Shown here: one piece after another, positions 1 to 64,000 of the stretch | Layout: each line of letters opens with the position of its first letter | Position numbering within the stretch: position 1 is the first letter of the stretch | Sequence record: NC_054919.1 | DNA length: 64,000 nucleotides | Direction: 5' to 3' (one strand) | Source: Escherichia phage vB_EcoM_G4507 | The notes under the pieces: generated by a model | Seen by the model: the letters and a program-made list of their open reading frames with translations, nothing else | What the model was told of the DNA's origin: nothing | Database searches by the model: none | Made by a program: the position numbers and the translations under genes

Positions 1-400
1 TCACATATTGCCACTGAGTACGAGGAATAAGAGCAAAAGCATCCATCTCTGGAATCATAACGCCATCTTTATTTTCAAAATAAGACTCGCAATGGCAATT
101 TCTGAACATCTCATGCTCTACTGGAATCGTATAATAAAATAACTGTAAGTCTTTATTACTAGAATATTTAAATACACCTAGGTCTTCTAGAAGGTCTGGA
201 TTATAATTGCTAAAACCGGTCTCTTCTAAGCATTCTCTTTTTGCAGCTTCCAGTGCATTCAAATCAGAACTTTCTACACGGCCCTTTGGAATATCCCAAC
301 GATGTGCCATCATTCCAGGCTTACGAGAACCAGTAACCCGACCCATAAATAAATCTTTATCTTCTGTCATAAAGATAATACCAGCTGATAGTGTTTTCAT
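1..400 (-). CDS. nudE: Nudix hydrolase (NudE-like), partial; C-terminus runs off the window start
   Basis: Minus-strand ATG at 398-400, frame open to the window edge (133 codons); translation MKTLSAGIIFMTEDKD...AAKRECLEETGF carries a Nudix-box-like REx2EExGU motif. Absent from the ORF track because there is no in-window stop. Confidence 0.7.
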   Translation of the reverse strand, partial: MKTLSAGIIFMTEDKDLFMGRVTGSRKPGMMAHRWDIPKGRVESSDLNALEAAKRECLEETGFSNYNPDLLEDLGVFKYSSNKDLQLFYYTIPVEHEMFRNCHCESYFENKDGVMIPEMDAFALIPRTQWQYV

Positions 401-885
401 TTTAATTTCCTGCATTCAGTGATAAAGTTATTTAAATTTTGAGTATATTTCTTTTCATCAAAAATCTTTTGTTGTCTGCGTAAACGCCATGGCATTTCAA
501 TGAACACGCACCACATTCCTGATAATATTGCTGCTGTCAAAATATTAACAAGCATAATTAAAAGAATCCAATCTCCTGTTCTGCCTATTGGACTTTCACC
601 AAAGAAGCAAAATACAAATGATGTCACAGGAAAACTAATGATATACCACAGAATCATAATCTTATTTGTAAACCAATCAGCGTTCGTTAGCTTAGCGCGA
701 CCATTATGAATACACACGAATTTATCATCTGTTATAATAGATGGCTTAGCTGCTTGATATCCCATTCTAAACTCCCTAATCAACAAATTTTTCATATCTT
801 CGGAACAACCATTCCAGTCAACTCTATTAACTGAAATGCCATCATCCCCATCATCTAAATCATACCAGCGAGTTTTTAAAATCAT
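397..885 (-). CDS. small hydrophobic protein, unknown function (e-region accessory ORF)
   Basis: Track ORF 162 aa; ATG at 883-885 with AGGA RBS; start overlaps the stop of the upstream ORF (ATGA); hydrophobic stretches suggest a membrane protein. Confidence 0.55.
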   Translation of the reverse strand: MILKTRWYDLDDGDDGISVNRVDWNGCSEDMKNLLIREFRMGYQAAKPSIITDDKFVCIHNGRAKLTNADWFTNKIMILWYIISFPVTSFVFCFFGESPIGRTGDWILLIMLVNILTAAILSGMWCVFIEMPWRLRRQQKIFDEKKYTQNLNNFITECRKLK

Positions 886-1244
886 TTAATTTTCCTGCAA
901 TCACTCACAAACTCTTCCATTGATTCTTTTTCAATATAAGACATGTAGTTGTTATATTCCTTTAATTGTATTTTGTAATCCTTTTTTCTTTGCCAATTTA
1001 TTTTAAAATTATCATAATGAAAATATAACATGGTACCAAAGAATGAAAATAATGAAATAATTTTAGTATAGTGAAGTTCACTCCAAACTTCTATTATATT
1101 TACTGTGCCGTCAATGTTTAAAATAATACAGTCAATTAACAATCCAAAAAGACTACCCGCAAGAGCTGCAGCCAACGCCACAGCAAAAATTAAAAATGAC
1201 TCAGGAAGAGAATATTTGACTTTATTTAGTTTTGGCTTTTGCAT
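882..1244 (-). CDS. small hydrophobic protein, unknown function (e-region accessory ORF)
   Basis: Track ORF 120 aa; ATG start; long hydrophobic segment (FLIFAVALAAALAGSLFGLLI); overlaps neighbouring ORFs at both ends. Confidence 0.55.
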   Translation of the reverse strand: MQKPKLNKVKYSLPESFLIFAVALAAALAGSLFGLLIDCIILNIDGTVNIIEVWSELHYTKIISLFSFFGTMLYFHYDNFKINWQRKKDYKIQLKEYNNYMSYIEKESMEEFVSDCRKIK

Positions 1245-1618
1245 CGTGATTCCTTAACAAATTTCATAATTTCATCAAATTCATGTGCAGCAAGTTTAAG
1301 CTGATGTTCCTTTTTAATCTTTTTACACTGGGCTTTCCAATCACGTACACGTTTACGATAGTGTCTTCCTTGATACCAGTATCCCACCCAATTTACAGGT
1401 ACTAATAAAAATGGAACTATCATTGGAAGAATTAGTGTTGACGCAAATATTACATTAGATTCAATATCAGTCATAACATCTATAACTATTCCAACCCCCA
1501 GTAGAATTACAAATGATACAGCTATTACAGGACCTATTAATACATCAGTAGAAATTAGCTGGCGCTTTAATTCATACTTCAACGGTTTACTTGGAAGATA
1601 CATTGATGGCTTTGACAT
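1226..1618 (-). CDS. small hydrophobic protein, unknown function (e-region accessory ORF)
   Basis: Track ORF 130 aa; ATG at 1616-1618; predicted transmembrane stretches; overlaps upstream ORF by 32 nt. Confidence 0.55.
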   Translation of the reverse strand: MSKPSMYLPSKPLKYELKRQLISTDVLIGPVIAVSFVILLGVGIVIDVMTDIESNVIFASTLILPMIVPFLLVPVNWVGYWYQGRHYRKRVRDWKAQCKKIKKEHQLKLAAHEFDEIMKFVKESRCKSQN

Positions 1619-2195
1619 ATTCTCTACATTCCTTCACAAATTTTTCTAATAATAAATCGCTTTCAAAATTGGGATTTTCCACGAATTTATCAAAAAGATC
1701 ATCAACAATAGTTAAGATATTCTTTTTACTAAGAATACGCTTATTTTCATGCTTCGTTTCAGAATCAACTATAAGAGTAAAGAAATATTTCTTGCCCTGA
1801 AATTTTACAGTAGTATCAATATAGAATAAATTTGACTTTTGTAAATTACGTTTAAACCATGCATCACTTAAACTATAAACGCCAAGATAATCATAATCGT
1901 CGTTTAAATAACAGACCGTCCATTCAGGAGAAACAAAATCAGTAAATTCAACGTCAAAATCGCATGTTAATGAATGAATTGATTCAATACTGTTAATAAG
2001 TATTCCAGGACGTATTAAAGACTTTTTACCTCTAGAAAATCTTCCAGAAAGATTTTCATCAGTTTCATATGAAGAACCCCAATAATAATTACGTCCTTCT
2101 GCCATACGTTTAAGAGCATTTAATAATTGGTCTGGAACATCAACTCGTCTTTGGAACTCTTCAAACATTGAATTGAAATCACTTTGCATTTTCAT
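1587..2195 (-). CDS. hypothetical protein (e-region accessory ORF)
   Basis: Track ORF 202 aa; ATG at 2193-2195; same strand and tight packing with flanking ORFs. Confidence 0.55.
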   Translation of the reverse strand: MKMQSDFNSMFEEFQRRVDVPDQLLNALKRMAEGRNYYWGSSYETDENLSGRFSRGKKSLIRPGILINSIESIHSLTCDFDVEFTDFVSPEWTVCYLNDDYDYLGVYSLSDAWFKRNLQKSNLFYIDTTVKFQGKKYFFTLIVDSETKHENKRILSKKNILTIVDDLFDKFVENPNFESDLLLEKFVKECREYVKAINVSSK

Positions 2196-2236
2196 TCCTA
2201 CTTACTCCAAGTAATAGGGGCCGAAGCCCCTTATCA

Positions 2237-2830
2237 TTATTTCAGAGAATTAATGTATTCCTGAACATCGGCAGAGGTAGTTTCAACCCCAGAAATATTG
2301 CCATTAAAGGTTTCAACTCGGGCAAGAGTATCTTCAATATCAACCTTAGTCAGTGCTGCAATTTCAACTACATCATCAGCAGTACTAATTCCAAGTGCAT
2401 TCGCAGCACGAGTTTCACGGATATATTCCAATTTAACTGCAAGTTCTTGACGAGCATCATCTAACTCAACTACTTTCTTGGCGATTTCAATTCGCATTTC
2501 AGCATAACCATCAGCTTTAGTAGTCAACTGCTCAGCTGTTCGACGATATAGTAAACCGAGTTTAGCATGCATTGTTACATCTTGACCTTCAGAAAGGAGC
2601 TTGCGAATTTCGCGCTCTTTTGATTCGGCCTGCTTATTCTTTTCGACAATAAGTTCACGAATACGCTTTTCTTCGTTAATAGATTTAATGGAAGCAGTTT
2701 TTAGGTCTTTAATCTTATCAAGTAGTTTTGCTGCTGCAGCAGTATACTGTTCTTCAACAGATAGATTTTTAGCCATAGCAGAACCAAGTTTAGTGCGAAT
2801 AAACTCAACAATTTTCTTCAGTGTGTTCAT
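2237..2830 (-). CDS. coiled-coil protein, unknown function (e-region accessory ORF)
   Basis: Track ORF 197 aa; ATG at 2828-2830 preceded by AAGGAA RBS; K/E/R/L-rich sequence; early promoter immediately upstream. Confidence 0.6.
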
Positions 2831-2871
2831 AGTATTTCCTTAGGTTGATTAAAATTAAAATCCACAGAAAA

Positions 2872-2900
2872 ATTATATCATGCTATTTAAGAGATGTAAA
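2872..2900 (-). promoter_or_regulatory. sigma70-type early promoter upstream of ORF 2237..2830
   Basis: Minus strand TTTACA (plus 2895-2900) - 17 nt - TATAAT (plus 2872-2877); lies in the 3' end of the upstream ORF. Confidence 0.55.
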
Positions 2901-3391
2901 CTATTTTTAATTTTACAAATTCGTTCAGCTTCTTCAACAGCGGCAGTGATAATGCTTTTAGCTATAGGAGTACTAATACTAGTAGCTTTTACACTTAACA
3001 CGATTTCTTTATCTTTACCAGGCCAACCCCACGATTTTTCACCATGAGTGCCTTTAATTACAGCAGACACCTCAAGTGAGCATCCATTATCACATGTTTT
3101 TACATTAACAACCCAAGTGTCACTTTTCTCAACCGGTTTATCCCAGTAAATATTAAGAATACGTGGGACATCAAATTTAGCAGGGCAAATCTTAACAGTA
3201 AGACCTTCGCTTTCTAGCCAATTAATAAGAGGGCGTTCATACATGCGGCGATGTGGGCTTTGAACTCGACAAGCTTTGTACCCATTGCTTGCGGCTTCAC
3301 TAAGCTCTTCTAATACCTGCTTTTGCATTATTGATAAGATACCATCAAAAGATTTTTCGGAAGTTTCATTCAGTTCGGTATAAAGAGACAT
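2873..3391 (-). CDS. hypothetical protein (e-region accessory ORF)
   Basis: Track ORF 2873..3406 begins at a TTG; first ATG (MSLYTELNE) at 3389-3391 with GAGGA RBS 8 nt upstream; early promoter upstream. Confidence 0.55.
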   Translation of the reverse strand: MSLYTELNETSEKSFDGILSIMQKQVLEELSEAASNGYKACRVQSPHRRMYERPLINWLESEGLTVKICPAKFDVPRILNIYWDKPVEKSDTWVVNVKTCDNGCSLEVSAVIKGTHGEKSWGWPGKDKEIVLSVKATSISTPIAKSIITAAVEEAERICKIKNSLHLLNSMI

Positions 3392-3409
3392 AACAGTTTT
3401 CCTCAAATT

Positions 3410-3446
3410 ATAGGCTCATAATATCTCAATCATGAGCCTATGTAAA
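3410..3446 (-). promoter_or_regulatory. early promoter with flanking 10-bp inverted repeat, upstream of ORF 2873..3391
   Basis: Minus strand GTTTACA (3441-3446) - 17 nt - TATTAT (3418-3423); inverted repeat ATAGGCTCAT / ATGAGCCTAT at 3410-3419 and 3432-3441. Confidence 0.6.
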
Positions 3447-3447
3447 C

Positions 3448-3711
3448 TTATTTCATATTATTGAAATATTCTTCTGCAATTTCGTCGTTATCATGATAAA
3501 CTTTAGAAGACAGTTTAACATAACCTTCAGCAGTGAACATGTTAATCACAACCTTTACAGTATACCACTGACCATCTTCATTACCCATTACTGCGTAAGT
3601 TTCAAACATCGGATGATCAGGACCGATAACTTTAATATCATTCACTGTACGACCAAAATCTTCTGAAACACATTTCATAAAGAAGTTGAACAGTTCGCCG
3701 TAATTATCCAT
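3448..3711 (-). CDS. hypothetical protein (e-region accessory ORF)
   Basis: Track ORF 3448..3723 begins at TTG; first ATG (MDNYGELF) at 3709-3711 with GGAG RBS; early promoter upstream. Confidence 0.5.
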   Translation of the reverse strand: MDNYGELFNFFMKCVSEDFGRTVNDIKVIGPDHPMFETYAVMGNEDGQWYTVKVVINMFTAEGYVKLSSKVYHDNDEIAEEYFNNMK

Positions 3712-3754
3712 TTCATTCTCCAAGTTGTTTTCTGTATCAGTAGTTGATAGTTGT

Positions 3755-3783
3755 ATAGTACCATAGAAGAACAGGGATGTAAA
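3755..3783 (-). promoter_or_regulatory. early promoter upstream of ORF 3448..3711
   Basis: Minus strand TTTACA (3778-3783) - 17 nt - TACTAT (3755-3760), A/T-rich upstream region. Confidence 0.6.
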
Positions 3784-3912
3784 CAGTTTTGTGAAAAATT
3801 TTTTAAAAAGTTTTGGGGAATTCTAGGGCAAGGAGGGGAAATTAAAGGATAGGATAATATATTATAAAGGGTAGAAACTAAATGATGCCTAGAGAGGCCT
3901 GGAAAGGCCTAG

Positions 3913-3945
3913 ATACCAAAAAGCCCCAACCTTTTGGTCGGGACT
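3913..3945 (-). terminator. intrinsic terminator after the internal protein gene
   Basis: Minus strand CCCGACC-AAAA-GGTTGGG hairpin followed by GCTTTTTGG. Confidence 0.6.
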
Positions 3946-3952
3946 AAGAATG

Positions 3953-4426
3953 TTATTTGATTTGTTTAGCAGACCAAATGCGGTCTTTAATAATTTTTTG
4001 GATGTCTTCAACATACTCGAGAGAATGAGCATGTGGGTTATCTTTAAAGCTATGAGCACGAGCTAGCTTTTGGCCTTCAGTTTTGATTACTAAAAGCTCT
4101 TTAAGGATAGCTTCATATTTGGAGATAATTCCTTTAACGATATTTTTTTCTTGTGCGACTTTAGGATCTGCTTTAGGAGCAGGTTTACCCGAAGCCTTTG
4201 CAAAAGCAGCGCCAGTAGCAACTAAACTTTTCCAGGCCATACTAACTGCATTTCCCGTAAATCCTTCCGCTTTCATGTCGCGTGCGAACTGGAATCGTGA
4301 TTCATCAGAAGCATCTTTGTAAGAATATTTACCCGCTGCAATGGCTGCTTTTGCGACAGCTTGAATTTCGGTGCTAGATGCTTCATTTAACACCGCTTCA
4401 TTTAAAAATTGAGTATATGATTTCAT
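3953..4426 (-). CDS. internal head protein (IPII/IPIII family) with N-terminal capsid-targeting sequence
   Basis: Read from internal ATG 4424-4426 (AGGA RBS) of track ORF 3953..4648; N-terminus MKSYTQFLNEA resembles the T4 internal-protein targeting sequence MKTYQEF..E-A with LxE motifs; the longer track ORF would run through a hairpin and tRNA-like RNA. Confidence 0.65.
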   Translation of the reverse strand: MKSYTQFLNEAVLNEASSTEIQAVAKAAIAAGKYSYKDASDESRFQFARDMKAEGFTGNAVSMAWKSLVATGAAFAKASGKPAPKADPKVAQEKNIVKGIISKYEAILKELLVIKTEGQKLARAHSFKDNPHAHSLEYVEDIQKIIKDRIWSAKQIK

Positions 4427-4464
4427 CTTATTTCCTGTTTTAATTTGTAGATTTAATATACTAA

Positions 4465-4472
4465 TATTTATA
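4465..4472 (-). promoter_or_regulatory. T4-type late promoter (TATAAATA) upstream of the internal protein gene
   Basis: Minus-strand TATAAATA ~40 nt upstream of ATG 4426. Confidence 0.5.
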
Positions 4473-4502
4473 CCAAAAAGCCCCAACCTTTCAGTCGGGG
4501 CT
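4473..4502 (-). terminator. intrinsic terminator at the 3' end of the structured RNA region
   Basis: Minus strand CCCCGAC-TGAAAG-GTTGGGG hairpin followed by CTTTTTGG; near-duplicate of the 3913-3945 element. Confidence 0.55.
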
Positions 4503-4808
4503 AAGCCTTGCGGCAACCTTGTCGGGGTTCCACCTGCTAAGGCAAGTGTTTGTACGAAACGCCGGGATTCGAACCCGGTTATTAAGTAGTTGACGCTACT
4601 CAATATTTTAAAAGGCCATATCTCGACCATATCCGAACGTTCCGTCAAAAACGCTACTCGGTTTACGGCAAAGATATTTCCTCGAATCGATAATTCGGTG
4701 CGCCGTTTCTGCTGTGATAGTAAAGAGCCAGAACACAGTAAAACTGTGGGAGGAAACTATACTCCAGGGAACATCAGTCCGACGACTTACCGGTAGCGAC
4801 CCGGTTTC
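4503..4808 (-). ncRNA. candidate structured small stable RNA(s) with a tRNA-like T-arm, between ORF 4809..5159 and the internal protein gene
   Basis: No convincing ORF; minus strand carries GGTTCGAATCC T-loop (plus 4561-4579) flanked by a possible acceptor pairing CGGAACG/CGTTTCG but no canonical D/anticodon arms, several short hairpins, and ends at a hairpin plus U-tract (4473-4502). Placement next to the tRNA array recalls the small stable RNAs of T4 (recollection only). Confidence 0.35.
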
Positions 4809-5159
4809 TTAGTATTCTTTTAAAGCATCAACCTGTTCACGACGTTTACGCCATAAATCAATTACTTCATACGCAGATTCAGCATTTCGAATTGGACGGC
4901 ATTTATATAAAGACTTGTGATTTTGATATTGTGTAGATAACGGAATTTTATCTAAAAGGTCTTTACGTTCAAAATATTCGTAACCATCTAAACCAAATGA
5001 ACGATTTTTGAGAAATTGCCAATGACCAAATTCGTTTTCGACATAAACATAATCTGCATGCTGATAAAGCAAATTAATTACACGTTCAGAAATAACAGTA
5101 TCATTATGATTAAAATAGAATGTTAAATCATGAACTACTAAATAAACATTACCTTTCAT
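4809..5159 (-). CDS. hypothetical protein, 116 aa, immediately downstream of tRNA-Arg
   Basis: Track ORF; ATG at 5157-5159 with GAGGA RBS at 5164-5168, 18 nt after the tRNA-Arg 3' end; no recognisable motifs. Confidence 0.5.
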   Translation of the reverse strand: MKGNVYLVVHDLTFYFNHNDTVISERVINLLYQHADYVYVENEFGHWQFLKNRSFGLDGYEYFERKDLLDKIPLSTQYQNHKSLYKCRPIRNAESAYEVIDLWRKRREQVDALKEY

Positions 5160-5177
5160 ATTTTCCTCACTTATAAT

Positions 5178-5253
5178 TGGTCGAGGCAGTAGGGATCGAA
5201 CCTACGACCCAGGACTTAGAAGGTCCTTGCTCTTCCTTCTGAGCTATGCCCCG
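5178..5253 (-). tRNA. tRNA-Arg (anticodon TCT)
   Basis: Hand-folded cloverleaf on minus strand: acceptor CGGGGCA/TGCCTCG, anticodon stem AGGAC/GTCCT, loop CTTCTAA, T-loop GGTTCGATCC, encoded CCA. Confidence 0.8.
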
Positions 5254-5257
5254 TAAT

Positions 5258-5333
5258 TGGGGTGACCGATGGGAGTCGAACCCATGACTACGAGAATCAC
5301 AATCTCGAGTTCTACCAACTGAACTACGGCCAC
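5258..5333 (-). tRNA. tRNA-His (anticodon GTG)
   Basis: Minus strand 76 nt: acceptor GTGGCCG/CGGTCAC, D-stem GTTC/GAAC, anticodon stem CGAGA/TCTCG, loop TTGTGAT, T-arm ATGGG-TTCGACT-CCCAT, encoded CCA. Confidence 0.8.
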
Positions 5334-5447
5334 ATTAATACCTACTCCAACAATCATGATGTCTTCACACGAAATTAAGAGAAGAGTGATCAGTTCAACC
5401 CCTATAATCGCGTCAAGTAGATATTAATGTGACAGTTGTCACAAATT

Positions 5448-5522
5448 TGGCGGACGTGATAGGATTCGAACCTATAACCAATCGCTTAACAGGCGATCGC
5501 TCTGCCATTGAGCTACACATCC
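5448..5522 (-). tRNA. tRNA-Asn (anticodon GTT)
   Basis: Minus strand 75 nt: acceptor GGATGTG/CACGTCC, anticodon stem ATCGC/GCGAT, loop CTGTTAA, T-loop GGTTCGAATCC, encoded CCA. Confidence 0.8.
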
Positions 5523-5526
5523 AAAT

Positions 5527-5613
5527 TGGTGGGGAGTGATGGAGTCGAACCACCCGAGTCGCAATGACAATGAATTTACAGTCCACATCGCTACCTCTAC
5601 GGGATAACTCCCC
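5527..5613 (-). tRNA. type II tRNA with long variable arm, probably tRNA-Tyr (anticodon GTA)
   Basis: Minus strand 87 nt: acceptor GGGGAGT/ACTCCCC, anticodon loop CTGTAAA on a stem with two G-U pairs, variable-arm hairpin GTC-ATTGC-GAC, T-arm GGTGG-TTCGACT-CCATC, encoded CCA; D-arm fold is non-canonical, so isotype is tentative. Confidence 0.55.
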
Positions 5614-5619
5614 TTAATT

Positions 5620-5694
5620 TGGTGGCCCTGGGTGGAATTGAACCACCATCTGGCGATTATGAGTCGCTTGCTTGAACCTTCCAGCTACAGGGCC
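5620..5694 (-). tRNA. tRNA with anticodon CAT (elongator Met, or Ile if C34 is lysidine-modified)
   Basis: Minus strand 75 nt: acceptor GGCCCTG/CAGGGCC, anticodon loop CTCATAA, T-arm GGTGG-TTCAATT-CCACC, encoded CCA. Confidence 0.7.
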
Positions 5695-5695
5695 T

Positions 5696-5771
5696 TGGTG
5701 CTGATTGACGGAATCGAACCGCCGACCTTCTCATTACAAGTGAGTTGCTCTACCTACTGAGCTAAATCAGC
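5696..5771 (-). tRNA. tRNA-Thr (anticodon TGT)
   Basis: Minus strand 76 nt: acceptor GCTGATT/AATCAGC, D-stem GCTC/GAGC, anticodon loop CTTGTAA, T-loop GGTTCGATTCC, encoded CCA. Confidence 0.8.
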
Positions 5772-5776
5772 AAAAC

Positions 5777-5866
5777 TGGCGGAGGCGATAGGATTTGAAC
5801 CTATGAGTCGCCGGAGCGACTGCCGGTTTTCAAGACCGGTGCATTAAACCACTCTGCCACGCCTCC
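5777..5866 (-). tRNA. tRNA-Ser (anticodon TGA), type II
   Basis: Minus strand 90 nt: acceptor GGAGGCG/CGCCTCC, anticodon stem CCGGT/ACCGG, loop CTTGAAA, long variable arm, T-loop GGTTCAAATCC, encoded CCA. Confidence 0.8.
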
Positions 5867-5868
5867 AG

Positions 5869-5942
5869 TCTCCATACAAGGATTTGAACCTTGGACCTCC
5901 TGATCCCAAATCAGGCGCTCTACCAAACTGAGCTACACGGAG
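5869..5942 (-). tRNA. tRNA-Pro (anticodon TGG), CCA not encoded
   Basis: Minus strand 74 nt: acceptor CTCCGTG/TATGGAG (two G-U), anticodon stem CCTGA/TCAGG, loop TTTGGGA, T-loop GGTTCAAATCC; 3' end followed by CTGG, not CCA. Confidence 0.75.
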
Positions 5943-5952
5943 TAAATTAAAT

Positions 5953-6026
<74 letters not shown>

Positions 6027-6031
6027 AAATT

Positions 6032-6118
6032 TGGTGCGAGAAGTGAGACTCGAACCCACAAGGAAATAATTCCGCAGCATTTTAAGTGCTGTGCCTTTAC
6101 CAATTTGACCATTCTCGC
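6032..6118 (-). tRNA. tRNA-Leu (anticodon TAA), type II
   Basis: Minus strand 87 nt: acceptor GCGAGAA/TTCTCGC, anticodon stem CAGCA/TGCTG, loop CTTAAAA, long variable arm, T-arm GTGGG-TTCGAGT-CTCAC, encoded CCA. Confidence 0.8.
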
Positions 6119-6119
6119 G

Positions 6120-6192
6120 CTGGGAATAAAGGACTCGAACCTTTGCATCCTGGAATCAAAATCCAGTGCCTTACCAACTTGGCTAATTCCCA
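6120..6192 (-). tRNA. tRNA-Gln (anticodon TTG), CCA not encoded
   Basis: Minus strand 73 nt: acceptor TGGGAAT/ATTCCCA, anticodon stem CTGGA/TCCAG, loop TTTTGAT, T-arm AAAGG-TTCGAGT-CCTTT; only 1 nt separates it from tRNA-Leu. Confidence 0.75.
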
Positions 6193-6289
6193 ATTATTAA
6201 CAAAGGCTCTTTAGCAAGAACCCTTGATGATAGAGGGTATTAATCAGTGCGGTATGAGTTAATAATAACAAATAATTCTTAAAGCATAT

Positions 6290-6577
6290 TTACCATTTAT
6301 GATAATACATATTTACGATGCATTCAAGGCCCAAAGGATTCCTGAAAATATCATATTCAAGAGGACCTTTTTCTGTTTCAATAAAGAAATCAAAATTTAC
6401 TGTATTAAATTTACGGTCTTCCTTCACTAATTTAACTTGGGAAGATGAACGGTCAACATAAACCTTTTCAACTTCAAAACACGTTAAAACGCCATAATCA
6501 TCAATCAAGGCTTTAGCCGCGTCTTGATCATATTTATATCCATTTTCAATGGACGATACTTTTGCATAAAGAATCAT
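6290..6577 (-). CDS. hypothetical protein (accessory ORF between tRNA array and ipI)
   Basis: Track ORF 6290..6583 begins at GTG; first ATG (MILYAKVSS) at 6575-6577 with GGAG RBS; directly follows stop of upstream ORF (TGA-TA-ATG). Confidence 0.45.
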   Translation of the reverse strand: MILYAKVSSIENGYKYDQDAAKALIDDYGVLTCFEVEKVYVDRSSSQVKLVKEDRKFNTVNFDFFIETEKGPLEYDIFRNPLGLECIVNMYYHKW

Positions 6578-6579
6578 TA

Positions 6580-6960
6580 TCACACTCCGTAGTCTATCTT
6601 GACCAATCTACCTTTGTAGTAGCCAAAGTTCTTTGGAAAGGCATCATACTCAAAGAAATCACGGTCAAGCGTTCTGCATTCATCACCATCAACATCATTA
6701 TAGAGCTTTTGCAAATCAGATTTAAAAAGCTCCTTATCCTCAACTGGCTCTGCTTTGTGCATCACAACCATGAGACCAAATCTGTTTGAGTATGCTATTG
6801 GGCATAGGTATTTGTTATCATACCCCTTCCACTGACCTTCTGTAAGATTGCTGAGCATACCCTGCACGAAGTGTTTCCATGTCTTGGGGATAGGGAACTT
6901 AATAGCATACTTATGTGTTAGTAGTACCCATCTGGTTCCACCCGATTTAATTAATTTCAT
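6580..6960 (-). CDS. hypothetical protein (accessory ORF)
   Basis: Track ORF 126 aa; ATG at 6958-6960; no motif recognised. Confidence 0.5.
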   Translation of the reverse strand: MKLIKSGGTRWVLLTHKYAIKFPIPKTWKHFVQGMLSNLTEGQWKGYDNKYLCPIAYSNRFGLMVVMHKAEPVEDKELFKSDLQKLYNDVDGDECRTLDRDFFEYDAFPKNFGYYKGRLVKIDYGV

Positions 6961-6984
6961 AGTCTCAGCTACCTCAATATTAAT

Positions 6985-7032
6985 TTAAGCAATATCATTC
7001 CTGTAAGGTAGTACTTTAGCATAAAGAATCAT
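6985..7032 (-). pseudogene. 15-codon remnant ORF duplicating the 5' end of the 6290..6577 gene
   Basis: Minus strand ATGATTCTTTATGCTAAAGTA.. (MILYAKVLPYRNDIA*) begins 2 nt after the stop of ORF 7035..7445; first 7 codons and the TGA-NN-ATG junction match the start of ORF 6290..6577. Confidence 0.5.
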
Positions 7033-7034
7033 TG

Positions 7035-7445
7035 TCAGCCTCTATCAACGATAGCATGAGTATGGGCATTTACGATTTGCCACCAGTCGAAACGATTGAA
7101 ACCATAATCTGGTTTATTTTCATTTTCTTTAATGATATCACGCAGCTTATCTTCTGTTTCAGCATACGCAATTAAATCATCATATCCACCACAAGGGTAA
7201 TAATTATCACCTGCGAATAAAAGAAAATTTACCTTAGATGGATTTACATAATAATGGTCTTTAGGATATTTAGTTCCTCTCCAATCAGTTACTTCAACAT
7301 AACGGTAAGAAAATCCATTTTTACTTTCAATCCAACTCCACGCTTCAAAAGGAGTATTAAAAACTTTATCAGGTATTAAATTACCTTCAAAATGAGAAGG
7401 ATTTGCATAATCCCCAGCATAAACATAATATTCGTTAATACTCAT
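7035..7445 (-). CDS. hypothetical protein (accessory ORF)
   Basis: Track ORF 136 aa; ATG at 7443-7445 immediately after stop of upstream ORF, AAGGTGA RBS. Confidence 0.5.
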   Translation of the reverse strand: MSINEYYVYAGDYANPSHFEGNLIPDKVFNTPFEAWSWIESKNGFSYRYVEVTDWRGTKYPKDHYYVNPSKVNFLLFAGDNYYPCGGYDDLIAYAETEDKLRDIIKENENKPDYGFNRFDWWQIVNAHTHAIVDRG

Positions 7446-7631
7446 TTATTCACCTTTAGAAATTTTATCCATAACGATAGCAATTAAACCAATTAAAAAT
7501 GCTACTACAAGTGAAAACGCATTTTCTGCTGTAGTTAATAATCCGCATATAAATCCAACAAACATTGAAAAACTAAAAGCAGAAGCAGAAATTGCAATAG
7601 CAACATTTCGAATTAATTCACAGCGTTTCAT
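7446..7631 (-). CDS. small hydrophobic protein (accessory ORF)
   Basis: Track ORF 61 aa; ATG at 7629-7631 with GAGGAG RBS; mostly hydrophobic; own early promoter upstream. Confidence 0.5.
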   Translation of the reverse strand: MKRCELIRNVAIAISASAFSFSMFVGFICGLLTTAENAFSLVVAFLIGLIAIVMDKISKGE

Positions 7632-7651
7632 TTTATTCTCCTCAGTAGTTG

Positions 7652-7688
7652 ATAGGGTAATAGTATCACAACTAAAACCCTATGTAAA
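7652..7688 (-). promoter_or_regulatory. early promoter with flanking inverted repeat, upstream of ORF 7446..7631
   Basis: Minus strand CACAAAGTTGTTTACA (-35 at 7683-7688) - 17 nt - TACTAT (7660-7665); inverted repeat ATAGGGT/ACCCTAT at 7677-7683 and 7652-7658. Confidence 0.6.
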
Positions 7689-7707
7689 CAACTTTGTGAA
7701 AAATTTA

Positions 7708-7992
7708 TTACAAAAGATTTTTAGCAATAATTTTAAGCTGAGCTACTGAAATATGCTTGGCTTTAAACAAAGCAGTTTCTTCAGCAGGGGAGATAATGAT
7801 TGTAGCACCATCTTTCTTAGCGGACCATCCATCACCCAGGTAAACAGTACCTTTAACTTCTTCGCCATCAACCAGGCTAATCATCGGTTTACCTTCACGT
7901 CCTTTGTTTGCTTTAATAACTTCAGAAGTAAGGGTCGCTTCAGTCAAAGTAGAAGCGTTAGTGGTTGAAGTGAATTCTTGATAAGTTTTCAT
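7708..7992 (-). CDS. ipI: internal head protein I (packaged anti-restriction protein family)
   Basis: Track ORF 94 aa; N-terminus MKTYQEFTSTT.. matches the internal-protein capsid-targeting sequence; size matches the ~95-aa T4 IPI precursor; own early promoter upstream. Confidence 0.75.
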   Translation of the reverse strand: MKTYQEFTSTTNASTLTEATLTSEVIKANKGREGKPMISLVDGEEVKGTVYLGDGWSAKKDGATIIISPAEETALFKAKHISVAQLKIIAKNLL

Positions 7993-8013
7993 TTTATTTT
8001 CCTAATTAATTTT

Positions 8014-8051
8014 GATGAGGTAATAGTATCACTACCTCATCAGCATGTAAA
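8014..8051 (-). promoter_or_regulatory. early promoter with flanking 9-bp inverted repeat, upstream of ipI
   Basis: Minus strand CACAAAGTTGTTTACA (-35 at 8046-8051) - 17 nt - TACTAT (8023-8028); inverted repeat GATGAGGTA/TACCTCATC at 8033-8041 and 8014-8022. Confidence 0.6.
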
Positions 8052-8064
8052 CAACTTTGTGAAA

Positions 8065-8761
<697 letters not shown>

Positions 8762-8762
<1 letters not shown>

Positions 8763-9487
8763 TATAGTACCTTTAGTGTATTTTTAATTTTAGAAAAAAG
8801 TTCTTCAAGAGAACCATCGTTTGTAATTACTAAATCGCCATCACGAATTGGCAATCCAGCTTCTGTAATATGTGTATCATTGGATTTTTGACCAGGACGA
8901 ACTACATGAATTACTGTAGCACCCATCGCCCTAGCCGCATCCATTTCATGATCTTGACGGGTATCAGGAACGATATAATAATCATAACCTGAGTTAAATT
9001 TATCAAGATAATCTAAAGCAAATAATTTTACCCAGTACATGCGGTCGAAGTTATTAACAATCAAATCCGTACCTAGGGCTTGCATCAGACGACGGACTGA
9101 CCATTGATCTTCAATATTATTTATAACGTCAATAATCTTGTTAAATGCTACGGAATTAACTAATTCTTGTCCTTCGTCATCAAAAACAAACACACCCTTA
9201 ATTGGGCTTTTACCATTAAGATAGCAAAATGCTTGTTCCATAATCGTGATTACTTCTAATTTAGTCAGATTTAAATTAGTCTCACGATCATAGTCAATTC
9301 CTTCAAACTCTTTACGAGTTAAGCAAGGATAGCCAGTGTTTGCTGCAAATACTCCCCATGCATAAGCCAATGCATCCTTAATAGGACCAGCAAGTTGGTA
9401 TTTAACTGCAGAATAATTGCTCATGATAAAATCAGCAGTAGTATCTTTTCCACTACGCTTTACACCGCTTAAAAAGATTAGTTTCAT
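8762..9487 (-). CDS. 1: deoxynucleoside monophosphate kinase (gene 1)
   Basis: Start set at internal ATG 9485-9487 (GAGGAG RBS) of track ORF; MKLIFLSGVKRSGKDT P-loop; 241 aa as T4 gp1. Confidence 0.85.
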
Positions 9488-9536
9488 GTGTTTCTCCTCA
9501 AATTTAATTAAGATTATAACACACAAAACTGAAGCA

Positions 9537-10067
9537 TTAAACTTCTGCTATAATTTTTCCATCTTTTTCTACTTGAAAATAGGTGTAAGGAATCGTTGCA
9601 GTACATACTAAAGCCGGGTCTGAATCTTCCGTATAGCTAAATTCTACTTCAGATAGGTCAGAAACCCAAGGCTTATAAAAATTTATTGACATCACGATTT
9701 CAGTTTTGCTATTATCTAAGATGTAAAGCGTAATGTACTCAGGACCTGTTTTTTGGGCAGTATTTTCACCTGTAAGATAGTTGCTAGTTCCTAGCATCCA
9801 TTCATACATTCCTATCCATGACTTAAGTTCTTCATCAACTATAAATCTCACAATGAGTGGATCATACTCAAATGTAACACCTGGACGTTGTGCTCGGCCC
9901 AGTCCAAACGGCCCAGTCACGGTATCAGTAACAGGTATTCTAATTCCTGGAATAGGAACTGACTGAGCATTTAAAGTAAAAGCAGATGTAGTATTACTAT
10001 GTGGTATTGATACTACAAAGTTAGTTGTATTTGCTTGGTTAAAAATTTGTTGCAGAGCTTGCGACAT
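9537..10067 (-). CDS. 3: tail tube terminator / sheath stabiliser gp3
   Basis: Start set at ATG 10065-10067 (GAGGA RBS); MSQALQQIFNQ.. and 176 aa as T4 gp3. Confidence 0.8.
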   Translation of the reverse strand: MSQALQQIFNQANTTNFVVSIPHSNTTSAFTLNAQSVPIPGIRIPVTDTVTGPFGLGRAQRPGVTFEYDPLIVRFIVDEELKSWIGMYEWMLGTSNYLTGENTAQKTGPEYITLYILDNSKTEIVMSINFYKPWVSDLSEVEFSYTEDSDPALVCTATIPYTYFQVEKDGKIIAEV

Positions 10068-10173
10068 ATATTCCTCATAATGCTTTATAACTGTTAGTGG
10101 TATAATGGGTCTAAGTCCCTTCCATTCAATTCCATTTAGAACAAACAACAGAAAAGAATGGAAGATAATAGAA

Positions 10174-10998
10174 TTAGATATTTGACCAGACTTTGTTTGC
10201 AGAGAAACGTTTTCCTTTTGAAACGAACTGCTGAAGTGGCATCAACACAACGTTCGCCCAGTCTTTCGGGGCGATTTCAACAAGGCTACCCATAATATTA
10301 CCGGGTATATATGCCTTAATCATTTGGTCTGCACCCCTAAATCCTTTCACTTGACTCCAATCAATTTTTAATTTCGTTTTATTAGTAATAGTAGGTGTAT
10401 TTGAATATTGCTTTAAAAGCTCTTCTAGAAATTGCTGACGAGCTTTAGGTGGAATATAGTGCAAGTTTAATCCGTACATTAAATTGTGCTTACCTAAACC
10501 AAGGTAAATTATCAAAGGAAATTTATCCCAGTAAGGAAGAGTTTCCTTGTGTTTAGCATCATAAGCAAAAGCATATATTCGTCCCGGCTGCGGGCGAACA
10601 ACTTTATGTCCTTTTACTTGCTTAATAGTTTCAGCAAACCATTTTCTGGTTTTATTATTAATTGCTGCGCCTTCATTACGAATTTTATCACGCAATGTTT
10701 GTCTGAATGAATTTATCATAAGCAGTTGTCTTTCTTGCTTATTGAGCTTATTCATTGGTTTTGATTCAAGCTTTTGAATCTTTTCAGCTGTTTTAATTCC
10801 TGAAGCATATTTTGACATTGCTGAAGTAAACGTGGAGTATTTGATTCCTCTTTCTTCAGCAAATTGTTTTCCTGTCATTCCTTTTGCTTTGGCCTTTTTA
10901 TATTCAAGACCTATTTGAATCCATTTCTTTTCGTTTAATGATTGCTTAACCTTTGGAACTTGGGGAGTGCTTTCATTAATTATTTGAAAAATAGCCAT
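10174..10998 (-). CDS. 2: DNA end protector protein gp2
   Basis: Track ORF 274 aa, same length and position as T4 gp2; start overlaps gp4 stop. Confidence 0.8.
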
Positions 10999-11450
10999 TA
11001 TGCCCCCTTAAAGCCAAGAGCTCGTAATCCATCTTCTGTTAGAATTCTAAATTTTATTCCACGCTTTTCAGCTAAAGATTGCGCTGCTTTCCATTTGTCA
11101 GTGTTCACAGACCAGGTATAAATTTCATTCATAAATCTTTTCTTCGCTGCGGTTGTTAGATGTGCTGGTTTAACTGGTGGTTGTGTTTCTTTTTTAGGTT
11201 TTATTTCAATAAAAAATTCTTGTCCAGAAGAATCTTTCATCCAAATATCCATGAAGTATCTACGTTTTTTCCCTTCTGCATTACAAAAATAAGGAATTAC
11301 TGCTGTTTCACTACCCCATGCAATAATTTCTGGATTTTTATCTAACCATTCAAAAAAGAATTTTTCCCAATTTGATCTATACGTAATTTTTTTAGGGTCA
11401 CCTCTATATTTTGATATATTTTTAGGAACCCATTTTCCAGAATATGCCAT
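10998..11450 (-). CDS. 4: head completion protein gp4
   Basis: Track ORF 150 aa, length and position as T4 gp4; late promoter TATAAATA upstream. Confidence 0.8.
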
Positions 11451-11461
11451 TGGATTCTCCT

Positions 11462-11469
11462 TATAAATA
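11462..11469 (+). promoter_or_regulatory. late promoter TATAAATA upstream of gene 53
   Basis: Exact TATAAATA 29 nt upstream of ATG 11498. Confidence 0.6.
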
Positions 11470-11476
11470 GATAATA

Positions 11477-11484
11477 TATTTATA
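11477..11484 (-). promoter_or_regulatory. late promoter TATAAATA upstream of gene 4 (divergent from the gene 53 promoter)
   Basis: Minus-strand TATAAATA ~27 nt upstream of gene 4 start 11450. Confidence 0.55.
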
Positions 11485-11497
11485 AACAGGAGGGCCC

Positions 11498-12088
11498 ATG
11501 CTCTTTACATTTTTTGATCCGATTGAATATGCGGCCAAAACGGTGAATAAAAACGCGCCGACTATTCCTATGACAGATATTTTTAGAAACTATAAAGACT
11601 ATTTTAAACGCGCTCTTGCGGGATACCGCTTACGTACTTATTATATTAAAGGTTCACCACGCCCGGAAGAATTAGCAAATACTATATATGGAAATCCACA
11701 GTTGTATTGGGTTTTATTGATGTGTAATGATAATTATGACCCGTATTATGGATGGATTACTTCGCAAGAAGCTGCTTATCAGGCATCTATACAAAAATAC
11801 AAAAACGTAGGTGGAGACCAAATAGTATATCATGTAAATGAGAACGGTGAAAAATTTTATAATTTAGTATCATACGATGATAATCCATATGTTTGGTATG
11901 ACAAAGGTGATAAAGCTAGAAAATATCCTCAATATGAAGGAGCACTTGCTGCTGTTAATACGTATGAAGCTGCTGTTCTTGAAAATGAAAAACTTCGTCA
12001 AATAAAAATAATAGCAAAATCAGACATCAATTCATTTATGAACGACCTTATACGTATAATGGAGAAATCTTATGGAAATGATAAGTAA
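11498..12088 (+). CDS. 53: baseplate wedge protein gp53
   Basis: Track ORF 196 aa as T4 gp53; late promoter TATAAATA at 11462-11469. Confidence 0.85.
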   Translation: MLFTFFDPIEYAAKTVNKNAPTIPMTDIFRNYKDYFKRALAGYRLRTYYIKGSPRPEELANTIYGNPQLYWVLLMCNDNYDPYYGWITSQEAAYQASIQKYKNVGGDQIVYHVNENGEKFYNLVSYDDNPYVWYDKGDKARKYPQYEGALAAVNTYEAAVLENEKLRQIKIIAKSDINSFMNDLIRIMEKSYGNDK

Positions 12089-13976
12089 TAACCTTAATTG
12101 GTTTGTTGGTGTTGTTGAAGATAGAATGGACCCATTAAAATTAGGTCGTGTTCGTGTTCGTGTGGTTGGTCTGCATCCACCACAAAGAGCACAAGGTGAT
12201 GTAATGGGTATTCCAACTGAAAAATTACCATGGATGTCAGTTATTCAACCTATAACTTCTGCAGCAATGTCTGGAATTGGAGGTTCCGTTACTGGACCGG
12301 TAGAAGGAACTAGAGTTTATGGTCATTTTTTGGACAAATGGAAAACTAACGGAATTGTTCTTGGCACGTATGGTGGAATAGTTCGCGAAAAACCGAATAG
12401 ACTTGAAGGATTTTCTGACCCGACTGGGCAATATCCTAGACGTTTAGGAAATGATACTAACGTACTAAACCAAGGCGGAGAAGTAGGATATGATTCGTCT
12501 TCTAACATTATCCAAGATAGTAACTTAGACACCGCAATAAATCCCGATGATAGACCACTATCAGAGATTCCAACTGATGATAATCCAAATATGTCAATGG
12601 CTGAAATGCTTCGCCGTGATGAAGGATTAAGACTAAATTTTTTTTTTTTTTTTTTTTTTAAGAGACAGAGATGGTTTTTTTTTTTTTTTTTTTCAAGCAG
12701 AAGACGGCATACGAGATCAGCCTCGGTCTCGTGGGCTCGGAGATGTGTATAAGAGACAGATCCAAATATGTCAATGGCTGAAATGCTTCGCCGTGATGAA
12801 GGATTAAGACTAAAAGTTTATTGGGATACAGAAGGATATCCGACAATTGGTATTGGTCATCTTATCATGAAGCAGCCAGTTCGTGATATGACCCAAATTA
12901 ATAAAGTTTTATCAAAACAAGTTGGTCGTGAAATTACCGGAAATCCAGGTTCTATTACAATGGAAGAAGCGGTAACTTTATTTGAACGCGATTTGGCTGA
13001 TATGCAACGTGACATTAAATCACATTCTAAAGTAGGACCAGTCTGGCAAGCTGTCAACCGTTCTCGTCAAATGGCATTAGAAAATATGGCATTTCAGATG
13101 GGTGTTGGCGGTGTAGCTAAATTTAACACAATGTTAACTGCTATGTTAGCAGGAGATTGGGAAAAAGCATATAAAGCCGGTCGTGATTCATTGTGGTATC
13201 AACAAACAAAAGGCCGTGCATCCCGTGTTACCATGATTATTCTTACGGGGAATTTGGAATCATATGGTGTTGAAGTGAAAACTCCAGCTAGGTCTTTGTC
13301 GGCAATGGCTGCTACTGTGGCGAAGTCTTCTGATCCAGCTGACCCTCCTATTCCAAATGACTCAAGAATTTTATTCAAAGAACCAGTTTCTTCATATAAA
13401 GGCGAATATCCTTATGTGCATACAATGGAAACTGAAAGTGGACATATTCAGGAATTTGATGATACCCCTGGGCAAGAACGATATAGATTAGTTCATCCAA
13501 CTGGAACTTATGAAGAAGTATCACCGTCAGGGAGAAGAACAAGAAAAACAGTTGATAATTTATATGATATAACCAACGCTGATGGTAATTTTTTGGTAGC
13601 CGGTGATAAAAAGACTAACGTCGGTGGTTCAGAAATTTATTATAACATGGATAATCGTCTTCACCAAATAGATGGAAGCAATACAATATTTGTACGTGGC
13701 GATGAAACTAAGACGGTTGAAGGTAATGGAACTATCCTAGTTAAAGGTAATGTTACTATTGTAGTTGAAGGTAATGCTGACATTACAGTTAAAGGAGATG
13801 CTACTACTTTAGTTGAAGGAAATCAGACTAATACAGTAAATGGAAATCTTTCTTGGAAAGTTGCTGGGACAGTTGATTGGGACGTTGGTGGTGATTGGAC
13901 AGAAAAAATGGCATCTATGAGTTCTATTTCATCTGGTCAATACACAATTGATGGATCGAGGATTGACATTGGCTAA
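12072..13976 (+). CDS. 5: baseplate hub / tail lysozyme gp5, reading frame interrupted by a 177-bp artifact insert at 12638-12814
   Basis: Track ORFs 12072..12752 and 12768..13976 are in the same frame; N part MEMISNNLNWF.. and C part with lysozyme motif YWDTEGYPTIGIGHL and beta-helix VEGN repeats; removing 12638..12814 gives a continuous 575-codon ORF, the length of T4 gp5. Confidence 0.85.
12583..12637 (+). repeat. 55-bp direct repeat, copy 1 (left flank of adapter insert)
   Basis: Identical to 12760-12814 (ATCCAAATATGTCAATGGCTGAAATGCTTCGCCGTGATGAAGGATTAAGACTAAA). Confidence 0.95.
12638..12759 (+). other. synthetic sequencing-adapter sequence (Illumina P7 + 8-nt index + Nextera/Tn5 mosaic-end read-2 adapter) flanked by poly-T runs, embedded in gene 5
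   Basis: 12694-12717 CAAGCAGAAGACGGCATACGAGAT (P7), 12718-12725 CAGCCTCG (index position), 12726-12759 GTCTCGTGGGCTCGGAGATGTGTATAAGAGACAG (Nextera adapter with 19-bp Tn5 mosaic end); 12638-12659 and 12675-12693 are T22 and T19; a partial mosaic end AAGAGACAG sits at 12660-12668. Confidence 0.95.
12760..12814 (+). repeat. 55-bp direct repeat, copy 2 (right flank of adapter insert)
   Basis: Identical to 12583-12637; after this copy the gene 5 frame resumes (..RLKVYWDTEGYP). Confidence 0.95.
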
Positions 13977-14010
13977 TATACTTCCAATGAGCGCTGATTT
14001 AGGAGAATCC

Positions 14011-14505
14011 ATGGAAGGTTCTTCTATCGACGTCACCTTTACCGCTCAATTAGAAACAGGTGAAACGTTAGTATCTATAAATATAACTAGTTACGAAGAA
14101 ACTCCTGGGGTTTTAGTAGAAGAAAATCGCTTATATGGAACATATGAATCTGTGTTTGGATTTGGAAATGACGCGTTGAAATATCGTTTAGGTGATGAAT
14201 TTAAAACTGTTGCTTCATGGGAAGAACTTCCTACTGATTCTGATACTCAGTTGTATTTGTGGAAAGCTCCTCAAAATCTCCAGAAGACATTCACTTACGA
14301 AGTAACATTAATATATGACTACCAAGAACAAAGTGAATCTGGAGGTTCTGGCAGTAATTCTAGGTCATCTTCTGATACTACTGAACCAACAGATCCTCCT
14401 GCTCCAGTAAGAAAAACTCTCGTTAAAAATTATACTAAAACTATAGTTGGAAATTGGAGTCGTTGGGCTAATAAATTAAGAAGCTATGTGTATGAGAGGT
14501 CATAG
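14011..14505 (+). CDS. hypothetical protein (gene 5.1 position)
   Basis: Track ORF 13948..14505; start placed at ATG 14011 preceded by AGGAG RBS (14001-14005); alternative ATGs at 13951 and 13987 overlap the gene 5 end. Confidence 0.55.
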
Positions 14506-14799
14506 ATGTCAGGATTAAGTTATGATAAATGTGTTACTGCTGGTCATGAAGCATGGCCTCCAACAGTTGTGAATGCTACACAAAGTAAAGTATTCACTGG
14601 AGGAATTGCTGTTCTCGTAGCAGGTGATCCAATTACAGAACATACAGAAATTAAAAAGCCATATGAAACACATGGCGGAGTGACACAACCTAGAACTTCT
14701 AAGGTATATGTCACAGGAAAGAAAGCTGTTCAAATGGCTGATCCAATATCATGCGGTGATACTGTGGCTCAGGCATCATCTAAAGTATTCATTAAATAG
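14506..14799 (+). CDS. 5.4: PAAR-repeat tail spike tip protein gp5.4
   Basis: Track ORF 97 aa; size and position as T4 gp5.4; Gly/Val-rich PAAR-like sequence. Confidence 0.8.
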
Positions 14800-14807
14800 G
14801 ATTTAAA

Positions 14808-16790
14808 ATGGCAAATACCCCTGTAAATTATCAATTAACAAGAACAGCAAATGCTATTCCCGAGATATTCGTCGGGGGTACGTTTGCTGAAATAAAACAA
14901 AACCTCATTGAATGGCTTAATGGCCAAAATGAATTTTTGGATTATGATTTTGAAGGCTCAAGATTAAACGTTCTGTGCGACCTTTTAGCTTATAATACAT
15001 TGTACATTCAGCAGTTTGGTAATGCTGCTGTGTATGAAAGCTTTATGCGTACTGCTAACTTACGAAGTTCAGTTGTTCAGGCTGCACAAGATAATGGATA
15101 TTTACCTACTTCAAAATCCGCTGCACAGACCGAAATTATGTTAACATGCACCGACGCATTGAATAGGAATTACATTACTATTCCTCGCGGAACTCGCTTT
15201 TTAGCATATGCAAAAGATACTTCTGTTAATCCATATAACTTCGTTTCTACCGAAGACGTTATTGCTATTCGTGATAAAAATAACCAATATTTTCCACGAT
15301 TAAAATTAGCCCAGGGACGTATAGTAAGAACTGAAATCATTTATGATAAATTAACACCTATTATCATTTATGACAAAAACATAGATAGAAACCAAGTTAA
15401 ACTATACGTTGATGGAGCAGAATGGATTAACTGGACAAGAAAGTCAATGGTTCATGCTGGTTCTACATCAACAATTTACTACATGCGTGAAACTATTGAT
15501 GGAAACACTGAATTCTATTTTGGCGAAGGTGAAATTTCTGTTAATGCGGCAGAAGGAGCTCTAACTGCTAACTATATTGGAGGTCTTAAACCTACCCAGA
15601 ACTCTACTATTGTTATTGAGTACATCAGTACTAACGGTGCAGATGCGAATGGTGCAGTCGGATTTTCATACGCAGATACATTAACAAATATAACTGTCAT
15701 CAATATTAACGAAAATCCAAATGATGACCCAGATTTTGTTGGGGCAGATGGCGGTGGCGATCCAGAAGATATTGAGCGTATTCGCGAATTGGGTACTATT
15801 AAACGCGAAACCCAGCAACGCTGCGTAACTGCGACCGACTATGATACATTCGTTTCAGAGAGATTTGGTTCTATTATTCAAGCTGTGCAGACTTTCACTG
15901 ATTCTACTAAACCTGGGTATGCATTTATTGCTGCTAAACCTAAATCAGGACTATATTTAACTACTGTGCAACGTGAAGATATTAAAAATTATCTCAAAGA
16001 CTATAATTTAGCGCCTATTACACCGTCAATTATTTCTCCTAATTATCTTTTTATTAAGACTAATTTAAAAGTCACATATGCTTTAAATAAACTACAAGAA
16101 TCCGAACAGTGGCTTGAAGGTCAAATAATTGATAAAATTGATCGCTATTATACCGAAGATGTAGAAATTTTTAACTCATCTTTTGCCAAGTCTAAGATGT
16201 TAACTTACGTAGATGATGCAGATCATTCTATCATTGGTTCATCAGCGACTATTCAAATTGTTCGTGAAGTACAAAACTTCTATAAAACGCCTGAAGCAGG
16301 TATTAAATACAATAATCAAATAAAAGATCGTTCTATGGAATCTAATACGTTTTCATTTAATTCTGGACGAAAGGTTGTAAATCCTGATACTGGTTTAGAA
16401 GAAGATGTATTATATGACGTTCGTATAGTATCAACAGACCGAGATTCTAAAGGAATTGGTAAAGTTATTATTGGTCCATTTGTTTCTGGCGATGTTACAG
16501 AAAATGAAAACATTCAGCCGTATACGGGCAACGATTTTAACAAATTAGCAAATTCTGATGGACGCGACAAATACTATGTTATCGGTGAAATAAATTATCC
16601 AGCTGACATGATTTATTGGAATATCGCTAAAATTAATTTAACATCTGAAAAATTTGAAGTTCAGACTATTGAATTATATTCTGACCCAACTGATGATGTT
16701 ATCTTTACTCGCGATGGTTCACTGATTGTATTTGAAAATGACTTACGTCCACAATACTTAACTATCGATTTGGAGCCTATATCACAATGA
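14808..16790 (+). CDS. 6: baseplate wedge protein gp6
   Basis: Track ORF 660 aa, length and order as T4 gp6. Confidence 0.9.
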   Translation: MANTPVNYQLTRTANAIPEIFVGGTFAEIKQNLIEWLNGQNEFLDYDFEGSRLNVLCDLLAYNTLYIQQFGNAAVYESFMRTANLRSSVVQAAQDNGYLPTSKSAAQTEIMLTCTDALNRNYITIPRGTRFLAYAKDTSVNPYNFVSTEDVIAIRDKNNQYFPRLKLAQGRIVRTEIIYDKLTPIIIYDKNIDRNQVKLYVDGAEWINWTRKSMVHAGSTSTIYYMRETIDGNTEFYFGEGEISVNAAEGALTANYIGGLKPTQNSTIVIEYISTNGADANGAVGFSYADTLTNITVININENPNDDPDFVGADGGGDPEDIERIRELGTIKRETQQRCVTATDYDTFVSERFGSIIQAVQTFTDSTKPGYAFIAAKPKSGLYLTTVQREDIKNYLKDYNLAPITPSIISPNYLFIKTNLKVTYALNKLQESEQWLEGQIIDKIDRYYTEDVEIFNSSFAKSKMLTYVDDADHSIIGSSATIQIVREVQNFYKTPEAGIKYNNQIKDRSMESNTFSFNSGRKVVNPDTGLEEDVLYDVRIVSTDRDSKGIGKVIIGPFVSGDVTENENIQPYTGNDFNKLANSDGRDKYYVIGEINYPADMIYWNIAKINLTSEKFEVQTIELYSDPTDDVIFTRDGSLIVFENDLRPQYLTIDLEPISQ

Positions 16791-19700
16791 CAGTAAAAGC
16801 ACCTTCAGTCACTAGTCTCAGAATTTCCAAGTTATCCGCTAATCAGGTGCAAGTACGCTGGGATGACGTTGGTGCTAATTTCTACTACTTTGTAGAAATC
16901 GCTGAGACAAAATCAAACTCGGGAGAAAATCTCCCGAGTAATCAATATCGTTGGATTAATTTAGGATATACAGCAAATAATAGTTTCTTTTTTGATGATG
17001 CTGATCCACTGACATCATATGTTATTAGAGTAGCTACAGCTGCGCAAGATTTTGAGCAGTCTGATTGGATTTATACCGAAGAGTTTGAAACTTTTGCTAC
17101 AAATGCTTATACATTTCAAAACATGATTGAAATGCAATTAGCCAATAAATTCATTCAGGAAAAATTTACTCTTAATAATTCTGATTATGTTAATTTCAAT
17201 AATGACACAATAATGGCTGCGTTGATGAATGAATCATTTCAGTTCAGCCCATCGTATGCTGATGTCTCATCAATCAGTAATTTTATTATTGGTGAAAACG
17301 AGTATCATGAAATACAAGGTTCTATTCAGCAAGTATGTAAGGATATTAACCGAGTTTATTTGATGGAATCAGAAGGGATTCTATATCTTTTTGAGCGTTA
17401 TCAACCTGTAGTTAAAGTATCCAATGATAAAGGACAAACCTGGAAAGCTGTAAAGCTCTTCAATGACCGTGTAGGATATCCTTTATCTAAGACTGTATAT
17501 TACCAATCTGCAAACACAACATACGTTCTAGGATACGATAAGATTTTCTATGGCCGTAAATCGACTGACGTTAGATGGTCAGCAGATGATGTCAGATTCA
17601 GTTCACAGGATATAACATTTGCTAAATTAGGAGACCAACTTCATTTAGGATTCGATGTTGAAATCTTCGCTACTTATGCGACTTTACCAGCGAATGTATA
17701 CCGTATAGCTGAAGCCATTACTTGTACGGATGATTATATCTATGTTGTTGCCAGAGATAAAGTTAGATATATAAAAACGAGTAATGCACCTATAGATTCT
17801 GACCCGTTATCACCAACATACTCGGAAAGACTTTTTGAACCTGATACAATGACTATAACTGGAAATCCTAAAGCTGTATGCTATAAAATGGATTCTATTG
17901 GTGATAAAGTTTTTGCTCTTATTATTGGTGAAGTTGAAACATTAAATGCCAATCCGAGAACTTCAAAAATAATTGATTCCGCTGATAAAGGAATATATGT
18001 TTTGAATCAAGACACGAAAACATGGAAAAGAGTTTTCGGTAATACCGAAGAAGAAAGAAGACGTATTCAACCTGGATACGCAAACATGTCAACTGATGGT
18101 AAATTAGTTTCTCTGTCTTCGAGTAATTTTAAATTTTTAAGTGATAACGTTGTTAATGACCCTGAAACTGCTGCAAAATACCAGTTAATCGGTGCTGTCA
18201 AATATGAATTTCCTCGCGAATGGTTAGCTGATAAACATTATCATATGATGGCGTTTATAGCGGATGAAAAATCTGATTGGGAGACTTTTACTCCTCAACC
18301 GATGAAATACTACGCAGAACCGTTCTTTAATTGGTCTAAAAAATCTAACACTCGTTGTTGGATAAACAACTCTGATAAAGCTGTTGTAGTTTATGCAGAT
18401 TTGAAATACACCAAAGTTATTGAAAATATTCCAGAAACGTCACCAGATAGATTAGTGCATGAATACTGGGATGATGGCGATTGCACTATAGTAATGCCAA
18501 ATGTTAAATTCACTGGATTTAAAAAATACGCATCAGGAATGCTTTTTTATAAATCTTCTGGTGAAATAATTTCTTATTATGATTTTAACTATCGTGTGAG
18601 AGATACAGTAGAAATTATTTGGAAGCCGACTGAAGTATTTTTAAAAGCATTTTTACAAAACCAAGAGCGTGAAACTCCTTGGTCACCAGAAGAAGAACGT
18701 GGATTAGCTGACCCTGATTTAAGACCATTAATTGGCACAATGATGCCTGATTCTTATTTGTTACAAGATTCTAATTTTGAGGCATTTTGCGAAGCATATA
18801 TTCAGTATCTTTCTGATGGATATGGAACTCAGTATAACAATTTACGAAATTTAATTCGTAACCAATATCCACGAGAAGAGCATGCGTGGGAATATTTATG
18901 GTCAGAAATATATAAAAGAAACATTTATTTAAATGCTGACAAACGCGATGCTGTTGCAAGATTTTTTGAATCACGTAGCTATGATTTTTATTCTACTAAA
19001 GGAATTGAAGCATCATATAAATTTCTTTTTAAAGTTCTTTATAATGAAGAAGTTGAAATTGAAATTGAATCGGGAGCAGGTACTGAATATGATGTAATCA
19101 TTCAATCTGATTCTCTTACAGAAGATTTAGTAGGACAAACTATCTATACTGCAACTGGAAGATGTAATGTTACTTATATAGAAAGAAGTTATTCTAATGG
19201 TAAATTGCAATGGACTGTGACTATACATAATCTTTTGGGGCGGTTAATAGCAGGACAAGAAGTTAAAGCAGAAAGACTTCCGGGCTTTGAAGGTGAAATT
19301 ATTCGTGGGGTTAAAGGAAAAGATTTGCTTCAAAATAATATAGACTATATTAATAGAAGTAGATCATATTATGTAATGAAAATTAAATCCAATTTACCTT
19401 CTTCCCGCTGGAAATCTGACGTTATTCGTTTTGTTCACCCAGTAGGATTTGGATTTATAGCAATCACGCTTTTAACTATGTTTATTAATGTCGGTTTAAC
19501 TCTTAAACACACAGAGACAATAATTAATAAATATAAAAACTATAAATGGGATTCTGGATTGCCTACTGAATATGCTGATAGAGTAGCTAAATTGACTCCA
19601 ACTGGTGAAATTGAGCATGATTCGGTAACAGGCGAAGCAATTTATGAGCCTGGCCCAATGGCTGGTGTAGAATATCCTCTTCCTGATGACTATAATGCTG

Positions 19701-19885
19701 AAAATAACAATTCAATATTTCAAGGTCAATTGCCGTCTGAACGACGTAAATTAATGAGTCCTTTATTTGATGCATCTGGAACAACATTTGCGCAATTTAG
19801 AGATTTAGTTAATAAACGTCTAAAAGATAATATAGGAAATCCAAGAGACCCTGAAAATCCAACACAGGTTAAAATAGATGAATGA
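16787..19885 (+). CDS. 7: baseplate wedge protein gp7
   Basis: Track ORF 1032 aa, length and order as T4 gp7. Confidence 0.9.
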   Translation: MTVKAPSVTSLRISKLSANQVQVRWDDVGANFYYFVEIAETKSNSGENLPSNQYRWINLGYTANNSFFFDDADPLTSYVIRVATAAQDFEQSDWIYTEEFETFATNAYTFQNMIEMQLANKFIQEKFTLNNSDYVNFNNDTIMAALMNESFQFSPSYADVSSISNFIIGENEYHEIQGSIQQVCKDINRVYLMESEGILYLFERYQPVVKVSNDKGQTWKAVKLFNDRVGYPLSKTVYYQSANTTYVLGYDKIFYGRKSTDVRWSADDVRFSSQDITFAKLGDQLHLGFDVEIFATYATLPANVYRIAEAITCTDDYIYVVARDKVRYIKTSNAPIDSDPLSPTYSERLFEPDTMTITGNPKAVCYKMDSIGDKVFALIIGEVETLNANPRTSKIIDSADKGIYVLNQDTKTWKRVFGNTEEERRRIQPGYANMSTDGKLVSLSSSNFKFLSDNVVNDPETAAKYQLIGAVKYEFPREWLADKHYHMMAFIADEKSDWETFTPQPMKYYAEPFFNWSKKSNTRCWINNSDKAVVVYADLKYTKVIENIPETSPDRLVHEYWDDGDCTIVMPNVKFTGFKKYASGMLFYKSSGEIISYYDFNYRVRDTVEIIWKPTEVFLKAFLQNQERETPWSPEEERGLADPDLRPLIGTMMPDSYLLQDSNFEAFCEAYIQYLSDGYGTQYNNLRNLIRNQYPREEHAWEYLWSEIYKRNIYLNADKRDAVARFFESRSYDFYSTKGIEASYKFLFKVLYNEEVEIEIESGAGTEYDVIIQSDSLTEDLVGQTIYTATGRCNVTYIERSYSNGKLQWTVTIHNLLGRLIAGQEVKAERLPGFEGEIIRGVKGKDLLQNNIDYINRSRSYYVMKIKSNLPSSRWKSDVIRFVHPVGFGFIAITLLTMFINVGLTLKHTETIINKYKNYKWDSGLPTEYADRVAKLTPTGEIEHDSVTGEAIYEPGPMAGVEYPLPDDYNAENNNSIFQGQLPSERRKLMSPLFDASGTTFAQFRDLVNKRLKDNIGNPRDPENPTQVKIDE

Positions 19886-20882
19886 TTCAAGTGTTATCTA
19901 TCGTGCGATAGTTACTTCAAAATTTAGAACAGAAAAAATGTTGAATTTTTATAATTCAATTGGAAGTGGTCCGGATAAAAACACTATCTTTATCACATTT
20001 GGAAGATCAGAACCGTGGTCATCAAATGAAAATGAGGTGGGCTTTGCCCCACCTTATCCTACCGATTCTGTATTAGGTGTAACTGACATGTGGACTCATA
20101 TGATGGGAACAGTAAAAGTTCTTCCATCAATGCTTGATGCAGTTATTCCTCGTCGAGATTGGGGAGATACTAGATATCCGGATCCATACACATTTAGAAT
20201 TAACGATATTGTAGTGTGTAACTCAGCTCCTTACAACGCTACTGAATCAGGCGCGGGATGGTTAGTGTATCGCTGTTTAGATGTTCCTGATACTGGAATG
20301 TGCTCAATAGCATCTTTAACTAATAAGGATGAATGCCTTAAGTTAGGTGGAAAATGGACTCCTTCTGCTAGGTCAATGACTCCTCCTGAAGGTCGAGGAG
20401 ATGCTGAAGGAACAATTGAACCTGGGGATGGATATGTTTGGGAATATTTATTTGAGATTCCGCCTGATGTATCTATAAATAGATGTACGAATGAATACAT
20501 CGTGGTTCCTTGGCCTGAGGAATTAAAAGAAGACCCGACTAGATGGGGGTATGAAGATAATCTCACTTGGCAACAAGATGATTTTGGATTAATTTACCGT
20601 GTTAAGGCAAATACTATCCGTTTTAAAGCATATTTAGATTCAGTTTATTTTCCTGAAGCTGCATTGCCGGGAAATAAAGGATTTAGACAAATATCAATAA
20701 TTACGAATCCTCTTGAAGCTAAAGCTCATCCAAATGACCCAAATGTTAAAGCTGAAAAGGATTATTATGATCCGGAAGATTTAATGAGGCATTCGGGCGA
20801 AATGATTTATATGGAAAATAGGCCACCTATTATTATGGCAATGGATCAGACAGAAGAAATCAATATTCTGTTTACATTTTAA
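19878..20882 (+). CDS. 8: baseplate wedge protein gp8
   Basis: Track ORF 334 aa as T4 gp8; followed by a terminator hairpin. Confidence 0.9.
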   Translation: MNDSSVIYRAIVTSKFRTEKMLNFYNSIGSGPDKNTIFITFGRSEPWSSNENEVGFAPPYPTDSVLGVTDMWTHMMGTVKVLPSMLDAVIPRRDWGDTRYPDPYTFRINDIVVCNSAPYNATESGAGWLVYRCLDVPDTGMCSIASLTNKDECLKLGGKWTPSARSMTPPEGRGDAEGTIEPGDGYVWEYLFEIPPDVSINRCTNEYIVVPWPEELKEDPTRWGYEDNLTWQQDDFGLIYRVKANTIRFKAYLDSVYFPEAALPGNKGFRQISIITNPLEAKAHPNDPNVKAEKDYYDPEDLMRHSGEMIYMENRPPIIMAMDQTEEINILFTF

Positions 20883-20887
20883 ATTAA

Positions 20888-20913
20888 GGGAGCCCATGGG
20901 CTCCCTTTTTCTT
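20888..20913 (+). terminator. intrinsic terminator after gene 8
   Basis: GGGAGCCCATGGGCTCCC hairpin followed by TTTTTCTTT. Confidence 0.7.
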
Positions 20914-20921
20914 TATAAATA
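20914..20921 (+). promoter_or_regulatory. late promoter TATAAATA upstream of gene 9
   Basis: Exact TATAAATA 25 nt upstream of ATG 20946, just after the gene 8 terminator hairpin. Confidence 0.6.
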
Positions 20922-20945
20922 CTATAAACTCATAAGGAAACCGCT

Positions 20946-21812
20946 ATGTTCATTCAAGAACCAAAGAAATTGATTGATACCGGCGAAATTGGTAACGCTT
21001 CTACTGGTGATATCTTATTCGACGGTGGTAATAAAATTAATAGTGATTTTAACGCAATTTATAACGCGTTTGGCGATCAACGTAAAATGGCAGTAGCAAA
21101 TGGCACTGGAGCAGATGGTCAAATTATCCATGCTACTGGATATTATCAAAAACACTCTATTGCAGAGTATGCAACTCCAGTAAAAGTTGGCACTAGGCAT
21201 GATATTGATACCTCTACTGTAGGTGTTAAAGTTATCATTGAAAGAGGCGAACTTGGCGACTGCGTTGAATTTATTAACTCAAATGGATCAATATCAGTTA
21301 CTAATCCTTTAACGATTCAAGCTATTGATTCAATTAAAGGCGTTTCAGGTAATTTAGTAGTAACTAGTCCATATAGTAAAGTTACCTTACGTTGTATTTC
21401 ATCTGATAATTCTACGTCGGTTTGGAATTATTCTATTGAAAGTATGTTTGGTCAAAAGGAATCACCTGCTGAAGGTACATGGAATATTTCTACATCTGGA
21501 TCAGTTGACATTCCACTATTTCATCGCACTGAATACAATATGGCTAAATTGCTAGTTACGTGCCAATCAGTAGATGGAAGAAAAATTAAAACAGCAGAAA
21601 TAAATATTCTTGTGGATACTGTTAATTCAGAAGTTATTTCTTCTGAGTATGCTGTCATGCGAGTTGGAAATGAAACAGAAGAAGACGAAATCGCTAATAT
21701 TGCATTTAGTATTAAAGAAAATTACGTAACGGCGACTATAAGTTCTTCAACTGTCGGTATGAGAGCAGCAGTTAAAGTTATCGCTACGCAGAAAATCGGG
21801 GTGGCTCAATAA
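20946..21812 (+). CDS. 9: baseplate wedge protein gp9 (long tail fiber socket)
   Basis: Track ORF 288 aa as T4 gp9; late promoter TATAAATA at 20914-20921. Confidence 0.9.
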   Translation: MFIQEPKKLIDTGEIGNASTGDILFDGGNKINSDFNAIYNAFGDQRKMAVANGTGADGQIIHATGYYQKHSIAEYATPVKVGTRHDIDTSTVGVKVIIERGELGDCVEFINSNGSISVTNPLTIQAIDSIKGVSGNLVVTSPYSKVTLRCISSDNSTSVWNYSIESMFGQKESPAEGTWNISTSGSVDIPLFHRTEYNMAKLLVTCQSVDGRKIKTAEINILVDTVNSEVISSEYAVMRVGNETEEDEIANIAFSIKENYVTATISSSTVGMRAAVKVIATQKIGVAQ

Positions 21813-23617
21813 TGAAACAAAATATTAATATCGGTAATGTTGTAGATGATGGTACCGGTGACTACCTGCGTAAAGGTGGTATAAAAATAAATGAAAACTT
21901 TGATGAGCTTTATTATGAACTCGGTGATGGTAATGTTCCATATTCAGCCGGTGCCTGGAAAACTTATAATGCTTCATCTGGGCAAACATTAAAAGCTGAA
22001 TGGGGAAAATCATACGCTATTAATACTTCGTCTGGAAGAGTAACACTGCAACTTCCTAAAGGAACTGTTAATGATTATAATAAAGTAATTAGAGCTAGGG
22101 ATGTATTTGCAACATGGAATGTTAATCCAGTTACTTTAGTAGCCGCTTCTGGTGATACTATCAAAGGATCATCGTCATCGGTTGAAATTAACGTTCAATT
22201 TAGTGATTTAGAGCTAGTTTATTGCGCTCCGGGTCGTTGGGAATATGTCAAAAATAAACAAATTGACAAAATTATTAGTTCAGACATTAGCAATGTAGCT
22301 CGTAAAGAATTTTTAGTCGAAGTTCAAGGACAAACAGACTTTTTAGATATTTTCCATGGAACTAGTTATAATGTTAATAACATCAGAGTAAAACACCGCG
22401 GTAATGAATTGTATTACGGCGATGTTTTTAGCGAAAACAGTGACTTTGGCTCTCCAGGGGAAAATGAAGGAGAATTGGTTCCTCTTGATGGATTTAATAT
22501 TAGATTAAGACAGCCTTGTAATATTGGTGACACTGTTCAAATTGAAACATTTATGGACGGTGTATCGCAGTGGAGAAGTTCATACACAAGACGTCAAATA
22601 AAAGTATTAGATTCAAAATTAACATCAAAAACTTCTTTGGAAGGAAGTATTTACGTTACTGATTTATCGACAATGAAATCAATTCCATTCTCCGCATTTG
22701 GATTAATTCCAGGAGAACCTATTAATCCTAATTCTCTTGAAGTTCGTTTTAATGGAATTTTACAACAACAAGCTGGAACAGCAGGATATCCTCTGTTTTT
22801 ATGTGAAGGCGCTAATTCAGATACACAAGAAGGATGTATATCTCTTGGTGGTGAATGGAAAGAATCAAACACAGATTATTCTATAGAATATGAAGATGGA
22901 AAACCGATCAGTCTTTTATTTGATAGAAAATTTGAATCAGGTGATATAATCGTTATAACATGGTTCAATAATGATTTAGGAACTCTTTTGGAAAAAGATG
23001 ACATTATTGAATTAACTGATGAACGCTATGTTAGCAAAGGATCATCTACTGAAGTTACTGGTGATGTAGCCTTAACTGATTTTGATAAAATCGGTTGGCC
23101 AAATGTTGAAAAAGTTGATTCTTATACTAGAACATATAATTCAATATCATCTATTTTCGATAGCATTTATCCCATTGGTTCAATTTATGAAAATGCTATA
23201 AACCCAAATAATCCGGTGACTTATATGGGATTTGGTTCATGGAAATTATTTGGTAAAGGACAAGTTTTAGTAGGATGGAATGATGATGTTACGGATCCAA
23301 ACTTTGCATTAAATAACAATGATTTAGATTCTAGCGGAAATCCTTCGCATACTGCCGGTGGAACAGTTGGAACAACATCAGTGACACTTGAGAACGCAAA
23401 TCTTCCTGCAACTAAAACTGATGAAAAAGTTTTAATTGAAGATGAAAACGGATCAGTTATTATTGGAGGTTGCCAATATGACCCAGATGAAACTGGTCCT
23501 ATATATACAAAATATCGTGAAGACTACGCAACAACAAACTCTTCACATACTCCTCCTGCTAATATTAGTAATATTCAACCGTCTATTACTGTATACCGTT
23601 GGATAAGGATTGCATAA
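21812..23617 (+). CDS. 10: baseplate wedge protein gp10
   Basis: Track ORF 601 aa, length and order as T4 gp10. Confidence 0.9.
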
Positions 23618-24276
23618 TGAGTTTACTTAATAATAAAGCGGGAGTTATTTCCCGCTTAGCAGATTTTCTTGGTTTTAGAACTAAGAAAAATGATATTTCG
23701 GTTATGAATAATCAGCCAGTAGGTGCTGTAACAATTTCACAAATAGCAAAAGGTTTTTATGACCCAAATGTAGAATCTGCTATCAATGATGTTAGAAATA
23801 TGGCAGAGCAACAGGTTGGAGCTGTATTAGTTAATATAAGTGGCGTATCTCCTACTGGCGTGCAGCAAACAGACTATTGGTCATTTGAAGGAACTGTTAC
23901 TGATACTTCAGCCAAACCAGGTGACCCAGTTATTGTTAATATGTTTGGCATTCCTGTTAAAGCTACTAATGGAATGACTTCAATCGAATTTACCAGTGCC
24001 GTTAGAACAGCTCTACAGGAAATGGTTGCAAAATTTATTGCAATTGATTCATTTGAAGACCATCCTACCATAGGAAATAAAATACAAGTTAAGTATTTAG
24101 ATAACCAAGAACATATCTTAGAACAATACTCTGATAAAGGAATTACTTTCAAACAGGAAATAATTTCTCCTTCTAAACCTGGGTATGGAACTTGGCAATT
24201 ATTAGGTGCGCAAACTGTTACGCTAGATAGTCACACCCAACCTACAGTATTTTATTATTTTGAGAGAATAGCATGA
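23617..24276 (+). CDS. 11: baseplate wedge / short tail fiber attachment protein gp11
   Basis: ATG at 23617 overlapping the gp10 stop (TAATG); [20 protein letters not shown]..; 219 aa as T4 gp11. Confidence 0.85.
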
Positions 24277-25823
24277 GTAACAATACATATCAGCACGTAT
24301 CAAATGAATCAAAATACGTTAAATTCGATCCTGTAGGATCGAATTTTCCTGACACTGTCACGACAGTGCAGTCAGCATTATCAAAAATAAGTAATATCGG
24401 CGTAAATGGTATTCCTGATGCAACTATGGAAGTTAAAGGAATAGCAATGATTGCATCGGAGCAAGAGGTTTTAGATGGAACTAATAATTCTAAAATCGTT
24501 ACACCAGCTACATTAGCAACAAGATTATTGTATCCAAATGCTACTGAAACTAAATATGGATTAACACGCTATTCAACAAATGAAGAAACTTTAGAAGGCT
24601 CAGATAATAATTCATCAATAACGCCACAAAAACTGAAATACCATACTGACGATGTATTCCAAAATAGGTATTCATCTGAATCATCAAATGGAGTTATTAA
24701 AATATCATCTACTCCTGCGGCTTTGGCTGGAGTTGATGATACTACGGCGATGACTCCGTTGAAAACCCAAAAACTCGCAATAAAATTAATTTCGCAAATA
24801 GCTCCTTCAGAAGACACAGCATCAGAATCTGTTAGAGGTGTAGTTCAGTTATCAACTGTCGCTCAAACTCGTCAAGGAACTCTCCGCGAAGGATATGCAA
24901 TTTCTCCGTATACCTTTATGAATTCTGTTGCAACACAAGAATATAAGGGTGTTATACGTTTAGGAACACAATCAGAAATTAACAGTAATTTGGGAGATGT
25001 TGCAGTAACAGGTGAAACATTAAATGGTCGAGGAGCTACCGGTTCTATGCGTGGGGTAGTAAAATTAACGACGCAAGCCGGTATTGCCCCTGAAGGTGAT
25101 AGCTCTGGAGCATTAGCATGGAACGCAGATGTAATTAATACTCGCGGTGGACAAACTATTAATGGTTCTTTAAATTTAGATCATTTAACAGCAAATGGAA
25201 TTTGGTCGCGCGGCGGAATGTGGAAAAATGGCGATCAACCTGTTGCCACTGAAAGATATGCGTCCGAAAGGGTTCCAGTTGGAACTATTATGATGTTTGC
25301 TGGAGATTCAGCTCCTCCTGGTTGGATTATGTGCCACGGCGGAACCGTGTCAGGAGATCAATATCCTGATTATAGAAACACAGTTGGAACGAGATTTGGT
25401 GGCGATTGGAATAATCCTGGCATTCCTGATATGCGAGGTCTTTTCGTCAGAGGAGCTGGTACTGGTGGTCATATTTTAAATCAACGAGGGCAAGATGGTT
25501 ACGGGAAGGATAGACTTGGTGTAGGATGTGACGGAATGCATGTTGGCGGTGTTCAAGCACAACAGATGTCATACCATAAACATGCTGGTGGTTGGGGAGA
25601 ATACCAAAGACATGAAGCTCCATTTGGCGCGTCCGTTTATCAAGGATATCTTGGAACTAGAAAATATGCCGACTGGGATAATGCTTCATACTTCACTAAT
25701 GATGGATTTGAATTAGGTGGACCGAGAGATGCCCTTGGTACACTTAATCGTGAAGGATTAATTGGTTATGAAACTAGACCATGGAATATATCATTAAACT
25801 ATATTATTAAAATTCATTACTAA
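24273..25823 (+). CDS. 12: short tail fiber protein gp12
   Basis: Track ORF 516 aa; [20 protein letters not shown].. as T4 gp12. Confidence 0.9.
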
Positions 25824-25832
25824 GGATTACAA

Positions 25833-27290
25833 ATGATTGAATTAAAAGATTTACCTTTTGTTGATAGCGTTCCTGACGAAGGTCAGGAGCGTATTTCATG
25901 GATTAAAAATGGTGAAGAAATACTAGGAGCTAGTACTAAGTATGGAAACGATGGATCAATGAATAGACCAACTGTGTCCGTATTTAAAAATGTTGAGGTT
26001 CTTGATGAAAATATAGGAATTCTTAAAACTGCCGTTGAAACATCACAGGAAGATATTAAAACAATTCAAGGCATTTTGGATGTATCTGGAGATATCGAAG
26101 CACTATCACAGATTAGCGTTAATAAAAATGACATATCAAATTTAAAGACGCTTACGAATGAACACACTGATATATTAAATGGTACAAATGCCACTGTTGA
26201 CCGCATTCTTTCTGATATAGGTCCATTTAATGAACATGCAAATTCAGTTTATAGAACAGTTCGAAATGATTTGTTATGGATTAAAAGAGAATTAGGGCAA
26301 TATGCTGGACAAGATATTAATGGTCTTCCTGTTGTAGGAAATAGCAGCACGGGTATGAAGCACCGTATCATTAATAATACAGATGCTATAACTTCCCAAG
26401 GAATACGTCTAAGTGATTTGGAAGAAAAATTTATTGAATCTGATGTAGGTTCACTGACAATTGAAGTTGGAAATCTTAGACAAGAACTTGGACAAAGACC
26501 ATCTTCATTTAGTGAAAGCATATATTCACGTATGCATAATTTAGATCAATCGCAGATTAATCTTAGTTCCGAAATTAAATCTATCAAAACTTCTATTGGA
26601 TATCCAGGAAATACTTCAATAATCACAGATGTCAATGTCAATAGTCAAGAAATTTCAGCTTTAAATGATGAACTAAATAAAAGTGGCGGCGTTAAACAGC
26701 GATTAACTGTTATTGAAACATCGATTGGTTCAGATGATATTCCTTCTAGTATTAAAGGTCAAATTAAAGATAATACCACTTCTATTGAATCTTTAAATGG
26801 AATTGTAGGTGAAAACACCTCGTCCGGTTTAAGAGCTAACGTTTCATGGCTAAATCAGATAGTTGGAACTGATTCTAGCGGAGGTCAACCTTCTCCTCCG
26901 GGGTCTCTTTTAAATAGAGTTTCAACAGTTGAAACCTCTGTTAATAGACTTAACAATGATGTTCAAAACTTACAGGTTGAAATTGGTAATAACAATTCCG
27001 GAATTAAAGGGCAAGTTGTAACATTAAATAAATTAGTAAATGGAACAAATCCGAATGGTTCAACTGTCGAAGAACGCGGATTGACTAATTCAATAAAAGC
27101 TAATGAGACTAACATTTCTTCAATTAATCAAGAGATTCGTAGTATTAAAGGTAATGTGTCCTCATTACAGAGGGATGTCCAGACTTTACAAGAAGCTGGT
27201 TATATTCCTGAAGCTCCAAAAGATGGTCAAGCTTACGTTCGTAAAGACGGCGAATGGGTATTGCTTTCTACCTTTTTATCACCAGCATAA
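25833..27290 (+). CDS. wac: fibritin (whisker antigen control)
   Basis: Track ORF 485 aa; coiled-coil repeats; C-terminal foldon [27 protein letters not shown]. Confidence 0.9.
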
Positions 27291-27321
27291 CATGGGGCCG
27301 CAAGGCCCTAAAGGATTTTAA

Positions 27322-29023
<1,702 letters not shown>

Positions 29024-29064
29024 TAAATATTATAAACTAATTAAAGCCCAGATTAGGAGAAATC

Positions 29065-32202
<3,138 letters not shown>

Positions 32203-32233
32203 ATATATTAAAGCATATTAAAGAGGATTAAAA

Positions 32234-34213
32234 ATGACTTTATTATCTCCGGGCATTGAGCTCAAAGAAACTACGGTTCAAAGCACCGTGGTTAATAACT
32301 CTACTGGTACAGCAGCTTTGGCCGGTAAATTCCAGTGGGGTCCTGCTTTTCAGATTAAACAGGTTACAAATGAAGTAGATTTAGTTAATACTTTTGGTCA
32401 ACCAACCGCTGAAACAGCTGACTACTTTATGTCTGCGATGAATTTCTTGCAGTACGGAAATGACTTACGAGTAGTTCGTGCTGTTGATAGAGATACCGCT
32501 AAAAACTCATCGCCAATTGCTGGTAATATTGAATACACAATTTCTACCCCAGGTAGTAACTATGCAGTTGGAGATAAAATCACGGTCAAATATGTTTCAG
32601 ATGATATTGAAACTGAAGGTAAAATTACTGAAGTAGACGCAGATGGAAAAATTAAGAAAATTAATATTCCTACTGCAAAAATTATTGCTAAAGCTAAAGA
32701 AGTTGGCGAATACCCAGCATTAGGTTCTAACTGGACTGCAGAAATTTCTTCATCTTCTTCCGGTTTAGCTGCAGTAATAACTCTTGGAAAAATTATTACT
32801 GATTCCGGTATTTTATTAGCTGAAATCGAGAGCGCTGAAACTGCTATGACAGCAGTTGATTTTCAGGCAAATCTTGAAAAATATGGAATTCCAGGAGTAG
32901 TAGCTCTCTATCCAGGCGAATTAGGCGATAAAATTGAAATTGAAATCGTATCTAAAGCTGACTATGCGAAAGGCGCTTCTGCATTACTCCCAATTTATCC
33001 AGGTGGTGGTACTCGCGCATCTACTGCCAAAGCAGTGTTTGGATATGGACCACAAACTGATTCACAGTACGCCATTATAGTTCGTCGTAATGATGCTATT
33101 GTTCAAAGCGTTGTTCTTTCAACTAAGCGTGGTGAAAAAGATATTTACGATAGTAACATCTATATTGATGACTTTTTCGCAAAAGGTGGTTCAGAATATA
33201 TTTTCGCAACTGCGCAAAACTGGCCAGAAGGCTTCTCTGGAATTTTAACTCTGTCTGGTGGATTATCATCAAATGCTGAAGTAACAGCAGGAGATTTGAT
33301 GGAAGCTTGGGACTTCTTTGCTGACCGCGAATCTGTTGACGTTCAGTTGTTTATTGCGGGTTCTTGTGCCGGTGAATCTTTAGAAACAGCATCTACTGTC
33401 CAAAAACATGTTGTTTCAATTGGTGATGCTCGTCAAGATTGCTTAGTATTGTGCTCACCTCCGCGTGAAACTGTAGTTGGAATTCCTGTAACTCGTGCAG
33501 TAGATAATTTAGTTAACTGGAGAACTGCAGCAGGTTCATACACTGATAATAACTTTAATATCAGTTCAACCTATGCAGCAATTGATGGTAACTATAAGTA
33601 TCAGTATGACAAATATAATGATGTGAATCGTTGGGTTCCATTAGCAGCTGATATTGCTGGTTTATGCGCAAGAACTGATAACGTATCTCAGACTTGGATG
33701 TCTCCAGCTGGTTATAATCGTGGCCAAATTTTGAACGTTATTAAACTGGCTATTGAAACTCGCCAGGCTCAGCGCGACCGTTTATACCAAGAAGCTATCA
33801 ACCCGGTAACCGGTACAGGTGGTGATGGTTACGTATTGTATGGTGATAAAACAGCTACTTCTGTTCCTTCTCCATTTGATCGTATTAACGTTCGTCGTCT
33901 GTTTAATATGTTGAAAACGAATATCGGACGTAGTTCAAAATATCGTTTGTTCGAATTAAACAACGCGTTTACTCGTTCATCATTCCGCACAGAAACTGCC
34001 CAGTACTTGCAGGGAATTAAAGCTCTCGGTGGAATTTATGAATATCGTGTAGTTTGCGATACAACAAATAATACTCCGTCAGTAATTGATAGAAATGAGT
34101 TTGTTGCAACATTCTACATCCAACCGGCTCGTAGTATAAATTATATCCAACTTAATTTCGTCGCAACTGCTACTGGTGCAGATTTTGATGAGTTAACTGG
34201 TCTTGCAGGTTAA
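32234..34213 (+). CDS. 18: tail sheath protein gp18
   Basis: Track ORF 659 aa as T4 gp18. Confidence 0.9.
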   Translation: MTLLSPGIELKETTVQSTVVNNSTGTAALAGKFQWGPAFQIKQVTNEVDLVNTFGQPTAETADYFMSAMNFLQYGNDLRVVRAVDRDTAKNSSPIAGNIEYTISTPGSNYAVGDKITVKYVSDDIETEGKITEVDADGKIKKINIPTAKIIAKAKEVGEYPALGSNWTAEISSSSSGLAAVITLGKIITDSGILLAEIESAETAMTAVDFQANLEKYGIPGVVALYPGELGDKIEIEIVSKADYAKGASALLPIYPGGGTRASTAKAVFGYGPQTDSQYAIIVRRNDAIVQSVVLSTKRGEKDIYDSNIYIDDFFAKGGSEYIFATAQNWPEGFSGILTLSGGLSSNAEVTAGDLMEAWDFFADRESVDVQLFIAGSCAGESLETASTVQKHVVSIGDARQDCLVLCSPPRETVVGIPVTRAVDNLVNWRTAAGSYTDNNFNISSTYAAIDGNYKYQYDKYNDVNRWVPLAADIAGLCARTDNVSQTWMSPAGYNRGQILNVIKLAIETRQAQRDRLYQEAINPVTGTGGDGYVLYGDKTATSVPSPFDRINVRRLFNMLKTNIGRSSKYRLFELNNAFTRSSFRTETAQYLQGIKALGGIYEYRVVCDTTNNTPSVIDRNEFVATFYIQPARSINYIQLNFVATATGADFDELTGLAG

Positions 34214-34221
34214 TTGATTAT

Positions 34222-34235
34222 GGGGCTTCGGCCCC
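34222..34235 (+). terminator. GC hairpin immediately after gene 18 (terminator or RNA-stability hairpin)
   Basis: GGGGCTTCGGCCCC, perfect 5-bp GC stem with TTCG loop; no strong U-tract. Confidence 0.45.
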
Positions 34236-34252
34236 TATTCTCGAGGAAACAA

Positions 34253-34858
34253 GTGATTATTTCTAAGTTTGTTACAATAAAACCAAGAAATCATTCAAAA
34301 ATGTGGTCGACAATTCTGGGATATAAAGTATCATATCATGATACAGTATCTGTTCCAATAGAATTAATGCCAAAGAATAGTAATAAAATAGTTGACGCTA
34401 AATGTGATTTGTGTGGTACTAAATTTAGTAGAAGCATTCAACTTTTAAATAGAACACCCACACATGCATGTAGAAAATGTAGCATTAAACAAGTTGCTAT
34501 TAAAAATTCGGAAGTTCAATCTGGAATAAGCAGACCATGGCAAAGAGGCGATAAACATCCTCGATGGACTGGTAAAAGAAAAGAGTTTGCATTATATGCT
34601 AGTAGAGTTCATTCTATAACTAAGTCAGCTAAAATAAGAAAAATTTGGTCAAAATGGCCGAATGCTGATAAAATAGGAGTGTGTGGAGTAGAAGGTGCTT
34701 ACCAACTCGATCATAAAGTATCTATCAAATATGGATTTGATAATTTAATTCCGCCGGAAATTATAGCAAGCGTAAAAAATTTAGAAATAATCACTTGGGA
34801 ATCTAACCGAGAAAAGTCAAAAAGAAATAGCGTAGATCTTTGGGATTTACTAGAATGA
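34253..34858 (+). CDS. HNH-family endonuclease (free-standing homing-endonuclease-like gene) between genes 18 and 19
   Basis: Track ORF 34214..34858; C-terminal D-H...N...N motif (QLDHKVSIKYGFDN..NLEIITWESNREKSKRN) and CxxC...CxxC zinc-ribbon (CDLCGTK..HACRKC); start uncertain: GTG 34253 with GAGGAAA RBS, or ATG 34301; terminator-like hairpin at 34222-34235 lies within the longest ORF version. Confidence 0.6.
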   Translation: MIISKFVTIKPRNHSKMWSTILGYKVSYHDTVSVPIELMPKNSNKIVDAKCDLCGTKFSRSIQLLNRTPTHACRKCSIKQVAIKNSEVQSGISRPWQRGDKHPRWTGKRKEFALYASRVHSITKSAKIRKIWSKWPNADKIGVCGVEGAYQLDHKVSIKYGFDNLIPPEIIASVKNLEIITWESNREKSKRNSVDLWDLLE

Positions 34859-34865
34859 TTCTAAA

Positions 34866-34883
34866 GGCCTGTTTCGACAGGCC
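34866..34883 (+). terminator. hairpin after the HNH gene
   Basis: GGCCTGT-TTCG-ACAGGCC 7-bp stem with TTCG loop. Confidence 0.45.
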
Positions 34884-34884
34884 A

Positions 34885-34892
34885 TATAAATA
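34885..34892 (+). promoter_or_regulatory. late promoter TATAAATA (first of two) upstream of gene 19
   Basis: Exact TATAAATA immediately after the hairpin that follows the HNH gene. Confidence 0.45.
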
Positions 34893-34943
34893 CACTATAT
34901 CCTTAATTCTTTAATTCTATATGCCCTAGGTTAAACATAGGGA

Positions 34944-34951
34944 TATAAATA
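34944..34951 (+). promoter_or_regulatory. late promoter TATAAATA upstream of gene 19
   Basis: Exact TATAAATA 15 nt upstream of ATG 34966. Confidence 0.55.
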
Positions 34952-34965
34952 CTACAGAGGCTAAT

Positions 34966-35457
34966 ATGTTTGTAGATGATGTAACACGAGCGTTTGAATC
35001 TGGTGATTTTGCTCGACCTAACTTATTCCAAGTAGAAATTTCTTATCTTGGACAAAATTTTACATTCCAATGTAAAGCCACTGCTTTACCAGCTGGTATT
35101 GTAGAAAAAATTCCAGTCGGATTTATGAACCGTAAAATTAACGTAGCAGGCGATCGTACATTCGATGACTGGACTGTTACAGTAATGAACGATGAAGCTC
35201 ATGATGCTCGCCAGAAGTTTGTTGATTGGCAAAGCATTGCTGCTGGTCAAGGAAACGAAATTACTGGTGGAAAACCTGCAGAGTATAAAAAGAGCGCTAT
35301 TGTTCGTCAATATGCTCGTGATGCTAAAACAGTAACAAAAGAAATTGAAATTAAAGGTCTGTGGCCTACTAACGTGGGTGAACTTCAATTAGATTGGGAT
35401 TCAAACAATGAAATCCAAACCTTTGAAGTAACTCTTGCTCTCGATTATTGGGAATAA
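34966..35457 (+). CDS. 19: tail tube protein gp19
   Basis: Track ORF 163 aa as T4 gp19; TATAAATA late promoters upstream. Confidence 0.9.
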   Translation: MFVDDVTRAFESGDFARPNLFQVEISYLGQNFTFQCKATALPAGIVEKIPVGFMNRKINVAGDRTFDDWTVTVMNDEAHDARQKFVDWQSIAAGQGNEITGGKPAEYKKSAIVRQYARDAKTVTKEIEIKGLWPTNVGELQLDWDSNNEIQTFEVTLALDYWE

Positions 35458-35489
35458 AATGAATGGGGAGAAATCCCCATCCTGCTTAA

Positions 35490-37114
<1,625 letters not shown>

Positions 37115-37115
<1 letters not shown>

Positions 37116-37354
37116 TGGAAGGTTTAATTGAAGCTATTAAATCAAACGACCTCGTAGCCGCTCGTAAATTATTTGCTGAAGCCATGGCTGCAAGAACGAC
37201 TGATTTAATTAAAGAAGAAAAAATCGCTATCGCTCGTAATTTCTTAATCGAAGGTGAAGAACCTGATGACGAGGATGATGACGAAGACGAAGATAGTGAT
37301 GATAAAGACGACAAAAAAGACAAAGACTCTGACGAAGACGAGGATGATGAATAA
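37115..37354 (+). CDS. 67: prohead core protein gp67
   Basis: Track ORF 79 aa with poly-acidic C-terminal tail ([15 protein letters not shown]), as T4 gp67. Confidence 0.8.
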
Positions 37355-37779
37355 TGCTTCTGATCCCTGAAACTCATGAATTAGTTCTCGAGAATGTCGA
37401 AGCACTTATTCCTGAAGCACAGGGTCGCTTTGACGAATTGTCTTCTGCTTTAAATAAAGACGATATAAATACAATTGTCGAGAATATGCTTGATGATGAA
37501 ACTGATTTAGCGGTTGCATTAGCTTCTATTAATGAAAATATGCCGTTAAATGAATTTATCGTTAAACATGTTTCTGCCCGTGGTGAAATTACTCGCACTA
37601 AAGATCGCAAAACCCGCGAACGTAATGCATTTCAAACTACCGGGTTGTCTAAAGCAAAACGTAGACAAATTGCTCGTAAAGCTACCAAAACGAAGATTGC
37701 CAATCCAGCAGGTCAATCTCGTGCTCAGCGTAAGCGTAAAAAAGCTCTTAAACGCCGTAAAGCATTAGGATTAAGCTAA
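37354..37779 (+). CDS. 68: prohead core protein gp68
   Basis: Track ORF 141 aa with basic C-terminus, as T4 gp68. Confidence 0.8.
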
Positions 37780-38417
37780 TGAATGAACCCCAATTACTAA
37801 TTGAAACTTGGGGTCAACCTGGCGAAATTATTGATGGCGTACCAATGCTTGAATCTCATGATGGAAAAGACTTAGGTTTAAAACCGGGTTTATACATCGA
37901 AGGAATATTCATGCAAGCGGAAGTCGTCAATAGAAATAAACGTCTTTATCCAAAACGTATATTAGAAAAAGCGGTAAAAGACTATATTAATGAGCAAGTT
38001 TTAACTAAACAAGCTCTCGGAGAATTAAATCATCCTCCACGCGCTAATGTTGACCCGATGCAAGCCGCTATCATTATAGAAGATATGTGGTGGAAAGGAA
38101 ATGACGTATACGGACGAGCTCGTGTTATTGAAGGTGACCACGGTCCTGGAGATAAATTAGCAGCTAATATTCGTGCCGGATGGATTCCAGGAGTTTCTTC
38201 TCGTGGATTAGGTTCATTGACTGACACAAATAAAGGTTATCGTATCGTAAACGAAGGATTCAAATTAACTGTAGGTGTTGATGCAGTATGGGGTCCAAGT
38301 GCTCCAGATGCATGGGTAACTCCTAAGGAAATTACCGAATCACAGACGGCGGAAGCCGATACAAGTGCCGATGACGCCTATATGGCTCTCGCAGAGGCCA
38401 TGAAAAAAGCGTTATAA
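37779..38417 (+). CDS. 21: prohead core protein and protease gp21
   Basis: Track ORF 212 aa as T4 gp21. Confidence 0.9.
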   Translation: MNEPQLLIETWGQPGEIIDGVPMLESHDGKDLGLKPGLYIEGIFMQAEVVNRNKRLYPKRILEKAVKDYINEQVLTKQALGELNHPPRANVDPMQAAIIIEDMWWKGNDVYGRARVIEGDHGPGDKLAANIRAGWIPGVSSRGLGSLTDTNKGYRIVNEGFKLTVGVDAVWGPSAPDAWVTPKEITESQTAEADTSADDAYMALAEAMKKAL

Positions 38418-38447
38418 ATATTATTATCTAAACAACAGGACTACAAA

Positions 38448-39257
38448 ATGCTTAAAGAACAACTGATTGCCGAAGCGCAGAAAATTGATGCTTCCGTTGC
38501 TCTTGATAGTATTTTCGAATCAGTTAATATTTCTCCGGAAGCAAAAGAAACTTTCGGCACTGTATTCGAAGCTACCGTCAAGCAGCACGCCGTTAAATTA
38601 GCTGAATCTCATATCGCTAAAATTGCTGAAAAAGCAGAAGAAGAAGTAGAAAAAAATAAAGAAGAAGCAGAAGAAAAAGCTGAGAAGAAAATCGCTGAGC
38701 AAGCTTCTAAATTCCTTGACCATCTTGCAAAAGAATGGCTCACTGAAAATAAATTAGCAGTAGATAAAGGTATCAAAGCCGAACTGTTTGAATCCATGCT
38801 TGGTGGATTGAAAGAGCTCTTCGTTGAACACAACGTTGTTGTTCCAGAAGAATCAGTTGATGTTGTAGCTGAAATGGAAGAAGAACTGCAAGAACATAAA
38901 GAAGAATCAGCTCGTCTGTTCGAAGAACTCAATAAGCGTGACGCATATATCAATTATGTGCAGCGTGAAGTGGCATTGAGCGAAAGTACTAAAGATCTGA
39001 CTGAGTCTCAAAAAGAAAAAGTCTCTGCTCTGGTCGAAGGTATGGATTATTCAGATGCATTCTCAAGTAAATTGAGTGCAATCGTAGAAATGGTGAAGAA
39101 ATCTAATAAAGATGAAAGCACTATTACTGAGAGTATAAATACTCCTGATACTGAAGCAGCCGGACTGAATTTCGTCACTGAAGCTGTAGAAGATAAATCT
39201 GCACAAGGTGCAGAAGATATTGTAAGTGTATATGCGAAAGTCGCATCTCGTTTCTAA
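38448..39257 (+). CDS. 22: prohead core scaffold protein gp22
   Basis: Track ORF 269 aa, E/K-rich coiled coil, as T4 gp22. Confidence 0.85.
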   Translation: MLKEQLIAEAQKIDASVALDSIFESVNISPEAKETFGTVFEATVKQHAVKLAESHIAKIAEKAEEEVEKNKEEAEEKAEKKIAEQASKFLDHLAKEWLTENKLAVDKGIKAELFESMLGGLKELFVEHNVVVPEESVDVVAEMEEELQEHKEESARLFEELNKRDAYINYVQREVALSESTKDLTESQKEKVSALVEGMDYSDAFSSKLSAIVEMVKKSNKDESTITESINTPDTEAAGLNFVTEAVEDKSAQGAEDIVSVYAKVASRF

Positions 39258-39275
39258 TTTTAAAGGTTAACACAA

Positions 39276-40841
39276 ATGACTATCAAAACTAAAGCTGAAC
39301 TTTTGAACAAATGGAAGCCATTACTGGAAGGTGAAGGTTTACCGGAAATTGCTAATAGCAAACAAGCGATTATCGCTAAAATCTTTGAAAACCAGGAAAA
39401 AGATTTCCAGACAGCTCCGGAATATAAAGACGAAAAAATTGCTCAGGCATTCGGTTCTTTCTTAACAGAAGCTGAAATCGGTGGTGACCACGGTTACAAT
39501 GCTACCAACATCGCCGCAGGTCAGACTTCTGGCGCAGTAACTCAGATTGGCCCAGCTGTTATGGGTATGGTACGTCGTGCTATTCCTAACCTGATTGCTT
39601 TCGATATTTGTGGTGTTCAGCCAATGAACAGCCCGACTGGCCAGGTATTCGCGCTGCGCGCAGTATATGGTAAAGATCCAATCGCTTCCGGCGCTAAAGA
39701 AGCATTCCACCCAATGTATGGTCCAGATGCAATGTTCTCTGGTCAGGGTGCTGCTAAGAAATTCGCTGCTTTGAAAGCAAGTGATACTCTTGAAGTCGGA
39801 ACTATTTACACTCACTTCTTCCAGGAAACTGGTACAGTATATCTGCAAGCTACAGCAGCTAAACAAATTGATTCAGGCGCATCTGACGCAGACAAATTAG
39901 ATGCTGAAATTAAGAAACAAATGGAAGCTGGTGTACTGGTAGAAATCGCTGAAGGTATGGCTACTTCTATCGCTGAACTTCAGGAAGGTTTCAACGGTTC
40001 TACCGATAACCCATGGAATGAAATGGGCTTCCGTATCGATAAACAAGTTATCGAAGCTAAATCTCGTCAGCTGAAAGCTGCTTACTCTATTGAATTAGCA
40101 CAAGACCTTCGCGCTGTTCACGGTATGGATGCTGATGCTGAACTGTCTGGTATTCTGGCTACCGAAATTATGCTGGAAATCAACCGCGAAGTTGTTGATT
40201 GGATTAACTACTCCGCTCAGGTTGGTAAATCTGGTATGACCCTGACTCCGGGTTCTAAAGCTGGTGTATTTGACTTCCAGGACCCAATCGATATTCGTGG
40301 TGCTCGCTGGGCAGGTGAATCCTTTAAAGCTCTGTTGTTCCAGATTGACAAAGAAGCAGTTGAAATTGCTCGTCAGACTGGTCGCGGCGAAGGTAACTTC
40401 ATTATCGCTTCCCGTAACGTAGTTAACGTTCTGGCTTCAGTTGATACCGGCATTTCTTATGCTGCACAAGGTCTGGCTACTGGCTTTAACACTGATACTA
40501 CCAAGTCAGTATTTGCTGGTGTTCTGGGTGGTAAATACCGTGTATATATCGACCAGTATGCTAAACAGGATTATTTCACCGTAGGTTATAAAGGTCCGAA
40601 CGAAATGGATGCTGGTATTTACTATGCTCCATATGTAGCTCTGACTCCGCTGCGTGGTTCTGATCCGAAGAACTTCCAACCGGTAATGGGATTCAAAACT
40701 CGTTACGGTATCGGTATCAACCCATTTGCAGAATCCGCTGCTCAGGCTCCGGCTTCTCGCATCCAGAGCGGTATGCCTTCTATTCTGAATAGCCTTGGTA
40801 AAAACGCTTACTTCCGCCGTGTATATGTTAAAGGTATCTAA
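39276..40841 (+). CDS. 23: major capsid protein gp23
   Basis: Track ORF 521 aa as T4 gp23; E. coli-like codon usage; strong terminator hairpin downstream. Confidence 0.95.
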   Translation: MTIKTKAELLNKWKPLLEGEGLPEIANSKQAIIAKIFENQEKDFQTAPEYKDEKIAQAFGSFLTEAEIGGDHGYNATNIAAGQTSGAVTQIGPAVMGMVRRAIPNLIAFDICGVQPMNSPTGQVFALRAVYGKDPIASGAKEAFHPMYGPDAMFSGQGAAKKFAALKASDTLEVGTIYTHFFQETGTVYLQATAAKQIDSGASDADKLDAEIKKQMEAGVLVEIAEGMATSIAELQEGFNGSTDNPWNEMGFRIDKQVIEAKSRQLKAAYSIELAQDLRAVHGMDADAELSGILATEIMLEINREVVDWINYSAQVGKSGMTLTPGSKAGVFDFQDPIDIRGARWAGESFKALLFQIDKEAVEIARQTGRGEGNFIIASRNVVNVLASVDTGISYAAQGLATGFNTDTTKSVFAGVLGGKYRVYIDQYAKQDYFTVGYKGPNEMDAGIYYAPYVALTPLRGSDPKNFQPVMGFKTRYGIGINPFAESAAQAPASRIQSGMPSILNSLGKNAYFRRVYVKGI

Positions 40842-40856
40842 TCTTTGACGATTTAA

Positions 40857-40883
40857 GGGACCTTCGGGTCCCTTTAGTTGTTT
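40857..40883 (+). terminator. intrinsic terminator after major capsid gene 23
   Basis: GGGACC-TTCG-GGTCCC hairpin followed by TTTAGTTGTTTTT. Confidence 0.7.
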
Positions 40884-40889
40884 TTATGG

Positions 40890-40897
40890 TATAAATA
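40890..40897 (+). promoter_or_regulatory. late promoter TATAAATA upstream of gene 24
   Basis: Exact TATAAATA 28 nt upstream of ATG 40925, downstream of the gene 23 terminator. Confidence 0.6.
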
Positions 40898-40924
40898 AAT
40901 CATATAAACTGAAAGGAAAGCGCA

Positions 40925-42208
40925 ATGGCTAAAATCAACGAACTTCTGCGCGAATCAACCACAACGAATAGCAACTCAATCGGTCGCCCAAATCTCGTTG
41001 CTTTGACTCGCGCTACCACTAAATTAATATATTCTGACATTGTAGCAACGCAAAGAACTAATCAACCTGTTGCTGCTTTTTATGGTATCAAATACCTTAA
41101 CCCGGATAACGAATTTACATTTAAAACTGGTGCTACTTACGCCGGCGAAGCTGGATATGTAGACCGAGAACAAATCACAGAATTAACAGAAGAGTCTAAA
41201 TTAACTCTCAATAAGGGCGATTTATTCAAATATAATAATATCGTTTATAAAGTATTAGAAGATACACCATTTGCTGATATTGAAGAAAGCGATTTAGAAT
41301 TAGCTCTTCAGATTGCAATTGTTCTTTTAAAGGTTCGTCTATTTTCTGACGCAGCGTCAACAAGCAAATTTGAAAGCTCTGATAGTGAAATTGCGGATGC
41401 TAGATTCCAGATTAATAAATGGCAAACCGCAGTTAAATCTCGTAAACTTAAAACTGGTATCACAGTTGAATTAGCACAAGATTTAGAAGCAAATGGATTC
41501 GATGCTCCTAATTTCTTGGAAGATTTGCTTGCAACCGAAATGGCAGATGAAATCAATAAAGATATTCTGCAGTCTTTGATTACAGTGTCAAAACGCTATA
41601 AAGTTACAGGAATTACTGATACTGGATTCATCGATTTGAGTTATGCATCTGCACCTGAAGCTGGTCGTTCATTATACCGAATGGTATGTGAAATGGTTTC
41701 ACATATCCAGAAAGAATCAACTTATACAGCAACGTTCTGTGTTGCTTCAGCTCGTGCCGCTGCGATTCTTGCTGCATCAGGTTGGTTAAAACATAAACCA
41801 GAAGATGACAAATATCTTTCACAAAATGCCTACGGGTTCTTAGCTAATGGTTTACCGCTTTATTGCGATACCAACAGCCCATTAGATTATGTAATCGTTG
41901 GCGTAGTAGAAAATATCGGTGAAAAAGAAATTGTTGGATCAATTTTCTATGCTCCGTATACAGAAGGTCTTGACTTAGATGACCCTGAACATGTAGGTGC
42001 ATTTAAAGTTGTAGTTGATCCAGAAAGTTTGCAGCCATCTATCGGTTTATTAGTTAGATATGCTTTATCTGCAAATCCTTACACTGTAGCAAAAGATGAA
42101 AAAGAAGCAAGAGTAATTGATGGTGGAGACATGGATAAAATGGCGGGTCGTTCAGATTTGTCTGTTTTATTAGGTGTTAAGCTACCAAAAATTATCATTG
42201 ATGAATAA
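40925..42208 (+). CDS. 24: capsid vertex protein gp24
   Basis: Track ORF 427 aa as T4 gp24; late promoter TATAAATA at 40890-40897. Confidence 0.9.
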   Translation: MAKINELLRESTTTNSNSIGRPNLVALTRATTKLIYSDIVATQRTNQPVAAFYGIKYLNPDNEFTFKTGATYAGEAGYVDREQITELTEESKLTLNKGDLFKYNNIVYKVLEDTPFADIEESDLELALQIAIVLLKVRLFSDAASTSKFESSDSEIADARFQINKWQTAVKSRKLKTGITVELAQDLEANGFDAPNFLEDLLATEMADEINKDILQSLITVSKRYKVTGITDTGFIDLSYASAPEAGRSLYRMVCEMVSHIQKESTYTATFCVASARAAAILAASGWLKHKPEDDKYLSQNAYGFLANGLPLYCDTNSPLDYVIVGVVENIGEKEIVGSIFYAPYTEGLDLDDPEHVGAFKVVVDPESLQPSIGLLVRYALSANPYTVAKDEKEARVIDGGDMDKMAGRSDLSVLLGVKLPKIIIDE

Positions 42209-42214
42209 AACAAA

Positions 42215-42235
42215 GGGACCTTTCGGTCCCTTTTT
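42215..42235. terminator. bidirectional terminator between gene 24 (+) and rnlB (-)
   Basis: GGGACC-TTTC-GGTCCC hairpin flanked by A-tract on one side and TTTTTATTT on the other. Confidence 0.7.
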
Positions 42236-42237
42236 AT

Positions 42238-43242
42238 TTAACTTACCAATTCAATCCAAGCCGGACGAAGTACATCTTGTACCATTTTAACTAATTCCTT
42301 CTTAATCAAAGAAGGATTATCCGCTTGAGTTAGAGTAATACCTTCACGAGAAGTTTCTTCCAAAATATCTTGAACCGTTAGTCCCATCACCTTTCCAAAA
42401 TCTTTTGGACCAATTTCACCAATTTTAGAAATAACGTTATTTACTCGGTTCAGTGTAACATAACAAGCTAAAATTCCCAGCAATTTATTATCAGCTTCTG
42501 ACAACTCAACTTTAGCTTTAATAGGCTTATCAGACTTTTTCTTTTCACTAAATTTAGAGTTCTTGCATTTGATGGCTACACGATTGCGATTAGGCAGCCA
42601 AGAAGGATAACAAGGTTTCAATACATATCCTTCAGCGGTAAATACTTCGCCTTTTGCTTCAGCATTCCAAACGCATTTATTTGCATCAACTAATCCAGCA
42701 TGGTCTACCGTAAAATTATAATCCTGTACGACAGAATCTAAATCATTTGGCAATTTAATAAGTTCTTCAAATTTACCACGACCTAAAAGTGGAGCCATTT
42801 TAAATTTAAATGTATTACAGAATGATTCCATCATATAATCATCGACATAAATTACATCACCACTTTCTGTAGTAACAATAATGTCAAATACATAAAAATC
42901 TTTATCACCATAATCGACATTCTTCTGAATGCCAGGTCCGGCGAATTCACCAAAGACTTGATAAGATACAACCGCTGAAGTTTCCATAATATCTTGTACT
43001 GCTTTAATGGAATCAGCGTAATTCTTCAAAATAATTTCATACCCAAAGAAATCTTCAGCAGGAAGAATAGGACCAGTTCGTTTAGCACAAGTTACTTTAT
43101 CACGCTCAATAATCAATGAGAAATTTGTGCCGTGAATCTTTTCACGAGCTACCCATTCGCCGCCAGTCAATCCTAAACTGTAAAGTTTTTCAATAAATTT
43201 AGAGTTGTAATGATTTTCAAGACTGCTATACTTTTTAAACAT
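42238..43242 (-). CDS. rnlB: RNA ligase 2
   Basis: Track ORF 334 aa; [12 protein letters not shown].. with nucleotidyltransferase KxHGxN motif (KIHGTN); length as T4 Rnl2. Confidence 0.85.
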
Positions 43243-43251
43243 AATTAATCC

Positions 43252-43530
43252 TCAAAATGTAATTTCTAACCAATCACCATCACGCTGATCACTATTGACT
43301 TTAAAGCTAAATCCTTCTTTTCTCAGCCAATCACCAATTTCTTCAGTAATCAATTTATCGCGAGCAGTACAATAATAACTAAAATATGTTTTACCTTGTT
43401 CAGCTGCTTTATTAGCAAGTTCCGAAAAATCTTTAATAAAACACTCTAGCTTAAACTGTTTACTTTTAAGTGCTTTTTCACGTAATTGATTAGCAAAAGA
43501 TTCATTTTCATAAAGATCATACTGTTCCAT
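43252..43530 (-). CDS. hypothetical protein (T4 24.2 position)
   Basis: Track ORF 92 aa; overlaps the upstream ORF by 14 nt. Confidence 0.5.
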   Translation of the reverse strand: MEQYDLYENESFANQLREKALKSKQFKLECFIKDFSELANKAAEQGKTYFSYYCTARDKLITEEIGDWLRKEGFSFKVNSDQRDGDWLEITF

Positions 43531-43732
43531 TTTTCACCTTTTTATTAATATGCCTTTTTCTATAGACAACTTTTTCTCGAGTTTCAAATTTATTCTTAGC
43601 AGTCATAGCTCGAGCCCATAATACAGCCACTTCTTTCGCCTGTAAGTTTAATTCACGAGCAATTTCAATGAATGACTTTCCAGACTCATGAAGAGTAAAC
43701 ACCACAACCTCAGTTCTCATAATCAATCTCAT
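43517..43732 (-). CDS. small protein with helix-turn-helix-like segment (T4 24.3 position)
   Basis: Track ORF 71 aa; segment SGKSFIEIARELNLQAKEVAVLWARA resembles an HTH DNA-binding motif. Confidence 0.45.
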   Translation of the reverse strand: MRLIMRTEVVVFTLHESGKSFIEIARELNLQAKEVAVLWARAMTAKNKFETREKVVYRKRHINKKVKNGTV

Positions 43733-43800
43733 GTTATCGAGTTGATGCCATTATATACATCATTTTCTGAGTATGTTTTGTGTGCTTTCAAAATGAAGAA

Positions 43801-43816
43801 AGGGGCCGAAGCCCCT
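43801..43816 (-). terminator. terminator hairpin after hoc
   Basis: Minus strand GGGGC-TTCG-GCCCC followed by TTTCTTCATTTT. Confidence 0.6.
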
Positions 43817-43821
43817 TATGA

Positions 43822-45240
43822 TTATGGATAGGTATAGATGATACCAGTTTCTAAAGCAGTTTTATGAATGATGTATCCATTGCGTGATTCTTGAACATCA
43901 ACTTCTGGATAGTCTTTCATCATCTTCTGAAGAGTGTAACGATGCAGGTAGTATTTACTATCTGGATCTTCAGTTTTCCAATCTTTACCTTCTTCGGTCA
44001 TTTTTTGGATTTCATCCATAACCCACCAACCGCACCAGATATAAGCTGAAGTGCGATGTGGAAGAGGATGAACATAAGGCAATTCACCTTCTGGTTCCGG
44101 AGCAACTTTATCAGTTACCTGAACTTGGCCTGTTGCTTTAACTGTTTTACTATCATAGTCGGTTGCTGTAACGGTTGCAGTAACTTCAATAGTTTGACTT
44201 CCAATAGATGATGTATCAACCGTGTATACATTAGTTGATTCTTCTACAGGAGAAGAATCTTTCTTCCATGAATATTCGATTTGTGCTTCTTCTGGAGCAT
44301 CCGTAACATTAGCAGTAAATGTAGCCGAAGCATCTTGCTGAACGTTAATAGAAGGAGGAGTCAATGTAACCTGTGGATTCATTGTCTTCTTATTAACTGT
44401 TAATGATACTTCATTAGAAGTAACTTCCTTTTCATTGTAATTTTCAGCCGTTACTTGGGCTACGCATTTAATTCTTTTTACTCCACTTGTAGTTGGAGTA
44501 TAGTTAAATGTAGAGTTAGTTTCTCCACCAATTTGAGAATCATCTACATACCATTTATATGTAGCAGACGCTCCATCAGGTTGAGAAACCAAGGCAGCAG
44601 TAAATTGAACTGGGGTTCCAATTACTCCAGCTGGAGGACTATCAGGAGTTACTGCCAAGGTAGTTGTCTGCGTCTTTTTATTAACAGTCAGTGACACTTC
44701 ATTGGAAGTAACTTCCTTTGTATCATAATCTGTCGCGGTTACTTGAGCTACGCACTTAATTGTTTTAACTCCGCTTGCGTCAGGAGTGTAATTGAATGTA
44801 GTGCTAGTTGCTTCGCCCACAGGAGAACCGTCAACGTACCATTGATACGTAGCGTTTGCACCTGATGGCTGTGAAGCTAAGGCAGCGGTAAATTCAATTG
44901 GAGTTCCAATCACTCCAGCATCAGGGCTACCAGGAGTTACTGCCAAAGTAGTTGTTTGTGTCTTATTTTGAACTGTGATAGTTGTACTAATTTCAGCTGT
45001 TTCAGGTTCAGATTCTGCAACTTGATTGGTTGCAACTACTTTAATAGTCTTTTGACCGGCAGGTCCTTTTAGTACATAACTAAAAGTTGCTGACGTTTCT
45101 TCCTGTGGAGCGTCGTCTACAGTCCAAGCATATGTAATAGGTCCATCTCCAGTTTGACCACTGGGTGTAGCAGTAAACTGCTGAGTCTGATCTATAACTC
45201 CAGTAGGTGTTTTAGGAGTTATATCAACTGTAAAAGCCAT
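43822..45240 (-). CDS. hoc: highly immunogenic outer capsid protein Hoc with four Ig-like domains (one duplicated)
   Basis: Track ORF 472 aa; N-terminus MAFTVDITPKTPTGVIDQ and C-terminal capsid-binding region (ELPYVHPLPHR..IYTYP) as T4 Hoc; two tandem ~96-aa Ig-like repeats (~77% identical). Confidence 0.85.
   Translation of the reverse strand: MAFTVDITPKTPTGVIDQTQQFTATPSGQTGDGPITYAWTVDDAPQEETSATFSYVLKGPAGQKTIKVVATNQVAESEPETAEISTTITVQNKTQTTTLAVTPGSPDAGVIGTPIEFTAALASQPSGANATYQWYVDGSPVGEATSTTFNYTPDASGVKTIKCVAQVTATDYDTKEVTSNEVSLTVNKKTQTTTLAVTPDSPPAGVIGTPVQFTAALVSQPDGASATYKWYVDDSQIGGETNSTFNYTPTTSGVKRIKCVAQVTAENYNEKEVTSNEVSLTVNKKTMNPQVTLTPPSINVQQDASATFTANVTDAPEEAQIEYSWKKDSSPVEESTNVYTVDTSSIGSQTIEVTATVTATDYDSKTVKATGQVQVTDKVAPEPEGELPYVHPLPHRTSAYIWCGWWVMDEIQKMTEEGKDWKTEDPDSKYYLHRYTLQKMMKDYPEVDVQESRNGYIIHKTALETGIIYTYP
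44386..44673 (-). repeat. hoc internal tandem repeat unit (Ig-like domain, downstream copy)
   Basis: Encodes Hoc residues ~190-285 (TQTTTLAVTPDSPPAGVIGTPVQF...SLTVNKK); ~80% DNA identity to the adjacent unit. Confidence 0.8.
44674..44961 (-). repeat. hoc internal tandem repeat unit (Ig-like domain, upstream copy)
   Basis: Encodes Hoc residues ~94-189 (TQTTTLAVTPGSPDAGVIGTPIEF...SLTVNKK). Confidence 0.8.
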
Positions 45241-45249
45241 AAGTTATCC

Positions 45250-45930
45250 TTATTTTAATGTTACGAAAGAAGAATTACGTGTTTCACGAATTAGAACTGA
45301 TCCGTCACGATTAATGTAGTAAATTAAGCTAAATAAAGTTTGGTGTGCCGACGCATGTTCAAAACTAGTTGGGTGAGATTTCCAATCTGGGGTTTCAGCA
45401 ATCCATTGATAAATCCACCAAGGAACAGTGCAGAATCCTGGATTTTTTCCAATCAGCTGAAGATTCGGACTAAAGTTTTCCGGAAGAGTAAATACAGACG
45501 GCTTTTCAGATTCAATAATCTCAGCTACAGCCTGTTCGAATTTTTCTTCAACAAAAGGAGTATCTTCAATTAAAACAGTGGTATTTTCAGGAATTTTATC
45601 CGTTTCTACTACTTCAATTTTAATGTCAGATTTAACCGGAGAATCAATCAGAAGTGCTGCCTCTGGATTGACTTCTTCATCGTCATATTTTAATCCGTCT
45701 GCGGCATCAGCAGCATCAATTAAGTCTTTAATAGATAACCCATCAGTCTCTGGCATAGGTTCACTAGCGAGCTTCTGGAGAGCTTCTTCAATATCATTAA
45801 CGATATTATCAAAAGATTTATTCTTTTTGACCTTTATACCAAACTGTTCAGCATATTCAGCTAATTTAGCTTTAGCTTCTTTATTATCATCAAGAGCCTT
45901 CAGCTCTGCAATATAATCTTTATCTATCAT
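45250..45930 (-). CDS. inh: inhibitor of prohead protease Inh
   Basis: Track ORF 226 aa, length and position as T4 Inh. Confidence 0.75.
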   Translation of the reverse strand: MIDKDYIAELKALDDNKEAKAKLAEYAEQFGIKVKKNKSFDNIVNDIEEALQKLASEPMPETDGLSIKDLIDAADAADGLKYDDEEVNPEAALLIDSPVKSDIKIEVVETDKIPENTTVLIEDTPFVEEKFEQAVAEIIESEKPSVFTLPENFSPNLQLIGKNPGFCTVPWWIYQWIAETPDWKSHPTSFEHASAHQTLFSLIYYINRDGSVLIRETRNSSFVTLK

Positions 45931-45979
45931 AATATTTCCTCAGTATAAATATAGATATATTTATTACTCGGAAAATAGT

Positions 45980-46597
45980 ATGTACCACTTTGTATATGAA
46001 ACAACAAATCTAATAAATGGTAAAAAGTATATAGGAAAACACTCTACTGATGACTTGAATGATGGTTACCTTGGTTCCGGTAAGGCAATTCAGCAGGCTA
46101 TAAAGAAATATGGTGAAAACAATTTCTCTAGAACAATACTAAAAGAGTTTAAAACTTCCGAAGAAGCGTACATGTATGAAGAAGAAATTATAACTCCTGA
46201 AATAATAAAAAGCAAAAATTATTATAATATGAAACCTGGTGGAATTGGTGGAATTGTTATGACTACAGAGGTTATAGCAAAGATGAAAGAATCTTCCGCT
46301 AAGAGATTTGAAAACTCACCGGGCACGGTATTAGGTACAACTTGTTACACTAATGGAACTAAAAATATTTTTATTAAACCTGGAGAACTTGTTCCAGAAG
46401 GATTTGTAAAAGGAATGGTTCATCCTAATAGAAAGTCCAGAAAAGGATGTAAAGTCAAACCGACTACCACAGGAACTTTTTGGGTCAATAACGGTGCAAT
46501 AAATAAATTAATACAACCAGACGGTATTATTCCCGACGGATTTATTAAAGGTCGTCTCATGAAAAGAGATTCTAAAGGCAAATTTAGTAAGGCATAA
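45980..46597 (+). CDS. segE: GIY-YIG homing endonuclease
   Basis: Track ORF 205 aa; GIY-YIG module (HFVYETTNLINGKKYIGKH ... YYNMKPGG); position between inh and uvsW as T4 segE. Confidence 0.75.
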   Translation: MYHFVYETTNLINGKKYIGKHSTDDLNDGYLGSGKAIQQAIKKYGENNFSRTILKEFKTSEEAYMYEEEIITPEIIKSKNYYNMKPGGIGGIVMTTEVIAKMKESSAKRFENSPGTVLGTTCYTNGTKNIFIKPGELVPEGFVKGMVHPNRKSRKGCKVKPTTTGTFWVNNGAINKLIQPDGIIPDGFIKGRLMKRDSKGKFSKA

Positions 46598-46599
46598 TT

Positions 46600-48108
46600 A
46601 TGGATATTAAAGTACATTTTCACGACTTCAGCCATGTACGCATCGATTGTGAAGAGAGCACGTTCCACGAATTAAGAGATTTCTTTTCGTTTGAGGCCGA
46701 TGGATATAGATTTAATCCTCGCTTCAGATATGGCAACTGGGATGGACGAATCCGTCTTTTAGATTATAATCGTCTTCTTCCATTTGGCTTAGTCGGGCAA
46801 ATTAAAAAGTTCTGTGATAACTTTGGCTATAAAGCCTGGATTGACCCACAAATTAACGAAAAAGAAGAATTATCAAGAAAAGATTTTGATGAATGGCTTT
46901 CTAAATTAGAAATCTATTCAGGAAATAAAAGAATTGAACCGCATTGGTATCAAAAAGATGCAGTGTTCGAAGGATTAGTTAATCGTCGTAGAATTCTTAA
47001 TCTTCCAACATCCGCTGGTAAATCTTTAATTCAAGCTTTGCTTGCGCGATATTATTTGGAAAATTATGAAGGCAAAATTCTTATCATTGTTCCAACAACT
47101 GCTCTGACAACTCAGATGGCTGATGACTTTGTTGACTATCGTTTATTCAGTCATGCAATGATAAAGAAAATCGGCGGTGGAGCATCAAAAGATGATAAAT
47201 ATAAAAATGATGCACCGGTCGTTGTTGGTACATGGCAAACTGTAGTTAAACAACCAAAAGAATGGTTCTCACAGTTTGGAATGATGATGAATGATGAATG
47301 CCATCTTGCTACAGGAAAAAGTATTTCATCTATCATATCAGGTTTAAATAACTGTATGTTCAAATTTGGTCTATCTGGTTCATTACGTGATGGCAAAGCC
47401 AATATCATGCAGTATGTTGGAATGTTTGGTGAAATATTTAAGCCAGTAACGACTTCTAAGTTAATGGAAGATGGACAAGTAACTGAGCTAAAAATTAATA
47501 GTATTTTTCTTCGCTATCCCGATGAGTTCACTACTAAATTAAAGGGAAAAACTTATCAAGAAGAAATAAAAATTATTACGGGGCTTAGTAAAAGAAATAA
47601 ATGGATCGCTAAATTGGCTATTAAGCTTGCACAAAAAGATGAAAACGCTTTTGTCATGTTTAAACATGTATCACATGGTAAAGCTATTTTCGATTTAATT
47701 AAAAATGAATACGATAAAGTTTATTACGTATCAGGGGAAGTTGATACCGAAACCCGCAATATAATGAAAACCTTAGCTGAAAATGGTAAAGGAATAATTA
47801 TAGTAGCTAGTTATGGTGTATTTTCTACTGGTATTTCAGTTAAAAATCTGCATCACGTTGTTTTAGCGCACGGTGTTAAATCAAAAATCATTGTATTACA
47901 AACAATCGGTCGTGTATTACGTAAGCATGGTTCTAAAACAATCGCAACAGTCTGGGACCTCATAGATGACTGTGGTGTCAAGCCAAAATCTGCTAATACT
48001 AAAAAGAAATATGTTCACTTGAACTATCTTTTAAAACACGGCATTGATCGTATTCAGCGCTACGCAGATGAAAAATTTAATTACGTAATGAAAACAGTTA
48101 ATTTATAA
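46600..48108 (+). CDS. uvsW: DNA/RNA helicase UvsW
   Basis: Track ORF 502 aa; SF2 helicase motifs (PTSAGKS Walker A, DECH box). Confidence 0.9.
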   Translation: MDIKVHFHDFSHVRIDCEESTFHELRDFFSFEADGYRFNPRFRYGNWDGRIRLLDYNRLLPFGLVGQIKKFCDNFGYKAWIDPQINEKEELSRKDFDEWLSKLEIYSGNKRIEPHWYQKDAVFEGLVNRRRILNLPTSAGKSLIQALLARYYLENYEGKILIIVPTTALTTQMADDFVDYRLFSHAMIKKIGGGASKDDKYKNDAPVVVGTWQTVVKQPKEWFSQFGMMMNDECHLATGKSISSIISGLNNCMFKFGLSGSLRDGKANIMQYVGMFGEIFKPVTTSKLMEDGQVTELKINSIFLRYPDEFTTKLKGKTYQEEIKIITGLSKRNKWIAKLAIKLAQKDENAFVMFKHVSHGKAIFDLIKNEYDKVYYVSGEVDTETRNIMKTLAENGKGIIIVASYGVFSTGISVKNLHHVVLAHGVKSKIIVLQTIGRVLRKHGSKTIATVWDLIDDCGVKPKSANTKKKYVHLNYLLKHGIDRIQRYADEKFNYVMKTVNL

Positions 48109-48124
48109 GGGCTTCGGCCCTTTG
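48109..48124 (+). terminator. GC hairpin between uvsW and uvsW.1
   Basis: GGGC-TTCG-GCCC followed by TTTGG; weak U-tract, may be a stability or attenuation hairpin. Confidence 0.4.
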
Positions 48125-48133
48125 GAGAAAAAG

Positions 48134-48364
48134 ATGTTACTAGAATTTAAACAATTTCTTTATGAAGCTTCTATTGATGAATTTATGGGTAAAATTGCCT
48201 CTTGTCAAACATTAGAAGGTTTAGAAGAACTTGAAGCTTATTATAAGAAAAGAGTTAAAGAAACTGAATTAAAAGATACTGATGACATCTCAGTCAGAGA
48301 TGCTTTGGCAGGAAAAAGAGCTGAATTAGAAGATTCAGACGATGAAGTAGAAGAAAGCTTTTAA
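48134..48364 (+). CDS. uvsW.1: UvsW.1 small acidic protein
   Basis: ATG 48134 with GGAG RBS (track ORF begins at upstream TTG 48122); 76 aa; separated from uvsW by a stop and a GC hairpin. Confidence 0.7.
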   Translation: MLLEFKQFLYEASIDEFMGKIASCQTLEGLEELEAYYKKRVKETELKDTDDISVRDALAGKRAELEDSDDEVEESF

Positions 48365-48419
48365 ATTAAAAAAGGCCCAACCAAAAAGGAAGGGCCAAAA
48401 CTATAGACTAAAGGTCACA

Positions 48420-48587
48420 CTATAGCAAAAGTTGCGTTTCATTTAATTGTTCTTCCGAACTTTCTGAAACTGGTAGTTCTTTAATGTAATTATAGCAAGG
48501 CCCAGGATGTACAGGACCTTTGTCTGTTTCAACAACCAATGCAGAATCGATTGGAGTTTTACAGACAACACAAATCTTATCTGACAT
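48420..48587 (-). CDS. small Cys-containing protein, 55 aa (below ORF-track length cutoff)
   Basis: Hand-translated: ATG 48585-48587 with AGAGGAGA RBS, MSDKICVVCKTPIDSALVVETDKGPVHPGPCYNYIKELPVSESSEEQLNETQLLL, stop at 48420-48422; CxxC...C pattern suggests a zinc-ribbon-like fold. Confidence 0.45.
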   Translation of the reverse strand: MSDKICVVCKTPIDSALVVETDKGPVHPGPCYNYIKELPVSESSEEQLNETQLLL

Positions 48588-48615
48588 GATTGTCTCCTCT
48601 GAATTATATATCTAT

Positions 48616-48840
48616 TTATACAACTCTCATATGCATATCAATGCCCATATCTTTAGAATAAAAATATTCATCAAGATATCCGGCAAATTTTCCTTTAATA
48701 TAAAGAACATCTTCACCGCACGGGTGGTCGGCCAGGATACGAATATCCTGACGCTTAAGATTATGCTTTTTCATTAAGAATTGAATTTCCGTTTCAAATT
48801 CTTCTTCATAATTAAAAGCATCATCAATGTTATATCTCAT
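48616..48840 (-). CDS. hypothetical protein (T4 uvsY.-1 position)
   Basis: Track ORF 74 aa; start overlaps uvsY stop. Confidence 0.55.
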   Translation of the reverse strand: MRYNIDDAFNYEEEFETEIQFLMKKHNLKRQDIRILADHPCGEDVLYIKGKFAGYLDEYFYSKDMGIDMHMRVV

Positions 48841-49253
48841 TATTTTCCAGCCTCAAATGCTCGCATGTCTTGAATATGCTTAATAGCAAATCCACGTGAT
48901 TTAATAGCATCAAGAGCTCCGCTACAGAAATCTAATAAAATCCCCCAATACTGTAACGAGGTATCAACCTTTAAAACATCCTTATCAGCTGATAGAACTG
49001 TCTTCATTTCTGATTTCTCGTAACGATCCATACTAAATTCATCACCATCTCCTCGTCCCGAGTAGTAGTCTAATTTAGCTTTAAGAGCAACTTTTTTCTG
49101 TGCTTCAATTCTAAGCATTTCCTTTTTAATACTTGAATGCTTATTAAGCCATTTACTATATAACATCACATTATTAGCTGCTTCATACTGTAATTTAGTC
49201 GAATCTATAAACACATCTTTCTTCAATTCTTCTTGAAGATCTTCTAATCTCAT
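48840..49253 (-). CDS. uvsY: recombination mediator protein UvsY
   Basis: Track ORF 137 aa as T4 UvsY. Confidence 0.85.
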   Translation of the reverse strand: MRLEDLQEELKKDVFIDSTKLQYEAANNVMLYSKWLNKHSSIKKEMLRIEAQKKVALKAKLDYYSGRGDGDEFSMDRYEKSEMKTVLSADKDVLKVDTSLQYWGILLDFCSGALDAIKSRGFAIKHIQDMRAFEAGK

Positions 49254-49319
49254 ATTGTTCTCTATTCAATTGTTATTGGATGGACTTAGATTCATTATAC
49301 CACGTTTATACGTGAAGCA

Positions 49320-49718
49320 TTATACTCTATTACTGGAAGCCAGTTGTAGTTTTATCTGCTCAATATCATCAGGGTTATCGATGACTGAAAAGCGTATTTC
49401 TACTATCAAAGTATAATCATCATAAACCGGTATTACATTAACTGCTAATTTATCAATACGTGGCTCATAGTTTCTTACTGCGCTTTCGATATTACGCTCA
49501 ACCGTGTCAGCAGTAAGAGGAGTCATATTCTCAAAAAGTTGGTCAGATAAATCGCATCCAAATTCAGGGTCAAACGGTCTTGAACCTTTTCTTGTTGTAA
49601 TAATTCCTAAAAGACTATTTTTAATTGACCTTAATCCAAGTGATCTTGAAACGTCTTTGTTCCAATCCATTTTCATCTCTGGGTCAATATCAGAATAAAG
49701 CTTATTAATATTTGCCAT
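49320..49718 (-). CDS. 25: baseplate wedge / sheath initiator gp25
   Basis: Track ORF 132 aa as T4 gp25. Confidence 0.85.
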   Translation of the reverse strand: MANINKLYSDIDPEMKMDWNKDVSRSLGLRSIKNSLLGIITTRKGSRPFDPEFGCDLSDQLFENMTPLTADTVERNIESAVRNYEPRIDKLAVNVIPVYDDYTLIVEIRFSVIDNPDDIEQIKLQLASSNRV

Positions 49719-50344
49719 TACAATAGCTCAAAGAATTCTTTGAGTCCTCTTATTACATGAGCGTGAGTTTTTCCACACTCTGGACATTTAATTGGAACAG
49801 CCAAATAAACAGTAGGCTTTAAAAGCATATCTTTTATAGCTACAATATCTGACTCTGTGATGATAGAATATAAATCTTCTAGTTCCTTTTCATTTAAGTC
49901 TTCAACTGGAATGCTTTCCCCGTTAGCATGAATCGTTTCTATACATGATACTATCATGTGGGCTATATTTTTATCATCAAAAATTTTAGGGTATCGGAAT
50001 TTAATTTTAATGTCACCCAGTGTATACCAAAGGTCTTCTGGTGCATCTATTTGTGTATGTAATAGATTTATATGGGTTGGTATTTCAGTTCCGCAGGTGC
50101 ACTTCCAGGAGTTTTCGTGATTAACTTCTCCAAGAGAATGCGCCCATAAATGAATCAACAATAGTTCTGATTCTTGGCGATTTAAATCTTTTGCATTTGT
50201 GCAGTCTTTGATTAGCTTTTTAACAATTACTTCTACAGAACCATTATTTTTGGCAGTAATAAGTTCTAGATATTCTTTAAGAGTAAATGCGCGACAGTTG
50301 ATTATTTTAGAACCAACTCTCACATCAAATTTGTATTCATACAT
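49718..50344 (-). CDS. 26: baseplate hub protein gp26
   Basis: Track ORF 208 aa as T4 gp26; divergent late promoter with gene 51. Confidence 0.85.
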
Positions 50345-50365
50345 ATTTAGCTCCTTTATTTATCA

Positions 50366-50377
50366 TATTTATAAATA
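50366..50377. promoter_or_regulatory. divergent overlapping late promoters (TATAAATA on both strands) between genes 26 and 51
   Basis: Plus TATAAATA at 50370-50377 (gene 51) and minus TATAAATA at 50366-50373 (gene 26). Confidence 0.55.
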
Positions 50378-50394
50378 GAATAAAAGGAGCATCT

Positions 50395-51144
50395 ATGGCA
50401 AACATTATTCGTTGTAAATTACCAGATGGTGTTCATCGTTTTAAACCATTTACGGTAGAAGATTATCGAGATTTTTTGTTAGTTCGAAACGATATAGAGC
50501 ATCGGTCACCACAAGAACAAAAAGAAATAATTACTGATTTAATTGATGATTATTTTGGAGACTATCCGAAGACTTGGCAACCATTTATATTTTTGCAGGT
50601 ATTTGTAGGTTCAATAGGTAAAACTAAAGTACCAGTCACATTTGTATGTCCAAAATGTAAAAAAGAAAAGACAGTTCCATTTGAAATATATCAAAAAGAA
50701 TTAAAGGAACCTATTTTTGATGTAGCTAATGTTAAAATTAAATTAAATTTTCCTTCTGAGTTTTATGAAAATAAAGCAAAGATGATTACTGAAAATATTC
50801 ATTCTGTTCAAGTAGATGAAATGTGGTATGATTGGAAGGAAATTAGTGAATCGAGTCAAATAGAACTTGTTGACGCCATCGAGATAGAAACATTAGAAAA
50901 AATTCTCGATGCAATGAATCCTATTAATTTAACATTGCACATGTCGTGTTGTGATAAGTACATTAAAAAATACACTGATATAGTAGATGTGTTTAAGCTA
51001 TTAGTTAATCCAGATGAGATATTTACTTTTTATCAAATTAATCACACGCTTGTAAAAAGTAATTATAGCTTAAATTCAATAATGAAAATGATTCCTGCCG
51101 AGCGCGGATTCGTATTAAAACTGATTGAGAAGGATAAACAATAA
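50395..51144 (+). CDS. 51: baseplate hub assembly catalyst gp51
   Basis: Track ORF 249 aa as T4 gp51; TATAAATA at 50370-50377. Confidence 0.85.
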
Positions 51145-52316
51145 TGAGTATGTTGCAACGCCCCGGATATCCAAATCTCAGCGTTAAATTATTTGAGAGT
51201 TATGACGCTTGGAGTAATAATAGATTTGTTGAATTAGCTGCTACTATTACCACATTAACTATGCGGGATTCTCTTTATGGTCGAAATGAAGGAATGCTAC
51301 AATTTTATGATTCTAAAAATATCCATACAAAAATGGATGGAAATGAAATAATTCAGATTTCTGTAGCTAATGCAAACGATATTAATAATGTTAAAACAAG
51401 AATTTATGGATGTAAGCATTTTTCTGTATCTGTAGATTCAAAAGGTGATAACATCATTGCTATTGAATTGGGAACTATTCATTCTATAGAAAATCTTAAA
51501 TTTGGTAGACCATTTTTCCCTGATGCAGGTGAATCTATAAAAGAAATGCTTGGTGTCATTTATCAAGACCGCACATTATTAACTCCAGCAATAAATGCTA
51601 TAAATGCTTATGTTCCTGATATTCCATGGACTAGCACATTTGAAAACTATTTGTCATATGTAAGAGAAGTTGCTCTAGCGGTAGGAAGCGATAAGTTCGT
51701 ATTTGTATGGCAAGACATCATGGGAGTTAACATGATGGACTATGATATGATGATAAATCAAGAACCATATCCAATGATTGTAGGTGAGCCAACTTTAATA
51801 GGTCAATTCGTCCAAGAATTGAAATATCCATTAGCATATGATTTTGTTTGGTTGACTAAATCAAACCCGCATAAACGTGATCCAATGAAAAATGCTACTA
51901 TCTATGCTCATTCATTTTTAGATTCTTCATTACCAATGATTACTACAGGAAAGGGTGAAAACTCTATTGTAGTGTCAAGGTCAGGTGCTTATTCTGAAAT
52001 GACTTATAGAAATGGATATGAAGAAGCTATTCGTCTTCAGACTATGGCGCAATATGACGGCTATGCTAAATGTTCTACTGTCGGTAATTTTAACTTGACT
52101 CCTGGCGTTAAAATTATTTTTAATGATAGTAAAAACCAATTTAAAACAGAATTTTACGTTGATGAAGTTATTCACGAATTATCAAATAATAATTCCGTAA
52201 CTCATCTATATATGTTCACTAATGCAACGAAACTGGAAACAATCGACCCAGTTAAGGTTAAAAATGAATTTAAAACTGATACTACCACTGAAGAAAGTAG
52301 TTCTTCCGATAAGTAA
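51144..52316 (+). CDS. 27: baseplate hub protein gp27
   Basis: Track ORF 390 aa as T4 gp27. Confidence 0.9.
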
Positions 52317-52797
52317 TAAAGAAGTTTCTATTCCTAAGATGGGTCTTAAACATTATAACATTTTAAAAGATGTTAAAGGTCCTGATGAAAATTTAAAGCT
52401 TCTTATTGATTCTATTTGTCCAAATTTATCACCGGCAGAAGTTGATTTCGTTTCTATTCATTTATTGGAATTTAATGGAAAGATTAAATCTCGTAAAGAA
52501 ATAGATGGCTATACTTATGACATTAATGATGTTTATGTATGCCAAAGATTAGAATTTCAATACCAAGGAAATACATTTTATTTTAGACCTCCTGGAAAAT
52601 TTGAACAATTTTTAACGGTGAGCGATATGTTATCTAAATGCTTGCTTAAGGTCAACGATGAAGTTAAAGAAATTAATTTTCTTGAGATGCCAGCATTCGT
52701 TTTAAAATGGGCAAATGATATTTTTACAACTTTAGCAATTCCTGGCCCTAATGGTCCAATAACTGGAATTGGCAATATTATTGGATTATTTGAATGA
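52264..52797 (+). CDS. 28: baseplate distal hub protein gp28
   Basis: Start set at ATG 52264 (177 aa, AAGG upstream) within track ORF 52222..52797; overlaps the gene 27 end by 53 nt. Confidence 0.7.
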
Positions 52798-54566
52798 AAA
52801 AGCCACAAGAAATGCAAACGATGCGTAGAAAAGTTATTTCAGATAATAAACCAACACAGGAAGCGGCTAAATCCGCTTCCAATACTTTATCTGGACTTAA
52901 TGACATTTCTACAAAATTGGATGATGCTCAAGCTGCTTCTGAATTAATAGCTCAAACCGTTGAAGAAAAATCGAATGAAATAATTGGAGCAATTGACAAT
53001 GTAGAAAGCGCAGTGAGTGATACTACTGCTGGTTCTGAGTTAATTGCTGAAACTGTCGAAATTGGCAATAATATTAATAAAGAAATCGGTGAATCGCTCG
53101 GAAGTAAATTAGATAAATTAACGAGTTTACTCGAGCAAAAAATCCAGACAGCCGGAATTCAACAAACAGGAACTAGTTTAGCTACGGTTGAAAGCGCTAT
53201 TCCTGTTAAAGTTGTTGAGGACGATACAGCTGAATCCGTGGGTCCTTTATTACCAGCTCCTGAAGCAGTTAATAATGATCCTGACGCTGATTTTTTCCCT
53301 GCCCCTCAACCAGTTGAACCTAAGCGAGAGTCACCGGAAGAAAAACAGAAAAAAGAAGCATTTAATTTAAAATTATCTCAAGCTTTAGATAAATTAACAA
53401 AGACTGTTGATTTTGGATTTAAAAAATCCATTTCAATTACTGATAAAATATCAAGCATGCTATTTAAGTATACTGTCAGTGCTGCTATTGAAGCTGCTAA
53501 AATGGTTGCATTAATAATGGCTGTTGTTATTGGAATAGACCTACTGATGGTTCATTTTAAATATTGGTCAGATAAATTTTCAAAAGCCTGGGATTTGTTT
53601 AGCACTGATTTTAAAACTTTTTCAAGCGAAACCGGAACTTGGGGTCCTTTATTACAGAGCATCTTTGAATCTATTGATGAAATTAAAAAGTTCTGGGAAG
53701 CGGGAGATTGGGGCGGTTTGACGGTAGCTATTGTAGAAGGGCTTGGAAAGGTTCTTTATAATTTAGGAGAACTTATTCAGCTTGGAATGGCTAAATTATC
53801 AGCAGCAATTCTTCGAGTTATTCCTGGTATGAAAGATACTGCTGACGAAGTAGAAGGAAGAGCACTGGAAAATTTCCAAAATTCTACTGGAGCATCTCTC
53901 AATAAAGAAGACCAGGAAAAAGTTGCGAATTATCAAGATAAACGAATGAATGGAGACCTTGGTCCGATAGCAGAAGGACTAGACAAAATTGCGAACTGGA
54001 AAACTCGTGCATCTAACTGGATTCGTGGTGTTGATAATAAAGAAGCATTGACAACTGATGAAGAACGCGCAGCAGAAGAAGAAAAATTAAAGCAGCTTTC
54101 ACCAGAAGAAAGAAAAAATGCTTTAATGAAGGCTAATGAAGCCCGTGCCGCGATGATTCGTTTTGAAAAATATGCTGATTCAGCTGATATGAGTAAAGAC
54201 TCAACGGTTAAATCAGTTGAAGCTGCCTATGAAGACCTTAAAAAACGAATGGATGACCCGGATTTAAATAATTCACCGGCAGTTAAAAAAGAACTTGCTG
54301 CTAGATTTTCTAAAATTGATGCTACTTATCAAGAGCTCAAGAAAAATCAGCCTAATGCCAAACCTCAAACTTCTGCTAAATCGCCAGAAGCAAAACAAGT
54401 CCAGGTAATAGAAAAGAACAAAGCACAGCAAGCTCCTATTCAACAAGCATCTCCTTCAATCAATAATACTAATAATGTTATTAAGAAAAATACTGTCGTT
54501 CATAATATGACACCCGTAACGAGCACGACTGCTCCTGGTGTATTTGATGCGACTGGAGTTAATTAA
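52794..54566 (+). CDS. 29: baseplate hub / tail length determinator gp29
   Basis: Track ORF 590 aa as T4 gp29. Confidence 0.9.
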   Translation: MKKPQEMQTMRRKVISDNKPTQEAAKSASNTLSGLNDISTKLDDAQAASELIAQTVEEKSNEIIGAIDNVESAVSDTTAGSELIAETVEIGNNINKEIGESLGSKLDKLTSLLEQKIQTAGIQQTGTSLATVESAIPVKVVEDDTAESVGPLLPAPEAVNNDPDADFFPAPQPVEPKRESPEEKQKKEAFNLKLSQALDKLTKTVDFGFKKSISITDKISSMLFKYTVSAAIEAAKMVALIMAVVIGIDLLMVHFKYWSDKFSKAWDLFSTDFKTFSSETGTWGPLLQSIFESIDEIKKFWEAGDWGGLTVAIVEGLGKVLYNLGELIQLGMAKLSAAILRVIPGMKDTADEVEGRALENFQNSTGASLNKEDQEKVANYQDKRMNGDLGPIAEGLDKIANWKTRASNWIRGVDNKEALTTDEERAAEEEKLKQLSPEERKNALMKANEARAAMIRFEKYADSADMSKDSTVKSVEAAYEDLKKRMDDPDLNNSPAVKKELAARFSKIDATYQELKKNQPNAKPQTSAKSPEAKQVQVIEKNKAQQAPIQQASPSINNTNNVIKKNTVVHNMTPVTSTTAPGVFDATGVN

Positions 54567-54574
54567 GGAATAAT

Positions 54575-55669
54575 ATGGCAATTGTTAAAGAAATAACTGC
54601 TGATTTAATTAAAAAGTCCGGTGAGAAAATTTCAGCCGGACAGAGTACTAAATCAGAAGTAGCAACTAAAACATACACTGCCCAGTTTCCAACTGGGCGT
54701 GCTAGTGGTAATGACACTACAGGGGACTTCCAGGTAACAGATCTATATAAGAATGGATTATTATTTACTGCATACAATATGTCATCTAGGGATTCTGGAA
54801 GTCTTAGAACGATGAGATCTAACTACTCTTCTTCATCTTCGAGTATTTTACGTACAGCCAGAAACACTATCAGTAATACAGTATCAAAACTATCAAATGG
54901 ACTAATATCAGATAATAATTCAGGAACAATAAGTAAAGTTCCTGTTGCAAATATTCTTTTACCTAGATCTAAATCTGACGTCGATACGTCATCACATAGA
55001 TTTAATGATGTTCAAGATAGTCTTATTACAAAAGGTGGAGGTACTGCTACTGGTGTGCTAAGCAATATGGCTTCAACCGCAGTATTTGGAGCGCTGGAAA
55101 GTATAACACAAGGTATAATGGCTGATAATAATGAACAGATTTATACGACAGCCAGAAGCATGTACGGCGGTGCTGAAAATAGAACTAAAGTGTTCACTTG
55201 GGATTTGACTCCGCGCTCAACAGAAGATTTAATGGCTATTATTAATATCTATCAGTATTTTAACTATTTTTCTTACGGTGAAACTGGTAAATCTCAATAT
55301 GCTGCTGAAATAAAAGGATATCTAGATGAGTGGTACCGTTCTACTTTTATTGAGCCGTTAACTCCAGAAGATGCAGTTAAAAATAAGACGTTATTTGAGA
55401 AAATGACATCGAGTTTAACTAACGTTCTTGTAGTTTCAAACCCGACAATTTGGATGGTGAAAAACTTTGGTGCAACATCTAAGTTTGATGGAAAAACGGA
55501 AATATTCGGTCCATGTCAAATCCAGAGTATCAGATTTGATAAAACACCTAATGGTAACTTTAACGGATTAGCTATTGCTCCAAATCTCCCTAGTACATTT
55601 ACTCTCGAGATTACTATGAGAGAAATTATCACGTTAAACCGTGCTTCTTTATATGCGGGGACTTTTTAA
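54575..55669 (+). CDS. 48: baseplate tail tube cap gp48
   Basis: Track ORF 364 aa as T4 gp48. Confidence 0.9.
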   Translation: MAIVKEITADLIKKSGEKISAGQSTKSEVATKTYTAQFPTGRASGNDTTGDFQVTDLYKNGLLFTAYNMSSRDSGSLRTMRSNYSSSSSSILRTARNTISNTVSKLSNGLISDNNSGTISKVPVANILLPRSKSDVDTSSHRFNDVQDSLITKGGGTATGVLSNMASTAVFGALESITQGIMADNNEQIYTTARSMYGGAENRTKVFTWDLTPRSTEDLMAIINIYQYFNYFSYGETGKSQYAAEIKGYLDEWYRSTFIEPLTPEDAVKNKTLFEKMTSSLTNVLVVSNPTIWMVKNFGATSKFDGKTEIFGPCQIQSIRFDKTPNGNFNGLAIAPNLPSTFTLEITMREIITLNRASLYAGTF

Positions 55670-56634
55670 TGTATTCTTTAGAGGAATTTAATAATCAAGC
55701 AATAAACGCAGATTTCCAACGTAATAATATGTTCAGCTGTGTTTTTGCTACAACTCCATCAACTAAAAGCTCTTCGTTGATAAGTTCAATTAGCAACTTT
55801 TCTTATAATAACTTGGGCCTAAATTCAGATTGGTTAGGATTAACTCAAGGCGATATTAATCAGGGAATTACTACGCTAATTACAGCTGGCACACAAAAAC
55901 TGATAAGAAAATCAGGGGTTAGTAAATATCTTATTGGTGCCATGAGTCAACGTACAGTTCAAAGTTTATTAGGCTCATTTACAGTTGGTACATATTTAAT
56001 TGACTTCTTTAACATGGCATATAACTCATCTGGATTGATGATATACTCTGTAAAAATGCCAGAGAATAGATTATCCTATGAAACTGACTGGAACTATAAT
56101 TCTCCTAATATTCGTATAACTGGGAGAGAATTAGACCCTTTGGTTATTTCATTCAGAATGGATTCAGAAGCTTGTAACTATCGTGCAATGCAAGACTGGG
56201 TTAACGCTGTTCAAGACCCAGTAACTGGATTGCGTGCTTTGCCGCAAGATGTCGAGGCTGATATTCAGGTTAATCTTCATTCTCGCAATGGATTACCACA
56301 TACTGCGGTGATGTTCACTGGATGCATTCCAGTGTCCGTAAGCGCTCCTGAGTTATCATATGATGGAGATAACCAAATAACTACATTTGATGTTACTTTT
56401 GCGTATAGAGTCATGCAGGCTGGAGCAGTTGATAGACAAGCTGCGCTTGAATGGCTTGAATCTGCTGCTATAAATGGTATTCAAAGCGTTCTCGGAAATA
56501 GTGGAGGTGTCACTGGACTATCTAATTCGCTTTCACGACTTAGTAGATTAGGGGGAACTGCAGGAAGCATTTCAAATATTAACACTATGACAGGAATTGT
56601 CAATTCGCAAAGTAAAATATTAGGAGCAATATAA
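55669..56634 (+). CDS. 54: baseplate tail tube initiator gp54
   Basis: Track ORF 321 aa as T4 gp54; bidirectional terminator hairpin downstream. Confidence 0.9.
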   Translation: MYSLEEFNNQAINADFQRNNMFSCVFATTPSTKSSSLISSISNFSYNNLGLNSDWLGLTQGDINQGITTLITAGTQKLIRKSGVSKYLIGAMSQRTVQSLLGSFTVGTYLIDFFNMAYNSSGLMIYSVKMPENRLSYETDWNYNSPNIRITGRELDPLVISFRMDSEACNYRAMQDWVNAVQDPVTGLRALPQDVEADIQVNLHSRNGLPHTAVMFTGCIPVSVSAPELSYDGDNQITTFDVTFAYRVMQAGAVDRQAALEWLESAAINGIQSVLGNSGGVTGLSNSLSRLSRLGGTAGSISNINTMTGIVNSQSKILGAI

Positions 56635-56638
56635 CAAT

Positions 56639-56656
56639 GGGGACCTTTCGGTCCCC
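56639..56656. terminator. bidirectional terminator between gene 54 (+) and ORF 56663..56953 (-)
   Basis: GGGGACC-TTTC-GGTCCCC hairpin flanked by ATATTTTTATTT. Confidence 0.7.
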
Positions 56657-56662
56657 ATATTT

Positions 56663-56953
56663 TTATTTACGGAATGAAATGAAAGCAGCAACTGAAGCAA
56701 CTAAACTGTCTTCAATATAAACTTCAATTTTTACCGGAGCTTCTGACTCAAATTTACCTGTTACTACACCCTGAAAAATACTTTCAGTCTGTTCTGGCTT
56801 TGAAAAATTTTCAGAAGGAAAAATTCCGAACTTTTTATCTGTTCCAAAAATTTTGATAAATTCATCGTAAACTGCTTCATTAAAAGCATTATCAGCAGGA
56901 ATAACGCCTTCAACTACAAGTTCTTGACCTAAAAAGCGCAAAGAAGATTTCAT
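56663..56953 (-). CDS. hypothetical protein, 96 aa, downstream of alt genes
   Basis: Track ORF; ATG 56951-56953 with GAGGA RBS; own early-type promoter at 56985-57013. Confidence 0.5.
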   Translation of the reverse strand: MKSSLRFLGQELVVEGVIPADNAFNEAVYDEFIKIFGTDKKFGIFPSENFSKPEQTESIFQGVVTGKFESEAPVKIEVYIEDSLVASVAAFISFRK

Positions 56954-56984
56954 TTTGTGTTCCTCATGTTATGTCAGTAAGACT

Positions 56985-57013
56985 ACTATAACACAACACG
57001 AGGGACTTGTAAA
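56985..57013 (-). promoter_or_regulatory. early-type promoter upstream of ORF 56663..56953
   Basis: Minus strand TTTACA (57008-57013) - 17 nt - TATAGT (56985-56990); -35 overlaps the stop of the alt-family gene. Confidence 0.5.
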
Positions 57014-59071
57014 CTACATCTTGAACTTTTTAGACATTCCGTTGATGTTAACCAAAGAAGCTAAGATTTGAGAAACTTCGTTTTCCTCTTCTTTTGATTC
57101 TTCTACAAGGAATTGATTAAATCCAGCCATTGGACGAACTTCACCAGTTTCCATTAGATGGTCGCCATCATATACTGATTCTTCTAATTGTTCAGAAGGA
57201 GGAACGATTGTACCTTCGATTAGATACTTGTTATAAGCAGTTTCTTTCATAAAGTAAGTACTTACTTTATTAATCTTCAGTAAAATTCCACGTGGTAGAA
57301 TAACTTCAGCTTCTGACGGAAATCCTGATAAATGACCCGGAACGATAACTTTGATTCGCTCAGCTCCTTTAATTACCATACCCACGCTAGTTTCAGCATC
57401 TTCATTAGCATATGTAGAATGACTACCCATATGCATCAAATCTTCTGCATCAACGGAACCTTCTCCTTCACCAGAAAATACTGCGCCGGAATCATCTAGA
57501 GCCATATAGTTTTTACCATGCTCACCGAAGATATTTGGTTTAAGCGATGTGGATACGAAGTTCTTGAAATAGAACATTTTATTTTCAATGTTATGACGCA
57601 AAGTTTTAAAGGTAACTTCTTGTCCACGGTAAAGTGTAGTTCCTGGAGGAAGAACTGAACCTTTAGCGAATGCAGAATCAAGCGTCTCAATATGTTTAAT
57701 AGCTCGTTCCATATATTCTTCACGGGTAGAATCTGGTTTACCCAAAAGGAACGAGTTCATTTCAACATATGAATCTGCACAATAATCTTCAATTACATCA
57801 GATTCAGCTTGAGTTAATCCTTTTGGAGTTACTTCAGTGCTTGCGTATTCATATGCCTGAGCAGCAGATTCATTAATCAATTTATAAATGCCATTCATGA
57901 CAAATTGAATAATAGCTGTCTTTTCATCTGGCGTAGCTTTAGAACCTTTAACCAAATCATTGATAATTTTCTTAATAACATCAAAGCTATTAGAAATATT
58001 AATATCAGCAAGATCGCTTAAAATTTTATCAGTCTTATAATCAAAGAATTCTTTATTCTTTAAATATTCTTGAGAACCTTGATATGTTATATCGCTCTGT
58101 AACTTGATAGATGGATCACGTAAACGTGCATGGGCTAATGCAATATGATTTCGGAAGCTTTCGAGTTCATAATCACTAGATTTAAAACGAGAAGCGCTTC
58201 TCATACCGCCTATAGCTCCTTTGCTGAAGTTTGAACCAATTTGAATAACGCCAGAGTTCATTGGTCCTTCTGCTTTATACACCGGAACTTTAGATTCAAA
58301 CTCTTGATATTTCTTAGCAGCGAAGCTATCACCCTGAAGTGAAGCATCAACAGTAGAATATTGAGCTTGTGCTGCTAATCGACGACTAATTTTAGTTTTC
58401 TGAATAACAGCTTGGTCCGTGCGCTTATCATTTTCTAAAGCAATAGAAGCAGCAACAGCAACAGCTTTAGGAACAGCATTACCTGTTTTAACATCTACAT
58501 AAACATCACCAACCTTTGATTCAACTTTTGTGAATAACTCAGTTGAAATAGGAGGTACACCTGGAATGTCTTCTAAATTGGCATTTTTACGATAAACCAT
58601 AATATATGCGTACTTTTTATCATAATCCCAGATTTCCTTTAAAAGAACATATCGACCTGCTCCTTTAGTACGTACTAAACGGTCAGCAATAACTTGCATT
58701 TGACGAGCAGCGCCATTTGTTTTACTCTTTAGTACGCGGAATAAGCATGCATCAATTTTATACTGTTTCATTGTTTGAAGAGCAGTATCAAAAACAGCGT
58801 TAATGACGCCAATTGGATTTCCACCCAAGTTTCTAAGTTTAACCAGTGATAATTTCTCGTTGACACCTATCATTACGATATGCATCATTTTATCGCCCGG
58901 CTTAACGTTTTTATTTGTATCACCTCCAGAGGTGTATGTACAAAATCTAAATCCAGGAAGCACGCTTTCTTCGCCGGCTTGAATAGCAAAAATTTGAGGT
59001 ATTTTATGCTTAGGATTTAAGTTAACAACCGGCGCCGAAGCGCCGTCAAATAATTCTGTAATAAGTTCCAT
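57014..59071 (-). CDS. Alt-family ADP-ribosyltransferase paralog (downstream copy)
   Basis: Track ORF 685 aa; N-terminus MELITELFD.. and first ~250 aa similar to the upstream copy; C-terminal ART-like R / STS / ExE motifs (LYRGQ, FVSTSL, EAEVILPRG); AAGGA RBS. Confidence 0.8.
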   Translation of the reverse strand: MELITELFDGASAPVVNLNPKHKIPQIFAIQAGEESVLPGFRFCTYTSGGDTNKNVKPGDKMMHIVMIGVNEKLSLVKLRNLGGNPIGVINAVFDTALQTMKQYKIDACLFRVLKSKTNGAARQMQVIADRLVRTKGAGRYVLLKEIWDYDKKYAYIMVYRKNANLEDIPGVPPISTELFTKVESKVGDVYVDVKTGNAVPKAVAVAASIALENDKRTDQAVIQKTKISRRLAAQAQYSTVDASLQGDSFAAKKYQEFESKVPVYKAEGPMNSGVIQIGSNFSKGAIGGMRSASRFKSSDYELESFRNHIALAHARLRDPSIKLQSDITYQGSQEYLKNKEFFDYKTDKILSDLADINISNSFDVIKKIINDLVKGSKATPDEKTAIIQFVMNGIYKLINESAAQAYEYASTEVTPKGLTQAESDVIEDYCADSYVEMNSFLLGKPDSTREEYMERAIKHIETLDSAFAKGSVLPPGTTLYRGQEVTFKTLRHNIENKMFYFKNFVSTSLKPNIFGEHGKNYMALDDSGAVFSGEGEGSVDAEDLMHMGSHSTYANEDAETSVGMVIKGAERIKVIVPGHLSGFPSEAEVILPRGILLKINKVSTYFMKETAYNKYLIEGTIVPPSEQLEESVYDGDHLMETGEVRPMAGFNQFLVEESKEEENEVSQILASLVNINGMSKKFKM

Positions 59072-59074
59072 GAT

Positions 59075-61126
59075 TTATCCTTGAACGAACTTGTAAGGCA
59101 TGTTTGTAATATCTATGCAAGACGCAATAATTCCAAGAGATGATTCTACTTTCTGTTTAACATTTGATGAAACAAATGATGCAAAGTCAACTCTATCTTC
59201 TATATCACCTGTCATTGTAACTACTTCGCCGGTTTCCATTAAACGGTCACCGTCATAAATTACTGATTCGGTGAGTTCTTCGGTGGTCATAACTTCAGCT
59301 TGAATAAGCTTGTTGTTAGTTTTGACTGTTCCATCATTGTAAGATGCATCAGTTATTTTATTAACTTTGACCATTAATCCACGTGGCAAAATGACTTCCA
59401 TTTCATTTGAAGGCGCTAAACTTCCACCGGGTAAAACAACATTGACTTTATCAGCCCCAGTAATAACCCATCCAATTCCGACTAAATTATCGCTAGAATT
59501 AACAAGCCCTTCATCATTTTTATCGATAGAAATGTTTAGACGCTTTTCATCTGGTAAAACACCAACAGCTGAATCAGTCATCCAAGTACCAAAAATGTTT
59601 GGATATAATGATGTTGATACAAAATTTCTAAAATAAAAAACTCGATTTTTTACCATTGCTTCGTATATTGAAGGTAACATTCGTTGTGAACGATACAAAG
59701 TAATACCTTTTGGTAATCGTTCACCATTTTTAAAGGCTGAATCTAAATTATCAATAGCTTTTTCTATGTCAGATGCTGTCAAAATACTTGTACGCTCATC
59801 TGGATTATATAATCCCAAAAGAGCATTATTTATGTCTACATATCCTGAACCTACGTATTCACGAATTCCGCGTTTTTGTGCTGGTGTGTATTTAGATGAA
59901 TCTTTATTTTCGACTATAGGATGTAATGACCATCCAGCTGTAAGAGCATATCCACGTAATTCTCTTCGAATAATCTTTGTTTTTATTGCATTCCAAGAAT
60001 TTTGTACTAACTCATTTGCAGCATCTTGGTTTAAATGCGAATGTTTGTTAATATTTCTTTCAAACCAAGCACCTTTATATTTTTCTAAAGTATTATCGAC
60101 GATAGAAGCAATAGTTTCTAAAGTTTTTATTGAAGTAATAGATTCTTTTCGTAATTTTTCTAAAGCTTTATTTTTTATTTCTGCATTAATAATGGATTCT
60201 TTATCTTCAGGAATTATAGAAGCTTCTCTGAATGCCATCCCAGCTGTAACACTGCTAAGAGCATTCTCTAGTGCAAATCCTGAAGTAGAAATTACCGTTA
60301 ATTCATTAGAATCAGAAATTAAAGGCGCATCAGCGGGTTTATTTAATTCTGCTGCTGAAGCCTCAAATTTTTGAAACATCGGTGTTTCAAATCTAGAAGA
60401 TTCCAATGACTGACTTTGTGCAATTGCTCTACGGGAAATTTTAACTTTAACGATTACAGCTTGGTCAGAACGTTTATCATTTTCTTGTGCAATAGATGCT
60501 GCAATTGCCTCATTTTTGGTTACTTGAGCTCCGGTATCTTTATTGATATAAACATCACCGACCTTCGATTCAACTTTAGTAAAGAGCTCGGTACTAATTT
60601 CCGGAACTCCTGGAATGTCTTCTAGTGATACATTTTTGCGATGTATAAGAATATATGCATACTTTTTATCATAATCCCAGAGTTCCTTAAGAAGGACGTA
60701 TCTGCCACCTGAACGACTACGGATAAGTCTATCAGCAATAACTTGAATTTGTCGAGCTTGACCAGCGGTTTTAGACTTAAGAATACGAAGCATACAGGCA
60801 TCAATTTTATACTGACGCATTGTTTGCATCGCAACAGTAAAAACTGAATTGATATAATTAATTGGGCTTGGACCAAGACCTTTTAATTTAGCAATTGAAC
60901 CTTTAGCAGTTAATGTAAAAGGAACAATATGCATCATTTTATCGCCCATCTTTAAATCGCGATTAGTATCACCTCCAGATGTATAGGTACATAAACGAAA
61001 GCCTGGTTGTTCAATTGCATCATCAACATGAACTGAAAAAATTTGCGGTATTTTCTTCTTTGGATTTAAGTTTGTAATCGGAAGAGTAGTATCTTCGTCA
61101 AATAATTCTGTAATAAGTTCCATCAT
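59075..61126 (-). CDS. alt: ADP-ribosyltransferase Alt (packaged, RNA polymerase-modifying) - upstream copy
   Basis: Track ORF 683 aa; MMELITELFDEDTTLPITN.. as remembered for T4 Alt; C-terminal R / STS / ExE motifs (LYRSQ, FVSTSL, EMEVILPRG); late promoter TATAAATA at 61147-61154. Confidence 0.8.
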   Translation of the reverse strand: MMELITELFDEDTTLPITNLNPKKKIPQIFSVHVDDAIEQPGFRLCTYTSGGDTNRDLKMGDKMMHIVPFTLTAKGSIAKLKGLGPSPINYINSVFTVAMQTMRQYKIDACMLRILKSKTAGQARQIQVIADRLIRSRSGGRYVLLKELWDYDKKYAYILIHRKNVSLEDIPGVPEISTELFTKVESKVGDVYINKDTGAQVTKNEAIAASIAQENDKRSDQAVIVKVKISRRAIAQSQSLESSRFETPMFQKFEASAAELNKPADAPLISDSNELTVISTSGFALENALSSVTAGMAFREASIIPEDKESIINAEIKNKALEKLRKESITSIKTLETIASIVDNTLEKYKGAWFERNINKHSHLNQDAANELVQNSWNAIKTKIIRRELRGYALTAGWSLHPIVENKDSSKYTPAQKRGIREYVGSGYVDINNALLGLYNPDERTSILTASDIEKAIDNLDSAFKNGERLPKGITLYRSQRMLPSIYEAMVKNRVFYFRNFVSTSLYPNIFGTWMTDSAVGVLPDEKRLNISIDKNDEGLVNSSDNLVGIGWVITGADKVNVVLPGGSLAPSNEMEVILPRGLMVKVNKITDASYNDGTVKTNNKLIQAEVMTTEELTESVIYDGDRLMETGEVVTMTGDIEDRVDFASFVSSNVKQKVESSLGIIASCIDITNMPYKFVQG

Positions 61127-61146
61127 AGCCTCTCTAGTGTTTATTC

Positions 61147-61154
61147 TATTTATA
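61147..61154 (-). promoter_or_regulatory. late promoter TATAAATA upstream of alt
   Basis: Minus-strand TATAAATA ~20 nt upstream of ATG 61126. Confidence 0.55.
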
Positions 61155-61159
61155 AAATT

Positions 61160-61177
61160 AAAGGCCCGAAGGCCTTT
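61160..61177 (-). terminator. hairpin between ORF 61176..61364 and the alt late promoter
   Basis: AAAGGCC-TTCG-GGCCTTT palindrome overlapping the stop codon of the 62-aa ORF. Confidence 0.45.
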
Positions 61178-61364
61178 AATAATCTAGTGGTAAGAGAGTA
61201 CGGTATATTTCAAACTTTGGACCTTTTTCATAGGCATCAAATGTTTCTGTGAATTTATTATAAGCATATGCATCTACAAATTCGAGAATGACTTGTGATA
61301 CAGAAGTAGAAACATCTCCACCTTCTTTTTGAGCAATGACAATTGTTTCTAAGTAAGCTTTCAT
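61176..61364 (-). CDS. hypothetical protein, 62 aa
   Basis: Track ORF between gene 30 and alt; start overlaps gene 30 stop. Confidence 0.45.
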   Translation of the reverse strand: MKAYLETIVIAQKEGGDVSTSVSQVILEFVDAYAYNKFTETFDAYEKGPKFEIYRTLLPLDY

Positions 61365-62824
61365 AAACCAGTTACCTCATGAAAATCACCAAATACATCC
61401 TCGAATGTATTAGCTTTAGTTTTATCTTCACGCAAACGAATCGCAATCGGAAGAAATAATTTAACGTAATCAGTGCGGCCATCAGATTTTAACCAACCGT
61501 TGCATTCGCACTCTAGAATTTTTCCAATATAATAATTTTGGTTTTCCATAATGCGAGTACGGTCAAGTTCATGCGATTTTACACCGGCTTTATCTTTTAA
61601 GCCTGAACCAGCATTTACTTTAATTTTTCCACACTCTGACTCAAGAATAAATCCACCTGCTTTAGTAGGGTCTTTACGGTGAGGATAAATTCCTACAATT
61701 TTTAAATCAACATCAATTACTTCTTTAAATTTATAGAGATTTTTTGAACGAGCATTTTCCCATAATCCATCGATATTTTTGAGAATAATACCTTCAAGAC
61801 CTTGGTCAATATACTTTTTATAAATTATCTTGGCTTCGTCTAGGTTATTTACTACCTGGTTTTCAATTAAAATTACTTTATCATAGCCTGATGTCATTTG
61901 TTCTAGTTTAGAAAAACGTACATCATATTTCAAACGAAATGCAGGAAGACCGTATATTTCTACCAACGGTACATAATCCCAGACCTGAAACTTCATGCAT
62001 TGTGCTTCTTTTTCAGAAATGGTTCCCTTTAAAGATTTATTGGCGATGCCATTAGATGCAGTACGTGATTCAGCTACTTCGGCGAATTCTTTAGCTTTAC
62101 TGTTTTCAGGATAAGCATCAAAAAGAAAATCTAGGCCTTCTGGCTCCTTTTTAACTTGCTCATGATATACCAATTCGCCATCAATTAACACGCCTTCTGG
62201 ATGAATCTGGCGGGCTTCAGCGGTCATTTTGATTAATTCTTCCTTAAGAAGATCTAATCCTAGATATTCATTACCAGCTCGTGATAAAAGACGAACGTCA
62301 TCTAATTCATCACCTCTGACTTCGGCAAAGCACCGAGCTCCATCAGCTTTTAACTGGGCAAAGGCTGGAAATTTGATATTCTTATTAATGCCTTTTTCAT
62401 CATAAGAACTTGCAAGCATTTGAGGTTGTTCAGGAATTAAACCTGGCCAAACTTTGTTCGCAATAGATACTGAAGCGCCACATTCAAGGTCTCGCATCAT
62501 CACTCGACGCAAAACTTCAACATCATCTTTTTTACCGTCAGTAATATAACCTACTAATTCCTCAATTGCCGCATTTCCGGTCAATTTTCGAGTAGCTAAT
62601 GTAAATTCAATGAAGTCAAGCATATCAGTAATAGTCAGCATTCCAAAACTCTGGGTAGCAATACCAGGTTTAGGCCATTTCTTGATATAATACTGTAACC
62701 CACGAGAATAAGTCAGACGATATACTCGTTTAAGCAATTCATTATCTTTATTCTTTTCAAGAATTGCTTGCTTCTGCTTAGTTGAACCAATAGATGCTAT
62801 TTCGTTCAGAATTTTAAGAATCAT
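61361..62824 (-). CDS. 30: ATP-dependent DNA ligase gp30
   Basis: Track ORF 487 aa; MILKILNEIASIGSTKQKQAIL.. and active-site KADG (AQLKADGAR) as T4 DNA ligase. Confidence 0.9.
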   Translation of the reverse strand: MILKILNEIASIGSTKQKQAILEKNKDNELLKRVYRLTYSRGLQYYIKKWPKPGIATQSFGMLTITDMLDFIEFTLATRKLTGNAAIEELVGYITDGKKDDVEVLRRVMMRDLECGASVSIANKVWPGLIPEQPQMLASSYDEKGINKNIKFPAFAQLKADGARCFAEVRGDELDDVRLLSRAGNEYLGLDLLKEELIKMTAEARQIHPEGVLIDGELVYHEQVKKEPEGLDFLFDAYPENSKAKEFAEVAESRTASNGIANKSLKGTISEKEAQCMKFQVWDYVPLVEIYGLPAFRLKYDVRFSKLEQMTSGYDKVILIENQVVNNLDEAKIIYKKYIDQGLEGIILKNIDGLWENARSKNLYKFKEVIDVDLKIVGIYPHRKDPTKAGGFILESECGKIKVNAGSGLKDKAGVKSHELDRTRIMENQNYYIGKILECECNGWLKSDGRTDYVKLFLPIAIRLREDKTKANTFEDVFGDFHEVTGL

Positions 62825-63090
62825 TGTTCATCCTTTAGAGTTTGGTTTACAGCTCTATTATAAATCAATTCATCATTAAGCTCAGTCAAAGACCTGTGGT
62901 ACGTTGTTCTAACTTTATTTCCTTGCATCCAGTGCTTGACGTAAATGAAACCTTGCTCTACACATTTTTTAAAAATTCGTTCGTCTTTTTGAGCTCGGAA
63001 TTCTGGATTGCATCTAAAAAATTGATTTACGTGACCGTAATCACGTGTAGTATTACCTTCATTTTCATAAATAGTGTGAACAACAAACAT
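62821..63090 (-). CDS. hypothetical protein (T4 30.1 position)
   Basis: Track ORF 89 aa; start overlaps stop of upstream ORF. Confidence 0.5.
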   Translation of the reverse strand: MFVVHTIYENEGNTTRDYGHVNQFFRCNPEFRAQKDERIFKKCVEQGFIYVKHWMQGNKVRTTYHRSLTELNDELIYNRAVNQTLKDEQ

Positions 63091-63929
63091 TAGAATGCTC
63101 CTTGGAAAATATTATTAGCACCAGTAGGTCTATTATACAAATACTCTATGCCACCGGGTTTAATATAGTTCCATGTCTGAAACGGATGCGTCTGATATGG
63201 ATGATATAGATGATTATAAGGATTAAATCCAGGAGTTCTCCAGGTAGTGTTCCAAGGAAAAGAATCGTTTTTAATCATCTTTTCAATTACATCTTTTATA
63301 GCTTTTTCACTATCAAAACTTTCTTTATTTTCCTTCGGTGAAAAAAGCTTATTTTCTACATCATTCCATGTATAAACTCGCTGAGCAGTTTTTGGAATAT
63401 TGTCACGCTCTCCTCGAGCCATCCAATAAACAGGAACATTTAATATTTCACTCGCATGATCGCAATGGTGAGCGAGATCGTCAATATAACAAATCACGTT
63501 ATATTTCTCTTTTGCCTTTTTAAACAACTCTTCTTTTGAAGAATCATGACCACACATCAGTACTTCTGAGAAGGCACCAGGAAAAAGAGCGTTCAAATTA
63601 AATTGACGATTCAGCAGAGCGTCAATAGAATCACCCAATGCTGTAACAGCTACAAAATTATAATCTTCTTTTAATTTGTTAATTACACACAGAGCATCTT
63701 TATATGGAGACAAGTAACGAATAAAATCTGAACGATTGTATTTTTCAATTAGCTTGACGCCAAGTTCTTCATCACAATTAAAAAGTTTACCTGGAGAAAT
63801 AAATTTCTCATCTTGGATCATTTTTAAAATATGTTCTAATGGAAGATTATATTTCTGAGCAAAATAAGGAAGACCTGATTGCCAGCTTAAACATACTCCA
63901 TCAATATCAGTTAAAATAGTAGGCTTCAT
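63090..63929 (-). CDS. HAD-superfamily hydrolase-like protein (T4 30.2 position)
   Basis: Track ORF 279 aa; N-terminal motif ILTDIDGV matches HAD motif I (DxDx[TV]). Confidence 0.55.
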   Translation of the reverse strand: MKPTILTDIDGVCLSWQSGLPYFAQKYNLPLEHILKMIQDEKFISPGKLFNCDEELGVKLIEKYNRSDFIRYLSPYKDALCVINKLKEDYNFVAVTALGDSIDALLNRQFNLNALFPGAFSEVLMCGHDSSKEELFKKAKEKYNVICYIDDLAHHCDHASEILNVPVYWMARGERDNIPKTAQRVYTWNDVENKLFSPKENKESFDSEKAIKDVIEKMIKNDSFPWNTTWRTPGFNPYNHLYHPYQTHPFQTWNYIKPGGIEYLYNRPTGANNIFQGAF

Positions 63930-64000
63930 AGAGAGTCTCTTAATAGGTTTAACACATCAATAAATTCAGCTTCGGTTAGTATTGTATCATCTTTTGTTAG

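Follow-up and report, generated by a model that had tools for sequence, protein, structure and literature searches.

The window analysed here is a 64,000-nt stretch of the genome of Escherichia phage vB_EcoM_G4507 (NC_054919.1), and on its minus strand, between the stop codon of one small gene and the start codon of the next, a predicted early promoter is packed into a perfect inverted repeat. The question raised by this locus is what a hairpin does across a promoter: it could end the upstream transcript, hide a ribosome-binding site, bind a repressor, do nothing at all, or form part of a larger unit. We are fairly confident of the last of these, with the DNA from the e.8 stop codon to the next ATG being a composite regulatory cassette of the PeSL (promoter-early stem-loop) type that would combine a promoter, a hairpin insulating against read-through and a portable patch of homology.

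The locus and the anatomy of the element

Megablast of window positions 2800-4000 returned 545 phage records, the best of them Tequatrovirus genomes that are 98-100% identical (top matches ECP52, KMB23, RB51, RB68, wV7 and RB32), and by these matches the window is that of a T4-like phage of the RB51/wV7/RB32 type. The minus-strand gene order in the annotation of the best relatives is e.8, RB32ORF130c, e.6, e.5, and that of T4 at the same locus is e.8, e.7, e.6. Pfam and PHROG searches with the proteins flanking the element gave matches solely to families of unknown function. A literature search for e.7 and e.8 gave no match, and a T4 omics paper mentions neither gene.

Table 1. Features of the e.8-downstream element and its neighbours (window coordinates)
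Feature	Position	Strand	Remark
e.8, upstream gene, 87 aa	3448..3711	-	annotation of RB51/wV7/T4 homologues; phrog_2678
e.8 stop codon TAA	3450-3448	-	from the sequence
-35 element GTTTACA (hexamer TTTACA 3446-3441)	3441..3447	-	directly 3' of the e.8 stop
5' arm ATAGGCTCAT	3432..3441	-	reaches 3429 as ATAGGCUCAUGAU in the RNA fold
-10 element TATTAT	3418..3423	-	17 nt from TTTACA; in loop/3' arm of the repeat
3' arm ATGAGCCTAT	3410..3419	-	reaches 3422 in RNA; spans about -8 to +2
Shine-Dalgarno GAGG	3401..3404	-	5 nt past the hairpin, 9 nt before ATG
Downstream gene, RB32ORF130c type, 172 aa, function unassigned	2873..3391	-	variable cassette in place of T4 e.7
Next early promoter TTTACA-17-TATAAT with TG, without hairpin	2872..2900	-	upstream of e.6; promoter in wV7 annotation
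Replaced segment, nonhomologous to T4	2858..3395	-	blastn of window against T4; sequence comparison

Read along the minus strand, the element runs ...AAT ATG AAA TAA, GTTTACA, TAGGCTCAT, GATTGAGATATT, ATGAGCCTAT, AATTT, GAGG, AAAACTGTT, ATG (3391), and as a cassette of about 60 bp it fills the gap between the e.8 stop (3450-3448) and that ATG (Table 1). The arms form a perfect 10-bp inverted repeat and stand 12 nt apart; the 5' arm starts with the final base of GTTTACA, and the hairpin begins 7 nt downstream of the e.8 stop codon. The repeat finder and the fold extend the stem to 13 bp, with one G.T pair (G.U in RNA), a 6-nt loop and 5 of the 13 pairs G-C. An earlier note on this DNA had described GTTTACA-17-TATTAT within a 10-bp inverted repeat, and the sequence bears this out. 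Its coordinates are exact save that the -35 element ends at 3447 and not 3446, and two details of its description have to be adjusted: the promoter does not overlap the e.8 stop codon but lies directly beside it, and the arms do lie around the -10 element, but the latter is partly in the loop and has 2 nt in common with the 3' arm.

In a promoter scan, TTTACA-17-TATTAT matched the sigma-70 consensus at 10 of 12 positions, and the -10 element had no TGn extension, since the bases that precede TATTAT are AGA. The site has the traits of T4 early promoters, namely a GTTTAC -35 region, a spacer of about 17 nt and a TAnnnT -10, and the AT-rich 3' end of e.8, TTTCAATAATATGAAATAA, occupies the UP-element position. 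At the homologous site of SA21RB (GenBank OL960580), an early promoter and a rho-independent terminator (TransTermHP/WebGeSTer) are annotated as overlapping. That annotation as a T4 early promoter, together with the fit to the T4/PST PeSL consensus given below, supports the proposal that ORF 2873..3391 has a putative early-type promoter, which by analogy with the RB49/phi1 PeSLs would be active.

Two further features of the surroundings were recorded. The window has 11 tRNA genes at 5178-6192 (Arg, His, Asn, Tyr, Met/Ile-CAU, Thr, Ser, Pro, Gly, Leu and Gln) versus 8 in T4; the extra His, Asn and Tyr tRNAs, flanked by tRNA-Arg and the Ile-CAU tRNA, stand where T4 has the homing-endonuclease gene segB. 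ARAGORN also reported a 94-nt 'tRNA-Lys (ttt)' at 4552-4645 on the minus strand; this stretch aligns at 96.6% with the T4 region bearing rnaC (species 1 RNA) and is probably a tRNA-like small stable RNA rather than a genuine tRNA.

Chance, conservation and probable selection for pairing

Perfect 10-bp repeats with a loop of 3-30 nt number 9 in the 64-kb window, versus 3.3 +/- 1.8 expected from first-order Markov simulations. One such repeat alone is unremarkable at this length, and it is the placement of the repeat that is not due to chance. Six GTTTACA-17-TAnnAT sites lie on the minus strand of the window, and a hairpin crosses the -10 element at three of them, 8051, 7688 and 3446, with energies of -17.4, -13.2 and -18.0 kcal/mol that are reached by fractions of 0.000, 0.013 and 0.000 of random 43-nt windows, respectively. 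The other three have no hairpin, so the hairpin is dispensable for promoter function. Folding of the upstream gene's transcript, which the earlier note had proposed as a check, gave the 13-bp hairpin: the 38-nt core folds as RNA at about -18 kcal/mol, a value reached by none of 3000 background windows, the 86-nt region at -22 kcal/mol (z = -3.6) and the element core as DNA at -8.5 kcal/mol (z = -5.6). No known RNA family turned up when 3200-3700 was scanned against Rfam with a permissive E-value; the sole match, to the S15 leader, scored 15.9 bits where the gathering score is 39.5 and is a sub-threshold chance match.

Elsewhere in the window, a promoter lies in a hairpin at two more sites, P_ipI (8013-8042, -17.4 kcal/mol) and P_trna.4 (7650-7682, -13.2 kcal/mol), both on the minus strand. 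Their architecture is identical to that of the e.8-downstream element, as had been claimed for the ipI-region promoters at 8051 and 7688, and it is conserved in T4. P_trna.4 and the element have GTTTACATAGG...CCTAT in common, and a longer homologous cassette, TTTCACAAAGTTGTTTACAT ... GTGATACTAT ... CTATCAAC, is common to P_ipI, P_trna.4 and P_e.8, the last being GTTTACA-17-TACTAT at 3783 on the minus strand in the promoter scan. By blastn, the P_e.8 region of the window aligns with the P_trna.4 region of T4 at about 75% identity. T4 itself (NC_000866, L003 in our set) has an early-type promoter, GTTTACT-17-TAGTAT, just downstream of gene e at about 66498 on the minus strand, whose -10 element lies between the arms of a perfect 8-bp inverted repeat, AATTGTGA / TCACAATT, with an energy of about -8 kcal/mol.

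The conservation on which the earlier note had made its reading depend is present: the element occurs as a single copy in 376 phage records (55-nt query), and in T4 promoter and repeat are identical and lie between e.8 and e.7; the 3' end of e.8 occurs in 564 records. Most relatives are very close, however, which makes conservation alone weak evidence. From IMG/VR, metagenome and GenBank loci we gathered 12 distinct versions of the element; the metagenome scan, made with the AT-rich 19-mer of the e.8 3' end, gave mostly chance matches and, after filtering, a handful of genuine e.8 loci. Over these 12 variants, 97.4% of the cells of the 13-pair helix are standard pairs, and in a control in which the 3' partner was slid by 1-3 columns pairing falls to 27-44%. 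Two-sided changes are found at two pairs, pair 2 (T:A<->C:G; U:A in 4 sequences, C:G in 2, U.G in 3 and C-A in 2) and pair 3 (A:T<->G:C; A:U in 8 sequences and G:C in 4). The covariation score, which comes from 12 sequences with two variable pairs only, was matched in 10 of 500 column shuffles, and together these data are modest but positive evidence of selection for pairing in the arms. Since both U.G (the sense-strand wobble) and C-A intermediates occur, selection at the RNA level and at the DNA level are not separable here.

Pairing is retained in genera in which the e.8 protein is merely 80-87% identical to that of the window. At the same site, the spacer in phages of the RB3/CM8 type holds a stem of 6-7 bp, AACACC(A)/(T)GGTGTT, which reaches into TGT-TATTAT, and the relative L010 has GAGGAC/GTCCTC flanking TATAAT, both repeats being unrelated in sequence to the window element. 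The two compensatory pair changes among the 12 variants and the unrelated repeats at the same place therefore support the suggestion in the earlier note that structure rather than sequence is conserved. They also weigh on the view that the repeat is a chance palindrome or a neutral hitch-hiker in a conserved promoter. About three perfect 10-bp repeats are indeed expected in 64 kb, but chance would have to explain a repeat that coincides with a promoter at three of six sites, two compensatory double changes, pairing that persists across such diverged e.8 genes and the same architecture built from independent sequences in RB3/CM8 and L010. We regard this view as disfavoured, with a probability close to negligible.

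Two relatives keep the stem where the -35 element has decayed, to GCGTACA in L007 (phiE142-like), whose hairpin carries a compensatory G:C pair, and to GTTTATA in L127, which hints that the stem may be kept up independently of promoter strength. The T4 reference has an ambiguous base, N, within the 5' arm of the hairpin (NC_000866 position 70346, L003 position 4347), where all relatives have C on the sense strand; it may be a legacy sequencing compression due to the hairpin.

Symmetric changes of half-sites in DNA would also appear compensatory, and the repeat is centred on the -10/spacer, a classical position for a repressor. It has thus to be considered whether the repeat is a DNA operator at which a dimeric phage or host protein, bound across the -10 element, turns the promoter off, possibly as part of the early-promoter shut-off of T4 that reviews describe as not understood. 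Against this, the three promoters of this one genome have three different repeats (ATAGGCTCAT, TGATGAGGTA and ATAGGGT), the repeats of relatives are unrelated and stand in different registers, half of the GTTTACA promoters lack a repeat, positions with G.T or T.G are tolerated and no candidate protein is known. We consider an operator very improbable.

Predicted transcript start and fate of read-through RNA

Taking the usual 7-nt distance from the -10 element, transcription is predicted to start at A3411, one base before the end of the 3' arm; the corresponding T4 position is about 70323 on the minus strand of NC_000866. With the start inside the 3' arm, which ends at +2, the hairpin is possible only in read-through RNA, and RNA initiated at the promoter itself would begin AUAAUUUGAGG... 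and lack it. Based on starts placed in the same way, the 3' arm likewise ends at +2 at the ipI and trna.4 promoters, and it ends at -1 in the L010 variant. The composite cassette that we favour would then work as follows. The promoter, of the host sigma-70 type and T4 early class, would start transcription at about A3411 and provide the accessory gene that follows with a leader of its own, unstructured and with its Shine-Dalgarno sequence free, while RNA reading through from P_e.8 and from the promoters of the tRNA region would form the 13-bp hairpin past the e.8 stop. By analogy with the RB49/phi1 PeSLs, the most likely role of this hairpin would be to insulate the transcription units from each other; it could attenuate or pause read-through, or stabilise the e.8 message as a barrier at its 3' end.

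A start inside a structure means that two RNA species differ in whether the hairpin forms, and this is the same logic as that of T4 gene e, where a hairpin masks the ribosome-binding site and transcription from an internal promoter avoids it (review PMC3014915). A gate of this type, in which the hairpin of the read-through RNA hides the ribosome-binding site and only RNA from the internal promoter is translated, was tried as a candidate and rejected. In folds of the own and of the read-through transcripts the helix stops 5 nt before the Shine-Dalgarno sequence and does not pair with it, leaving it and the AUG outside, and the predicted local fold from Shine-Dalgarno to AUG is the same in RNA from 3411 as in read-through RNA from 3520, which makes the gene e mechanism inapplicable. 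The internal promoter is moreover of the early and not the late class. We rate this explanation as extremely unlikely.

A stable hairpin from 7 nt past a stop codon also suggests a simpler reading, namely that it is just the rho-independent terminator of e.8, with the promoter packed into the same intergenic space by chance. The terminator called by TransTermHP/WebGeSTer at the homologous site of SA21RB is in line with this, as is the stem-loop of an RB49 PeSL, whose termination in a reporter equalled that of rrnB T1 (PMC2839356). The stem is not followed by a U-tract, though: U accounts for 3 of the first 8 nt in the window, 1 of 8 in T4 and 2 of 8 in the relative L004, and the tail varies (AAUUUGAG, ACAAAUGA and AGCUUGAG, respectively) while the stem is conserved, so that a canonical intrinsic terminator is unsupported. 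The site is missing from the consensus terminator scan, and the fixed register of the arms against the -35 element and +1 in three promoters would be left unexplained. Since ORF130c, e.6, e.5 and the genes beyond have the same orientation, full termination is also unneeded. We regard a plain terminator as unlikely; of the terminator or attenuator role proposed earlier, the part that stands is a hairpin confined to read-through RNA, with which such a role fits, and the part that does not is a canonical terminator.

The same register can be read in another way, as something selected in its own right that keeps the hairpin out of the promoter's own RNA and includes it in read-through RNA. In one version it could be a 'transcript-origin tag', by which read-through RNA alone is sent to pausing, processing or decay; in another, at the DNA level, the structure could be a specific recombination signal rather than a mere homology patch. 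This reading is speculative, and we give it a small probability.

Gene replacement at the element and its relation to known cassettes

Downstream of the same element, relatives have four arrangements: an ORF130c gene (the window, RB51, wV7 and L127, with a diverged form in L007), e.7 (T4, L004, L049 and L103), a JS10-like gene with the start MNIEDKEMQ (SA21RB, L008, L009, L011, L012 and L104), or a deletion straight to e.6 (L006, L013 and L079). By blastn against T4, homology covers 3396-3947 and 2202-2857 and breaks at 3395/3396 and 2857/2858. The upstream break falls where the promoter-hairpin-SD cassette ends, 4 nt short of the ATG, and the downstream break lies within the early-promoter/SD region of e.6, whose promoter (2900-2872) is the other boundary of the swapped cassette. 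In the composite cassette proposed here, the conserved DNA would be a portable patch of homology, and recombination at the patch, by analogy with the RB49/phi1 PeSLs, would swap the downstream gene between phages with expression undisturbed.

The product of ORF 2873-3391 is itself a mosaic, with residues 1-88 matching phrog_18312/phrog_3012 and residues 90-163 matching phrog_8232, and at the DNA level the 3' half of the ORF is homologous (about 84%) to that of the JS10-like gene found in the same slot in SA21RB and IME341; recombination therefore takes place within the coding sequence as well. A different kind of exchange is seen nearby. A 36-nt direct repeat, 92% identical between its copies at 3913-3948 and 4470-4505, flanks a segment of about 520 bp (about 3949-4469) that is absent from T4 and carries a gene of the RB32ORF132c type (ORF 3954-4427, minus strand); the RB51 annotation likewise notes a '34 bp imperfect direct repeat'. 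Each copy holds a strong terminator-like hairpin followed by TTTTT, and the segment looks like a cassette gained or lost when duplicated terminators recombined, in parallel to the swaps at promoters.

PeSLs, which keep small accessory genes of T4-like phages apart and help in their exchange, were defined in RB49 and phi1 by Arbiol et al. 2010, who found them concentrated in hyperplastic regions at the boundaries of indels and replacements, recorded promoter and terminator activity with reporters and inter-PeSL recombination by detection of mini-circles, and saw the stem-loop most often overlapping the -10 or in the space from -35 to -10 (PMC2839356). Comeau et al. 2014 added those of the pair T4 and PST, whose promoter consensus is TTTACW-N17-TAYWAT; in that paper, the stem-loops of PST are 'just upstream' of the promoter (Fig. 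3 legend), and an AGNA...TCNT stem motif is 'often' present in PST/T4 PeSLs and not strictly defining, as the authors stress the variability of the stems (PMC4122927). Analogous elements, with T4 early promoters and AT-rich stem-loops, were described in the IP loci of T-even phages by Repoila et al. 1994, as summarised in PMC2839356 and PMC4122927.

By its features the e.8-downstream element is an ordinary member of this published class, and it is also present unchanged in T4. Every feature that defines the class at the sequence level is found here: the element sits between the e.8 stop and the next ATG; TTTACA-17-TATTAT fits TTTACW-N17-TAYWAT exactly; TTTCAATAATATGAAATAA is an AT-rich region, with 17 of 19 bases A or T; the 13-bp stem of -18 kcal/mol spans the -10 element; GAGG (3404-3401) and ATG (3391) close its 3' end; and the site is a replacement boundary, with four downstream arrangements and the T4 breaks described above. 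The AGNA-loop-TCNT motif is absent from the stem ATAGGCTCAT/ATGAGCCTAT. The class and the gene-replacement boundary are what the earlier note had missed.

As a clean and well-conserved example of a published regulatory and recombination cassette of phages, the element adds little to what is known of the class. For annotation it is useful in marking an early promoter, the place where the downstream transcript would begin and one edge of a swappable slot (e.7, ORF130c, JS10-like or empty). With its natural compensatory hairpin variants and a well-sampled replacement hotspot, it is also a compact test case for the role of PeSL hairpins in attenuation, in protection and stability of RNA 3' ends or in recombination, a question that concerns the whole class and has been tested in RB49/phi1 only.

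Compared with known systems, the element is like the leader hairpins of T4 e, soc, 49 and I-TevI in that the start lies inside the hairpin repeat and the structure exists in read-through RNA only, but those leaders have a late internal promoter and a helix in which the SD/AUG is sequestered, whereas the element has an early promoter and an SD that lies beyond the helix. Rho-independent terminators have the same stable stem-loop shortly after a stop codon, and the element differs from them in lacking a conserved U-tract and in being followed by genes that continue in the same direction. The T-even IP-locus cassettes, as summarised in the later papers, combine T4 early promoters with stem-loops that are AT-rich and variable in size and flank shuffled small genes, as here, in the IP loci rather than in the e.8/e.7 region. 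The T4/PST PeSLs belong to the same phage group and have the same promoter consensus and association with swapped ORFs, but their stems are 'just upstream' of the promoter and frequently carry AGNA...TCNT, which this stem does not. The RB49/phi1 PeSLs present the same series of stop codon, AT-rich region, sigma-70 -35/-10 with 17-nt spacing, stem-loop overlapping the -10, SD and ATG, likewise in a hyperplastic region and at the boundaries of insertions, deletions and replacements between related phages. They differ in having near-perfect TTGACA/TATAAT hexamers and stems with G/C tracts (GGGG...CCCC), in place of GTTTACA and a mixed stem, and in that terminator activity and mini-circles are known for them, while the element is known here from its sequence. 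Within the window, the ipI and trna.4 promoters (8051 and 7688) hold their hairpins in the same register as the e.8-downstream element.

Follow-up and report, generated by a model that had tools for sequence, protein, structure and literature searches.

The window, i.e. the whole 64,000-nucleotide stretch of DNA analysed here, very probably carries on its minus strand, at positions 4812-4474, the 3' end of a T-even phage tRNA operon, consisting of orthologues of rnaD and rnaC followed by a structured trailer and a terminator (Table 1). A blastn search matched the region to phage T4 (AF158101.6) under the annotated features rnaD (species 2 RNA, 119 nt) and rnaC (species 1 RNA, 139 nt), and the same DNA is labelled species 1 and species 2 RNA in the T4 record X03016. 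Both T4 records likewise close the tRNA cluster with rnaD, rnaC, trailer and terminator, in this order. The two RNAs are the already known T4 species, and the locus is a rediscovery rather than a new one.

Table 1. Features of the stable-RNA region on the minus strand of the window.
Feature	Position	Strand	Remarks
rnaD orthologue (T4 species 2 RNA), T2-type variable central domain	~4697..4812	-	aligned to T4 rnaD positions 4-119
rnaD stem A, hairpin ACCGG-GUCGCUA-CCGGU	4789..4805	-	co-varies among homologues
rnaD core, 5' side	4765..4786	-	stem B GUCGUCG 4786-4780, junction GACUGAU, B2 GUU 4772-4770, invariant CCCUG 4769-4765
rnaD hairpin D, CACAG-UUUUA-CUGUG	4734..4748	-	kept in T2-type T-evens, phiWec188 and POP17
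rnaD core, 3' side	4697..4713	-	B2 AGC 4713-4711, junction AGAAA, stem B CGGCG 4705-4701, bulged C, ACC tail
Spacer GAAUUA between rnaD and rnaC	4691..4696	-	AAUUA-type
rnaC orthologue (T4 species 1 RNA), 138 nt	4553..4690	-	97.8% identity to T4 rnaC, full length
rnaC P1, 5' strand CGAUUCG, RNA positions 2-8	4683..4689	-	partner 4561-4555
rnaC P2, long irregular hairpin, RNA positions 9-78, 70 nt	4613..4682	-	apical loop UGAC 4647-4644
rnaC P3, 10-bp hairpin, RNA positions 86-111, 26 nt	4580..4605	-	loop CGUCAA; GUCA 4594-4591
rnaC T-arm, CCGGG-UUCGAAU-CCCGG	4562..4578	-	read directly in the sequence
rnaC P1, 3' strand CGUUUCG, then UA	4555..4561	-	CCA not encoded
3' trailer with hairpins CACUUGC-CUUA-GCAGGUG (4548-4531) and GCC-GCAA-GGC (4514-4505)	4503..4552	-	fold z = -2.9
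Intrinsic terminator of the tRNA/stable-RNA operon	4474..4502	-	10-bp stem 4502-4479, 6 G-C pairs, then UUUUU

The small stable RNAs rnaD and rnaC of T4 have been known since the 1970s. Both were detected in T4-infected cells by RNA-seq and on northern blots, where rnaC forms a discrete stable species of about 140 nt, and were grouped with the late RNAs whose function is unknown (PMC9697503). Conservation of the region extends to about 750-810 phage records. An earlier note on this DNA had read the interval as one or two small stable RNAs, tRNA-like in part and some 120-150 nt long, of the kind found in T-even phages, and the alignment of the interval to T4 rnaD and rnaC bears this out. Its statement that the function of such RNAs is unknown is likewise current, reviews and recent papers still labelling both as of 'unknown function', and every sequence feature that it listed was found on the minus strand, at most 1 nt from where it had been placed. 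Identification by a covariance-model search of the interval, which the same note had envisaged, failed with Rfam, which returned nothing beyond tRNAs and chance matches: with Rfam 15 the window yielded only tRNAs at the gathering threshold, and in 4400-4900, searched at E <= 10, nothing reached it.

The tRNA-Arg gene (5253-5178) and rnaD are separated here by an ORF of 116 amino acids (5159-4809), as they are in BW-1, T2-like phages and JS09. The T4 arrangement, in which rnaD begins 2 nt past tRNA-Arg, is absent from the window, a difference of context that leaves the RNA itself unaffected. AAUUA-type spacers such as the one between rnaD and rnaC also separate adjacent tRNAs within the window and lie between tRNA 3' ends and rnaC in Karamvirus, Moonvirus and Gelderlandvirus, where rnaC sits directly between tRNA genes with spacers of 4-9 nt. 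On the other side of rnaC, the trailer is conserved in T4, NBG2 and others and, by the T4 annotation, is not part of the mature RNAs. Both its GCC-GCAA-GGC hairpin and the intrinsic terminator at the 3' end, which had been noticed before, were recovered, and the terminator is annotated in NBG2 and, as a potential one, in X03016.

As already read from the sequence, the interval holds no credible ORF: the 231-amino acid ORF 3953..4648 prolongs upstream, in the same frame, a gene whose start is ATG 4425, and no conserved ORF was found across rnaC and rnaD. There is next to no chance that the interval codes for protein, through an N-terminal extension (3953..4648) of this head-protein-like gene or through small ORFs at 4608..4736 (minus) and 4590..4796 (plus), for although the candidate ORFs do exist, with 'hypothetical protein' annotated here in many GenBank records and two of the translations matching PHROG families 24262 and 28391, the frames crossing rnaC are interrupted by stop codons in T4 and in several further genera, two of them are shifted between the window and T4 by an indel of 1 nt, substitutions in the region keep the RNA helices, and past the terminator the downstream gene is equipped with an ATG, a ribosome-binding site and a TATAAATA late promoter (4472-4465) of its own. 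The two PHROG families are most likely artefacts, i.e. ORF calls over conserved RNA genes.

Structure of rnaC

Comparison with shuffled sequences gave rnaC a fold z-score of -4.1, in line with the structured RNA expected earlier on the minus strand, and its minimum-free-energy fold is the same here as in T4. Such folds, each computed independently, revealed one architecture across 16 homologues, with locus L014 as the sole exception. A covariance model of 14 homologues, among them the window's own copy, gives rnaC a score of 152.6 bits (E = 6e-37). In 19 sequences from 8 genera, 92.6% of the cells pair, compared with 36-46% in slid alignments used as a control, and compensatory changes are present at 33 of the 53 predicted pairs. 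Relative to T4 rnaC (97.8% identity over 138-139 nt), the RNA is one nucleotide shorter in the A-run separating P2 from P3 and differs by two substitutions, none of which alters the structure.

Each helix contributes to this covariation. In P1, 8 sequences have A-U at pair 4/134 and 11 have G-C, and the two U-U mismatches of most phages are replaced by U-A and C-G in Tegunavirus. Compensatory changes affect 20 of the 24 pairs of P2 above its 3-bp base; in Gelderlandvirus, Marfavirus and locus L014 most of the P2 sequence is replaced while the hairpin and its loop are kept. They also occur at 8/10 pairs of P3 and at two of the five pairs of the T-arm, in which 98.9% of the cells are paired. The T-arm, first read at 4561-4579, is confirmed at 4578-4562. 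In the T4 annotations rnaC ends in ...CGUUUCG (X03016) or ...CGUUUCGUA (AF158101).

The apical loops of P2 and P3 are complementary, reading UGAC/GUCA here, UGAU/AUCA in Tegunavirus and UGGC/GCCA in Marfavirus, and their pairing is complete at every position in all 19 of 19 sequences, with two independent double changes. Because the two loops are both complementary and co-varying, a kissing interaction between the arms is suggested. This contact rests on two lineage events and could be intermolecular or coincidental.

By this comparison, rnaC is a tRNA mimic, in which a 7-bp acceptor-like stem formed by both termini is stacked on a canonical T-arm, and in which the P2 and P3 hairpins occupy the places of the D-arm and anticodon-arm. 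Since P1 joins the 3' strand to the extreme 5' end of the molecule, the tRNA-like element is made of both termini and is not a 3' domain. The tRNA-like 3' domain described in the earlier note is therefore real as an acceptor-like stem and T-arm but is built from both ends of rnaC, its 3' strand pairing with 4689-4683. The acceptor-like pairing proposed there has a similar status: CGGAACG (4644-4638) and CGUUUCG (4561-4555) can pair, but comparative data indicate that this is not the evolutionarily conserved pairing, and the internal acceptor was rejected, the CGGAACG segment pairing locally at the tip of P2.

That positions 4645-4552 form a true tRNA-Lys(UUU) with an extended variable arm, which would be a thirteenth decoding tRNA, has hardly any probability. 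ARAGORN predicts a 94-nt 'tRNA-Lys' at this site, with an 8-bp ACGGAACG/CGUUUCGU pairing, the canonical T-arm and a CUUUUAA heptamer identical to the anticodon loop of E. coli tRNA-Lys, and rnaC homologues have been annotated as tRNA-Met in one case and tRNA-OTHER in another. However, the tRNA model RF00005 gives no match at the gathering score or at E <= 10, and the best match within the tRNA clan is tRNA-Sec with 16.8 bits (threshold 47, E = 1.4). The internal acceptor stem shows zero compensatory pairs and is broken at one position in 7/14 sequences, the putative anticodon stem is just 71% paired, and the 'anticodon' varies among homologues. Moreover, the RNA of T4 measures 137-139 nt and begins 45 nt upstream of the ARAGORN call, and the genome sequence (...CGUUUCGUACAAAC) does not encode CCA at the 3' end. 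The absence of a cloverleaf, as first read, holds despite the ARAGORN call, with the Rfam tRNA models failing and the D-arm and anticodon-arm helices poorly supported. A class-II cloverleaf drawn by hand was rejected on its covariance-model score and on covariation.

What rnaC shares with tRNAs and with the tRNA-like domain of tmRNA is a terminal acceptor-like stem stacked on a 5-bp T-stem, the UUCGAAU loop, and a tRNA-like spacing among tRNA genes; the P1, P3 and T-arm portions of the rnaC model are the parts to which tRNAs align in covariance-model searches. It differs from tRNAs by having no D-arm, 7-nt anticodon loop or encoded CCA and by the two U-U mismatches in its acceptor-like stem, and from tmRNA by having no tag-coding region. 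ARAGORN found no tmRNA, and the Rfam tmRNA model fails, matching only a 17-nt T-arm fragment (10.1 bits versus 47).

A wider search for rnaC homologues by pattern scans of IMG/VR and metagenomes, filtered with the covariance model, yielded only T4-like lineages already seen and ordinary tRNAs. A 19-bit match in locus L059 proved to be a tRNA-Met behind a terminator hairpin. A candidate divergent rnaC located 3' of the rnaD-like element of Kosakonia phage 305 (complementary loops UUGGA/UCCAA) was also rejected, as it neither matches the covariance model nor folds stably (z = +0.75).

Structure and distribution of rnaD

The rnaD orthologue shares 99-100% identity with those of T2, EC121, HP3 and others and only about 79% with that of T4, a gap due to the central domain. 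No difference from T4, where rnaD also lies immediately upstream of rnaC, is seen in the hairpin at the 5' end, the stem that closes the core, the junctions or the 3' end, whereas the central domain of about 50 nt is here of the T2 type, a form common to the elements of Phapecoctavirus and Certrevirus. In X03016 the T4 species 2 RNA ends in ...GCGCACCA.

The architecture that emerges from the homologues has a hairpin at the 5' end, a closing stem and inside it a stem of 3 bp, the invariant CCCUG, and a central domain that can be swapped. The 5' hairpin, stem A, has the variants GCCGG/CCGGC, ACAGG/CCUGU and AUAGG/CCUAU, and is enlarged in Certrevirus and Kanagawavirus, where it is closed by AGGGU...ACCCU. 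In the core, 98.4% of the cells are paired and three pairs co-vary; the inner pair of stem B is swapped between G-C and C-G in a 7:7 split, and stem B2 takes the forms GUU/AGC, GCC/GGC, GGU/ACC and GUU/AAC. Hairpin D, one of the short hairpins picked out at first sight, was verified at 4748-4734 and has the counterparts CCAUG/CAUGG in POP15 and CCCG/CGGG in CR8.

The junction of rnaD was also compared with known motifs. A hammerhead-like reading (CUGAUG...GAAA, GUC) was rejected by inspection, helix I being missing and the G in the box being paired in stem B2. A K-turn is not claimed: tandem G-A pairs are possible in most members and absent in PM2 and Kosakonia phage 305.

Elements resembling rnaD are also found in the tRNA clusters of Phapecoctavirus and Certrevirus phages; overall, the tRNA clusters of three phage subfamilies carry them. 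These loci match no Rfam family at the gathering threshold. In phage phiTE the element is situated about 20 nt upstream of the pseudo-ToxI anti-abortive-infection (anti-ToxIN) locus, an adjacency that is an association only.

Possible roles of the two RNAs

The location of rnaC in tRNA arrays, its tRNA-like spacers and its acceptor/T-arm minihelix suggest that its 5' end is probably cut by host RNase P, processing by host tRNA enzymes having been proposed in the earlier note as well. Such a cut would also release the 3' end of rnaD, and host exonucleases may then trim back to the stems, leaving two nuclease-resistant RNAs. The annotated 5' end of T4 rnaC is 1 nt upstream of the RNase P site predicted by the 12-bp acceptor/T-arm ruler.

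Deletions of the T4 tRNA region are viable and grow normally on laboratory strains; therefore any role of rnaC or rnaD is conditional. When phage BW-1 was adapted to E. coli ECOR34 in a published experiment, the one mutation that three adapted lines had in common raised virulence from 0.17 to 0.98 (PMC12685909). This convergent SNP maps to position 4736 of the window, in hairpin D of rnaD, where it turns a C-A mismatch into a C-G pair; the window already carries the C-G allele that the adapted BW-1 acquired. The result concerns one mutation and one host, and the mutation could act in cis, by affecting the downstream gene, termination or the stability of the transcript, and not via the mature RNA. 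Counter-defence by genes of T-even tRNA clusters is documented, for example for the T6 tRNA-Tyr against Septu (PMC13096335).

We tentatively propose that rnaC and rnaD are dispensable accessory RNAs with a host-strain-dependent benefit, which would most likely bind or titrate a tRNA-handling or tRNA-attacking host factor, or another defence component, rather than take part in decoding. In a more specific form, which we also regard as possible rather than probable, rnaD and perhaps rnaC may be RNA determinants of host range or counter-defence, with rnaD as a structured RNA family common to the tRNA clusters of three or more subfamilies of large myoviruses, the integrity of hairpin D deciding growth on natural E. 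coli such as ECOR34 and rnaC acting as a P2-P3-kissing tRNA mimic that titrates a tRNA-acting host factor.

It is unlikely that the RNAs are by-products of a region that acts only in cis, in processing, in protection of the tRNA transcript from 3' exonucleases and in termination, with mature RNAs devoid of any role in trans. The position at the 3' end of the operon, with trailer and terminator, would fit such a region, as would about 50 years without any trans function found, and the BW-1 mutation could work through transcript stability. However, rnaC keeps its UGAC/GUCA loops, and rnaD its CCCUG and junctions, invariant or co-varying over different genera and three subfamilies, which is more constraint than a spacer needs, and in Karamvirus, Moonvirus and Gelderlandvirus rnaC is located mid-array and not at the 3' end.

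The acceptor/T-arm minihelix is the module recognised by tRNA modification enzymes, CCA-adding enzyme, RNase P and aminoacyl-tRNA synthetases. With its canonical T-loop and its place within tRNA arrays, rnaC could occupy one of these enzymes as a tRNA mimic in translation or tRNA metabolism, biasing the maturation of host versus phage tRNAs without any counter-defence, and the GG of the invariant GGCC by its junction could serve as a D-loop counterpart. We consider this improbable: P1 contains two U-U mismatches in most phages, CCA is not encoded, nothing ties rnaC to any such enzyme, and the T4 deletions are viable.

That rnaD counteracts toxins of the ToxN family by mimicking ToxI, a type III antitoxin, as does the pseudo-ToxI of phiTE, is a most improbable reading. 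The rnaD segment UCGCUACCGGUAAGUCG matches the pseudo-ToxI region of phiTE at 15/17 positions, the phiTE element adjoins pseudo-ToxI, and ToxIN systems with similar repeats are present on E. coli plasmids. Nevertheless, the similarity of rnaD to the E. coli ToxI repeats is at chance level (317/500 shuffles score as well) and that to Pectobacterium ToxI is marginal (31/500), rnaD contains no tandem 36-nt ToxI-like repeats, and T4, otherwise sensitive, counters ToxIN through the protein TifA (PMC13096335).

The covariation-backed structure of rnaC, with its terminal acceptor-like stem and apparent arm-arm kiss, and the defined co-varying core of rnaD, together with its occurrence beyond T4-like phages, make the function of both RNAs easier to test, as does the finding that an rnaD hairpin regains a base pair through the sole mutation shared by the ECOR34-adapted lines. 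Both RNAs are absent from Rfam and widely mis-annotated as hypothetical proteins or odd tRNAs, and curated models would put hundreds of phage annotations right. If true, the counter-defence reading would give a function to T4 RNAs that have been 'orphans' for 50 years and would add RNA decoys to the anti-defence repertoire of T-even phages.

Two known systems offer a comparison. The pseudo-ToxI of Pectobacterium phage phiTE is an RNA antitoxin mimic (Blower et al. 2012, PMC3475682). It differs from rnaD, which is not a tandem repeat, has no significant similarity to ToxI and is without a known toxin partner, but both are phage non-coding RNAs near tRNAs, and pseudo-ToxI affects success on particular hosts, as rnaD may. 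With the phage tRNAs that act against tRNA-targeting defences (eLife 2023, PMC10264068; PMC13096335), the two RNAs share the operon and the logic of a strain-specific benefit, and rnaC presents a surface shaped like a tRNA. Whereas these phage tRNAs decode and stand in for host tRNAs that have been cleaved, decoding is beyond rnaC and rnaD, whose anti-defence role, if any, would be that of a decoy or binder.

Identity and organization of the locus

A blastn search matched the region in 812 of 50,697 phage records, and the features annotated beneath the match in T4 (AF158101.6) are rnaC and rnaD. The T4 order is tRNA-Arg, rnaD (species 2 RNA, 119 nt), a 6-nt spacer, rnaC (species 1 RNA, 139 nt) and an unannotated trailer; both RNAs are also annotated in X03016, the original record of the T4 tRNA region, together with a potential terminator. 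The rnaC of the window is 97.8% identical to that of T4, while rnaD, which occurs in two forms distinguished by a central domain of ~50 nt, shows ~79% identity to T4 and 99-100% to T2 and many other T-even phages. Judged by annotation match, mapping and identity, the interval is the classical T-even stable RNA pair, rnaC and rnaD, already known and ordinary in a T-even phage. Both RNAs were confirmed by northern blot and classed as late RNAs in a 2022 omics paper (PMC9697503), and their function was stated to be unknown in a 2010 review, in the same 2022 paper and in a 2025 paper (PMC12685909). The match to the T4 annotation supports the earlier note, which had proposed small stable RNAs of unknown function, and the elements it listed (T-arm, complementary segments, hairpins and terminator) were all found on the minus strand.

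Features of the locus and structural elements of rnaD and rnaC (window coordinates unless another numbering is named)
Feature	Position	Strand	Basis or remark
tRNA cluster	6192 to 5178	minus	ARAGORN, 11 tRNAs; Rfam tRNA model confirms 10
116-aa ORF, phrog_3355 (function unknown)	5159-4809	minus	between tRNA-Arg and rnaD
Near-consensus late promoter TATAAATG	4907-4900	minus	inside 116-aa ORF
rnaD	~4812-4697	minus	pairwise mapping to T4
rnaD 5' hairpin ACCGG-GUCGCUA-CCGGU			co-varies
rnaD closing stem			GUCGUC[G/C] with [C/G]GGCG, then bulged C and A
rnaD junction strands			purine-rich
rnaD inner stem			3 bp
rnaD CCCUG			invariant
rnaD variable domain	central
Hairpin D of rnaD, CACAG-UUUUA-CUGUG	4748-4734	minus	read in sequence
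rnaC	4690-4553	minus	pairwise mapping to T4
rnaC P1	rnaC 2-8 with 130-136		minimum-free-energy folds
rnaC P2, long irregular hairpin	rnaC 9-78		minimum-free-energy folds
rnaC linker, 8 nt, A/U-rich	between P2 and P3
rnaC P3, 10-bp hairpin, loop CGUCAA	rnaC 86-111		minimum-free-energy folds
rnaC T-arm CCGGG-UUCGAAU-CCCGG	4578-4562 (rnaC 113-129)	minus	read in sequence; 1 nt after P3, abuts P1 3' strand
Complementary segments CGGAACG / CGUUUCG	4644-4638 / 4561-4555	minus	read in sequence
Hairpin GCC-GCAA-GGC	4514-4505	minus	read in sequence
Terminator, 10-bp stem and U-tract	4502-4479	minus
Perfect T4 late-promoter box TATAAATA	4472-4465	minus	3' of terminator; then ribosome-binding site and ATG 4425
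157-aa gene, phrog_2280	4425-3953	minus	ATG at 4425; own TATAAATA late promoter
Conserved block upstream of tRNA-Met	phage loci L005 ~440-690; L086 ~700-840; L073 ~560-690	minus (L086)

The interval is not protein-coding, in agreement with the earlier view that it holds no credible ORF. Stop codons interrupt the frames across rnaC in T4 as well as in several genera; two of these frames are wholly changed by a 1-nt indel that separates the window from T4, and substitutions keep the helices. Two translations of ORFs over rnaD, rnaC and the trailer (4427-4736) match PHROG families 24262 and 28391; since the frames are not conserved, the families probably arose by misannotation, from ORFs called across conserved RNA genes. 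In many GenBank entries rnaC is similarly labelled 'hypothetical protein', 'tRNA-Met' (95 nt) or 'tRNA-OTHER'. The 231-aa ORF 3953..4648, rejected from the start, is a mere upstream in-frame extension, because the 157-aa gene has its own late promoter, ribosome-binding site and ATG.

Unlike the window, T4 is without the 157-aa gene at the equivalent site; this absence and the near-identical terminators flanking the gene (4502-4479 and 3945-3922, within 3915-4502) suggest a cassette that recombination between the duplicated terminators brought in. Its product begins with MKSYTQFLNE, reminiscent of the capsid-targeting sequence of T4 internal proteins. On the other side, rnaD begins 2-7 nt past tRNA-Arg in T4 and NBG2, whereas the 116-aa ORF intervenes in the window; the same ORF is found in BW-1 and two other loci (L008, L018), and a diverged version in JS09, L016 and L017. 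Within the tRNA cluster, tRNA-Tyr(GTA) (5527-5613, minus) was called by ARAGORN and is not among the Rfam tRNA matches at gathering score; the T-even tRNA-Tyr is the target-replacement tRNA in a published Septu escape (PMC13096335). A 114-nt gap between tRNA-Asn and tRNA-His (5334-5447, minus), in an array otherwise tightly packed, holds a promoter-like sequence resembling CTTGACG...TATAGG. NBG2 has neither this gap nor tRNA-His.

Secondary structure of rnaC

Individual minimum-free-energy folds of homologues from Tequatrovirus, Mosigvirus, Gaprivervirus, Karamvirus, Moonvirus, Tegunavirus, Gelderlandvirus and Marfavirus revealed one shared architecture, with phage locus L014 as sole exception. 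In an alignment of 19 sequences, itself fitted to the covariance model, 92.6% of cells are paired and compensatory changes occur in 33 of 53 pairs; when the 3' partner was slid by 1-3 columns as a control, pairing was 36-46%. A plain MAFFT alignment of 14 sequences gave the same picture (91.7% paired, 26/49 pairs compensatory). As examples, P1 pair 4/134 is split between A-U (8 sequences) and G-C (11), and two mid-P1 U-U mismatches become U-A and C-G in Tegunavirus.

The internal acceptor pairing suggested earlier, CGGAACG with CGUUUCG, has no compensatory pair and is broken at one position in 7 of the 14 sequences; CGGAACG is the 3' strand of the P2 apical helix and co-varies with GCGUUUU. 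Of the proposed tRNA-like 3' domain, the canonical T-arm stands, but the acceptor-like stem is formed by both termini and not by an internal segment. Absence of a cloverleaf was borne out: Rfam tRNA models reject the region (best match tRNA-Sec, 16.8 bits against a threshold of 47), and a 94-nt 'tRNA-Lys' cloverleaf from ARAGORN was discarded, its acceptor stem having no compensatory pair and its would-be anticodon stem being 71% paired. With a terminal acceptor-like stem stacked on a canonical T-arm and the cloverleaf disfavoured, rnaC mimics tRNA in its 'top half' only. The original observation is thus confirmed; its interpretation is supported apart from the acceptor pairing, which needed correction.

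The P2 loop UGAC (44-47) is complementary to the P3 loop GUCA (97-100), a pairing intact in 19/19 sequences, with two independent double changes, UGAU/AUCA (Tegunavirus) and UGGC/GCCA (Marfavirus). P2 is mostly replaced in Gelderlandvirus, Marfavirus and L014, yet its apical loop and the P3 loop are kept. This comparison makes a kissing-loop interaction, intra- or intermolecular, probable on the basis of two lineage events; a metagenome scan for more rnaC lineages returned none beyond those above. An invariant GGCC by the junction is a candidate T-loop partner.

Distribution of rnaD and proposed processing

The rnaD core stems are 98.4% paired. The innermost closing-stem pair is evenly divided between G-C and C-G (seven sequences each), and the inner stem varies as GUU/AGC, GCC/GGC, GGU/ACC and GUU/AAC. 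Besides the T4-like PM2 and Kosakonia phage 305, the element occurs beyond T4-like phages in Phapecoctavirus phiWec188 (Stephanstirmvirinae) and in Certrevirus POP17, POP15, CR8, F2M1E and phiTE (Vequintavirinae). The copies lie always inside a tRNA cluster, mostly directly upstream of a tRNA, and no Rfam family matches any of them. The window shares its T2-type central domain, hairpin D included, with the copies of Phapecoctavirus and with some of those of Certrevirus; a hairpin of different sequence is retained at this site in POP15 and CR8.

A ~78-nt tRNA-like sequence (L069 419-497; L081 147-225) directly precedes the phiWec188 rnaD-like element. It has a T-arm-like hairpin and an acceptor stem of 7 perfect base pairs (GGACUUG/CGAGUCC), yet is called by neither ARAGORN nor Rfam. 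Over ~190 nt of this region, 'Pseudomonas' phage PsgM04F differs from the E. coli phage by one mismatch, which is odd given the host stated. A further non-coding block within the same tRNA clusters is conserved among Moon, Kosakonia phage 305 and PM2 (UAUACGAGGCAGUYCAGAGAGAUGAGU...GGUCCUAU...AAAUGCCGAGGAC...GUUCCCAC...CUACUUG), part of which resembles the rnaD hairpin region CCCACAG...CUGUGUUCU.

The genes on either side of rnaC in Karamvirus, Moonvirus and Gelderlandvirus are both tRNA genes, set off by spacers of 4-9 nt; in T-evens the rnaD 3' end plus (A/G)AAUUA stands where the upstream tRNA would end. From this tRNA-array position with short spacers and the acceptor/T-arm minihelix, we infer that RNase P would cut the rnaC 5' end, so freeing rnaD, and that exonucleases would trim both 3' ends to stable stems. 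In X03016, species 2 ends at ...GCGCACCA and species 1 at ...CGUUUCG; as a loose end, the annotated rnaC 5' U precedes the first P1 pair by one nucleotide. Since an ORF rather than tRNA-Arg precedes rnaD in the window, its 5' end must form otherwise there than in T4.

Possible functions

When the T4-like phage BW-1 was evolved on E. coli ECOR34, three independent lines had a single mutation in common, which lay in rnaD, and virulence increased from 0.17 to 0.98 (PMC12685909). The mutation (position 164264, T to C on the record strand, A to G in the RNA) maps to window 4736, a G whose partner in hairpin D is C4746. In ancestral BW-1 the hairpin reads CACAG-UUUUA-CUAUG, and the evolved allele restores CUGUG, the consensus and window sequence; a defect in this rnaD helix thus carries a cost on one natural host and is tolerated on K-12. 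An accessory factor for host range or counter-defence would be expected to behave in this way.

We tentatively favour a trans-acting, host-specific counter-defence or decoy role for rnaD and rnaC. A role purely in cis, in processing and termination, seems unlikely, and interference with tRNA-maturation enzymes is improbable. What remains of interest at the locus is the question of function, the structural and comparative findings, and the lack of a curated family model for either RNA.

As for the favoured counter-defence role, comparison with known systems can be made through phiTE (L082, NC_020201.1), in which the rnaD-like element lies ~20 nt upstream of pseudo-ToxI, an RNA defeating ToxIN abortive infection (PMC3475682). 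The order at 225-490 is the rnaD-like element, an apparent tRNA 5' fragment UGACUCUAUAGCUCAGC, 1.5 pseudo-ToxI repeats and a tRNA 3' part (T-arm GGUUCGAACC ... CCACCA), so that the escape locus seems to lie within a tRNA gene that has been disrupted. Direct mimicry of ToxI by rnaD found no support, similarity to E. coli ToxI being at chance level. tRNA-cluster genes of T-evens serve against tRNA-cleaving defences such as Septu (PMC13096335), and this precedent, together with the pseudo-ToxI neighbourhood, would point by association only to a host-range or counter-defence role.

What the first reader, a model, noticed from the sequence alone, without database searches (positions are those of the whole stretch)
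6290..7631. Block of four uncharacterised ORFs between the tRNA array and ipI: candidate accessory or anti-defence cargo
Four small minus-strand ORFs (95, 126, 136 and 61 aa), tightly coupled, occupy a position that is variable among T4 relatives (T4 has a seg endonuclease in this region as I recall). They sit next to ipI, a packaged anti-restriction protein. None carries a motif I recognise; the 61-aa product is hydrophobic.
Basis: inference. Interest (0 to 1): 0.45.

Follow-up and report, generated by a model that had tools for sequence, protein, structure and literature searches.

The report
Phage mini-kinase inserted among T4 genes
Three of the four small genes are the long-known, still uncharacterised T4 genes trna.2, trna.3 and trna.4, but the fourth is a rare foreign insertion encoding a 126-residue protein that looks like a protein kinase cut off just after its catalytic centre, one member of a large phage family that no database names.

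Summary
The window is Escherichia phage ECP52, a T4-like phage. All four minus-strand ORFs exist at the stated coordinates.

- **Known genes:** three are T4 Trna.2 (93% identical), Trna.3 (99%) and Trna.4 (98%). Each occurs in about 760-800 phage records, so they are conserved genes of unknown function, not variable cargo.
- **The insertion:** the 126-aa ORF (6580-6960) is absent from T4. It lies in a 455-bp, GC-richer insert flanked by a 31-nt direct repeat, and only 8 records carry it at over 95% identity.
- **What it looks like:** its confident AlphaFold model (pLDDT 91) matches only protein-kinase-like folds. The residues K21, E41 and D123 are invariant across 111 diverse relatives. Position 106 is always D or E, and position 111 is N or S in 110 of 111. 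The protein ends three residues after the DFG-equivalent "DYG", so it lacks the activation segment and the C-lobe helices.
- **The family:** 1,012 cluster representatives, nearly all 105-140 aa, with no Pfam, NCBIfam, PADLOC or PHROG function and no conserved neighbour.
- **Context:** an early-type promoter precedes the block, which lies directly downstream of acb1 (57B) and ipI.

I conclude it is an early-expressed minimal ATP-dependent phosphotransferase. Its substrate is unknown, and a counter-defence role is plausible but untested.

The parts
7626..7701 (-). Early-promoter-like cassette upstream of trna.4: TTTACA-17-TACTAT with TG (7660-7688), a stem-loop enclosing the -10 element, and a ribosome-binding site. 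A second copy lies at 7987-8064 upstream of ipI.
   Evidence: Promoter scan. Direct repeats D1 and D3, 81-84% identical. Stem-loops with z-scores of -2.8 and -3.3; by my reading of those folds, the two copies differ on both sides of the stem. This resembles the PeSL cassettes of PMC2839356 and PMC4122927.
7446..7631 (-). trna.4: 61-aa, 6.5-kDa protein with two hydrophobic segments, a probable small membrane protein.
   Evidence: 98% identical to T4 Trna.4. phrog_1692, E 1.5e-34. Hydropathy profile. Found in 787 phage records.
7035..7445 (-). trna.3: 136-aa acidic protein of unknown function. Its conserved C-terminal module is NFLLFAGDNYYPxGGYxDL.
   Evidence: 99% identical to T4 Trna.3. phrog_1411, E 3.4e-50. 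Homologues carry a precomputed PF26894 hit. Alignment A5. The AlphaFold model is only moderate: pLDDT 70, pTM 0.47.
6985..7032 (-). A 15-codon remnant ORF (MILYAKVLPYRNDIA*). Its first 23 nt duplicate the trna.2 start; the rest is foreign leader sequence.
   Evidence: Read directly from the sequence. Alignment with T4 and PhiZZ30. The leader is homologous to the one upstream of the phi G17 copy.
7012..7042 (.). Left copy of the 31-nt direct repeat that flanks the 455-bp insertion.
   Evidence: the repeat finder family D2: 87% identity, spacing 455.
6580..6960 (-). The 126-aa (14.9 kDa, pI 9.0) minimal protein-kinase-like protein. Key codons: G7/T9/R10 loop; K21 (6898-6900); E41 (6838-6840); D106 (6643-6645); N111 (6628-6630); D123 of the 'DYG' motif (6592-6594). 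The stop codon follows three residues after D123.
6557..6587 (.). Right copy of the 31-nt direct repeat. It spans the kinase stop codon and the trna.2 start.
   Evidence: the repeat finder family D2.
6290..6577 (-). trna.2: 95-aa acidic protein of unknown function.
   Evidence: 93% identical to T4 Trna.2. phrog_2023, E 6.3e-47. Found in 802 phage records. T4 Trna.2 was enriched in the DRT1 pulldown (PMC13275509).
7708..7992 (-). Context: ipI, the injected inhibitor of a GmrSD-type restriction enzyme.
   Evidence: Pfam IPI_T4, E 3.5e-51. PDB 2JUB, E 1e-42. Function as described in PMC12373910.
8065..8520 (-). Context: 57B, which is Acb1, the anti-CBASS phosphodiesterase.
   Evidence: PDB 7T26 'Acb1', E 1.3e-61.

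Best explanation
The block is the conserved T-even gene set trna.4-trna.3-trna.2, preceded by a T4-type early promoter. In ECP52 and six related phages a foreign 455-bp cassette has been spliced into it by recombination at short homologies.

The cassette encodes a stand-alone, minimal protein-kinase-like enzyme of 126 residues. It keeps Hanks subdomains I-VII:
- a glycine-loop equivalent (G7-x-T9-R10);
- the beta3 lysine (K21);
- the alphaC glutamate (E41);
- a catalytic loop D106-x-x-x-K-N111 (family consensus D-x-K-P-x-N);
- the Mg-binding D123-Y-G.

It terminates there, so it has no activation segment and no alphaF-alphaI helices.

I propose that it is made early in infection, binds ATP-Mg in the cleft, and transfers the gamma-phosphate to a target. 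That target would be recognised without a canonical C-lobe: a small molecule, a nucleic acid, or a protein that docks on or completes the enzyme. On this reading it serves host take-over or counter-defence.

**Shown here:** gene identities, the insertion anatomy, foreign composition, purifying selection, predicted fold, the motif conservation pattern, family size, and lack of a conserved partner.

**Inferred:** early expression (from the promoter consensus, and on the assumption that the promoter upstream of trna.4 drives the whole block), ATP binding and phosphotransfer (from fold and motifs), and biological role (from neighbourhood and from the T7 kinase precedent).
For: **Identity and insertion**
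- The window is 100% identical to ECP52.
- T4 lacks the ORF. The insert is flanked by a 31-nt repeat with 455-nt spacing.
- The leader upstream of the ORF is homologous to that in phi G17, a member of Schitoviridae.
- GC is 40.4% and GC3 44%, against GC3 of 11-25% in neighbouring genes.
- Relatives at 60-80% identity occur in Vequintavirinae, Schitoviridae, Drexlerviridae and Felixounavirus.

**Fold**
- AlphaFold pLDDT 91.
- Foldseek against PDB: the listed hits are almost all protein kinases, plus an aminoglycoside phosphotransferase and WbdD, with TTK at 7e-4.
- BFVD top hit: RP12 'Protein kinase domain-containing protein', 3.7e-9.

**Motifs**
- K21, P23, E41 and D123 are invariant in 111 sequences that average 26% column identity. 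Position 106 is D in 70 and E in 41. Position 111 is N in 74 and S in 36.
- The family profile aligns 'vdakpenfG...kiDYg' onto TTK 'HSDLKPANF...LIDFG' and onto PKA 'YRDLKPEN...TDFG'.

**Not a fragment**
- 1,012 cluster representatives at E<=1e-3. Nearly all are 105-140 aa and stop 0-3 residues after DYG.
- dN/dS is 0.06-0.24.

**Expression and context**
- An early-type promoter precedes trna.4, and no terminator was detected in the scanned stretch 6100-8200.
- Acb1 and IpI lie immediately upstream.
- Phage kinases of the T7 family disarm host defences (PMC13645617, PMC12345140).
Against: - No sequence method reaches significance against any known kinase family. Pfam, NCBIfam and PADLOC return nothing. 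The profile against PDB gives E of about 0.7.
- The kinase assignment therefore rests on a predicted structure plus a motif pattern.
- I know of no characterised kinase that works without the alphaF helix and activation segment. Stability and substrate recognition are unexplained.
- I could not inspect the model's coordinates, so the K21-E41 salt bridge and the cleft geometry were not measured.
- There is no conserved gene neighbour to point to a substrate.
- The anti-defence role is guilt by association only.
- Only about 1% of T-even-type phages carry the gene, so it is dispensable.
Confidence: 0.55

Rival explanations
1. The 126-aa protein is a non-catalytic nucleotide-binding module: a pseudokinase, a sponge or a switch. 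It would use the kinase-like cleft to bind ATP or another nucleotide, possibly an immune signal, or to clamp a host protein, without transferring phosphate.
For: The invariant residues K21, E41 and D123 are those that bind nucleotide and Mg, whereas the catalytic-loop positions vary (D or E at 106, N or S at 111). The whole substrate-binding C-lobe is missing. From general knowledge, small phage proteins that sequester nucleotide signals are a known counter-defence strategy. Acb1, which destroys such signals, is encoded nearby.
Against: Position 106 is always acidic. Most members keep the D-x-K-P-x-N loop typical of active Ser/Thr kinases, with K at position 108 in 83 of 111. From general knowledge, pseudokinases usually lose at least one of the K, D or D residues.
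Confidence: 0.2
2. It is an RNA or tRNA kinase, analogous to archaeal ArkI. It would modify or repair tRNA or other RNA during infection, for example to counter anticodon nucleases.
Against: Across 17 loci from different phages, nothing RNA-related recurs next to the gene. The tRNA adjacency is inherited from the T4 backbone. The JS10 site is, from my memory of the T4 gene map (not checked here), another variable slot between 24.3 and rnlB. ArkI's signature HGQ and DFE motifs and its alpha6/alpha7 RNA-binding helices are absent. ArkI is not a better structural match than ordinary protein kinases.
Confidence: 0.1
3. This is the first reader's reading: the whole four-gene block is anti-defence cargo, an extension of the acb1-ipI counter-defence cluster.
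For: Two proven anti-defence genes lie directly upstream. An early-type promoter precedes the block. Trna.2 co-purified with DRT1 (PMC13275509). All four genes lack any housekeeping homology.
Against: trna.2, trna.3 and trna.4 are conserved in about 800 genomes at a fixed position. That is not the pattern of rapidly exchanged anti-defence cargo. There is no similarity to known systems, and no phenotype is reported. The DRT1 authors did not follow up Trna.2.
Confidence: 0.25
4. The 126-aa ORF is a decaying fragment of a longer kinase gene, or a chance ORF with no function.
For: It stops just after the DFG-equivalent motif. A few relatives carry extensions of 160-270 aa.
Against: More than a thousand cluster representatives share the same length and the same end point. 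dN/dS is 0.06-0.24. The fold prediction is confident. The extensions are not homologous to a kinase C-lobe and are not conserved among themselves.
Confidence: 0.03

Closest known systems
Eukaryotic-type protein kinase / protein-kinase-like (PKL) catalytic core (e.g. TTK/Mps1, PknB, JAK)
   Different: It ends three residues after the DFG aspartate, so Hanks subdomains VIII-XI (activation segment, APE, alphaF-alphaI) are absent. The glycine loop is G-x-T-R rather than GxGxxG. There is no significant sequence match to Pfam Pkinase or any other PKL family.
Reduced or minimal kinases: archaeal tRNA kinase ArkI, Shigella effector OspG, Bud32, RIO
   Different: The chains matched here are all longer (ArkI 171-173, Bud32 178 and OspG 169 residues). 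ArkI retains subdomains IX and XI (PMC9095486), and from general knowledge the others also keep C-lobe helices after the DFG motif. The phage protein has none. ArkI's HGQ and DFE motifs are not shared. No sequence relationship was detected.
Phage T7 gp0.7 kinase (T7K) and JSS1_004
   Same: A phage-encoded, early-expressed kinase-fold protein found almost only in phages. It sets the precedent that phage kinases disarm host defences (PMC13645617, PMC12345140).
   Different: There is no detectable homology (hhalign probability below 1%). T7K has a DPV motif rather than DYG, is 359 aa, and has a C-terminal DNA-binding shut-off domain. When the T7K study searched the BASEL collection for protein kinases, it reported studying only four T7K-homologue phages plus P1vir. 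Bas45 (PaulHMueller) in that collection carries this gene.
T4 Trna.2, Trna.3 and Trna.4 (ORF2-4 of the ipI-tRNA region, record X03016)
   Same: 93%, 99% and 98% identical, in the same order and position between ipI and tRNA-Gln.
   Different: ECP52 has the 455-bp kinase cassette between trna.3 and trna.2. Other relatives carry further extra ORFs after trna.2.
PeSL-type regulatory cassettes and hyperplastic regions of T4-type genomes
   Same: A duplicated 78-nt unit of early promoter, stem-loop and RBS lies in front of both ipI and trna.4, as described for modular shuffling in PMC2839356 and PMC4122927.
   Different: The kinase cassette itself is not bounded by these cassettes. Its junctions are a 31-nt repeat built from the trna.3-stop / trna.2-start junction.

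Membership tests
Protein-kinase-like (PKL) superfamily | Bilobal kinase fold: N-lobe beta-sheet with an alphaC helix, a hinge, and a C-lobe core carrying the catalytic and Mg-binding loops | tested here: met
Protein-kinase-like (PKL) superfamily | Beta3 lysine and alphaC glutamate (ATP phosphate anchoring) | tested here: met
   K21 and E41 are invariant in 111 of 111 sequences. They lie in predicted strand 18-23 and helix 28-42. Salt-bridge geometry was not measured.
Protein-kinase-like (PKL) superfamily | Catalytic loop with an acidic base and Asn (HRD-x-K-x-x-N) | tested here: met
   Position 106 is D in 70 and E in 41 sequences. Position 111 is N in 74 and S in 36. K occupies position 108 in 83 of 111. 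The loop aligns to TTK [8 protein letters not shown] and PKA YRDLKPEN. The His/Arg of HRD is not conserved.
Protein-kinase-like (PKL) superfamily | DFG-type Mg-binding aspartate | tested here: met
   D123 is invariant in 111 of 111. Y124 occurs in 100 of 111 and G125 in 98 of 111. The motif aligns to the TTK and PKA DFG.
Protein-kinase-like (PKL) superfamily | Glycine-rich loop GxGxxG | tested here: inconclusive
   Only G7 is conserved (110 of 111), followed by T9 and R10 (G-x-T-R) between predicted strands 1 and 2. This is an atypical loop.
Canonical eukaryotic-type protein kinases (Pfam Pkinase) | Subdomains VIII-XI: activation segment/APE, the alphaF helix and alphaG-alphaI | tested here: not met
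   The protein ends at residue 126, three residues after D123. The same end point holds across the family.
Canonical eukaryotic-type protein kinases (Pfam Pkinase) | Significant match to the family profile | tested here: not met
   No Pfam hit for the ORF or for 16 relatives. The only traces are ABC1 at E 0.025-0.26 on the catalytic-loop/DFG stretch.
Protein-kinase-like (PKL) superfamily | ATP binding and phosphotransfer activity | not testable with these tools
   Requires biochemistry.
T7 gp0.7 (T7K) / JSS1_004 phage kinases | Sequence homology to the T7K kinase domain, a DPV motif, and a C-terminal shut-off domain | tested here: not met
   hhalign probability 0.1-0.5%. The motif is DYG, and the protein has no C-terminal domain.
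ArkI / AQ578 RNA kinases | HGQ catalytic loop, DFE metal loop, and subdomains IX and XI with RNA-binding helices (PMC9095486) | tested here: not met
   The motifs here are D-x-x-x-K-N and DYG, and there is no sequence after subdomain VII. The resemblance is at fold level only.
T4 Trna.2 / Trna.3 / Trna.4 | High sequence identity and conserved position between ipI and tRNA-Gln | tested here: met
   93%, 99% and 98% identity. Synteny. PHROG E-values 6e-47, 3e-50 and 1.5e-34.
Known anti-phage-defence or anti-defence protein families | Match to a curated model or a solved anti-defence protein | tested here: not met
   PADLOC, Pfam, NCBIfam and PDB sequence searches are negative for the ORFs tested; trna.4 was not searched against PDB. 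Only the neighbours 57B/Acb1 and ipI match.

The most novel reading that the evidence does not exclude
The ~120-residue phage family represented by ECP52 6580-6960 would be the smallest self-sufficient protein-kinase-like enzyme known to me, comprising Hanks subdomains I-VII only. It would be catalytically active, either on a non-canonical substrate (an immune-signalling nucleotide, RNA or another small molecule) or by borrowing a host protein as its missing C-lobe. It would act as a widespread, horizontally mobile counter-defence or host-take-over factor in at least five lineages of enterobacterial phages and in many jumbo phages.
Probability: 0.3. Interest if true: 0.8.

Novelty: new variant of a known kind. 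Interest (0 to 1): 0.6.

Why it matters
- **For kinase biochemistry:** if active, this family would redefine the minimal unit of the protein-kinase fold, because catalysis would proceed without the alphaF helix, activation segment or substrate-binding lobe.
- **For phage biology:** it would add a second, unrelated phage kinase family to the T7 gp0.7 family, which was recently shown to disarm bacterial defences.
- **Scale:** the family is large (1,012 cluster representatives at 50% identity) and unnamed in Pfam, NCBIfam, PADLOC and PHROGs (where its family has no assigned function). It spreads between unrelated coliphage families.
- **Testability:** one carrier, Bas45 (PaulHMueller), is in the widely used BASEL collection. 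The hypothesis can be tested directly by deletion, phosphoproteomics and plating on defence libraries.
- **Annotation:** for the other three ORFs, the result is a correction. They are T4 trna.2, trna.3 and trna.4, conserved rather than variable. Trna.2 carries one literature lead, its co-purification with DRT1.

Tried and rejected
**Hypotheses rejected**
1. *Split kinase:* the idea that the downstream gene supplies the missing C-lobe. The genes downstream in phi G17, A5-4 and AH04 are not homologous to trna.2, to each other, or to the Kc263 extension. Clustering ORFs from 17 loci found only the kinase itself shared.
2. *Kinase plus trna.2 as a two-gene module:* rejected for the same reason.
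3. *Relationship to the T7 gp0.7 kinase:* no signal.

**Searches that returned nothing**
4. Pfam, NCBIfam and PADLOC searches of all four ORFs returned nothing above threshold. PDB sequence searches of the 126-aa ORF, trna.3 and trna.2 were also negative. Pfam on long or annotated relatives was empty apart from sub-threshold ABC1 traces.
5. Scans for close relatives in IMG/VR and in 185,579 bacterial and archaeal genomes found none. The broad alignment A3 was too diverse for that tool.
6. Literature searches for a described phage mini-kinase, phrog_4301, or a function for trna.2, trna.3 or trna.4 found only the DRT1 pulldown.
7. No intrinsic terminator and no Rfam family other than tRNAs lies in or beside the block.

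**Limits on what could be run**
8. The afdb50 fold library was unavailable.
9. The trna.3 model was only moderate (pLDDT 70, pTM 0.47, and the conserved motif below 50).

**Considered by eye and dropped**
10. A MotA-box-like TGCTTAA in the leader. It has no properly spaced -10 element and is not conserved in phi G17.
Full report

The region is 100% identical to Escherichia phage ECP52 (ON782582.1), a T4-like phage; its nearest annotated relatives are Tequatrovirus. It is about 95% identical to T4 over 79% of a 2-kb query.

ipI follows at 7708-7992 (Pfam IPI_T4 3.5e-51; PDB 2JUB 1e-42). A tRNA array precedes the block. Coupling is tight except for a 74-nt gap between the 136-aa and 126-aa ORFs. 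The 61-aa product has two hydrophobic segments. T4's seg endonuclease, segB, lies inside the tRNA array and not in this block.

**Three of the four ORFs are old acquaintances**

- They are T4 Trna.2 (93% identical), Trna.3 (99%) and Trna.4 (98%), in the T4 order ipI-trna.4-trna.3-trna.2-tRNA-Gln.
- They correspond to ORF2-4 of the X03016 record.
- tblastn finds them in 802, 764 and 787 phage records. They are therefore conserved genes of T-even-type phages, not variable cargo.
- None matches Pfam, NCBIfam or PADLOC. PDB sequence searches, run for trna.2 and trna.3 only, were also negative. PHROGs lists all three as unknown function.
- Trna.3 homologues carry a precomputed PF26894 hit, a family absent from the local Pfam copy. 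The most conserved part of Trna.3 is NFLLFAGDNYYPxGGYxDL. This module also occurs as stand-alone 67-93-aa PHROG families and in a Bacillus phage.
- The Trna.3 AlphaFold model was only moderate (pLDDT 70, pTM 0.47), so I assign no fold.
- The only functional lead in the literature searched concerns Trna.2. Trna.2 and Inh were the only two T4 proteins enriched with wild-type DRT1 over its RT-dead control. The authors did not pursue this (PMC13275509).

**The fourth ORF is an insertion**

T4 goes directly from the trna.3 stop to the trna.2 start. ECP52 and PhiZZ30 have 455 extra bases there.

- The insert is bounded by a 31-nt direct repeat (6557-6587 and 7012-7042; 87% identity, spacing 455). 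The repeat consists of a stop codon, two bases, and the first 23 nt of trna.2.
- The left copy opens a 15-codon remnant ORF (6985-7032).
- The rest of the 74-nt leader is homologous to the sequence upstream of the same gene in phi G17, a member of Schitoviridae. This indicates that leader plus ORF moved as a unit and was joined at short homologies.
- The gene is compositionally foreign: GC 40.4% and GC3 44%, against GC3 of 11-25% in the flanking genes.
- Only 8 phage records carry it at over 95% identity: ECP52, PhiZZ30 (two records), G10400, vB_Eco_EL, ESh17, PaulHMueller (Bas45) and QOTSP.
- Copies at 60-80% identity occur in Vequintavirinae (A5-4), Schitoviridae (phi G17, Moonfish), Drexlerviridae (GaoY1-9D) and Felixounavirus (SPJ41). 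More distant copies occur in many jumbo phages.
- dN/dS against these copies is 0.06-0.24 where synonymous sites are not saturated.

**What the 126-aa protein looks like**

A 25-sequence alignment gave a confident AlphaFold model (pLDDT 91, pTM 0.80). Its elements in order are three strands, a helix (28-42), two strands, a long helix (76-92), a short helix, and two strands.

Structure searches:
- Foldseek against PDB returned protein kinases for nearly all listed hits. The best was TTK at 7e-4, and the ArkI RNA kinase gave the best target-normalised score.
- Against predicted viral structures, the top hit is Ralstonia phage RP12 'Protein kinase domain-containing protein' (3.7e-9). The following hits are uncharacterised jumbo-phage proteins.
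- A few depositors have labelled relatives as serine/threonine kinase.

Residue conservation:
- In a 111-sequence alignment averaging 26% column identity, K21, P23, E41 and D123 are invariant.
- G7, R10, V12, G34, N38 and G113 are nearly invariant.
- Position 106 is always acidic (70 D, 41 E).
- Position 111 is N (74) or S (36).
- Position 108 is K in 83 sequences.
- The family profile aligns 'vdakpenfGylngklvkiDYg' to TTK '[22 protein letters not shown]'. Both alignments are sub-significant statistically but exact in motif register.

These residues are the beta3 Lys, the alphaC Glu, the catalytic-loop Asp and Asn, and the DFG Asp of a kinase.

**What is unusual about it**

The protein stops three residues after D123. 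This is not an accident of this copy.

- A profile search of 1.84 billion cluster representatives found 1,012 relatives at E<=1e-3, and 413 at E<=1e-10.
- Nearly all are 105-140 aa, and nearly all end 0-3 residues after [IVL]-D-Y-G.
- The rare extensions are N-terminal, or are C-terminal tails with no kinase-like match. One of them may be an annotation artefact.

In Hanks terms the family has subdomains I-VII and lacks VIII-XI. For comparison, ArkI is already considered reduced, yet it lacks only VIII and X (PMC9095486).

No Pfam, NCBIfam or PADLOC model covers the family. phrog_4301 is 'unknown function'. No close relative was found in 185,579 bacterial and archaeal genomes. No relationship to the T7 gp0.7 kinase was detectable.

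The recent T7 kinase study searched the BASEL collection for protein kinases and reported studying only four T7K-homologue phages plus P1vir, which carries Doc (PMC13645617). Bas45 in that collection carries this gene.

**Context and likely mode of action**

A 78-nt cassette precedes both ipI (7987-8064) and trna.4 (7626-7701). It comprises TTTACA-17-TACTAT with TG, a stem-loop enclosing the -10 element, and an RBS. This resembles the PeSL regulatory cassettes of T4-type phages (PMC2839356, PMC4122927). No terminator-like site was found in the scanned stretch 6100-8200. I therefore infer, but have not shown, that the kinase is expressed early by read-through from the trna.4 promoter.

Immediately upstream lie two proven counter-defence genes: ipI, and 57B, which is Acb1 (PDB 7T26, 1.3e-61).

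The kinase has no conserved neighbour. In 17 loci from different phages, only the kinase itself is shared. It always sits among small unannotated genes. In SPJ41 it lies beside an HNH endonuclease in a split polymerase gene, and in JS10 it is directly upstream of rnlB. The family is basic, with a median pI of 9.0.

My best reading is a stand-alone, early, minimal ATP-dependent phosphotransferase whose target is recognised without a canonical C-lobe. The T7K/JSS1_004 precedent (PMC13645617, PMC12345140) and the Acb1-IpI neighbourhood make host take-over or counter-defence the most likely role. That step is inference only.

**Rivals**

- A non-catalytic nucleotide binder is the main alternative. 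The strictly invariant residues are those that bind nucleotide and Mg, and the substrate lobe is missing. Against it, the acidic residue at 106 and the common D-x-K-P-x-N loop argue for catalysis.
- An RNA or tRNA kinase is suggested by the tRNA array, the rnlB adjacency in JS10 and the ArkI hit. However, no RNA-related gene recurs beside the family, and ArkI's signature motifs are absent.
- A gene fragment is excluded by the family-wide architecture and by purifying selection.
One gene is cargo and three are conserved. The anti-defence idea rests on neighbourhood and on one pulldown.

**Verdict**

The notable content is a single gene. It is a horizontally mobile member of a large, undescribed phage family with a protein-kinase-like fold truncated at the DFG motif. 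That makes it a new variant of a known kind. Activity, substrate and biological role remain to be shown. Bas45 offers a direct experimental route.

Noticed in passing
window 8065-8520 (-): The gene next to ipI (T4 57B, labelled 'RNA ligase' in RefSeq) is Acb1, the anti-CBASS phosphodiesterase (PDB 7T26, E 1.3e-61). The block therefore adjoins two proven counter-defence genes, not one.
   Followed up: yes
window 7626-7701 and 7987-8064: A 78-nt cassette of early promoter, stem-loop and RBS is duplicated in front of trna.4 and ipI. By my reading of the two folds, the stems differ on both sides (z-scores -2.8 and -3.3). It resembles the PeSL shuffling cassettes of T4-type phages.
   Followed up: partly
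window 6985-7032 (-), with repeats at 6557-6587 and 7012-7042: A 15-codon remnant ORF, made of a duplicated trna.2 start fused to foreign leader sequence. It marks the junction of the 455-bp insertion.
   Followed up: yes
window 4809-5159 (-): A 116-aa ORF (phrog_3355, unknown function) lies inside the tRNA array, roughly where T4 has the homing endonuclease segB. The array also has a different tRNA complement from T4: His, Asn, Tyr and Met are present, and Ile is absent.
   Followed up: no
window 4552-4645 and 5527-5613 (-): ARAGORN calls a 94-nt 'tRNA-Lys' and an 87-nt tRNA-Tyr that Rfam does not recover at gathering score. The Lys call is doubtful, since T4 has rnaC/rnaD in that area. PhiZZ30's annotated array includes a tRNA-Tyr in the same order (Asn-Tyr-Met).
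   Followed up: partly
L014 (Escherichia phage JS10) 2983-3351: The JS10 homologue of the mini-kinase is immediately upstream of rnlB (RNA ligase 2), with a 1-nt gap. From my memory of the T4 gene map, this slot holds gene 24.2 in T4.
   Followed up: partly
L013 (Salmonella phage SPJ41) 3001-3384; L011 (phage A5-4) 2956-3381: In these phages the mini-kinase lies beside pieces annotated as a split DNA polymerase gene. In SPJ41 it is a lone opposite-strand gene next to an HNH endonuclease, which suggests it travels with or lands in homing-endonuclease hot spots.
   Followed up: no
L009 (Kosakonia phage Kc263) 2950-3753: The 267-aa 'PknA' annotation overlaps, in another frame, a 155-aa ORF homologous to AH04 gene 187. 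Its C-terminal extension beyond DYG may therefore be an annotation artefact.
   Followed up: partly
window 7035-7445 (-), residues 73-111: The most conserved module of Trna.3 (NFLLFAGDNYYPxGGYxDL...) recurs as stand-alone small PHROG families and in Bacillus phage Flapjack. It is also the least confident part of the AlphaFold model.
   Followed up: partly
L004 (Escherichia phage PaulHMueller, Bas45) 1488-1868; L005, L006: Relatives that carry the kinase also have one to three additional small ORFs between trna.2 and tRNA-Gln. The stretch downstream of trna.3 is thus the truly variable part of the locus.
   Followed up: no

Follow-up and report, generated by a model that had tools for sequence, protein, structure and literature searches.

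Two early promoters flanking an internal-protein gene of Escherichia phage vB_EcoM_G4507 have their -10 elements enclosed by inverted repeats, which raises the questions of what these repeats do and whether the promoter units contribute to gene shuffling. Elements of ~70 bp that combine an early promoter with an inverted repeat are said to lie on both sides of internal-protein genes in T-even phages, and to have been proposed for shuffling. We have examined these units in a 64,000-nucleotide stretch of NC_054919.1 (the window).

Genes and early promoters of the ipI locus

The window phage is a Tequatrovirus with ~95% identity to T4 in the ipI region; ECP52 is identical to the window over 7400-8600 (100%) and 99.2% identical over 3900-4520. 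All of the features described here are on the minus strand. The conserved gene 57B (8065..8520) lies upstream of the variable internal-protein locus, and is followed by ipI (7708..7992), which codes for a 94-aa internal virion protein precursor (phrog_4363, E = 3.6e-48) that begins MKTYQEF and carries the conserved internal-protein leader, and by a trna.4 homolog (7446..7631) encoding a predicted 61-aa membrane protein. The ipI gene is flanked on both sides by intergenic cassettes, C1 upstream (7993..8064, from the 57B stop codon to the ipI start codon) and C2 downstream (7632..7707, from the ipI stop codon to the trna.4 start codon). Each occupies the whole of a ~73-nt intergenic gap, and contains a full T4-type early promoter together with the Shine-Dalgarno sequence of the next gene (AGGA at 8003..8000 for ipI; GAGGAG at 7643..7638 for trna.4).

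The two units were originally predicted to share an upstream block, a 17-nt spacer and TACTAT, and this is borne out by reading of the minus strand and by a hexamer scan; common to both are TTTCACAAAGTTGTTTACAT, the 17-nt spacer, TGn and TACTAT. In C1 the upstream block and -35 region, CACAAAGTTGTTTACA, is an exact match at 8061..8046 with GTTTAC at 8052..8047, and the hexamer scan reports TTTACA, a 17-nt spacer and TACTAT preceded by TG. The extended -10 is at 8023..8031 (TG at 8031..8030, n, and TACTAT at 8028..8023). C2 has the same upstream block at 7698..7683, with GTTTAC at 7689..7684 and a TACTAT at 7665..7660 that the hexamer scan also finds preceded by TGn. The UP/-35/TGn/-10 architecture of T4 early promoters has been described (PMC2988021; the consensus is also in PMC4122927), and both units have its components: GTTTAC(A), the 17-nt spacer, TGA and TACTAT, with an A/T-rich UP-like region (A+T makes up 84% of the upstream 25 nt in the T4 copies). 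The TTTCACAAAnnnGTTTAC block is found again at many T4 early promoters. Both promoters are on the coding strand and precede the start codon of their gene (ipI or trna.4) by 60-65 nt, and these sequence features point to two strong early promoters in the window, probably of the host sigma-70 type. A literature search for T4 5'-end and 3'-end maps and for 5'-end data on this phage found none that was usable.

In the T4 record X03016 of GenBank (Broida and Abelson 1985, J Mol Biol 185:545), the homologous sites are already marked as two putative early promoters, PE2 and PE1, with a -35, a -10 and an overlapping 'pot. stem-loop structure' at each. C1 corresponds to PE2 with its overlapping stem-loop, and C2 to PE1 with the stem-loop labelled 'pot. 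IpI terminator'; the locus and genes are the same and the sequences are essentially so, with the ipI stem identical to that of T4 and the trna.4 spacer differing by one base. The window cassettes do not differ in kind from PE2 and PE1, and their source is another Tequatrovirus. C1 and C2 are long-known T-even early-promoter and hairpin cassettes, and the observation is a real but not a new one (1985, 1994).

Inverted repeats around the -10 elements

The ipI repeat has a 5' arm TGATGAGGTA (8042..8033) within the promoter spacer and a 3' arm TACCTCATCA (8022..8013) covering approximately positions -6 to +4 relative to the predicted start, with ten perfect pairs and the loop GTGATACTAT. The trna.4 repeat has seven pairs and an 18-nt loop, with arms ATAGGGT (7683..7677) and ACCCTAT (7658..7652), the latter containing the predicted start (A at 7653). 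The 7-9-bp repeats originally reported around the -10 are both present, and the trna.4 repeat is 7 bp as described, although that of ipI is 10 bp rather than 9, spanning 8013-8042 instead of 8014-8041. Each unit is an early promoter overlapped by an inverted repeat, as is the element of Repoila 1994. In both cassettes the -10 falls in the hairpin loop, and the arms occupy the spacer and the start region, which are the sole loosely constrained positions of the cassette.

We asked how often such repeats arise by chance in two ways. At 20,000 random window positions with identical geometry, the probability of a repeat of at least 7 bp is 0.056 and of at least 10 bp is 0.0016. In 5000 shuffles with the -35, TGn and -10 held fixed, the ipI repeat is matched in 8 and the trna.4 repeat in 146. 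The 10-bp ipI repeat is clearly non-random (P ~0.002), and the 7-bp trna.4 repeat taken alone is marginal (P 0.03-0.06). RNA folds of the whole intergenic regions give z = -4.2 for ipI and z = -3.2 for trna.4, and DNA folds too are better than those of shuffles. With G-U counted, the ipI hairpin has 13 pairs in RNA, the additional three (two of them G-U) being made from TGn and -10 bases; the trna.4 RNA fold has an extra inner UAGU/ACUA helix.

Further copies are present to the left in the window, in a 53-nt direct-repeat family of four members (3407-3459, 3744-3796, 7649-7701 and 8012-8064). The third cassette (3407..3459) has GTTTAC (-35 at 3447), TATTAT and a 10-bp repeat around the -10, ATAGGCTCAT/ATGAGCCTAT (3441..3432 and 3419..3410), that is reached by 3 of 5000 shuffles; its fold has z = -3.1. 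The fourth member, CACAAAACTGTTTACA (3744..3796, -35 at 3784), has no clear stem in the window, and its IMG/VR homologs have one whose 3' arm is over the Shine-Dalgarno sequence. Recurrence at the boundaries of accessory ORFs, also part of the original prediction, is thus modestly true in the window, with three clear copies and one degenerate. The 16-nt upstream block by itself is not significant at three mismatches in a window search, and Rfam over 1-12000 reports only tRNAs. The window also has a background of imperfect inverted repeats (10 nt or longer), with a density of about one per kb.

There are five strong window promoters of the GTTTAC-N17-TAnnAT form; three have a repeat spanning the -10, and at two this is a 10-bp repeat (P ~0.002 each). 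Across T4, repeats of at least 7 bp are present at 10 of 33 GTTTAC-N17-TAnnAT sites against an expectation of 5.6% (p = 8.5e-6), and fold z-scores are below -2 at 14 of 34 promoters and in 3 of 60 random segments. Each of the three T4 internal-protein genes is immediately preceded by a repeat-bearing promoter (65799, 66498 and 73939), and ipI (73572) and ipII (65413) are also immediately followed by one. The marginal trna.4 value and the background of imperfect repeats would suit an origin of the repeats as chance features of A/T-rich intergenic DNA. This is scarcely credible given the 10-bp repeats at two of the five window promoters, the T4-wide enrichment, the fold z-scores, and the retention of repeats with changed arms in relatives (see below).

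Possible roles of the hairpins

We consider it probable that C1 and C2 are two copies of a T-even early-promoter/inverted-repeat cassette that flanks internal-protein genes and acts as follows. Host sigma-70 RNA polymerase would start ~7 nt past TACTAT, within the 3' arm; the usual sigma-70 spacing predicts starts at A 8016 for ipI and A 7653 for trna.4. The mRNA made from each promoter itself would then have a short unstructured leader, and leaders from the predicted starts fold at 0 kcal/mol (8016..7990 for ipI). With the start predicted to fall inside this arm, the complete hairpin would form only in read-through RNA from upstream promoters, whether early, middle or late, where it would sit just past the upstream cistron. 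We infer that its most likely role there is to attenuate transcription and/or to block 3' exonucleases, which would insulate and stabilise the neighbouring message.

A dyad-symmetric -10 region is typical of operators, and 5' hairpins stabilise some bacterial mRNAs, such that the repeat could be the operator of a sequence-specific regulator or a 5' hairpin stabilising the promoter's own transcript, both of which had been raised with the original prediction. Neither idea survives well, and together they seem very improbable. Arm sequences differ between C1, C2 and ten other T4 promoters, and are unrelated between different T4 promoters; this change of arm sequence from cassette to cassette, with pairing retained, makes an operator unlikely. 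As for a 5' hairpin, the predicted start within the 3' arm would leave the 5' arm out of the promoter's own RNA, and the predicted leaders are unstructured.

An alternative for the read-through RNA is that the hairpins are true transcription terminators of the upstream unit and that the promoter merely restarts transcription. X03016 describes the stem-loop on the trna.4 side as a potential IpI terminator, a PeSL stem-loop of phage RB49 lowered lacZ expression to a degree similar to rrnB T1 (Arbiol 2010, PMC2839356), and the RNA hairpins of both cassettes are predicted to be stable. Neither stem is followed by a U-run, however (what follows is AAAAUUAAUU in one and CAACUACUGA in the other), both are richer in A/T than the RB49 stems (Arbiol 2010), and a terminator scan misses both hairpins yet calls G+C-rich ones followed by T-runs in other parts of this 12-kb segment. 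The lack of a U-tract and of a call in the scan makes efficient termination doubtful, and we regard this explanation as unlikely.

The position of the promoter inside the hairpin is shared with T4 e, soc, 49 and I-TevI, where the gene's own transcripts are without the 5' arm and read-through RNA forms the hairpin; at C1 and C2 the -10 is likewise in the predicted loop and the predicted start in the 3' arm. The stem could therefore act mainly by the translational control known for those four genes, and at T4 early promoters upstream of denV, regB, 30.8, nrdC.8 and ndd.4 the 3' arm lies directly over the Shine-Dalgarno sequence. In the predicted trna.4 read-through fold, GGAGAAU is paired with an upstream U-run. 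The T4 e, soc, 49 and I-TevI promoters are late or middle promoters, however, with a stem that covers the Shine-Dalgarno sequence or the AUG, whereas the ipI ribosome-binding site is outside the modelled stem, which stops ~10 nt before the Shine-Dalgarno sequence and leaves it and the AUG unpaired in the predicted fold. The trna.4 masking is by weak outer pairs of the predicted structure, the only ones that touch GGAG, and sequestration of the Shine-Dalgarno sequence and start codon is not seen in the predicted read-through folds of these cassettes. IpI is moreover needed late, when it is made only from read-through or late transcripts, and masking would be counter-productive. Translational control as the main role is thus unlikely.

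The favoured attenuator or exonuclease-barrier role can be set in a broader context, which we put forward tentatively: the -10-centred hairpin may be more than a relic of compaction, and constitute a genome-wide RNA device in T4-type phages, present at ~40% of early promoters, that separates read-through from locally initiated RNA. There would be two forms, one ending at the start site that would cap or stabilise the upstream message, and another that would silence the Shine-Dalgarno sequence of the next gene in read-through RNA. The first would be the form found directly before each of the three T4 internal-protein genes, and also after ipI and ipII. If this is correct, late read-through ipI and ipII RNA would be hairpin-bounded and long-lived, and the preferred dyad registers, in which TGn and -10 bases form G-U-closed inner pairs, would be a selected design. 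G-U extensions outnumber A-C extensions by 10 to 5. Stability is greater for the sense than for the antisense RNA in 24 of 28 promoters, a bias shared by control promoters (32 of 44). Neither comparison separates a role in RNA from one in DNA.

Cassettes and gene exchange in relatives

Repoila et al. 1994 (EMBO J 13:4181), as described by Arbiol 2010 and Comeau 2014, found PeSL-like elements at T-even internal-protein loci and linked them to internal-protein gene shuffling. As these two papers present them, the elements resemble C1 and C2 in flanking an internal-protein gene at one of two polymorphic internal-protein loci, and in the window too the cassettes are on both sides of a leader-bearing ORF in a polymorphic locus. 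The T-even elements are considered analogs, not homologs, of the RB49 PeSLs (Arbiol 2010; Comeau 2014). The PeSLs of RB49/phi1, PST/T4 and nt-1/KVP40 (Arbiol 2010; Comeau 2014) are like C1 and C2 compact intergenic units, in which an A/T-rich region is combined with an early promoter, a stem-loop and a Shine-Dalgarno sequence, and are repeated beside variable ORFs in association with indels between close relatives. The RB49 stem is often between the -35 and -10 or overlaps the -10 (Arbiol 2010; Comeau 2014). RB49 PeSLs differ in having near-consensus TTGACA promoters, stems of G-runs and C-runs, and demonstrated terminator activity; C1 and C2 have neither TTGACA nor such stems, their -35 being GTTTAC and their stems (TGATGAGGTA and ATAGGGT) A/T-richer and variable. 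The canonical intrinsic (Rho-independent) terminator, with its G+C-rich hairpin and U-tract, was likewise considered as a class for the two hairpins and rejected.

Among relatives, the interval from 57B to trna.4 contains 24 distinct cassettes, of which 13 have at least seven Watson-Crick pairs around the -10, in two preferred registers. The other 11 have stems at chance level only, and the stem is therefore not obligatory. There is a compensatory example (AGGGCTAT/ATAGCCCT vs AGGGTTAT/ATAACCCT) and a G-U pair in one variant of the ipI stem. In an unbiased alignment of the 24 cassettes, with both dyad registers counted, covariation is greater in the true than in slid registers; the count is not above a shuffle control (118/500 and 87/500), and we claim no statistical covariation.

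The same interval carries from zero to four internal-protein-like genes in 23 IMG/VR relatives. KMB40 and L069 have an additional gene between copies of the direct repeat GTGATACTATTACCCTATCAA, L090 is without ipI and has a trna.4-type cassette directly following 57B, and L023 has a chimeric cassette. In these closely read cases the gene junctions are inside the cassettes. Some neighbouring internal-protein genes in relatives have no intervening cassette. Together with the X03016 annotation and the work of Arbiol 2010 and Comeau 2014, the junctions uphold the proposed likeness of these hairpin-bearing early promoters to PeSL cassettes tied to shuffling, C1 and C2 being copies of an intergenic unit of promoter and stem-loop that recurs and is linked to indels among close relatives. 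The sequences of the relatives support cassette-linked gain, loss and replacement of internal-protein genes as the probable history of the locus.

One way to account for such junctions is that the repeat acts in DNA, as a target structure for a nuclease or recombinase that would give site-specific, integron-like cassette exchange, or as a modulator of promoter melting or shut-off. Arbiol 2010 suggests a possible stem-binding recombination protein and reports PeSL mini-circles, the relatives' junctions are at or beside the stem, and the DNA folds exceed shuffles. With arms of 7-10 bp and loops of 10-18 nt, the repeats are nonetheless poorly suited to cruciform formation, arm sequences are not conserved between cassettes, the ipI stem gains its three further pairs (two G-U) in RNA, and the junctions are explained equally by plain homologous recombination in identical blocks of 20-45 bp. 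A role of the repeat in DNA is decidedly improbable. In the cassette model that we favour, the conserved cassette blocks and the conserved internal-protein leader codons would provide 20-45-bp patches of homology, which appear to serve T4-type recombination in adding, removing and exchanging internal-protein genes in the 57B-trna.4 interval.

The internal proteins enter the host by injection and act against its defences; the target of IPI is the GmrSD restriction system, which it blocks, and T4 infection of E. coli ECOR17 requires IPIII. Since the flanked genes have this role, the cassettes are likely exchange points for T-even host-range retooling. The value for the window is mainly one of annotation, in that two strong early promoters are placed, their repeats are explained and the 57B-trna.4 interval is marked as a swap site, and the role of the hairpin might extend to many T4 early promoters.

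A scan of IMG/VR for AGTTGTTTACA-N17-TACTAT identified 62 loci, most of them chance matches in unrelated contigs; only about 15 of the loci are T4-like.

Promoter cassettes flanking ipI

The minus-strand gene order (gp3, gp1, 57A, 57B, ipI, trna.4, trna.3, then the tRNA cluster) is that of T4, and identity over 7400–8600 is 100% with Escherichia phage ECP52 and ~95% with T4; the product of ipI has a match in phrog_4363, a family of internal virion proteins. The minus-strand sequence is TTTCACAAAGTTGTTTACATGCTGATGAGGTAGTGATACTATTACCTCATCAAAATTAATTAGGAAAATAAAATG in the 57B/ipI gap and TTTCACAAAGTTGTTTACATAGGGTTTTAGTTGTGATACTATTACCCTATCAACTACTGAGGAGAATAAAATG in the ipI/trna.4 gap, and this reading bears out the original prediction that two early promoters here have a common upstream block, a 17-nt spacer and TACTAT. 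Both have TTTACA, the 17-nt spacer, TG and TACTAT, and the 16-nt shared block is present in exact copies at 8061..8046 and 7698..7683 (minus). The inverted repeats predicted around the -10 are also present on this strand, with ten perfect pairs at ipI (8042..8033 with 8022..8013; one more than the nine reported) and seven at trna.4 (7683..7677 with 7658..7652). The motif search proposed at the outset finds only five strong GTTTAC-N17-TAnnAT promoters in the window, all on the minus strand, and the -10 of a third promoter (-35 at 3447) is likewise enclosed by a 10-bp repeat, ATAGGCTCAT/ATGAGCCTAT. A repeat finder also reports a 53-nt family with four cassettes in the window.

Random window positions with the same geometry have a repeat of 7 bp or more in 5.6% of cases and of 10 bp or more in 0.16%; with the promoter elements held constant, shuffled sequences reach the ipI value in 8/5000 and the trna.4 value in 146/5000. 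The ipI repeat is thus clearly non-random and the trna.4 repeat, taken alone, is marginal; most of the doubt is removed by the context of the third promoter's 10-bp repeat and the four-member 53-nt family.

The observation is confirmed, and cassettes of this kind were already known from a model phage. GenBank entry X03016 (T4 tRNA region), attributed here to Broida and Abelson (1985; citation details from PMC2330249), marks putative -35 and -10 elements at the homologous sites and assigns them to early promoters PE2, which precedes ipI, and PE1, which precedes ORF2 (now trna.4). A 'pot. stem-loop structure' overlaps each, with the label 'pot. IpI terminator' on that at PE1. Promoter-early stem-loop (PeSL) cassettes were defined in RB49 and phi1 by Arbiol et al. 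(2010), who demonstrated promoter activity, terminator activity and mini-circle formation. As cited by Arbiol et al., Repoila et al. (1994) described PeSL-like elements at the two variable T-even internal-protein loci; Arbiol et al. regard these as analogs on T4 early promoters, with stems that are weaker and A/T-richer. A later extension of PeSLs, to the PST/T4 pair (Comeau et al., 2014), has promoters of the form TTTACW-N17-TAYWAT. The comparison with module-shuffling cassettes in the original prediction was right.

Repeats at other early promoters and in relatives

Among GTTTAC-N17-19-TAnnAT sites in the T4 early regions, 10/33 have a repeat of 7 bp or longer across the -10 (binomial p = 8.5e-6), and with the extended -10 held fixed 14/34 sites have an RNA-fold z < -2, as against 3/60 random segments. 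The arm sequences are unrelated between promoters, and there are two geometries. In the first, the 3' arm begins no more than ~3 nt from the -10 and finishes near the start site, as upstream of ipI, trna.4, ipII (14 bp), ipIII (8 bp), motB, 30.7 and cd.2. In the second, the 3' arm lies 11–17 nt downstream, over the Shine-Dalgarno sequence, as upstream of denV, regB, 30.8, nrdC.8 and ndd.4 (-35 sites listed at 65413, 62797, 130310, 53943 and 166807 of T4 AF158101). A repeat-bearing promoter is directly upstream of all three T4 internal-protein genes, and directly downstream too for ipI and ipII. We note that the motB promoter has GGGACCA/TGGTCCC arms around its -10, the same as in GGGACC-loop-GGTCCC hairpins that occur more than once among the window's late genes (40848–40881, 42207–42238 and 56628–56667). 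T-runs follow the latter two, and these hairpins are probably the phage's canonical terminators.

With 57B as the anchor, 23 IMG/VR loci encoding a close 57B relative have from zero to four ORFs with an MKT[YF][QK]EF-type leader between 57B and trna.4, and this variation confirms the interval as a hyperplastic internal-protein locus. Among the cassettes with a 17-nt spacer in these intervals, 24 are distinct. Retention of the repeat at homologous promoters, on which the original prediction depended, holds for 13 of them, where seven or more Watson-Crick pairs surround the -10; the rest have fewer. The stems have two preferred dyad registers, one centred in the -10, with inner G-U, U-A and G-U pairs from the TGn and -10 bases and an AUAC loop, and the other, the trna.4 type, in which UAGU/ACUA forms an inner helix. 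Arms vary with pairing kept (TGATGAGGTA, (TA)GATAGGGTA, AGGGCTAT/ATAGCCCT and AGGGTTAT/ATAACCCT), and the ipI stem has one variant with a G-U pair. Covariation is only suggestive, because the formal pair count in an unbiased cassette alignment is not above the shuffle control, and enrichment across unrelated T4 promoters is the stronger argument for selection.

Start site position and hairpin function

Transcription is predicted to start at A 8016 (ipI) and A 7653 (trna.4), the seventh base after TACTAT, such that the ipI 3' arm would span about -6 to +4 and the trna.4 3' arm about -5 to +2. The -10 falls in the loop because most positions of the gap, only ~73 nt long, are set by the promoter, and the arms fit only in the spacer and the start region. 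Given these starts, the promoters' own leaders lack the 5' arm and have a folding energy of 0 kcal/mol, and the 5' stabilising hairpin suggested originally is excluded by this geometry, the start being within the 3' arm. An operator, also suggested, is unlikely since the arms differ among cassettes.

The RNAs with the full intergenic hairpin would be transcripts from upstream. RNA folding gives a 13-pair hairpin for the full 57B/ipI intergenic RNA (z = -4.2) and a composite hairpin for that of ipI/trna.4 (z = -3.2). An efficient terminator is not favoured, as no U-tract follows either hairpin and a terminator scan called neither, calling canonical G+C-rich terminators nearby; the role we favour is hence in read-through RNA, where the hairpin could act as an attenuator or as a 3'-exonuclease barrier insulating neighbouring cistrons. 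Masking of the ribosome-binding site, as for T4 e, soc, 49 and I-TevI, does not account for ipI, whose Shine-Dalgarno sequence is unpaired in the fold. It may operate at T4 promoters of the second geometry, where the ribosome-binding site would be masked in read-through RNA and free in locally initiated RNA, resembling those late-promoter cases yet at early promoters. The function of the hairpin may extend to ~40% of T4 early promoters.

Junctions at the cassettes and other features nearby

Comparison of junctions among relatives, as originally proposed, reveals gain, loss and chimera formation at the cassettes. In KMB40 and a second locus (L069), ipI and trna.4 are separated by an additional internal-protein gene with a direct repeat at its boundaries; the repeat starts GTGATACTATTACCCTATCAA and is 44 nt long in KMB40. 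Locus L090 is without ipI, and in it the conserved -35 block of the first cassette is fused to a trna.4-type spacer, with a different internal-protein gene coming next; L089 also has a different internal-protein gene, behind an ipI-type cassette. At about 3490 in L023 there is a chimera of the 5' half of a trna.4-type spacer and the 3' half of an ipI-type unit, with the stem largely lost, and one L081 cassette (4174–4260) has a tandem duplication of the -10 and 3' arm, TACTATTACCTCATCAAGATACTATTACCTCATCAAAATT. These two scarred cassettes indicate that a phage can do without the stem, at least for a time, and the cassette is missing at some boundaries between internal-protein genes. These junctions are what would be expected of homologous recombination between 20–45-bp identical blocks, for which the repeated promoter blocks would be passive substrates; neither a special recombinase nor a structure-specific DNA recombination signal would be needed, the latter being a less likely alternative.

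 A 126-aa ORF (phrog_4301, unknown function; 6580–6960, minus) is an extra gene that separates the homologs of trna.3 and trna.2. Flanking it is a 31-nt direct repeat (6557–6587 and 7012–7042; 87% identical) that duplicates the trna.3-stop/trna.2-start junction and left a truncated 'MILYAKV...' start at ~7032. This looks like an insertion with junction duplication in which no promoter cassette is involved. The tRNA array (4552–6192) has twelve tRNA genes by ARAGORN, ten of them confirmed by Rfam (T4 has eight), and no segB homing-endonuclease gene among them. A 157-aa ORF, MKSYTQFLNEA... (phrog_2280, unknown function; 3953–4426, minus), has an internal-protein-like capsid-targeting leader at its N-terminus and is in the tRNA region, outside both of the classical loci for internal proteins. 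Upstream of it is a late-promoter match, TATAAATA, and the ORF lies between two G+C-rich terminator hairpins with T-runs (flanks 3913–3948 and 4470–4505; 92% identical). The 621-nt segment 3900–4520 is 99.2% identical to ECP52 and is at least 80% covered in 391 phage records, the ORF being annotated as hypothetical in 10/10 of the full-coverage records listed.

Follow-up and report, generated by a model that had tools for sequence, protein, structure and literature searches.

Analysis of the junction between the tail sheath gene (gene 18) and the tail tube gene (gene 19) of Escherichia phage vB_EcoM_G4507 revealed an optional gene, ORF19.1, that probably encodes a free-standing homing endonuclease (estimated probability, about 0.6). 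The analysis started from a window of 64,000 nucleotides of sequence record NC_054919.1; "the window" denotes this whole stretch, and positions refer to it unless another locus is named. The presence/absence polymorphism of the gene, its modular build, a conserved motif, its lateral history and a linked patch of substitutions in gene 18 were observed, and from these we infer nuclease activity, a target and homing. ORF19.1, for which database labels include "hypothetical protein," "holin," and "head morphogenesis protein," is best annotated as a putative HNH-like homing endonuclease instead. Members of the family occur commonly in T4-like phages, but curated domain libraries do not include them.

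Genomic locus, insert boundaries, and expression

The best database match to positions 33700 to 35400 of the window was Escherichia phage vB_EcoM_G10400 (99.9% identity), and T6 was 98% identical to the window over the same region. Judged from its sequence, the source phage is a T6-like Tequatrovirus. The local gene order begins with gene 17 (30370-32202). A late promoter motif before gene 18, TATAAATA (32198-32205), was the closest one 5' of ORF19.1 in a motif scan. Gene 18, the left neighbor of ORF19.1 (32234..34213, + strand), is a 659-amino-acid ORF with 98% identity to T4 gp18. The right neighbor, gene 19 (34966..35457, + strand), is a 163-amino-acid ORF with 100% identity to T4 gp19, and gene 20 starts 3' of it at about position 35529. 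The coding sequence of ORF19.1 occupies 34253..34858 on the + strand, starts with GTG, encodes 201 amino acids and ends with TGA. The protein is 99.5% identical to T6 ORF19.1, and position and GTG start match as well. The ORF between genes 18 and 19 is therefore not a new find but has been on record for decades as T6 ORF19.1; the original paper is said to be that of Repoila et al. from 1994. Database entries for ORF19.1 give no function and mostly read "hypothetical protein," with stray labels of HNH endonuclease, homing endonuclease, type II restriction endonuclease, holin, and head morphogenesis protein. Literature retrieved under the names ORF19.1 and gp19.1 concerned unrelated genes only, and no cleavage or homing experiment on ORF19.1, including mixed-infection marker exclusion, was found in the searchable literature.

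The spacing between genes 18 and 19 in T4 is 116 nt. In the alignment, T4 and the window match in order as far as the gene 18 stop codon, TAA, and collinearity resumes at ATTCTAAAGGCCTG. As the initial annotation had stated, T4 has no gene in this slot: its gene 18 stop codon is followed by TACGGTGC and then by the same right-flank sequence, starting with ATTCTAAAGG, as in the window. At the exact junctions, the 8 nt of T4 directly after the gene 18 stop codon are replaced by a segment of 644 nt (34214..34857, + strand) that is absent from T4, and the T4-homologous right flank begins with the final A of the ORF19.1 stop codon. These junctions were identical in all genomes read (11 empty genomes, 7 with allele A and 4 with allele B). 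The description of the gene as inserted thus holds relative to T4, although the comparison does not establish the direction of the change. T4 may equally represent a lineage without the gene, because relatives are found in this slot across the T4 superfamily.

The initial annotation had further described a cassette bracketed by hairpins and TATAAATA. The left hairpin, GGGGCTTCGGCCCC (GGGGC-UUCG-GCCCC; 34222..34235, + strand), was recognized in the leader sequence and its minimum-free-energy fold; it is borne by the insert and common to the T6-type and RB3-type alleles described below. The right hairpin (GGCCTG...CAGGCC; 34866..34883, + strand) lies 3' of gene 18 in T4 as well, with a single difference in the loop, and the two TATAAATA late promoter motifs located before gene 19 by motif scan (34885-34892 and 34944-34951, + strand) are identical in T4. 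Since this almost base-for-base copy is present in T4, which lacks the gene, the right hairpin and both promoters are ancestral and not part of the insert. Of the proposed cassette, only the left hairpin remains, and the two hairpins with TATAAATA were ruled out as the limits of a mobile unit. The annotation's remark that the region between genes 23 and 24 lacks an endonuclease was confirmed: the gap between gene 23 (39276-40841) and gene 24 (40925-42208) comprises 83 nt (40842-40924) with no ORF and a late promoter at 40890, whereas T4 carries the GIY-YIG homing endonuclease gene segD there on the opposite strand.

The maximal reading frame of ORF19.1 extends from 34214 to 34858 (TTG start, 214 amino acids), and the start had been considered ambiguous between GTG at 34253 and ATG at 34301. 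GTG at 34253 was retained, and the ambiguity was resolved by the N terminus, the ribosome-binding site and the structural model. The N-terminal sequence MIISK (M/V-I-I-S-K) is conserved across all ORF19.1 homologues, a Shine-Dalgarno sequence, GAGG, was read 6 nt 5' of the GTG (34243..34246, + strand), and residues 1 to 16 were modeled with a pLDDT of 94. A GTG start is also found in the T6 GenBank entry, in Salmonella phage S16 and in a Klebsiella phage. The in-frame upstream ATG at 34220 varies among carriers, which have ATG, AAG, or GTG at this position.

A motif scan detected no TATAAATA inside the insert, and matches to a sigma-70-like promoter for ORF19.1 were weak and at chance level. 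Lacking a promoter of its own in the insert, ORF19.1 would be read from the late transcript of gene 18, past the UUCG hairpin and from a weak GTG start, an arrangement that fits low-level expression. A leader hairpin that hides the ribosome-binding site was also considered and was unsupported: the fold of the 95-nt leader region was not unusually stable compared to shuffled sequences (z = -0.77), and GAGG was only partly paired. Two homologues are arranged differently. Serratia phage X20 has the late promoter TATAAATA directly before the homologue (L010, 2401-3190), with gene 19 starting 3 nt after it, and the Acinetobacter phage Acj61 homologue (L009, 2450-3130) has TATAAATA just upstream and overlaps the start of gene 19. 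The position of the promoter and the adjacency of gene 19 make both homologues part of the tube gene transcription unit.

Domain architecture and HNH assignment of ORF19.1

An AlphaFold2 model of ORF19.1 was built with 38 homologues (pLDDT 87.7, pTM 0.49) and revealed two well-defined parts with a less confident linker at about residues 80 to 105. The N-terminal part is a beta-rich module with a four-cysteine zinc finger and presumably binds DNA. This CxxC...CxxC finger (34403..34480, + strand) has the conserved cysteines C51, C54, C73, and C76, counted from the GTG start, and is of the treble-clef/DUF4379 type. The Pfam family DUF4379 (PF14311) scored 16 bits on ORF19.1 of the window, which is below the threshold of 24.5 bits. 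It matched 15 of the 38 homologues at an E value below 1 (best, 8e-4), exceeded the threshold in one distant relative (27.1 bits), and is listed in precomputed annotations of two relatives.

The C-terminal part contains a predicted beta-beta-alpha metal-finger (HNH-like) core (34700..34816, + strand). Strand 1 (YQLDH) carries D153 and H154, N176 precedes strand 2 (LEIIT), and the helix carries N185-R186-x-K188. The signature residues sit on strand 150-154, strand 177-181, and helix 182-190 of the model (pLDDT 88), a strand-strand-helix layout which we take to be the canonical geometry of the HNH beta-beta-alpha metal finger. The motif D153-H154...N176...N185 itself was read from the sequence (34709-34807). 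All 36 diverse domain sequences have Y150, D153, H154, N176, and N185, and the 38 homologues likewise all have D153-H154, N176, and N185. The zinc ribbon CDLCGTK...HACRKC and the C-terminal D-H...N...N motif named in the initial annotation were therefore both found in the sequence and are conserved in homologues.

A significant Pfam HNH match, the check proposed in that annotation, failed to appear for ORF19.1, the 38 homologues and 103 further relatives. No Pfam HNH family matched ORF19.1 of the window at an E value below 1, a single match was obtained among the 38 homologues (HNH_4, E = 0.078), and none was obtained in 10 distant relatives or in the precomputed Pfam annotations of 149 relatives (46 plus 103). 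Searches of NCBIfam gave no HNH-family match and only a nonsignificant match to HypA (E = 0.063). PDB sequence and profile searches returned no HNH chain but only zinc-finger or leucine-rich-repeat noise, the latter because of an "IGxIxNLQxI" stretch. Foldseek with the full-length model gave no match, probably because a flexible linker joins the two domains. HNH nucleases ranked first in structure searches, but the fold matches were weak; the close known systems include small HNH nicking endonucleases such as Geobacter Gme HNH (4h9d) and phage GVE2 HNH (5h0o). Three relatives carry the JGI name McrA. Other phage proteins join the nuclease domain to NUMOD3 (34 bits; cutoff, 20.4), DUF4379, HTH, or other N termini. 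NUMOD3 is a DNA-binding motif typical of homing endonucleases. The HNH assignment is thus based on the motif, the predicted secondary structure and the weak fold matches and not on profile matches. Taken this way, the C-terminal domain is probably a divergent HNH-type nuclease that lies outside current profile libraries.

The same searches bear on the view that ORF19.1 is a DNA-binding protein with a noncatalytic HNH-like motif, for example, a zinc-finger regulator of the late tail genes. It would account for the zinc fingers being the most confident sequence-level signals, for the failure of every curated nuclease profile to recognize ORF19.1, and for the position of the gene between two late structural genes. 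Such a protein would not be expected to keep the D-H, N, and N of the HNH signature invariant in 36 diverse relatives while the zinc-finger half is freely exchanged, nor to place HNH nucleases first in structure searches, and we regard this view as quite improbable.

The place of the gene in the 16-17-18-[ORF]-19-20 block suggests yet another role, that of a packaging-associated HNH protein of the HK97 gp74/GVE2 type that assists the large terminase. Proteins of the gp74 type are short and recognized by PF01844, and T4-type terminases carry their own nuclease and package DNA by a headful mechanism. A protein of the HK97 gp74 type would be expected to be needed for packaging and to occur in every member of its phage group. 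ORF19.1 is a two-domain protein of 201 amino acids, with an additional zinc-finger half and no Pfam HNH match, and it is dispensable for packaging in T4 and in the phages of 371 related records, which lack it. A packaging role is therefore highly improbable.

The homing endonuclease reading was also compared to families that are already annotated. PHROG 12131 ("homing endonuclease"; E = 1e-4) and PHROG 14913 ("HNH endonuclease"; E = 9e-3) matched ORF19.1 weakly, and both matches are confined to the N-terminal zinc-finger (DNA-binding) half. The PHROG family of ORF19.1 itself, phrog_5104, is labeled "unknown function." Mob proteins have an N-terminal HNH domain that is recognized by Pfam. The order found in Mob-type and I-HmuI-type enzymes is reversed in ORF19.1, in which the zinc finger (residues 51 to 76) precedes the HNH-like motif (residues 150 to 188), and ORF19.1 has no match to a curated HNH profile. 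By this layout, ORF19.1 is not a Mob-type protein.

Polymorphism of the slot, alleles, and lateral history

Empty slots were counted with a 70-nt probe across the T4 junction, and occupied slots were counted with a probe reading from gene 18 into the leader. Among near-identical phages, 371 records had an uninterrupted junction and 116 had the insert; three quarters of the Tequatrovirus records are thus without ORF19.1. This result shows a presence/absence polymorphism of the kind that the initial annotation had proposed to look for at the junction. A pattern scan of IMG/VR for the junction yielded 5 loci, all of them empty.

The 116 occupied records comprise about 68 with a T6-type allele and 48 with an RB3-type allele. 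The latter, in phage RB3 (L005, 1463-2118), fills the same slot as 34214-34858 of the window. Nucleotide identity between the two alleles is high in the leader, in the first few codons and throughout the nuclease half; the N-terminal halves (roughly 390 nt) show no relationship in DNA sequence, and overall protein identity is 49%. Comparison of the alleles reveals that the slot has three states and that the recognition half has been swapped while the catalytic half has been kept. The RB3-type allele looks like a natural recognition-domain swap. Variable codons are mostly synonymous (17 synonymous versus 4 nonsynonymous in allele A and 16 versus 8 in allele B), which indicates selection for an intact protein. 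One locus therefore offers two alleles that share the nuclease half and differ in the recognition half, together with many empty and occupied genomes and a candidate target. The locus lends itself to the study of how homing endonucleases shift specificity yet keep their address, and it also bears on recombination within the tail gene module of therapy phages.

No solid case of an ORF19.1 pseudogene was found among the short database ORFs that were checked. The short ORF of vB_EcoM_WL-3 is a miscall, and the gene copy is intact. In Salmonella phage S16, the homologue is likewise intact (L006, 2501-3121; 206 amino acids, GTG start); its annotation as a 321-nt gene, gp100.1, probably reflects a failure to recognize the GTG start. 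A contig assembled from run SRR19906131 (L114, about 2575-3180) has a 1-nt deletion at position 386 of ORF19.1, so that the protein ends before the nuclease motif; this may reflect either decay of the copy or misassembly of a run of A. Three records, MG010123 (Staphylococcus phage SAJK-IND) and OR584013 and PV654520 (Pseudomonas phages), contain Tequatrovirus sequence with 98% identity to the window or the RB3-type allele and are probably mislabeled or contaminated.

Homologues lie directly after the sheath gene in Salmonella phage S16, a Klebsiella phage, Acinetobacter phage Acj61, Serratia phage X20, and Sinorhizobium phage phiM7; the gene downstream of the phiM7 homologue is not the tube gene. 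The same post-sheath position was found in about 35 IMG/VR contigs whose gp18 is just 34 to 50% identical to that of the window. Remoter relatives retain the nuclease domain alone, with different N termini and in different contexts. Pairwise identities were compared for 25 distinct loci; this was a comparison of identities and not a formal tree test. Identities of gp18 and gp19 were closely correlated (r = 0.98), and those of the nuclease and its flanks were poorly correlated (r = 0.67), with nuclease divergence broadly rising with flank divergence in the medians. Nucleases that are 44 to 58% identical reside in flanks that are 99 to 100% identical (T6 versus RB3 and L011 versus L024), and the nucleases of Acj61 and an environmental contig are 60% identical while their gp19 proteins are 31% identical. 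Because nuclease identity departs from flank identity in this way, vertical descent with loss alone is hard to fit. At the sequence level, these results indicate repeated lateral arrival of the nuclease gene at one address.

The deep conservation of the slot and the late-operon position count against homing in that they also fit a long-resident, possibly useful gene. ORF19.1 would then be an old accessory gene, inherited mostly vertically and lost repeatedly (as in T4), whose product is a late nuclease or DNA-binding protein that benefits the phage, e.g., by excluding or degrading competitor or host DNA, instead of by selfish homing. The post-sheath position that holds from the T-even phages to phiM7 and to contigs with 34 to 50% gp18 identity would follow from such a history, as would the broad growth of nuclease divergence with flank divergence, the homologues of X20 and Acj61 built into the late operon before gene 19, and the purifying selection on ORF19.1. 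This account is nevertheless unlikely: three quarters of the Tequatrovirus records manage without the gene, very different alleles are found in identical flanks in two separate groups, one allele pair is more similar than its flanks, and distant relatives join the nuclease domain to NUMOD3, a hallmark of homing endonucleases.

Within the homing endonuclease reading, it is conceivable, although doubtful, that one nuclease lineage has been tied to the post-sheath gap across the T4 superfamily, keeping its catalytic domain and swapping its recognition half. The accompanying suggestion, that some lineages have taken the nuclease into the late operon, immediately before the tube gene, is put forward with similar reserve. 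If true, ORF19.1 would represent an unusually long-lived, site-faithful homing element that has been caught at stages from selfish to domesticated and is built on an HNH-like domain missing from current profile libraries.

Two further forms of the nuclease domain were observed in environmental sequences. A 57-amino-acid ORF (P0143) with little beyond the nuclease core lies between homologues of gp47 (Mre11-like) and gp46 (Rad50-like) in environmental T4-like contigs (L110 to L112, 3001-3174). Found on 15 contigs, it represents the ORF19.1 family at another address, either in minimal form or as a remnant. Proteins of about 550 amino acids from IMG/VR (L069, L072, L076, and L081) combine a DUF4379 zinc finger and the nuclease domain with a long C-terminal extension that weakly matches a GNAT acetyltransferase (E = 0.015).

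A patch in gene 18 as candidate target and the proposed homing cycle

When the junction flanks of 11 empty and 11 occupied genomes were compared, variation within 100 nt of the junction was almost confined to one stretch of gene 18, 49 to 85 nt upstream of the end of its stop codon. In this stretch, at the 3' end of the gene, a patch of about 14 substitutions separates the window from T4 (34130..34162, + strand; 52 to 84 nt before the end of the stop codon); one of them alters an amino acid (T to Q), and the rest are silent. With 14 differences, the patch is the densest 40-nt window in 5 kb of flank compared between the window and T4, and the next densest contain 10 and 9.

A non-T4 patch was present in all 12 carriers read, and the T4 patch was present in 7 of 13 empty genomes. 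An additional 14 carriers were sampled by identity and were 93 to 100% identical to the window across the probe, where a T4-type patch is estimated to give about 91%. No carrier with a T4-type patch was found among the 12 read and the 14 sampled in this way. Counts of 60-mers at 95% identity or higher gave 248 T4-type, 88 A-like, 108 B-like, and 41 RB68-like records. If none of the 116 carriers is T4-type, these counts suggest that the variant patch occurs without the gene in roughly 120 records. It was found in the gene-less phages RB68, EC128, OES_C-2, and SG1. Positions -58 and -52 had been considered fixed differences between carriers and noncarriers, and this was overturned by the empty genomes OES_C-2 and SG1, which have them.

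The T4-type site was thus found only without the gene, and the variant site was found with or without it. A homing cycle predicts this pattern, but plain mosaicism linked to the insert would fit it as well. The patch may be ordinary mosaicism because the variant is also present in empty genomes and because gene 18 contains other dense patches. By association, the T4-type sequence that corresponds to 34130-34162 of the window is a candidate for the recognition/immunity site of ORF19.1, an assignment that we make tentatively.

Under the homing endonuclease reading, the zinc-finger half would recognize the gene-less allele near the end of gene 18. Upon coinfection by a carrier and a noncarrier, the enzyme would nick or cut the noncarrier DNA near the sheath-tube junction, and recombinational repair from the carrier would copy the gene and about 100 nt of flank into the empty slot. 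Carriers would be immune because the approximately 14 mostly silent substitutions alter the recognition site, as the association of patch and gene suggests. Intronless homing by free-standing endonucleases of T4 has been described in mechanistic terms (PMC2988022, PMC2993671, and PMC2790892), and for T6, Table 5 of PMC2993671 has a single "other HNH" gene, possibly but not necessarily ORF19.1. ORF19.1 resembles SegF, SegG, and MobE in being an optional intergenic gene between conserved genes that is absent from close relatives, in combining nuclease and DNA-binding modules, and in the clustering of silent differences in the adjoining conserved gene. SegF and SegG are GIY-YIG enzymes, whereas the motif of ORF19.1 is HNH-like.

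Other clusters of differences from T4 were observed at about 32090, 32670, and 33490 in genes 17 and 18 (9, 10, and 8 differences per 40 nt, respectively). These clusters lie approximately 2120, 1540, and 720 nt upstream of the junction, which indicates that the region is mosaic beyond the patch.
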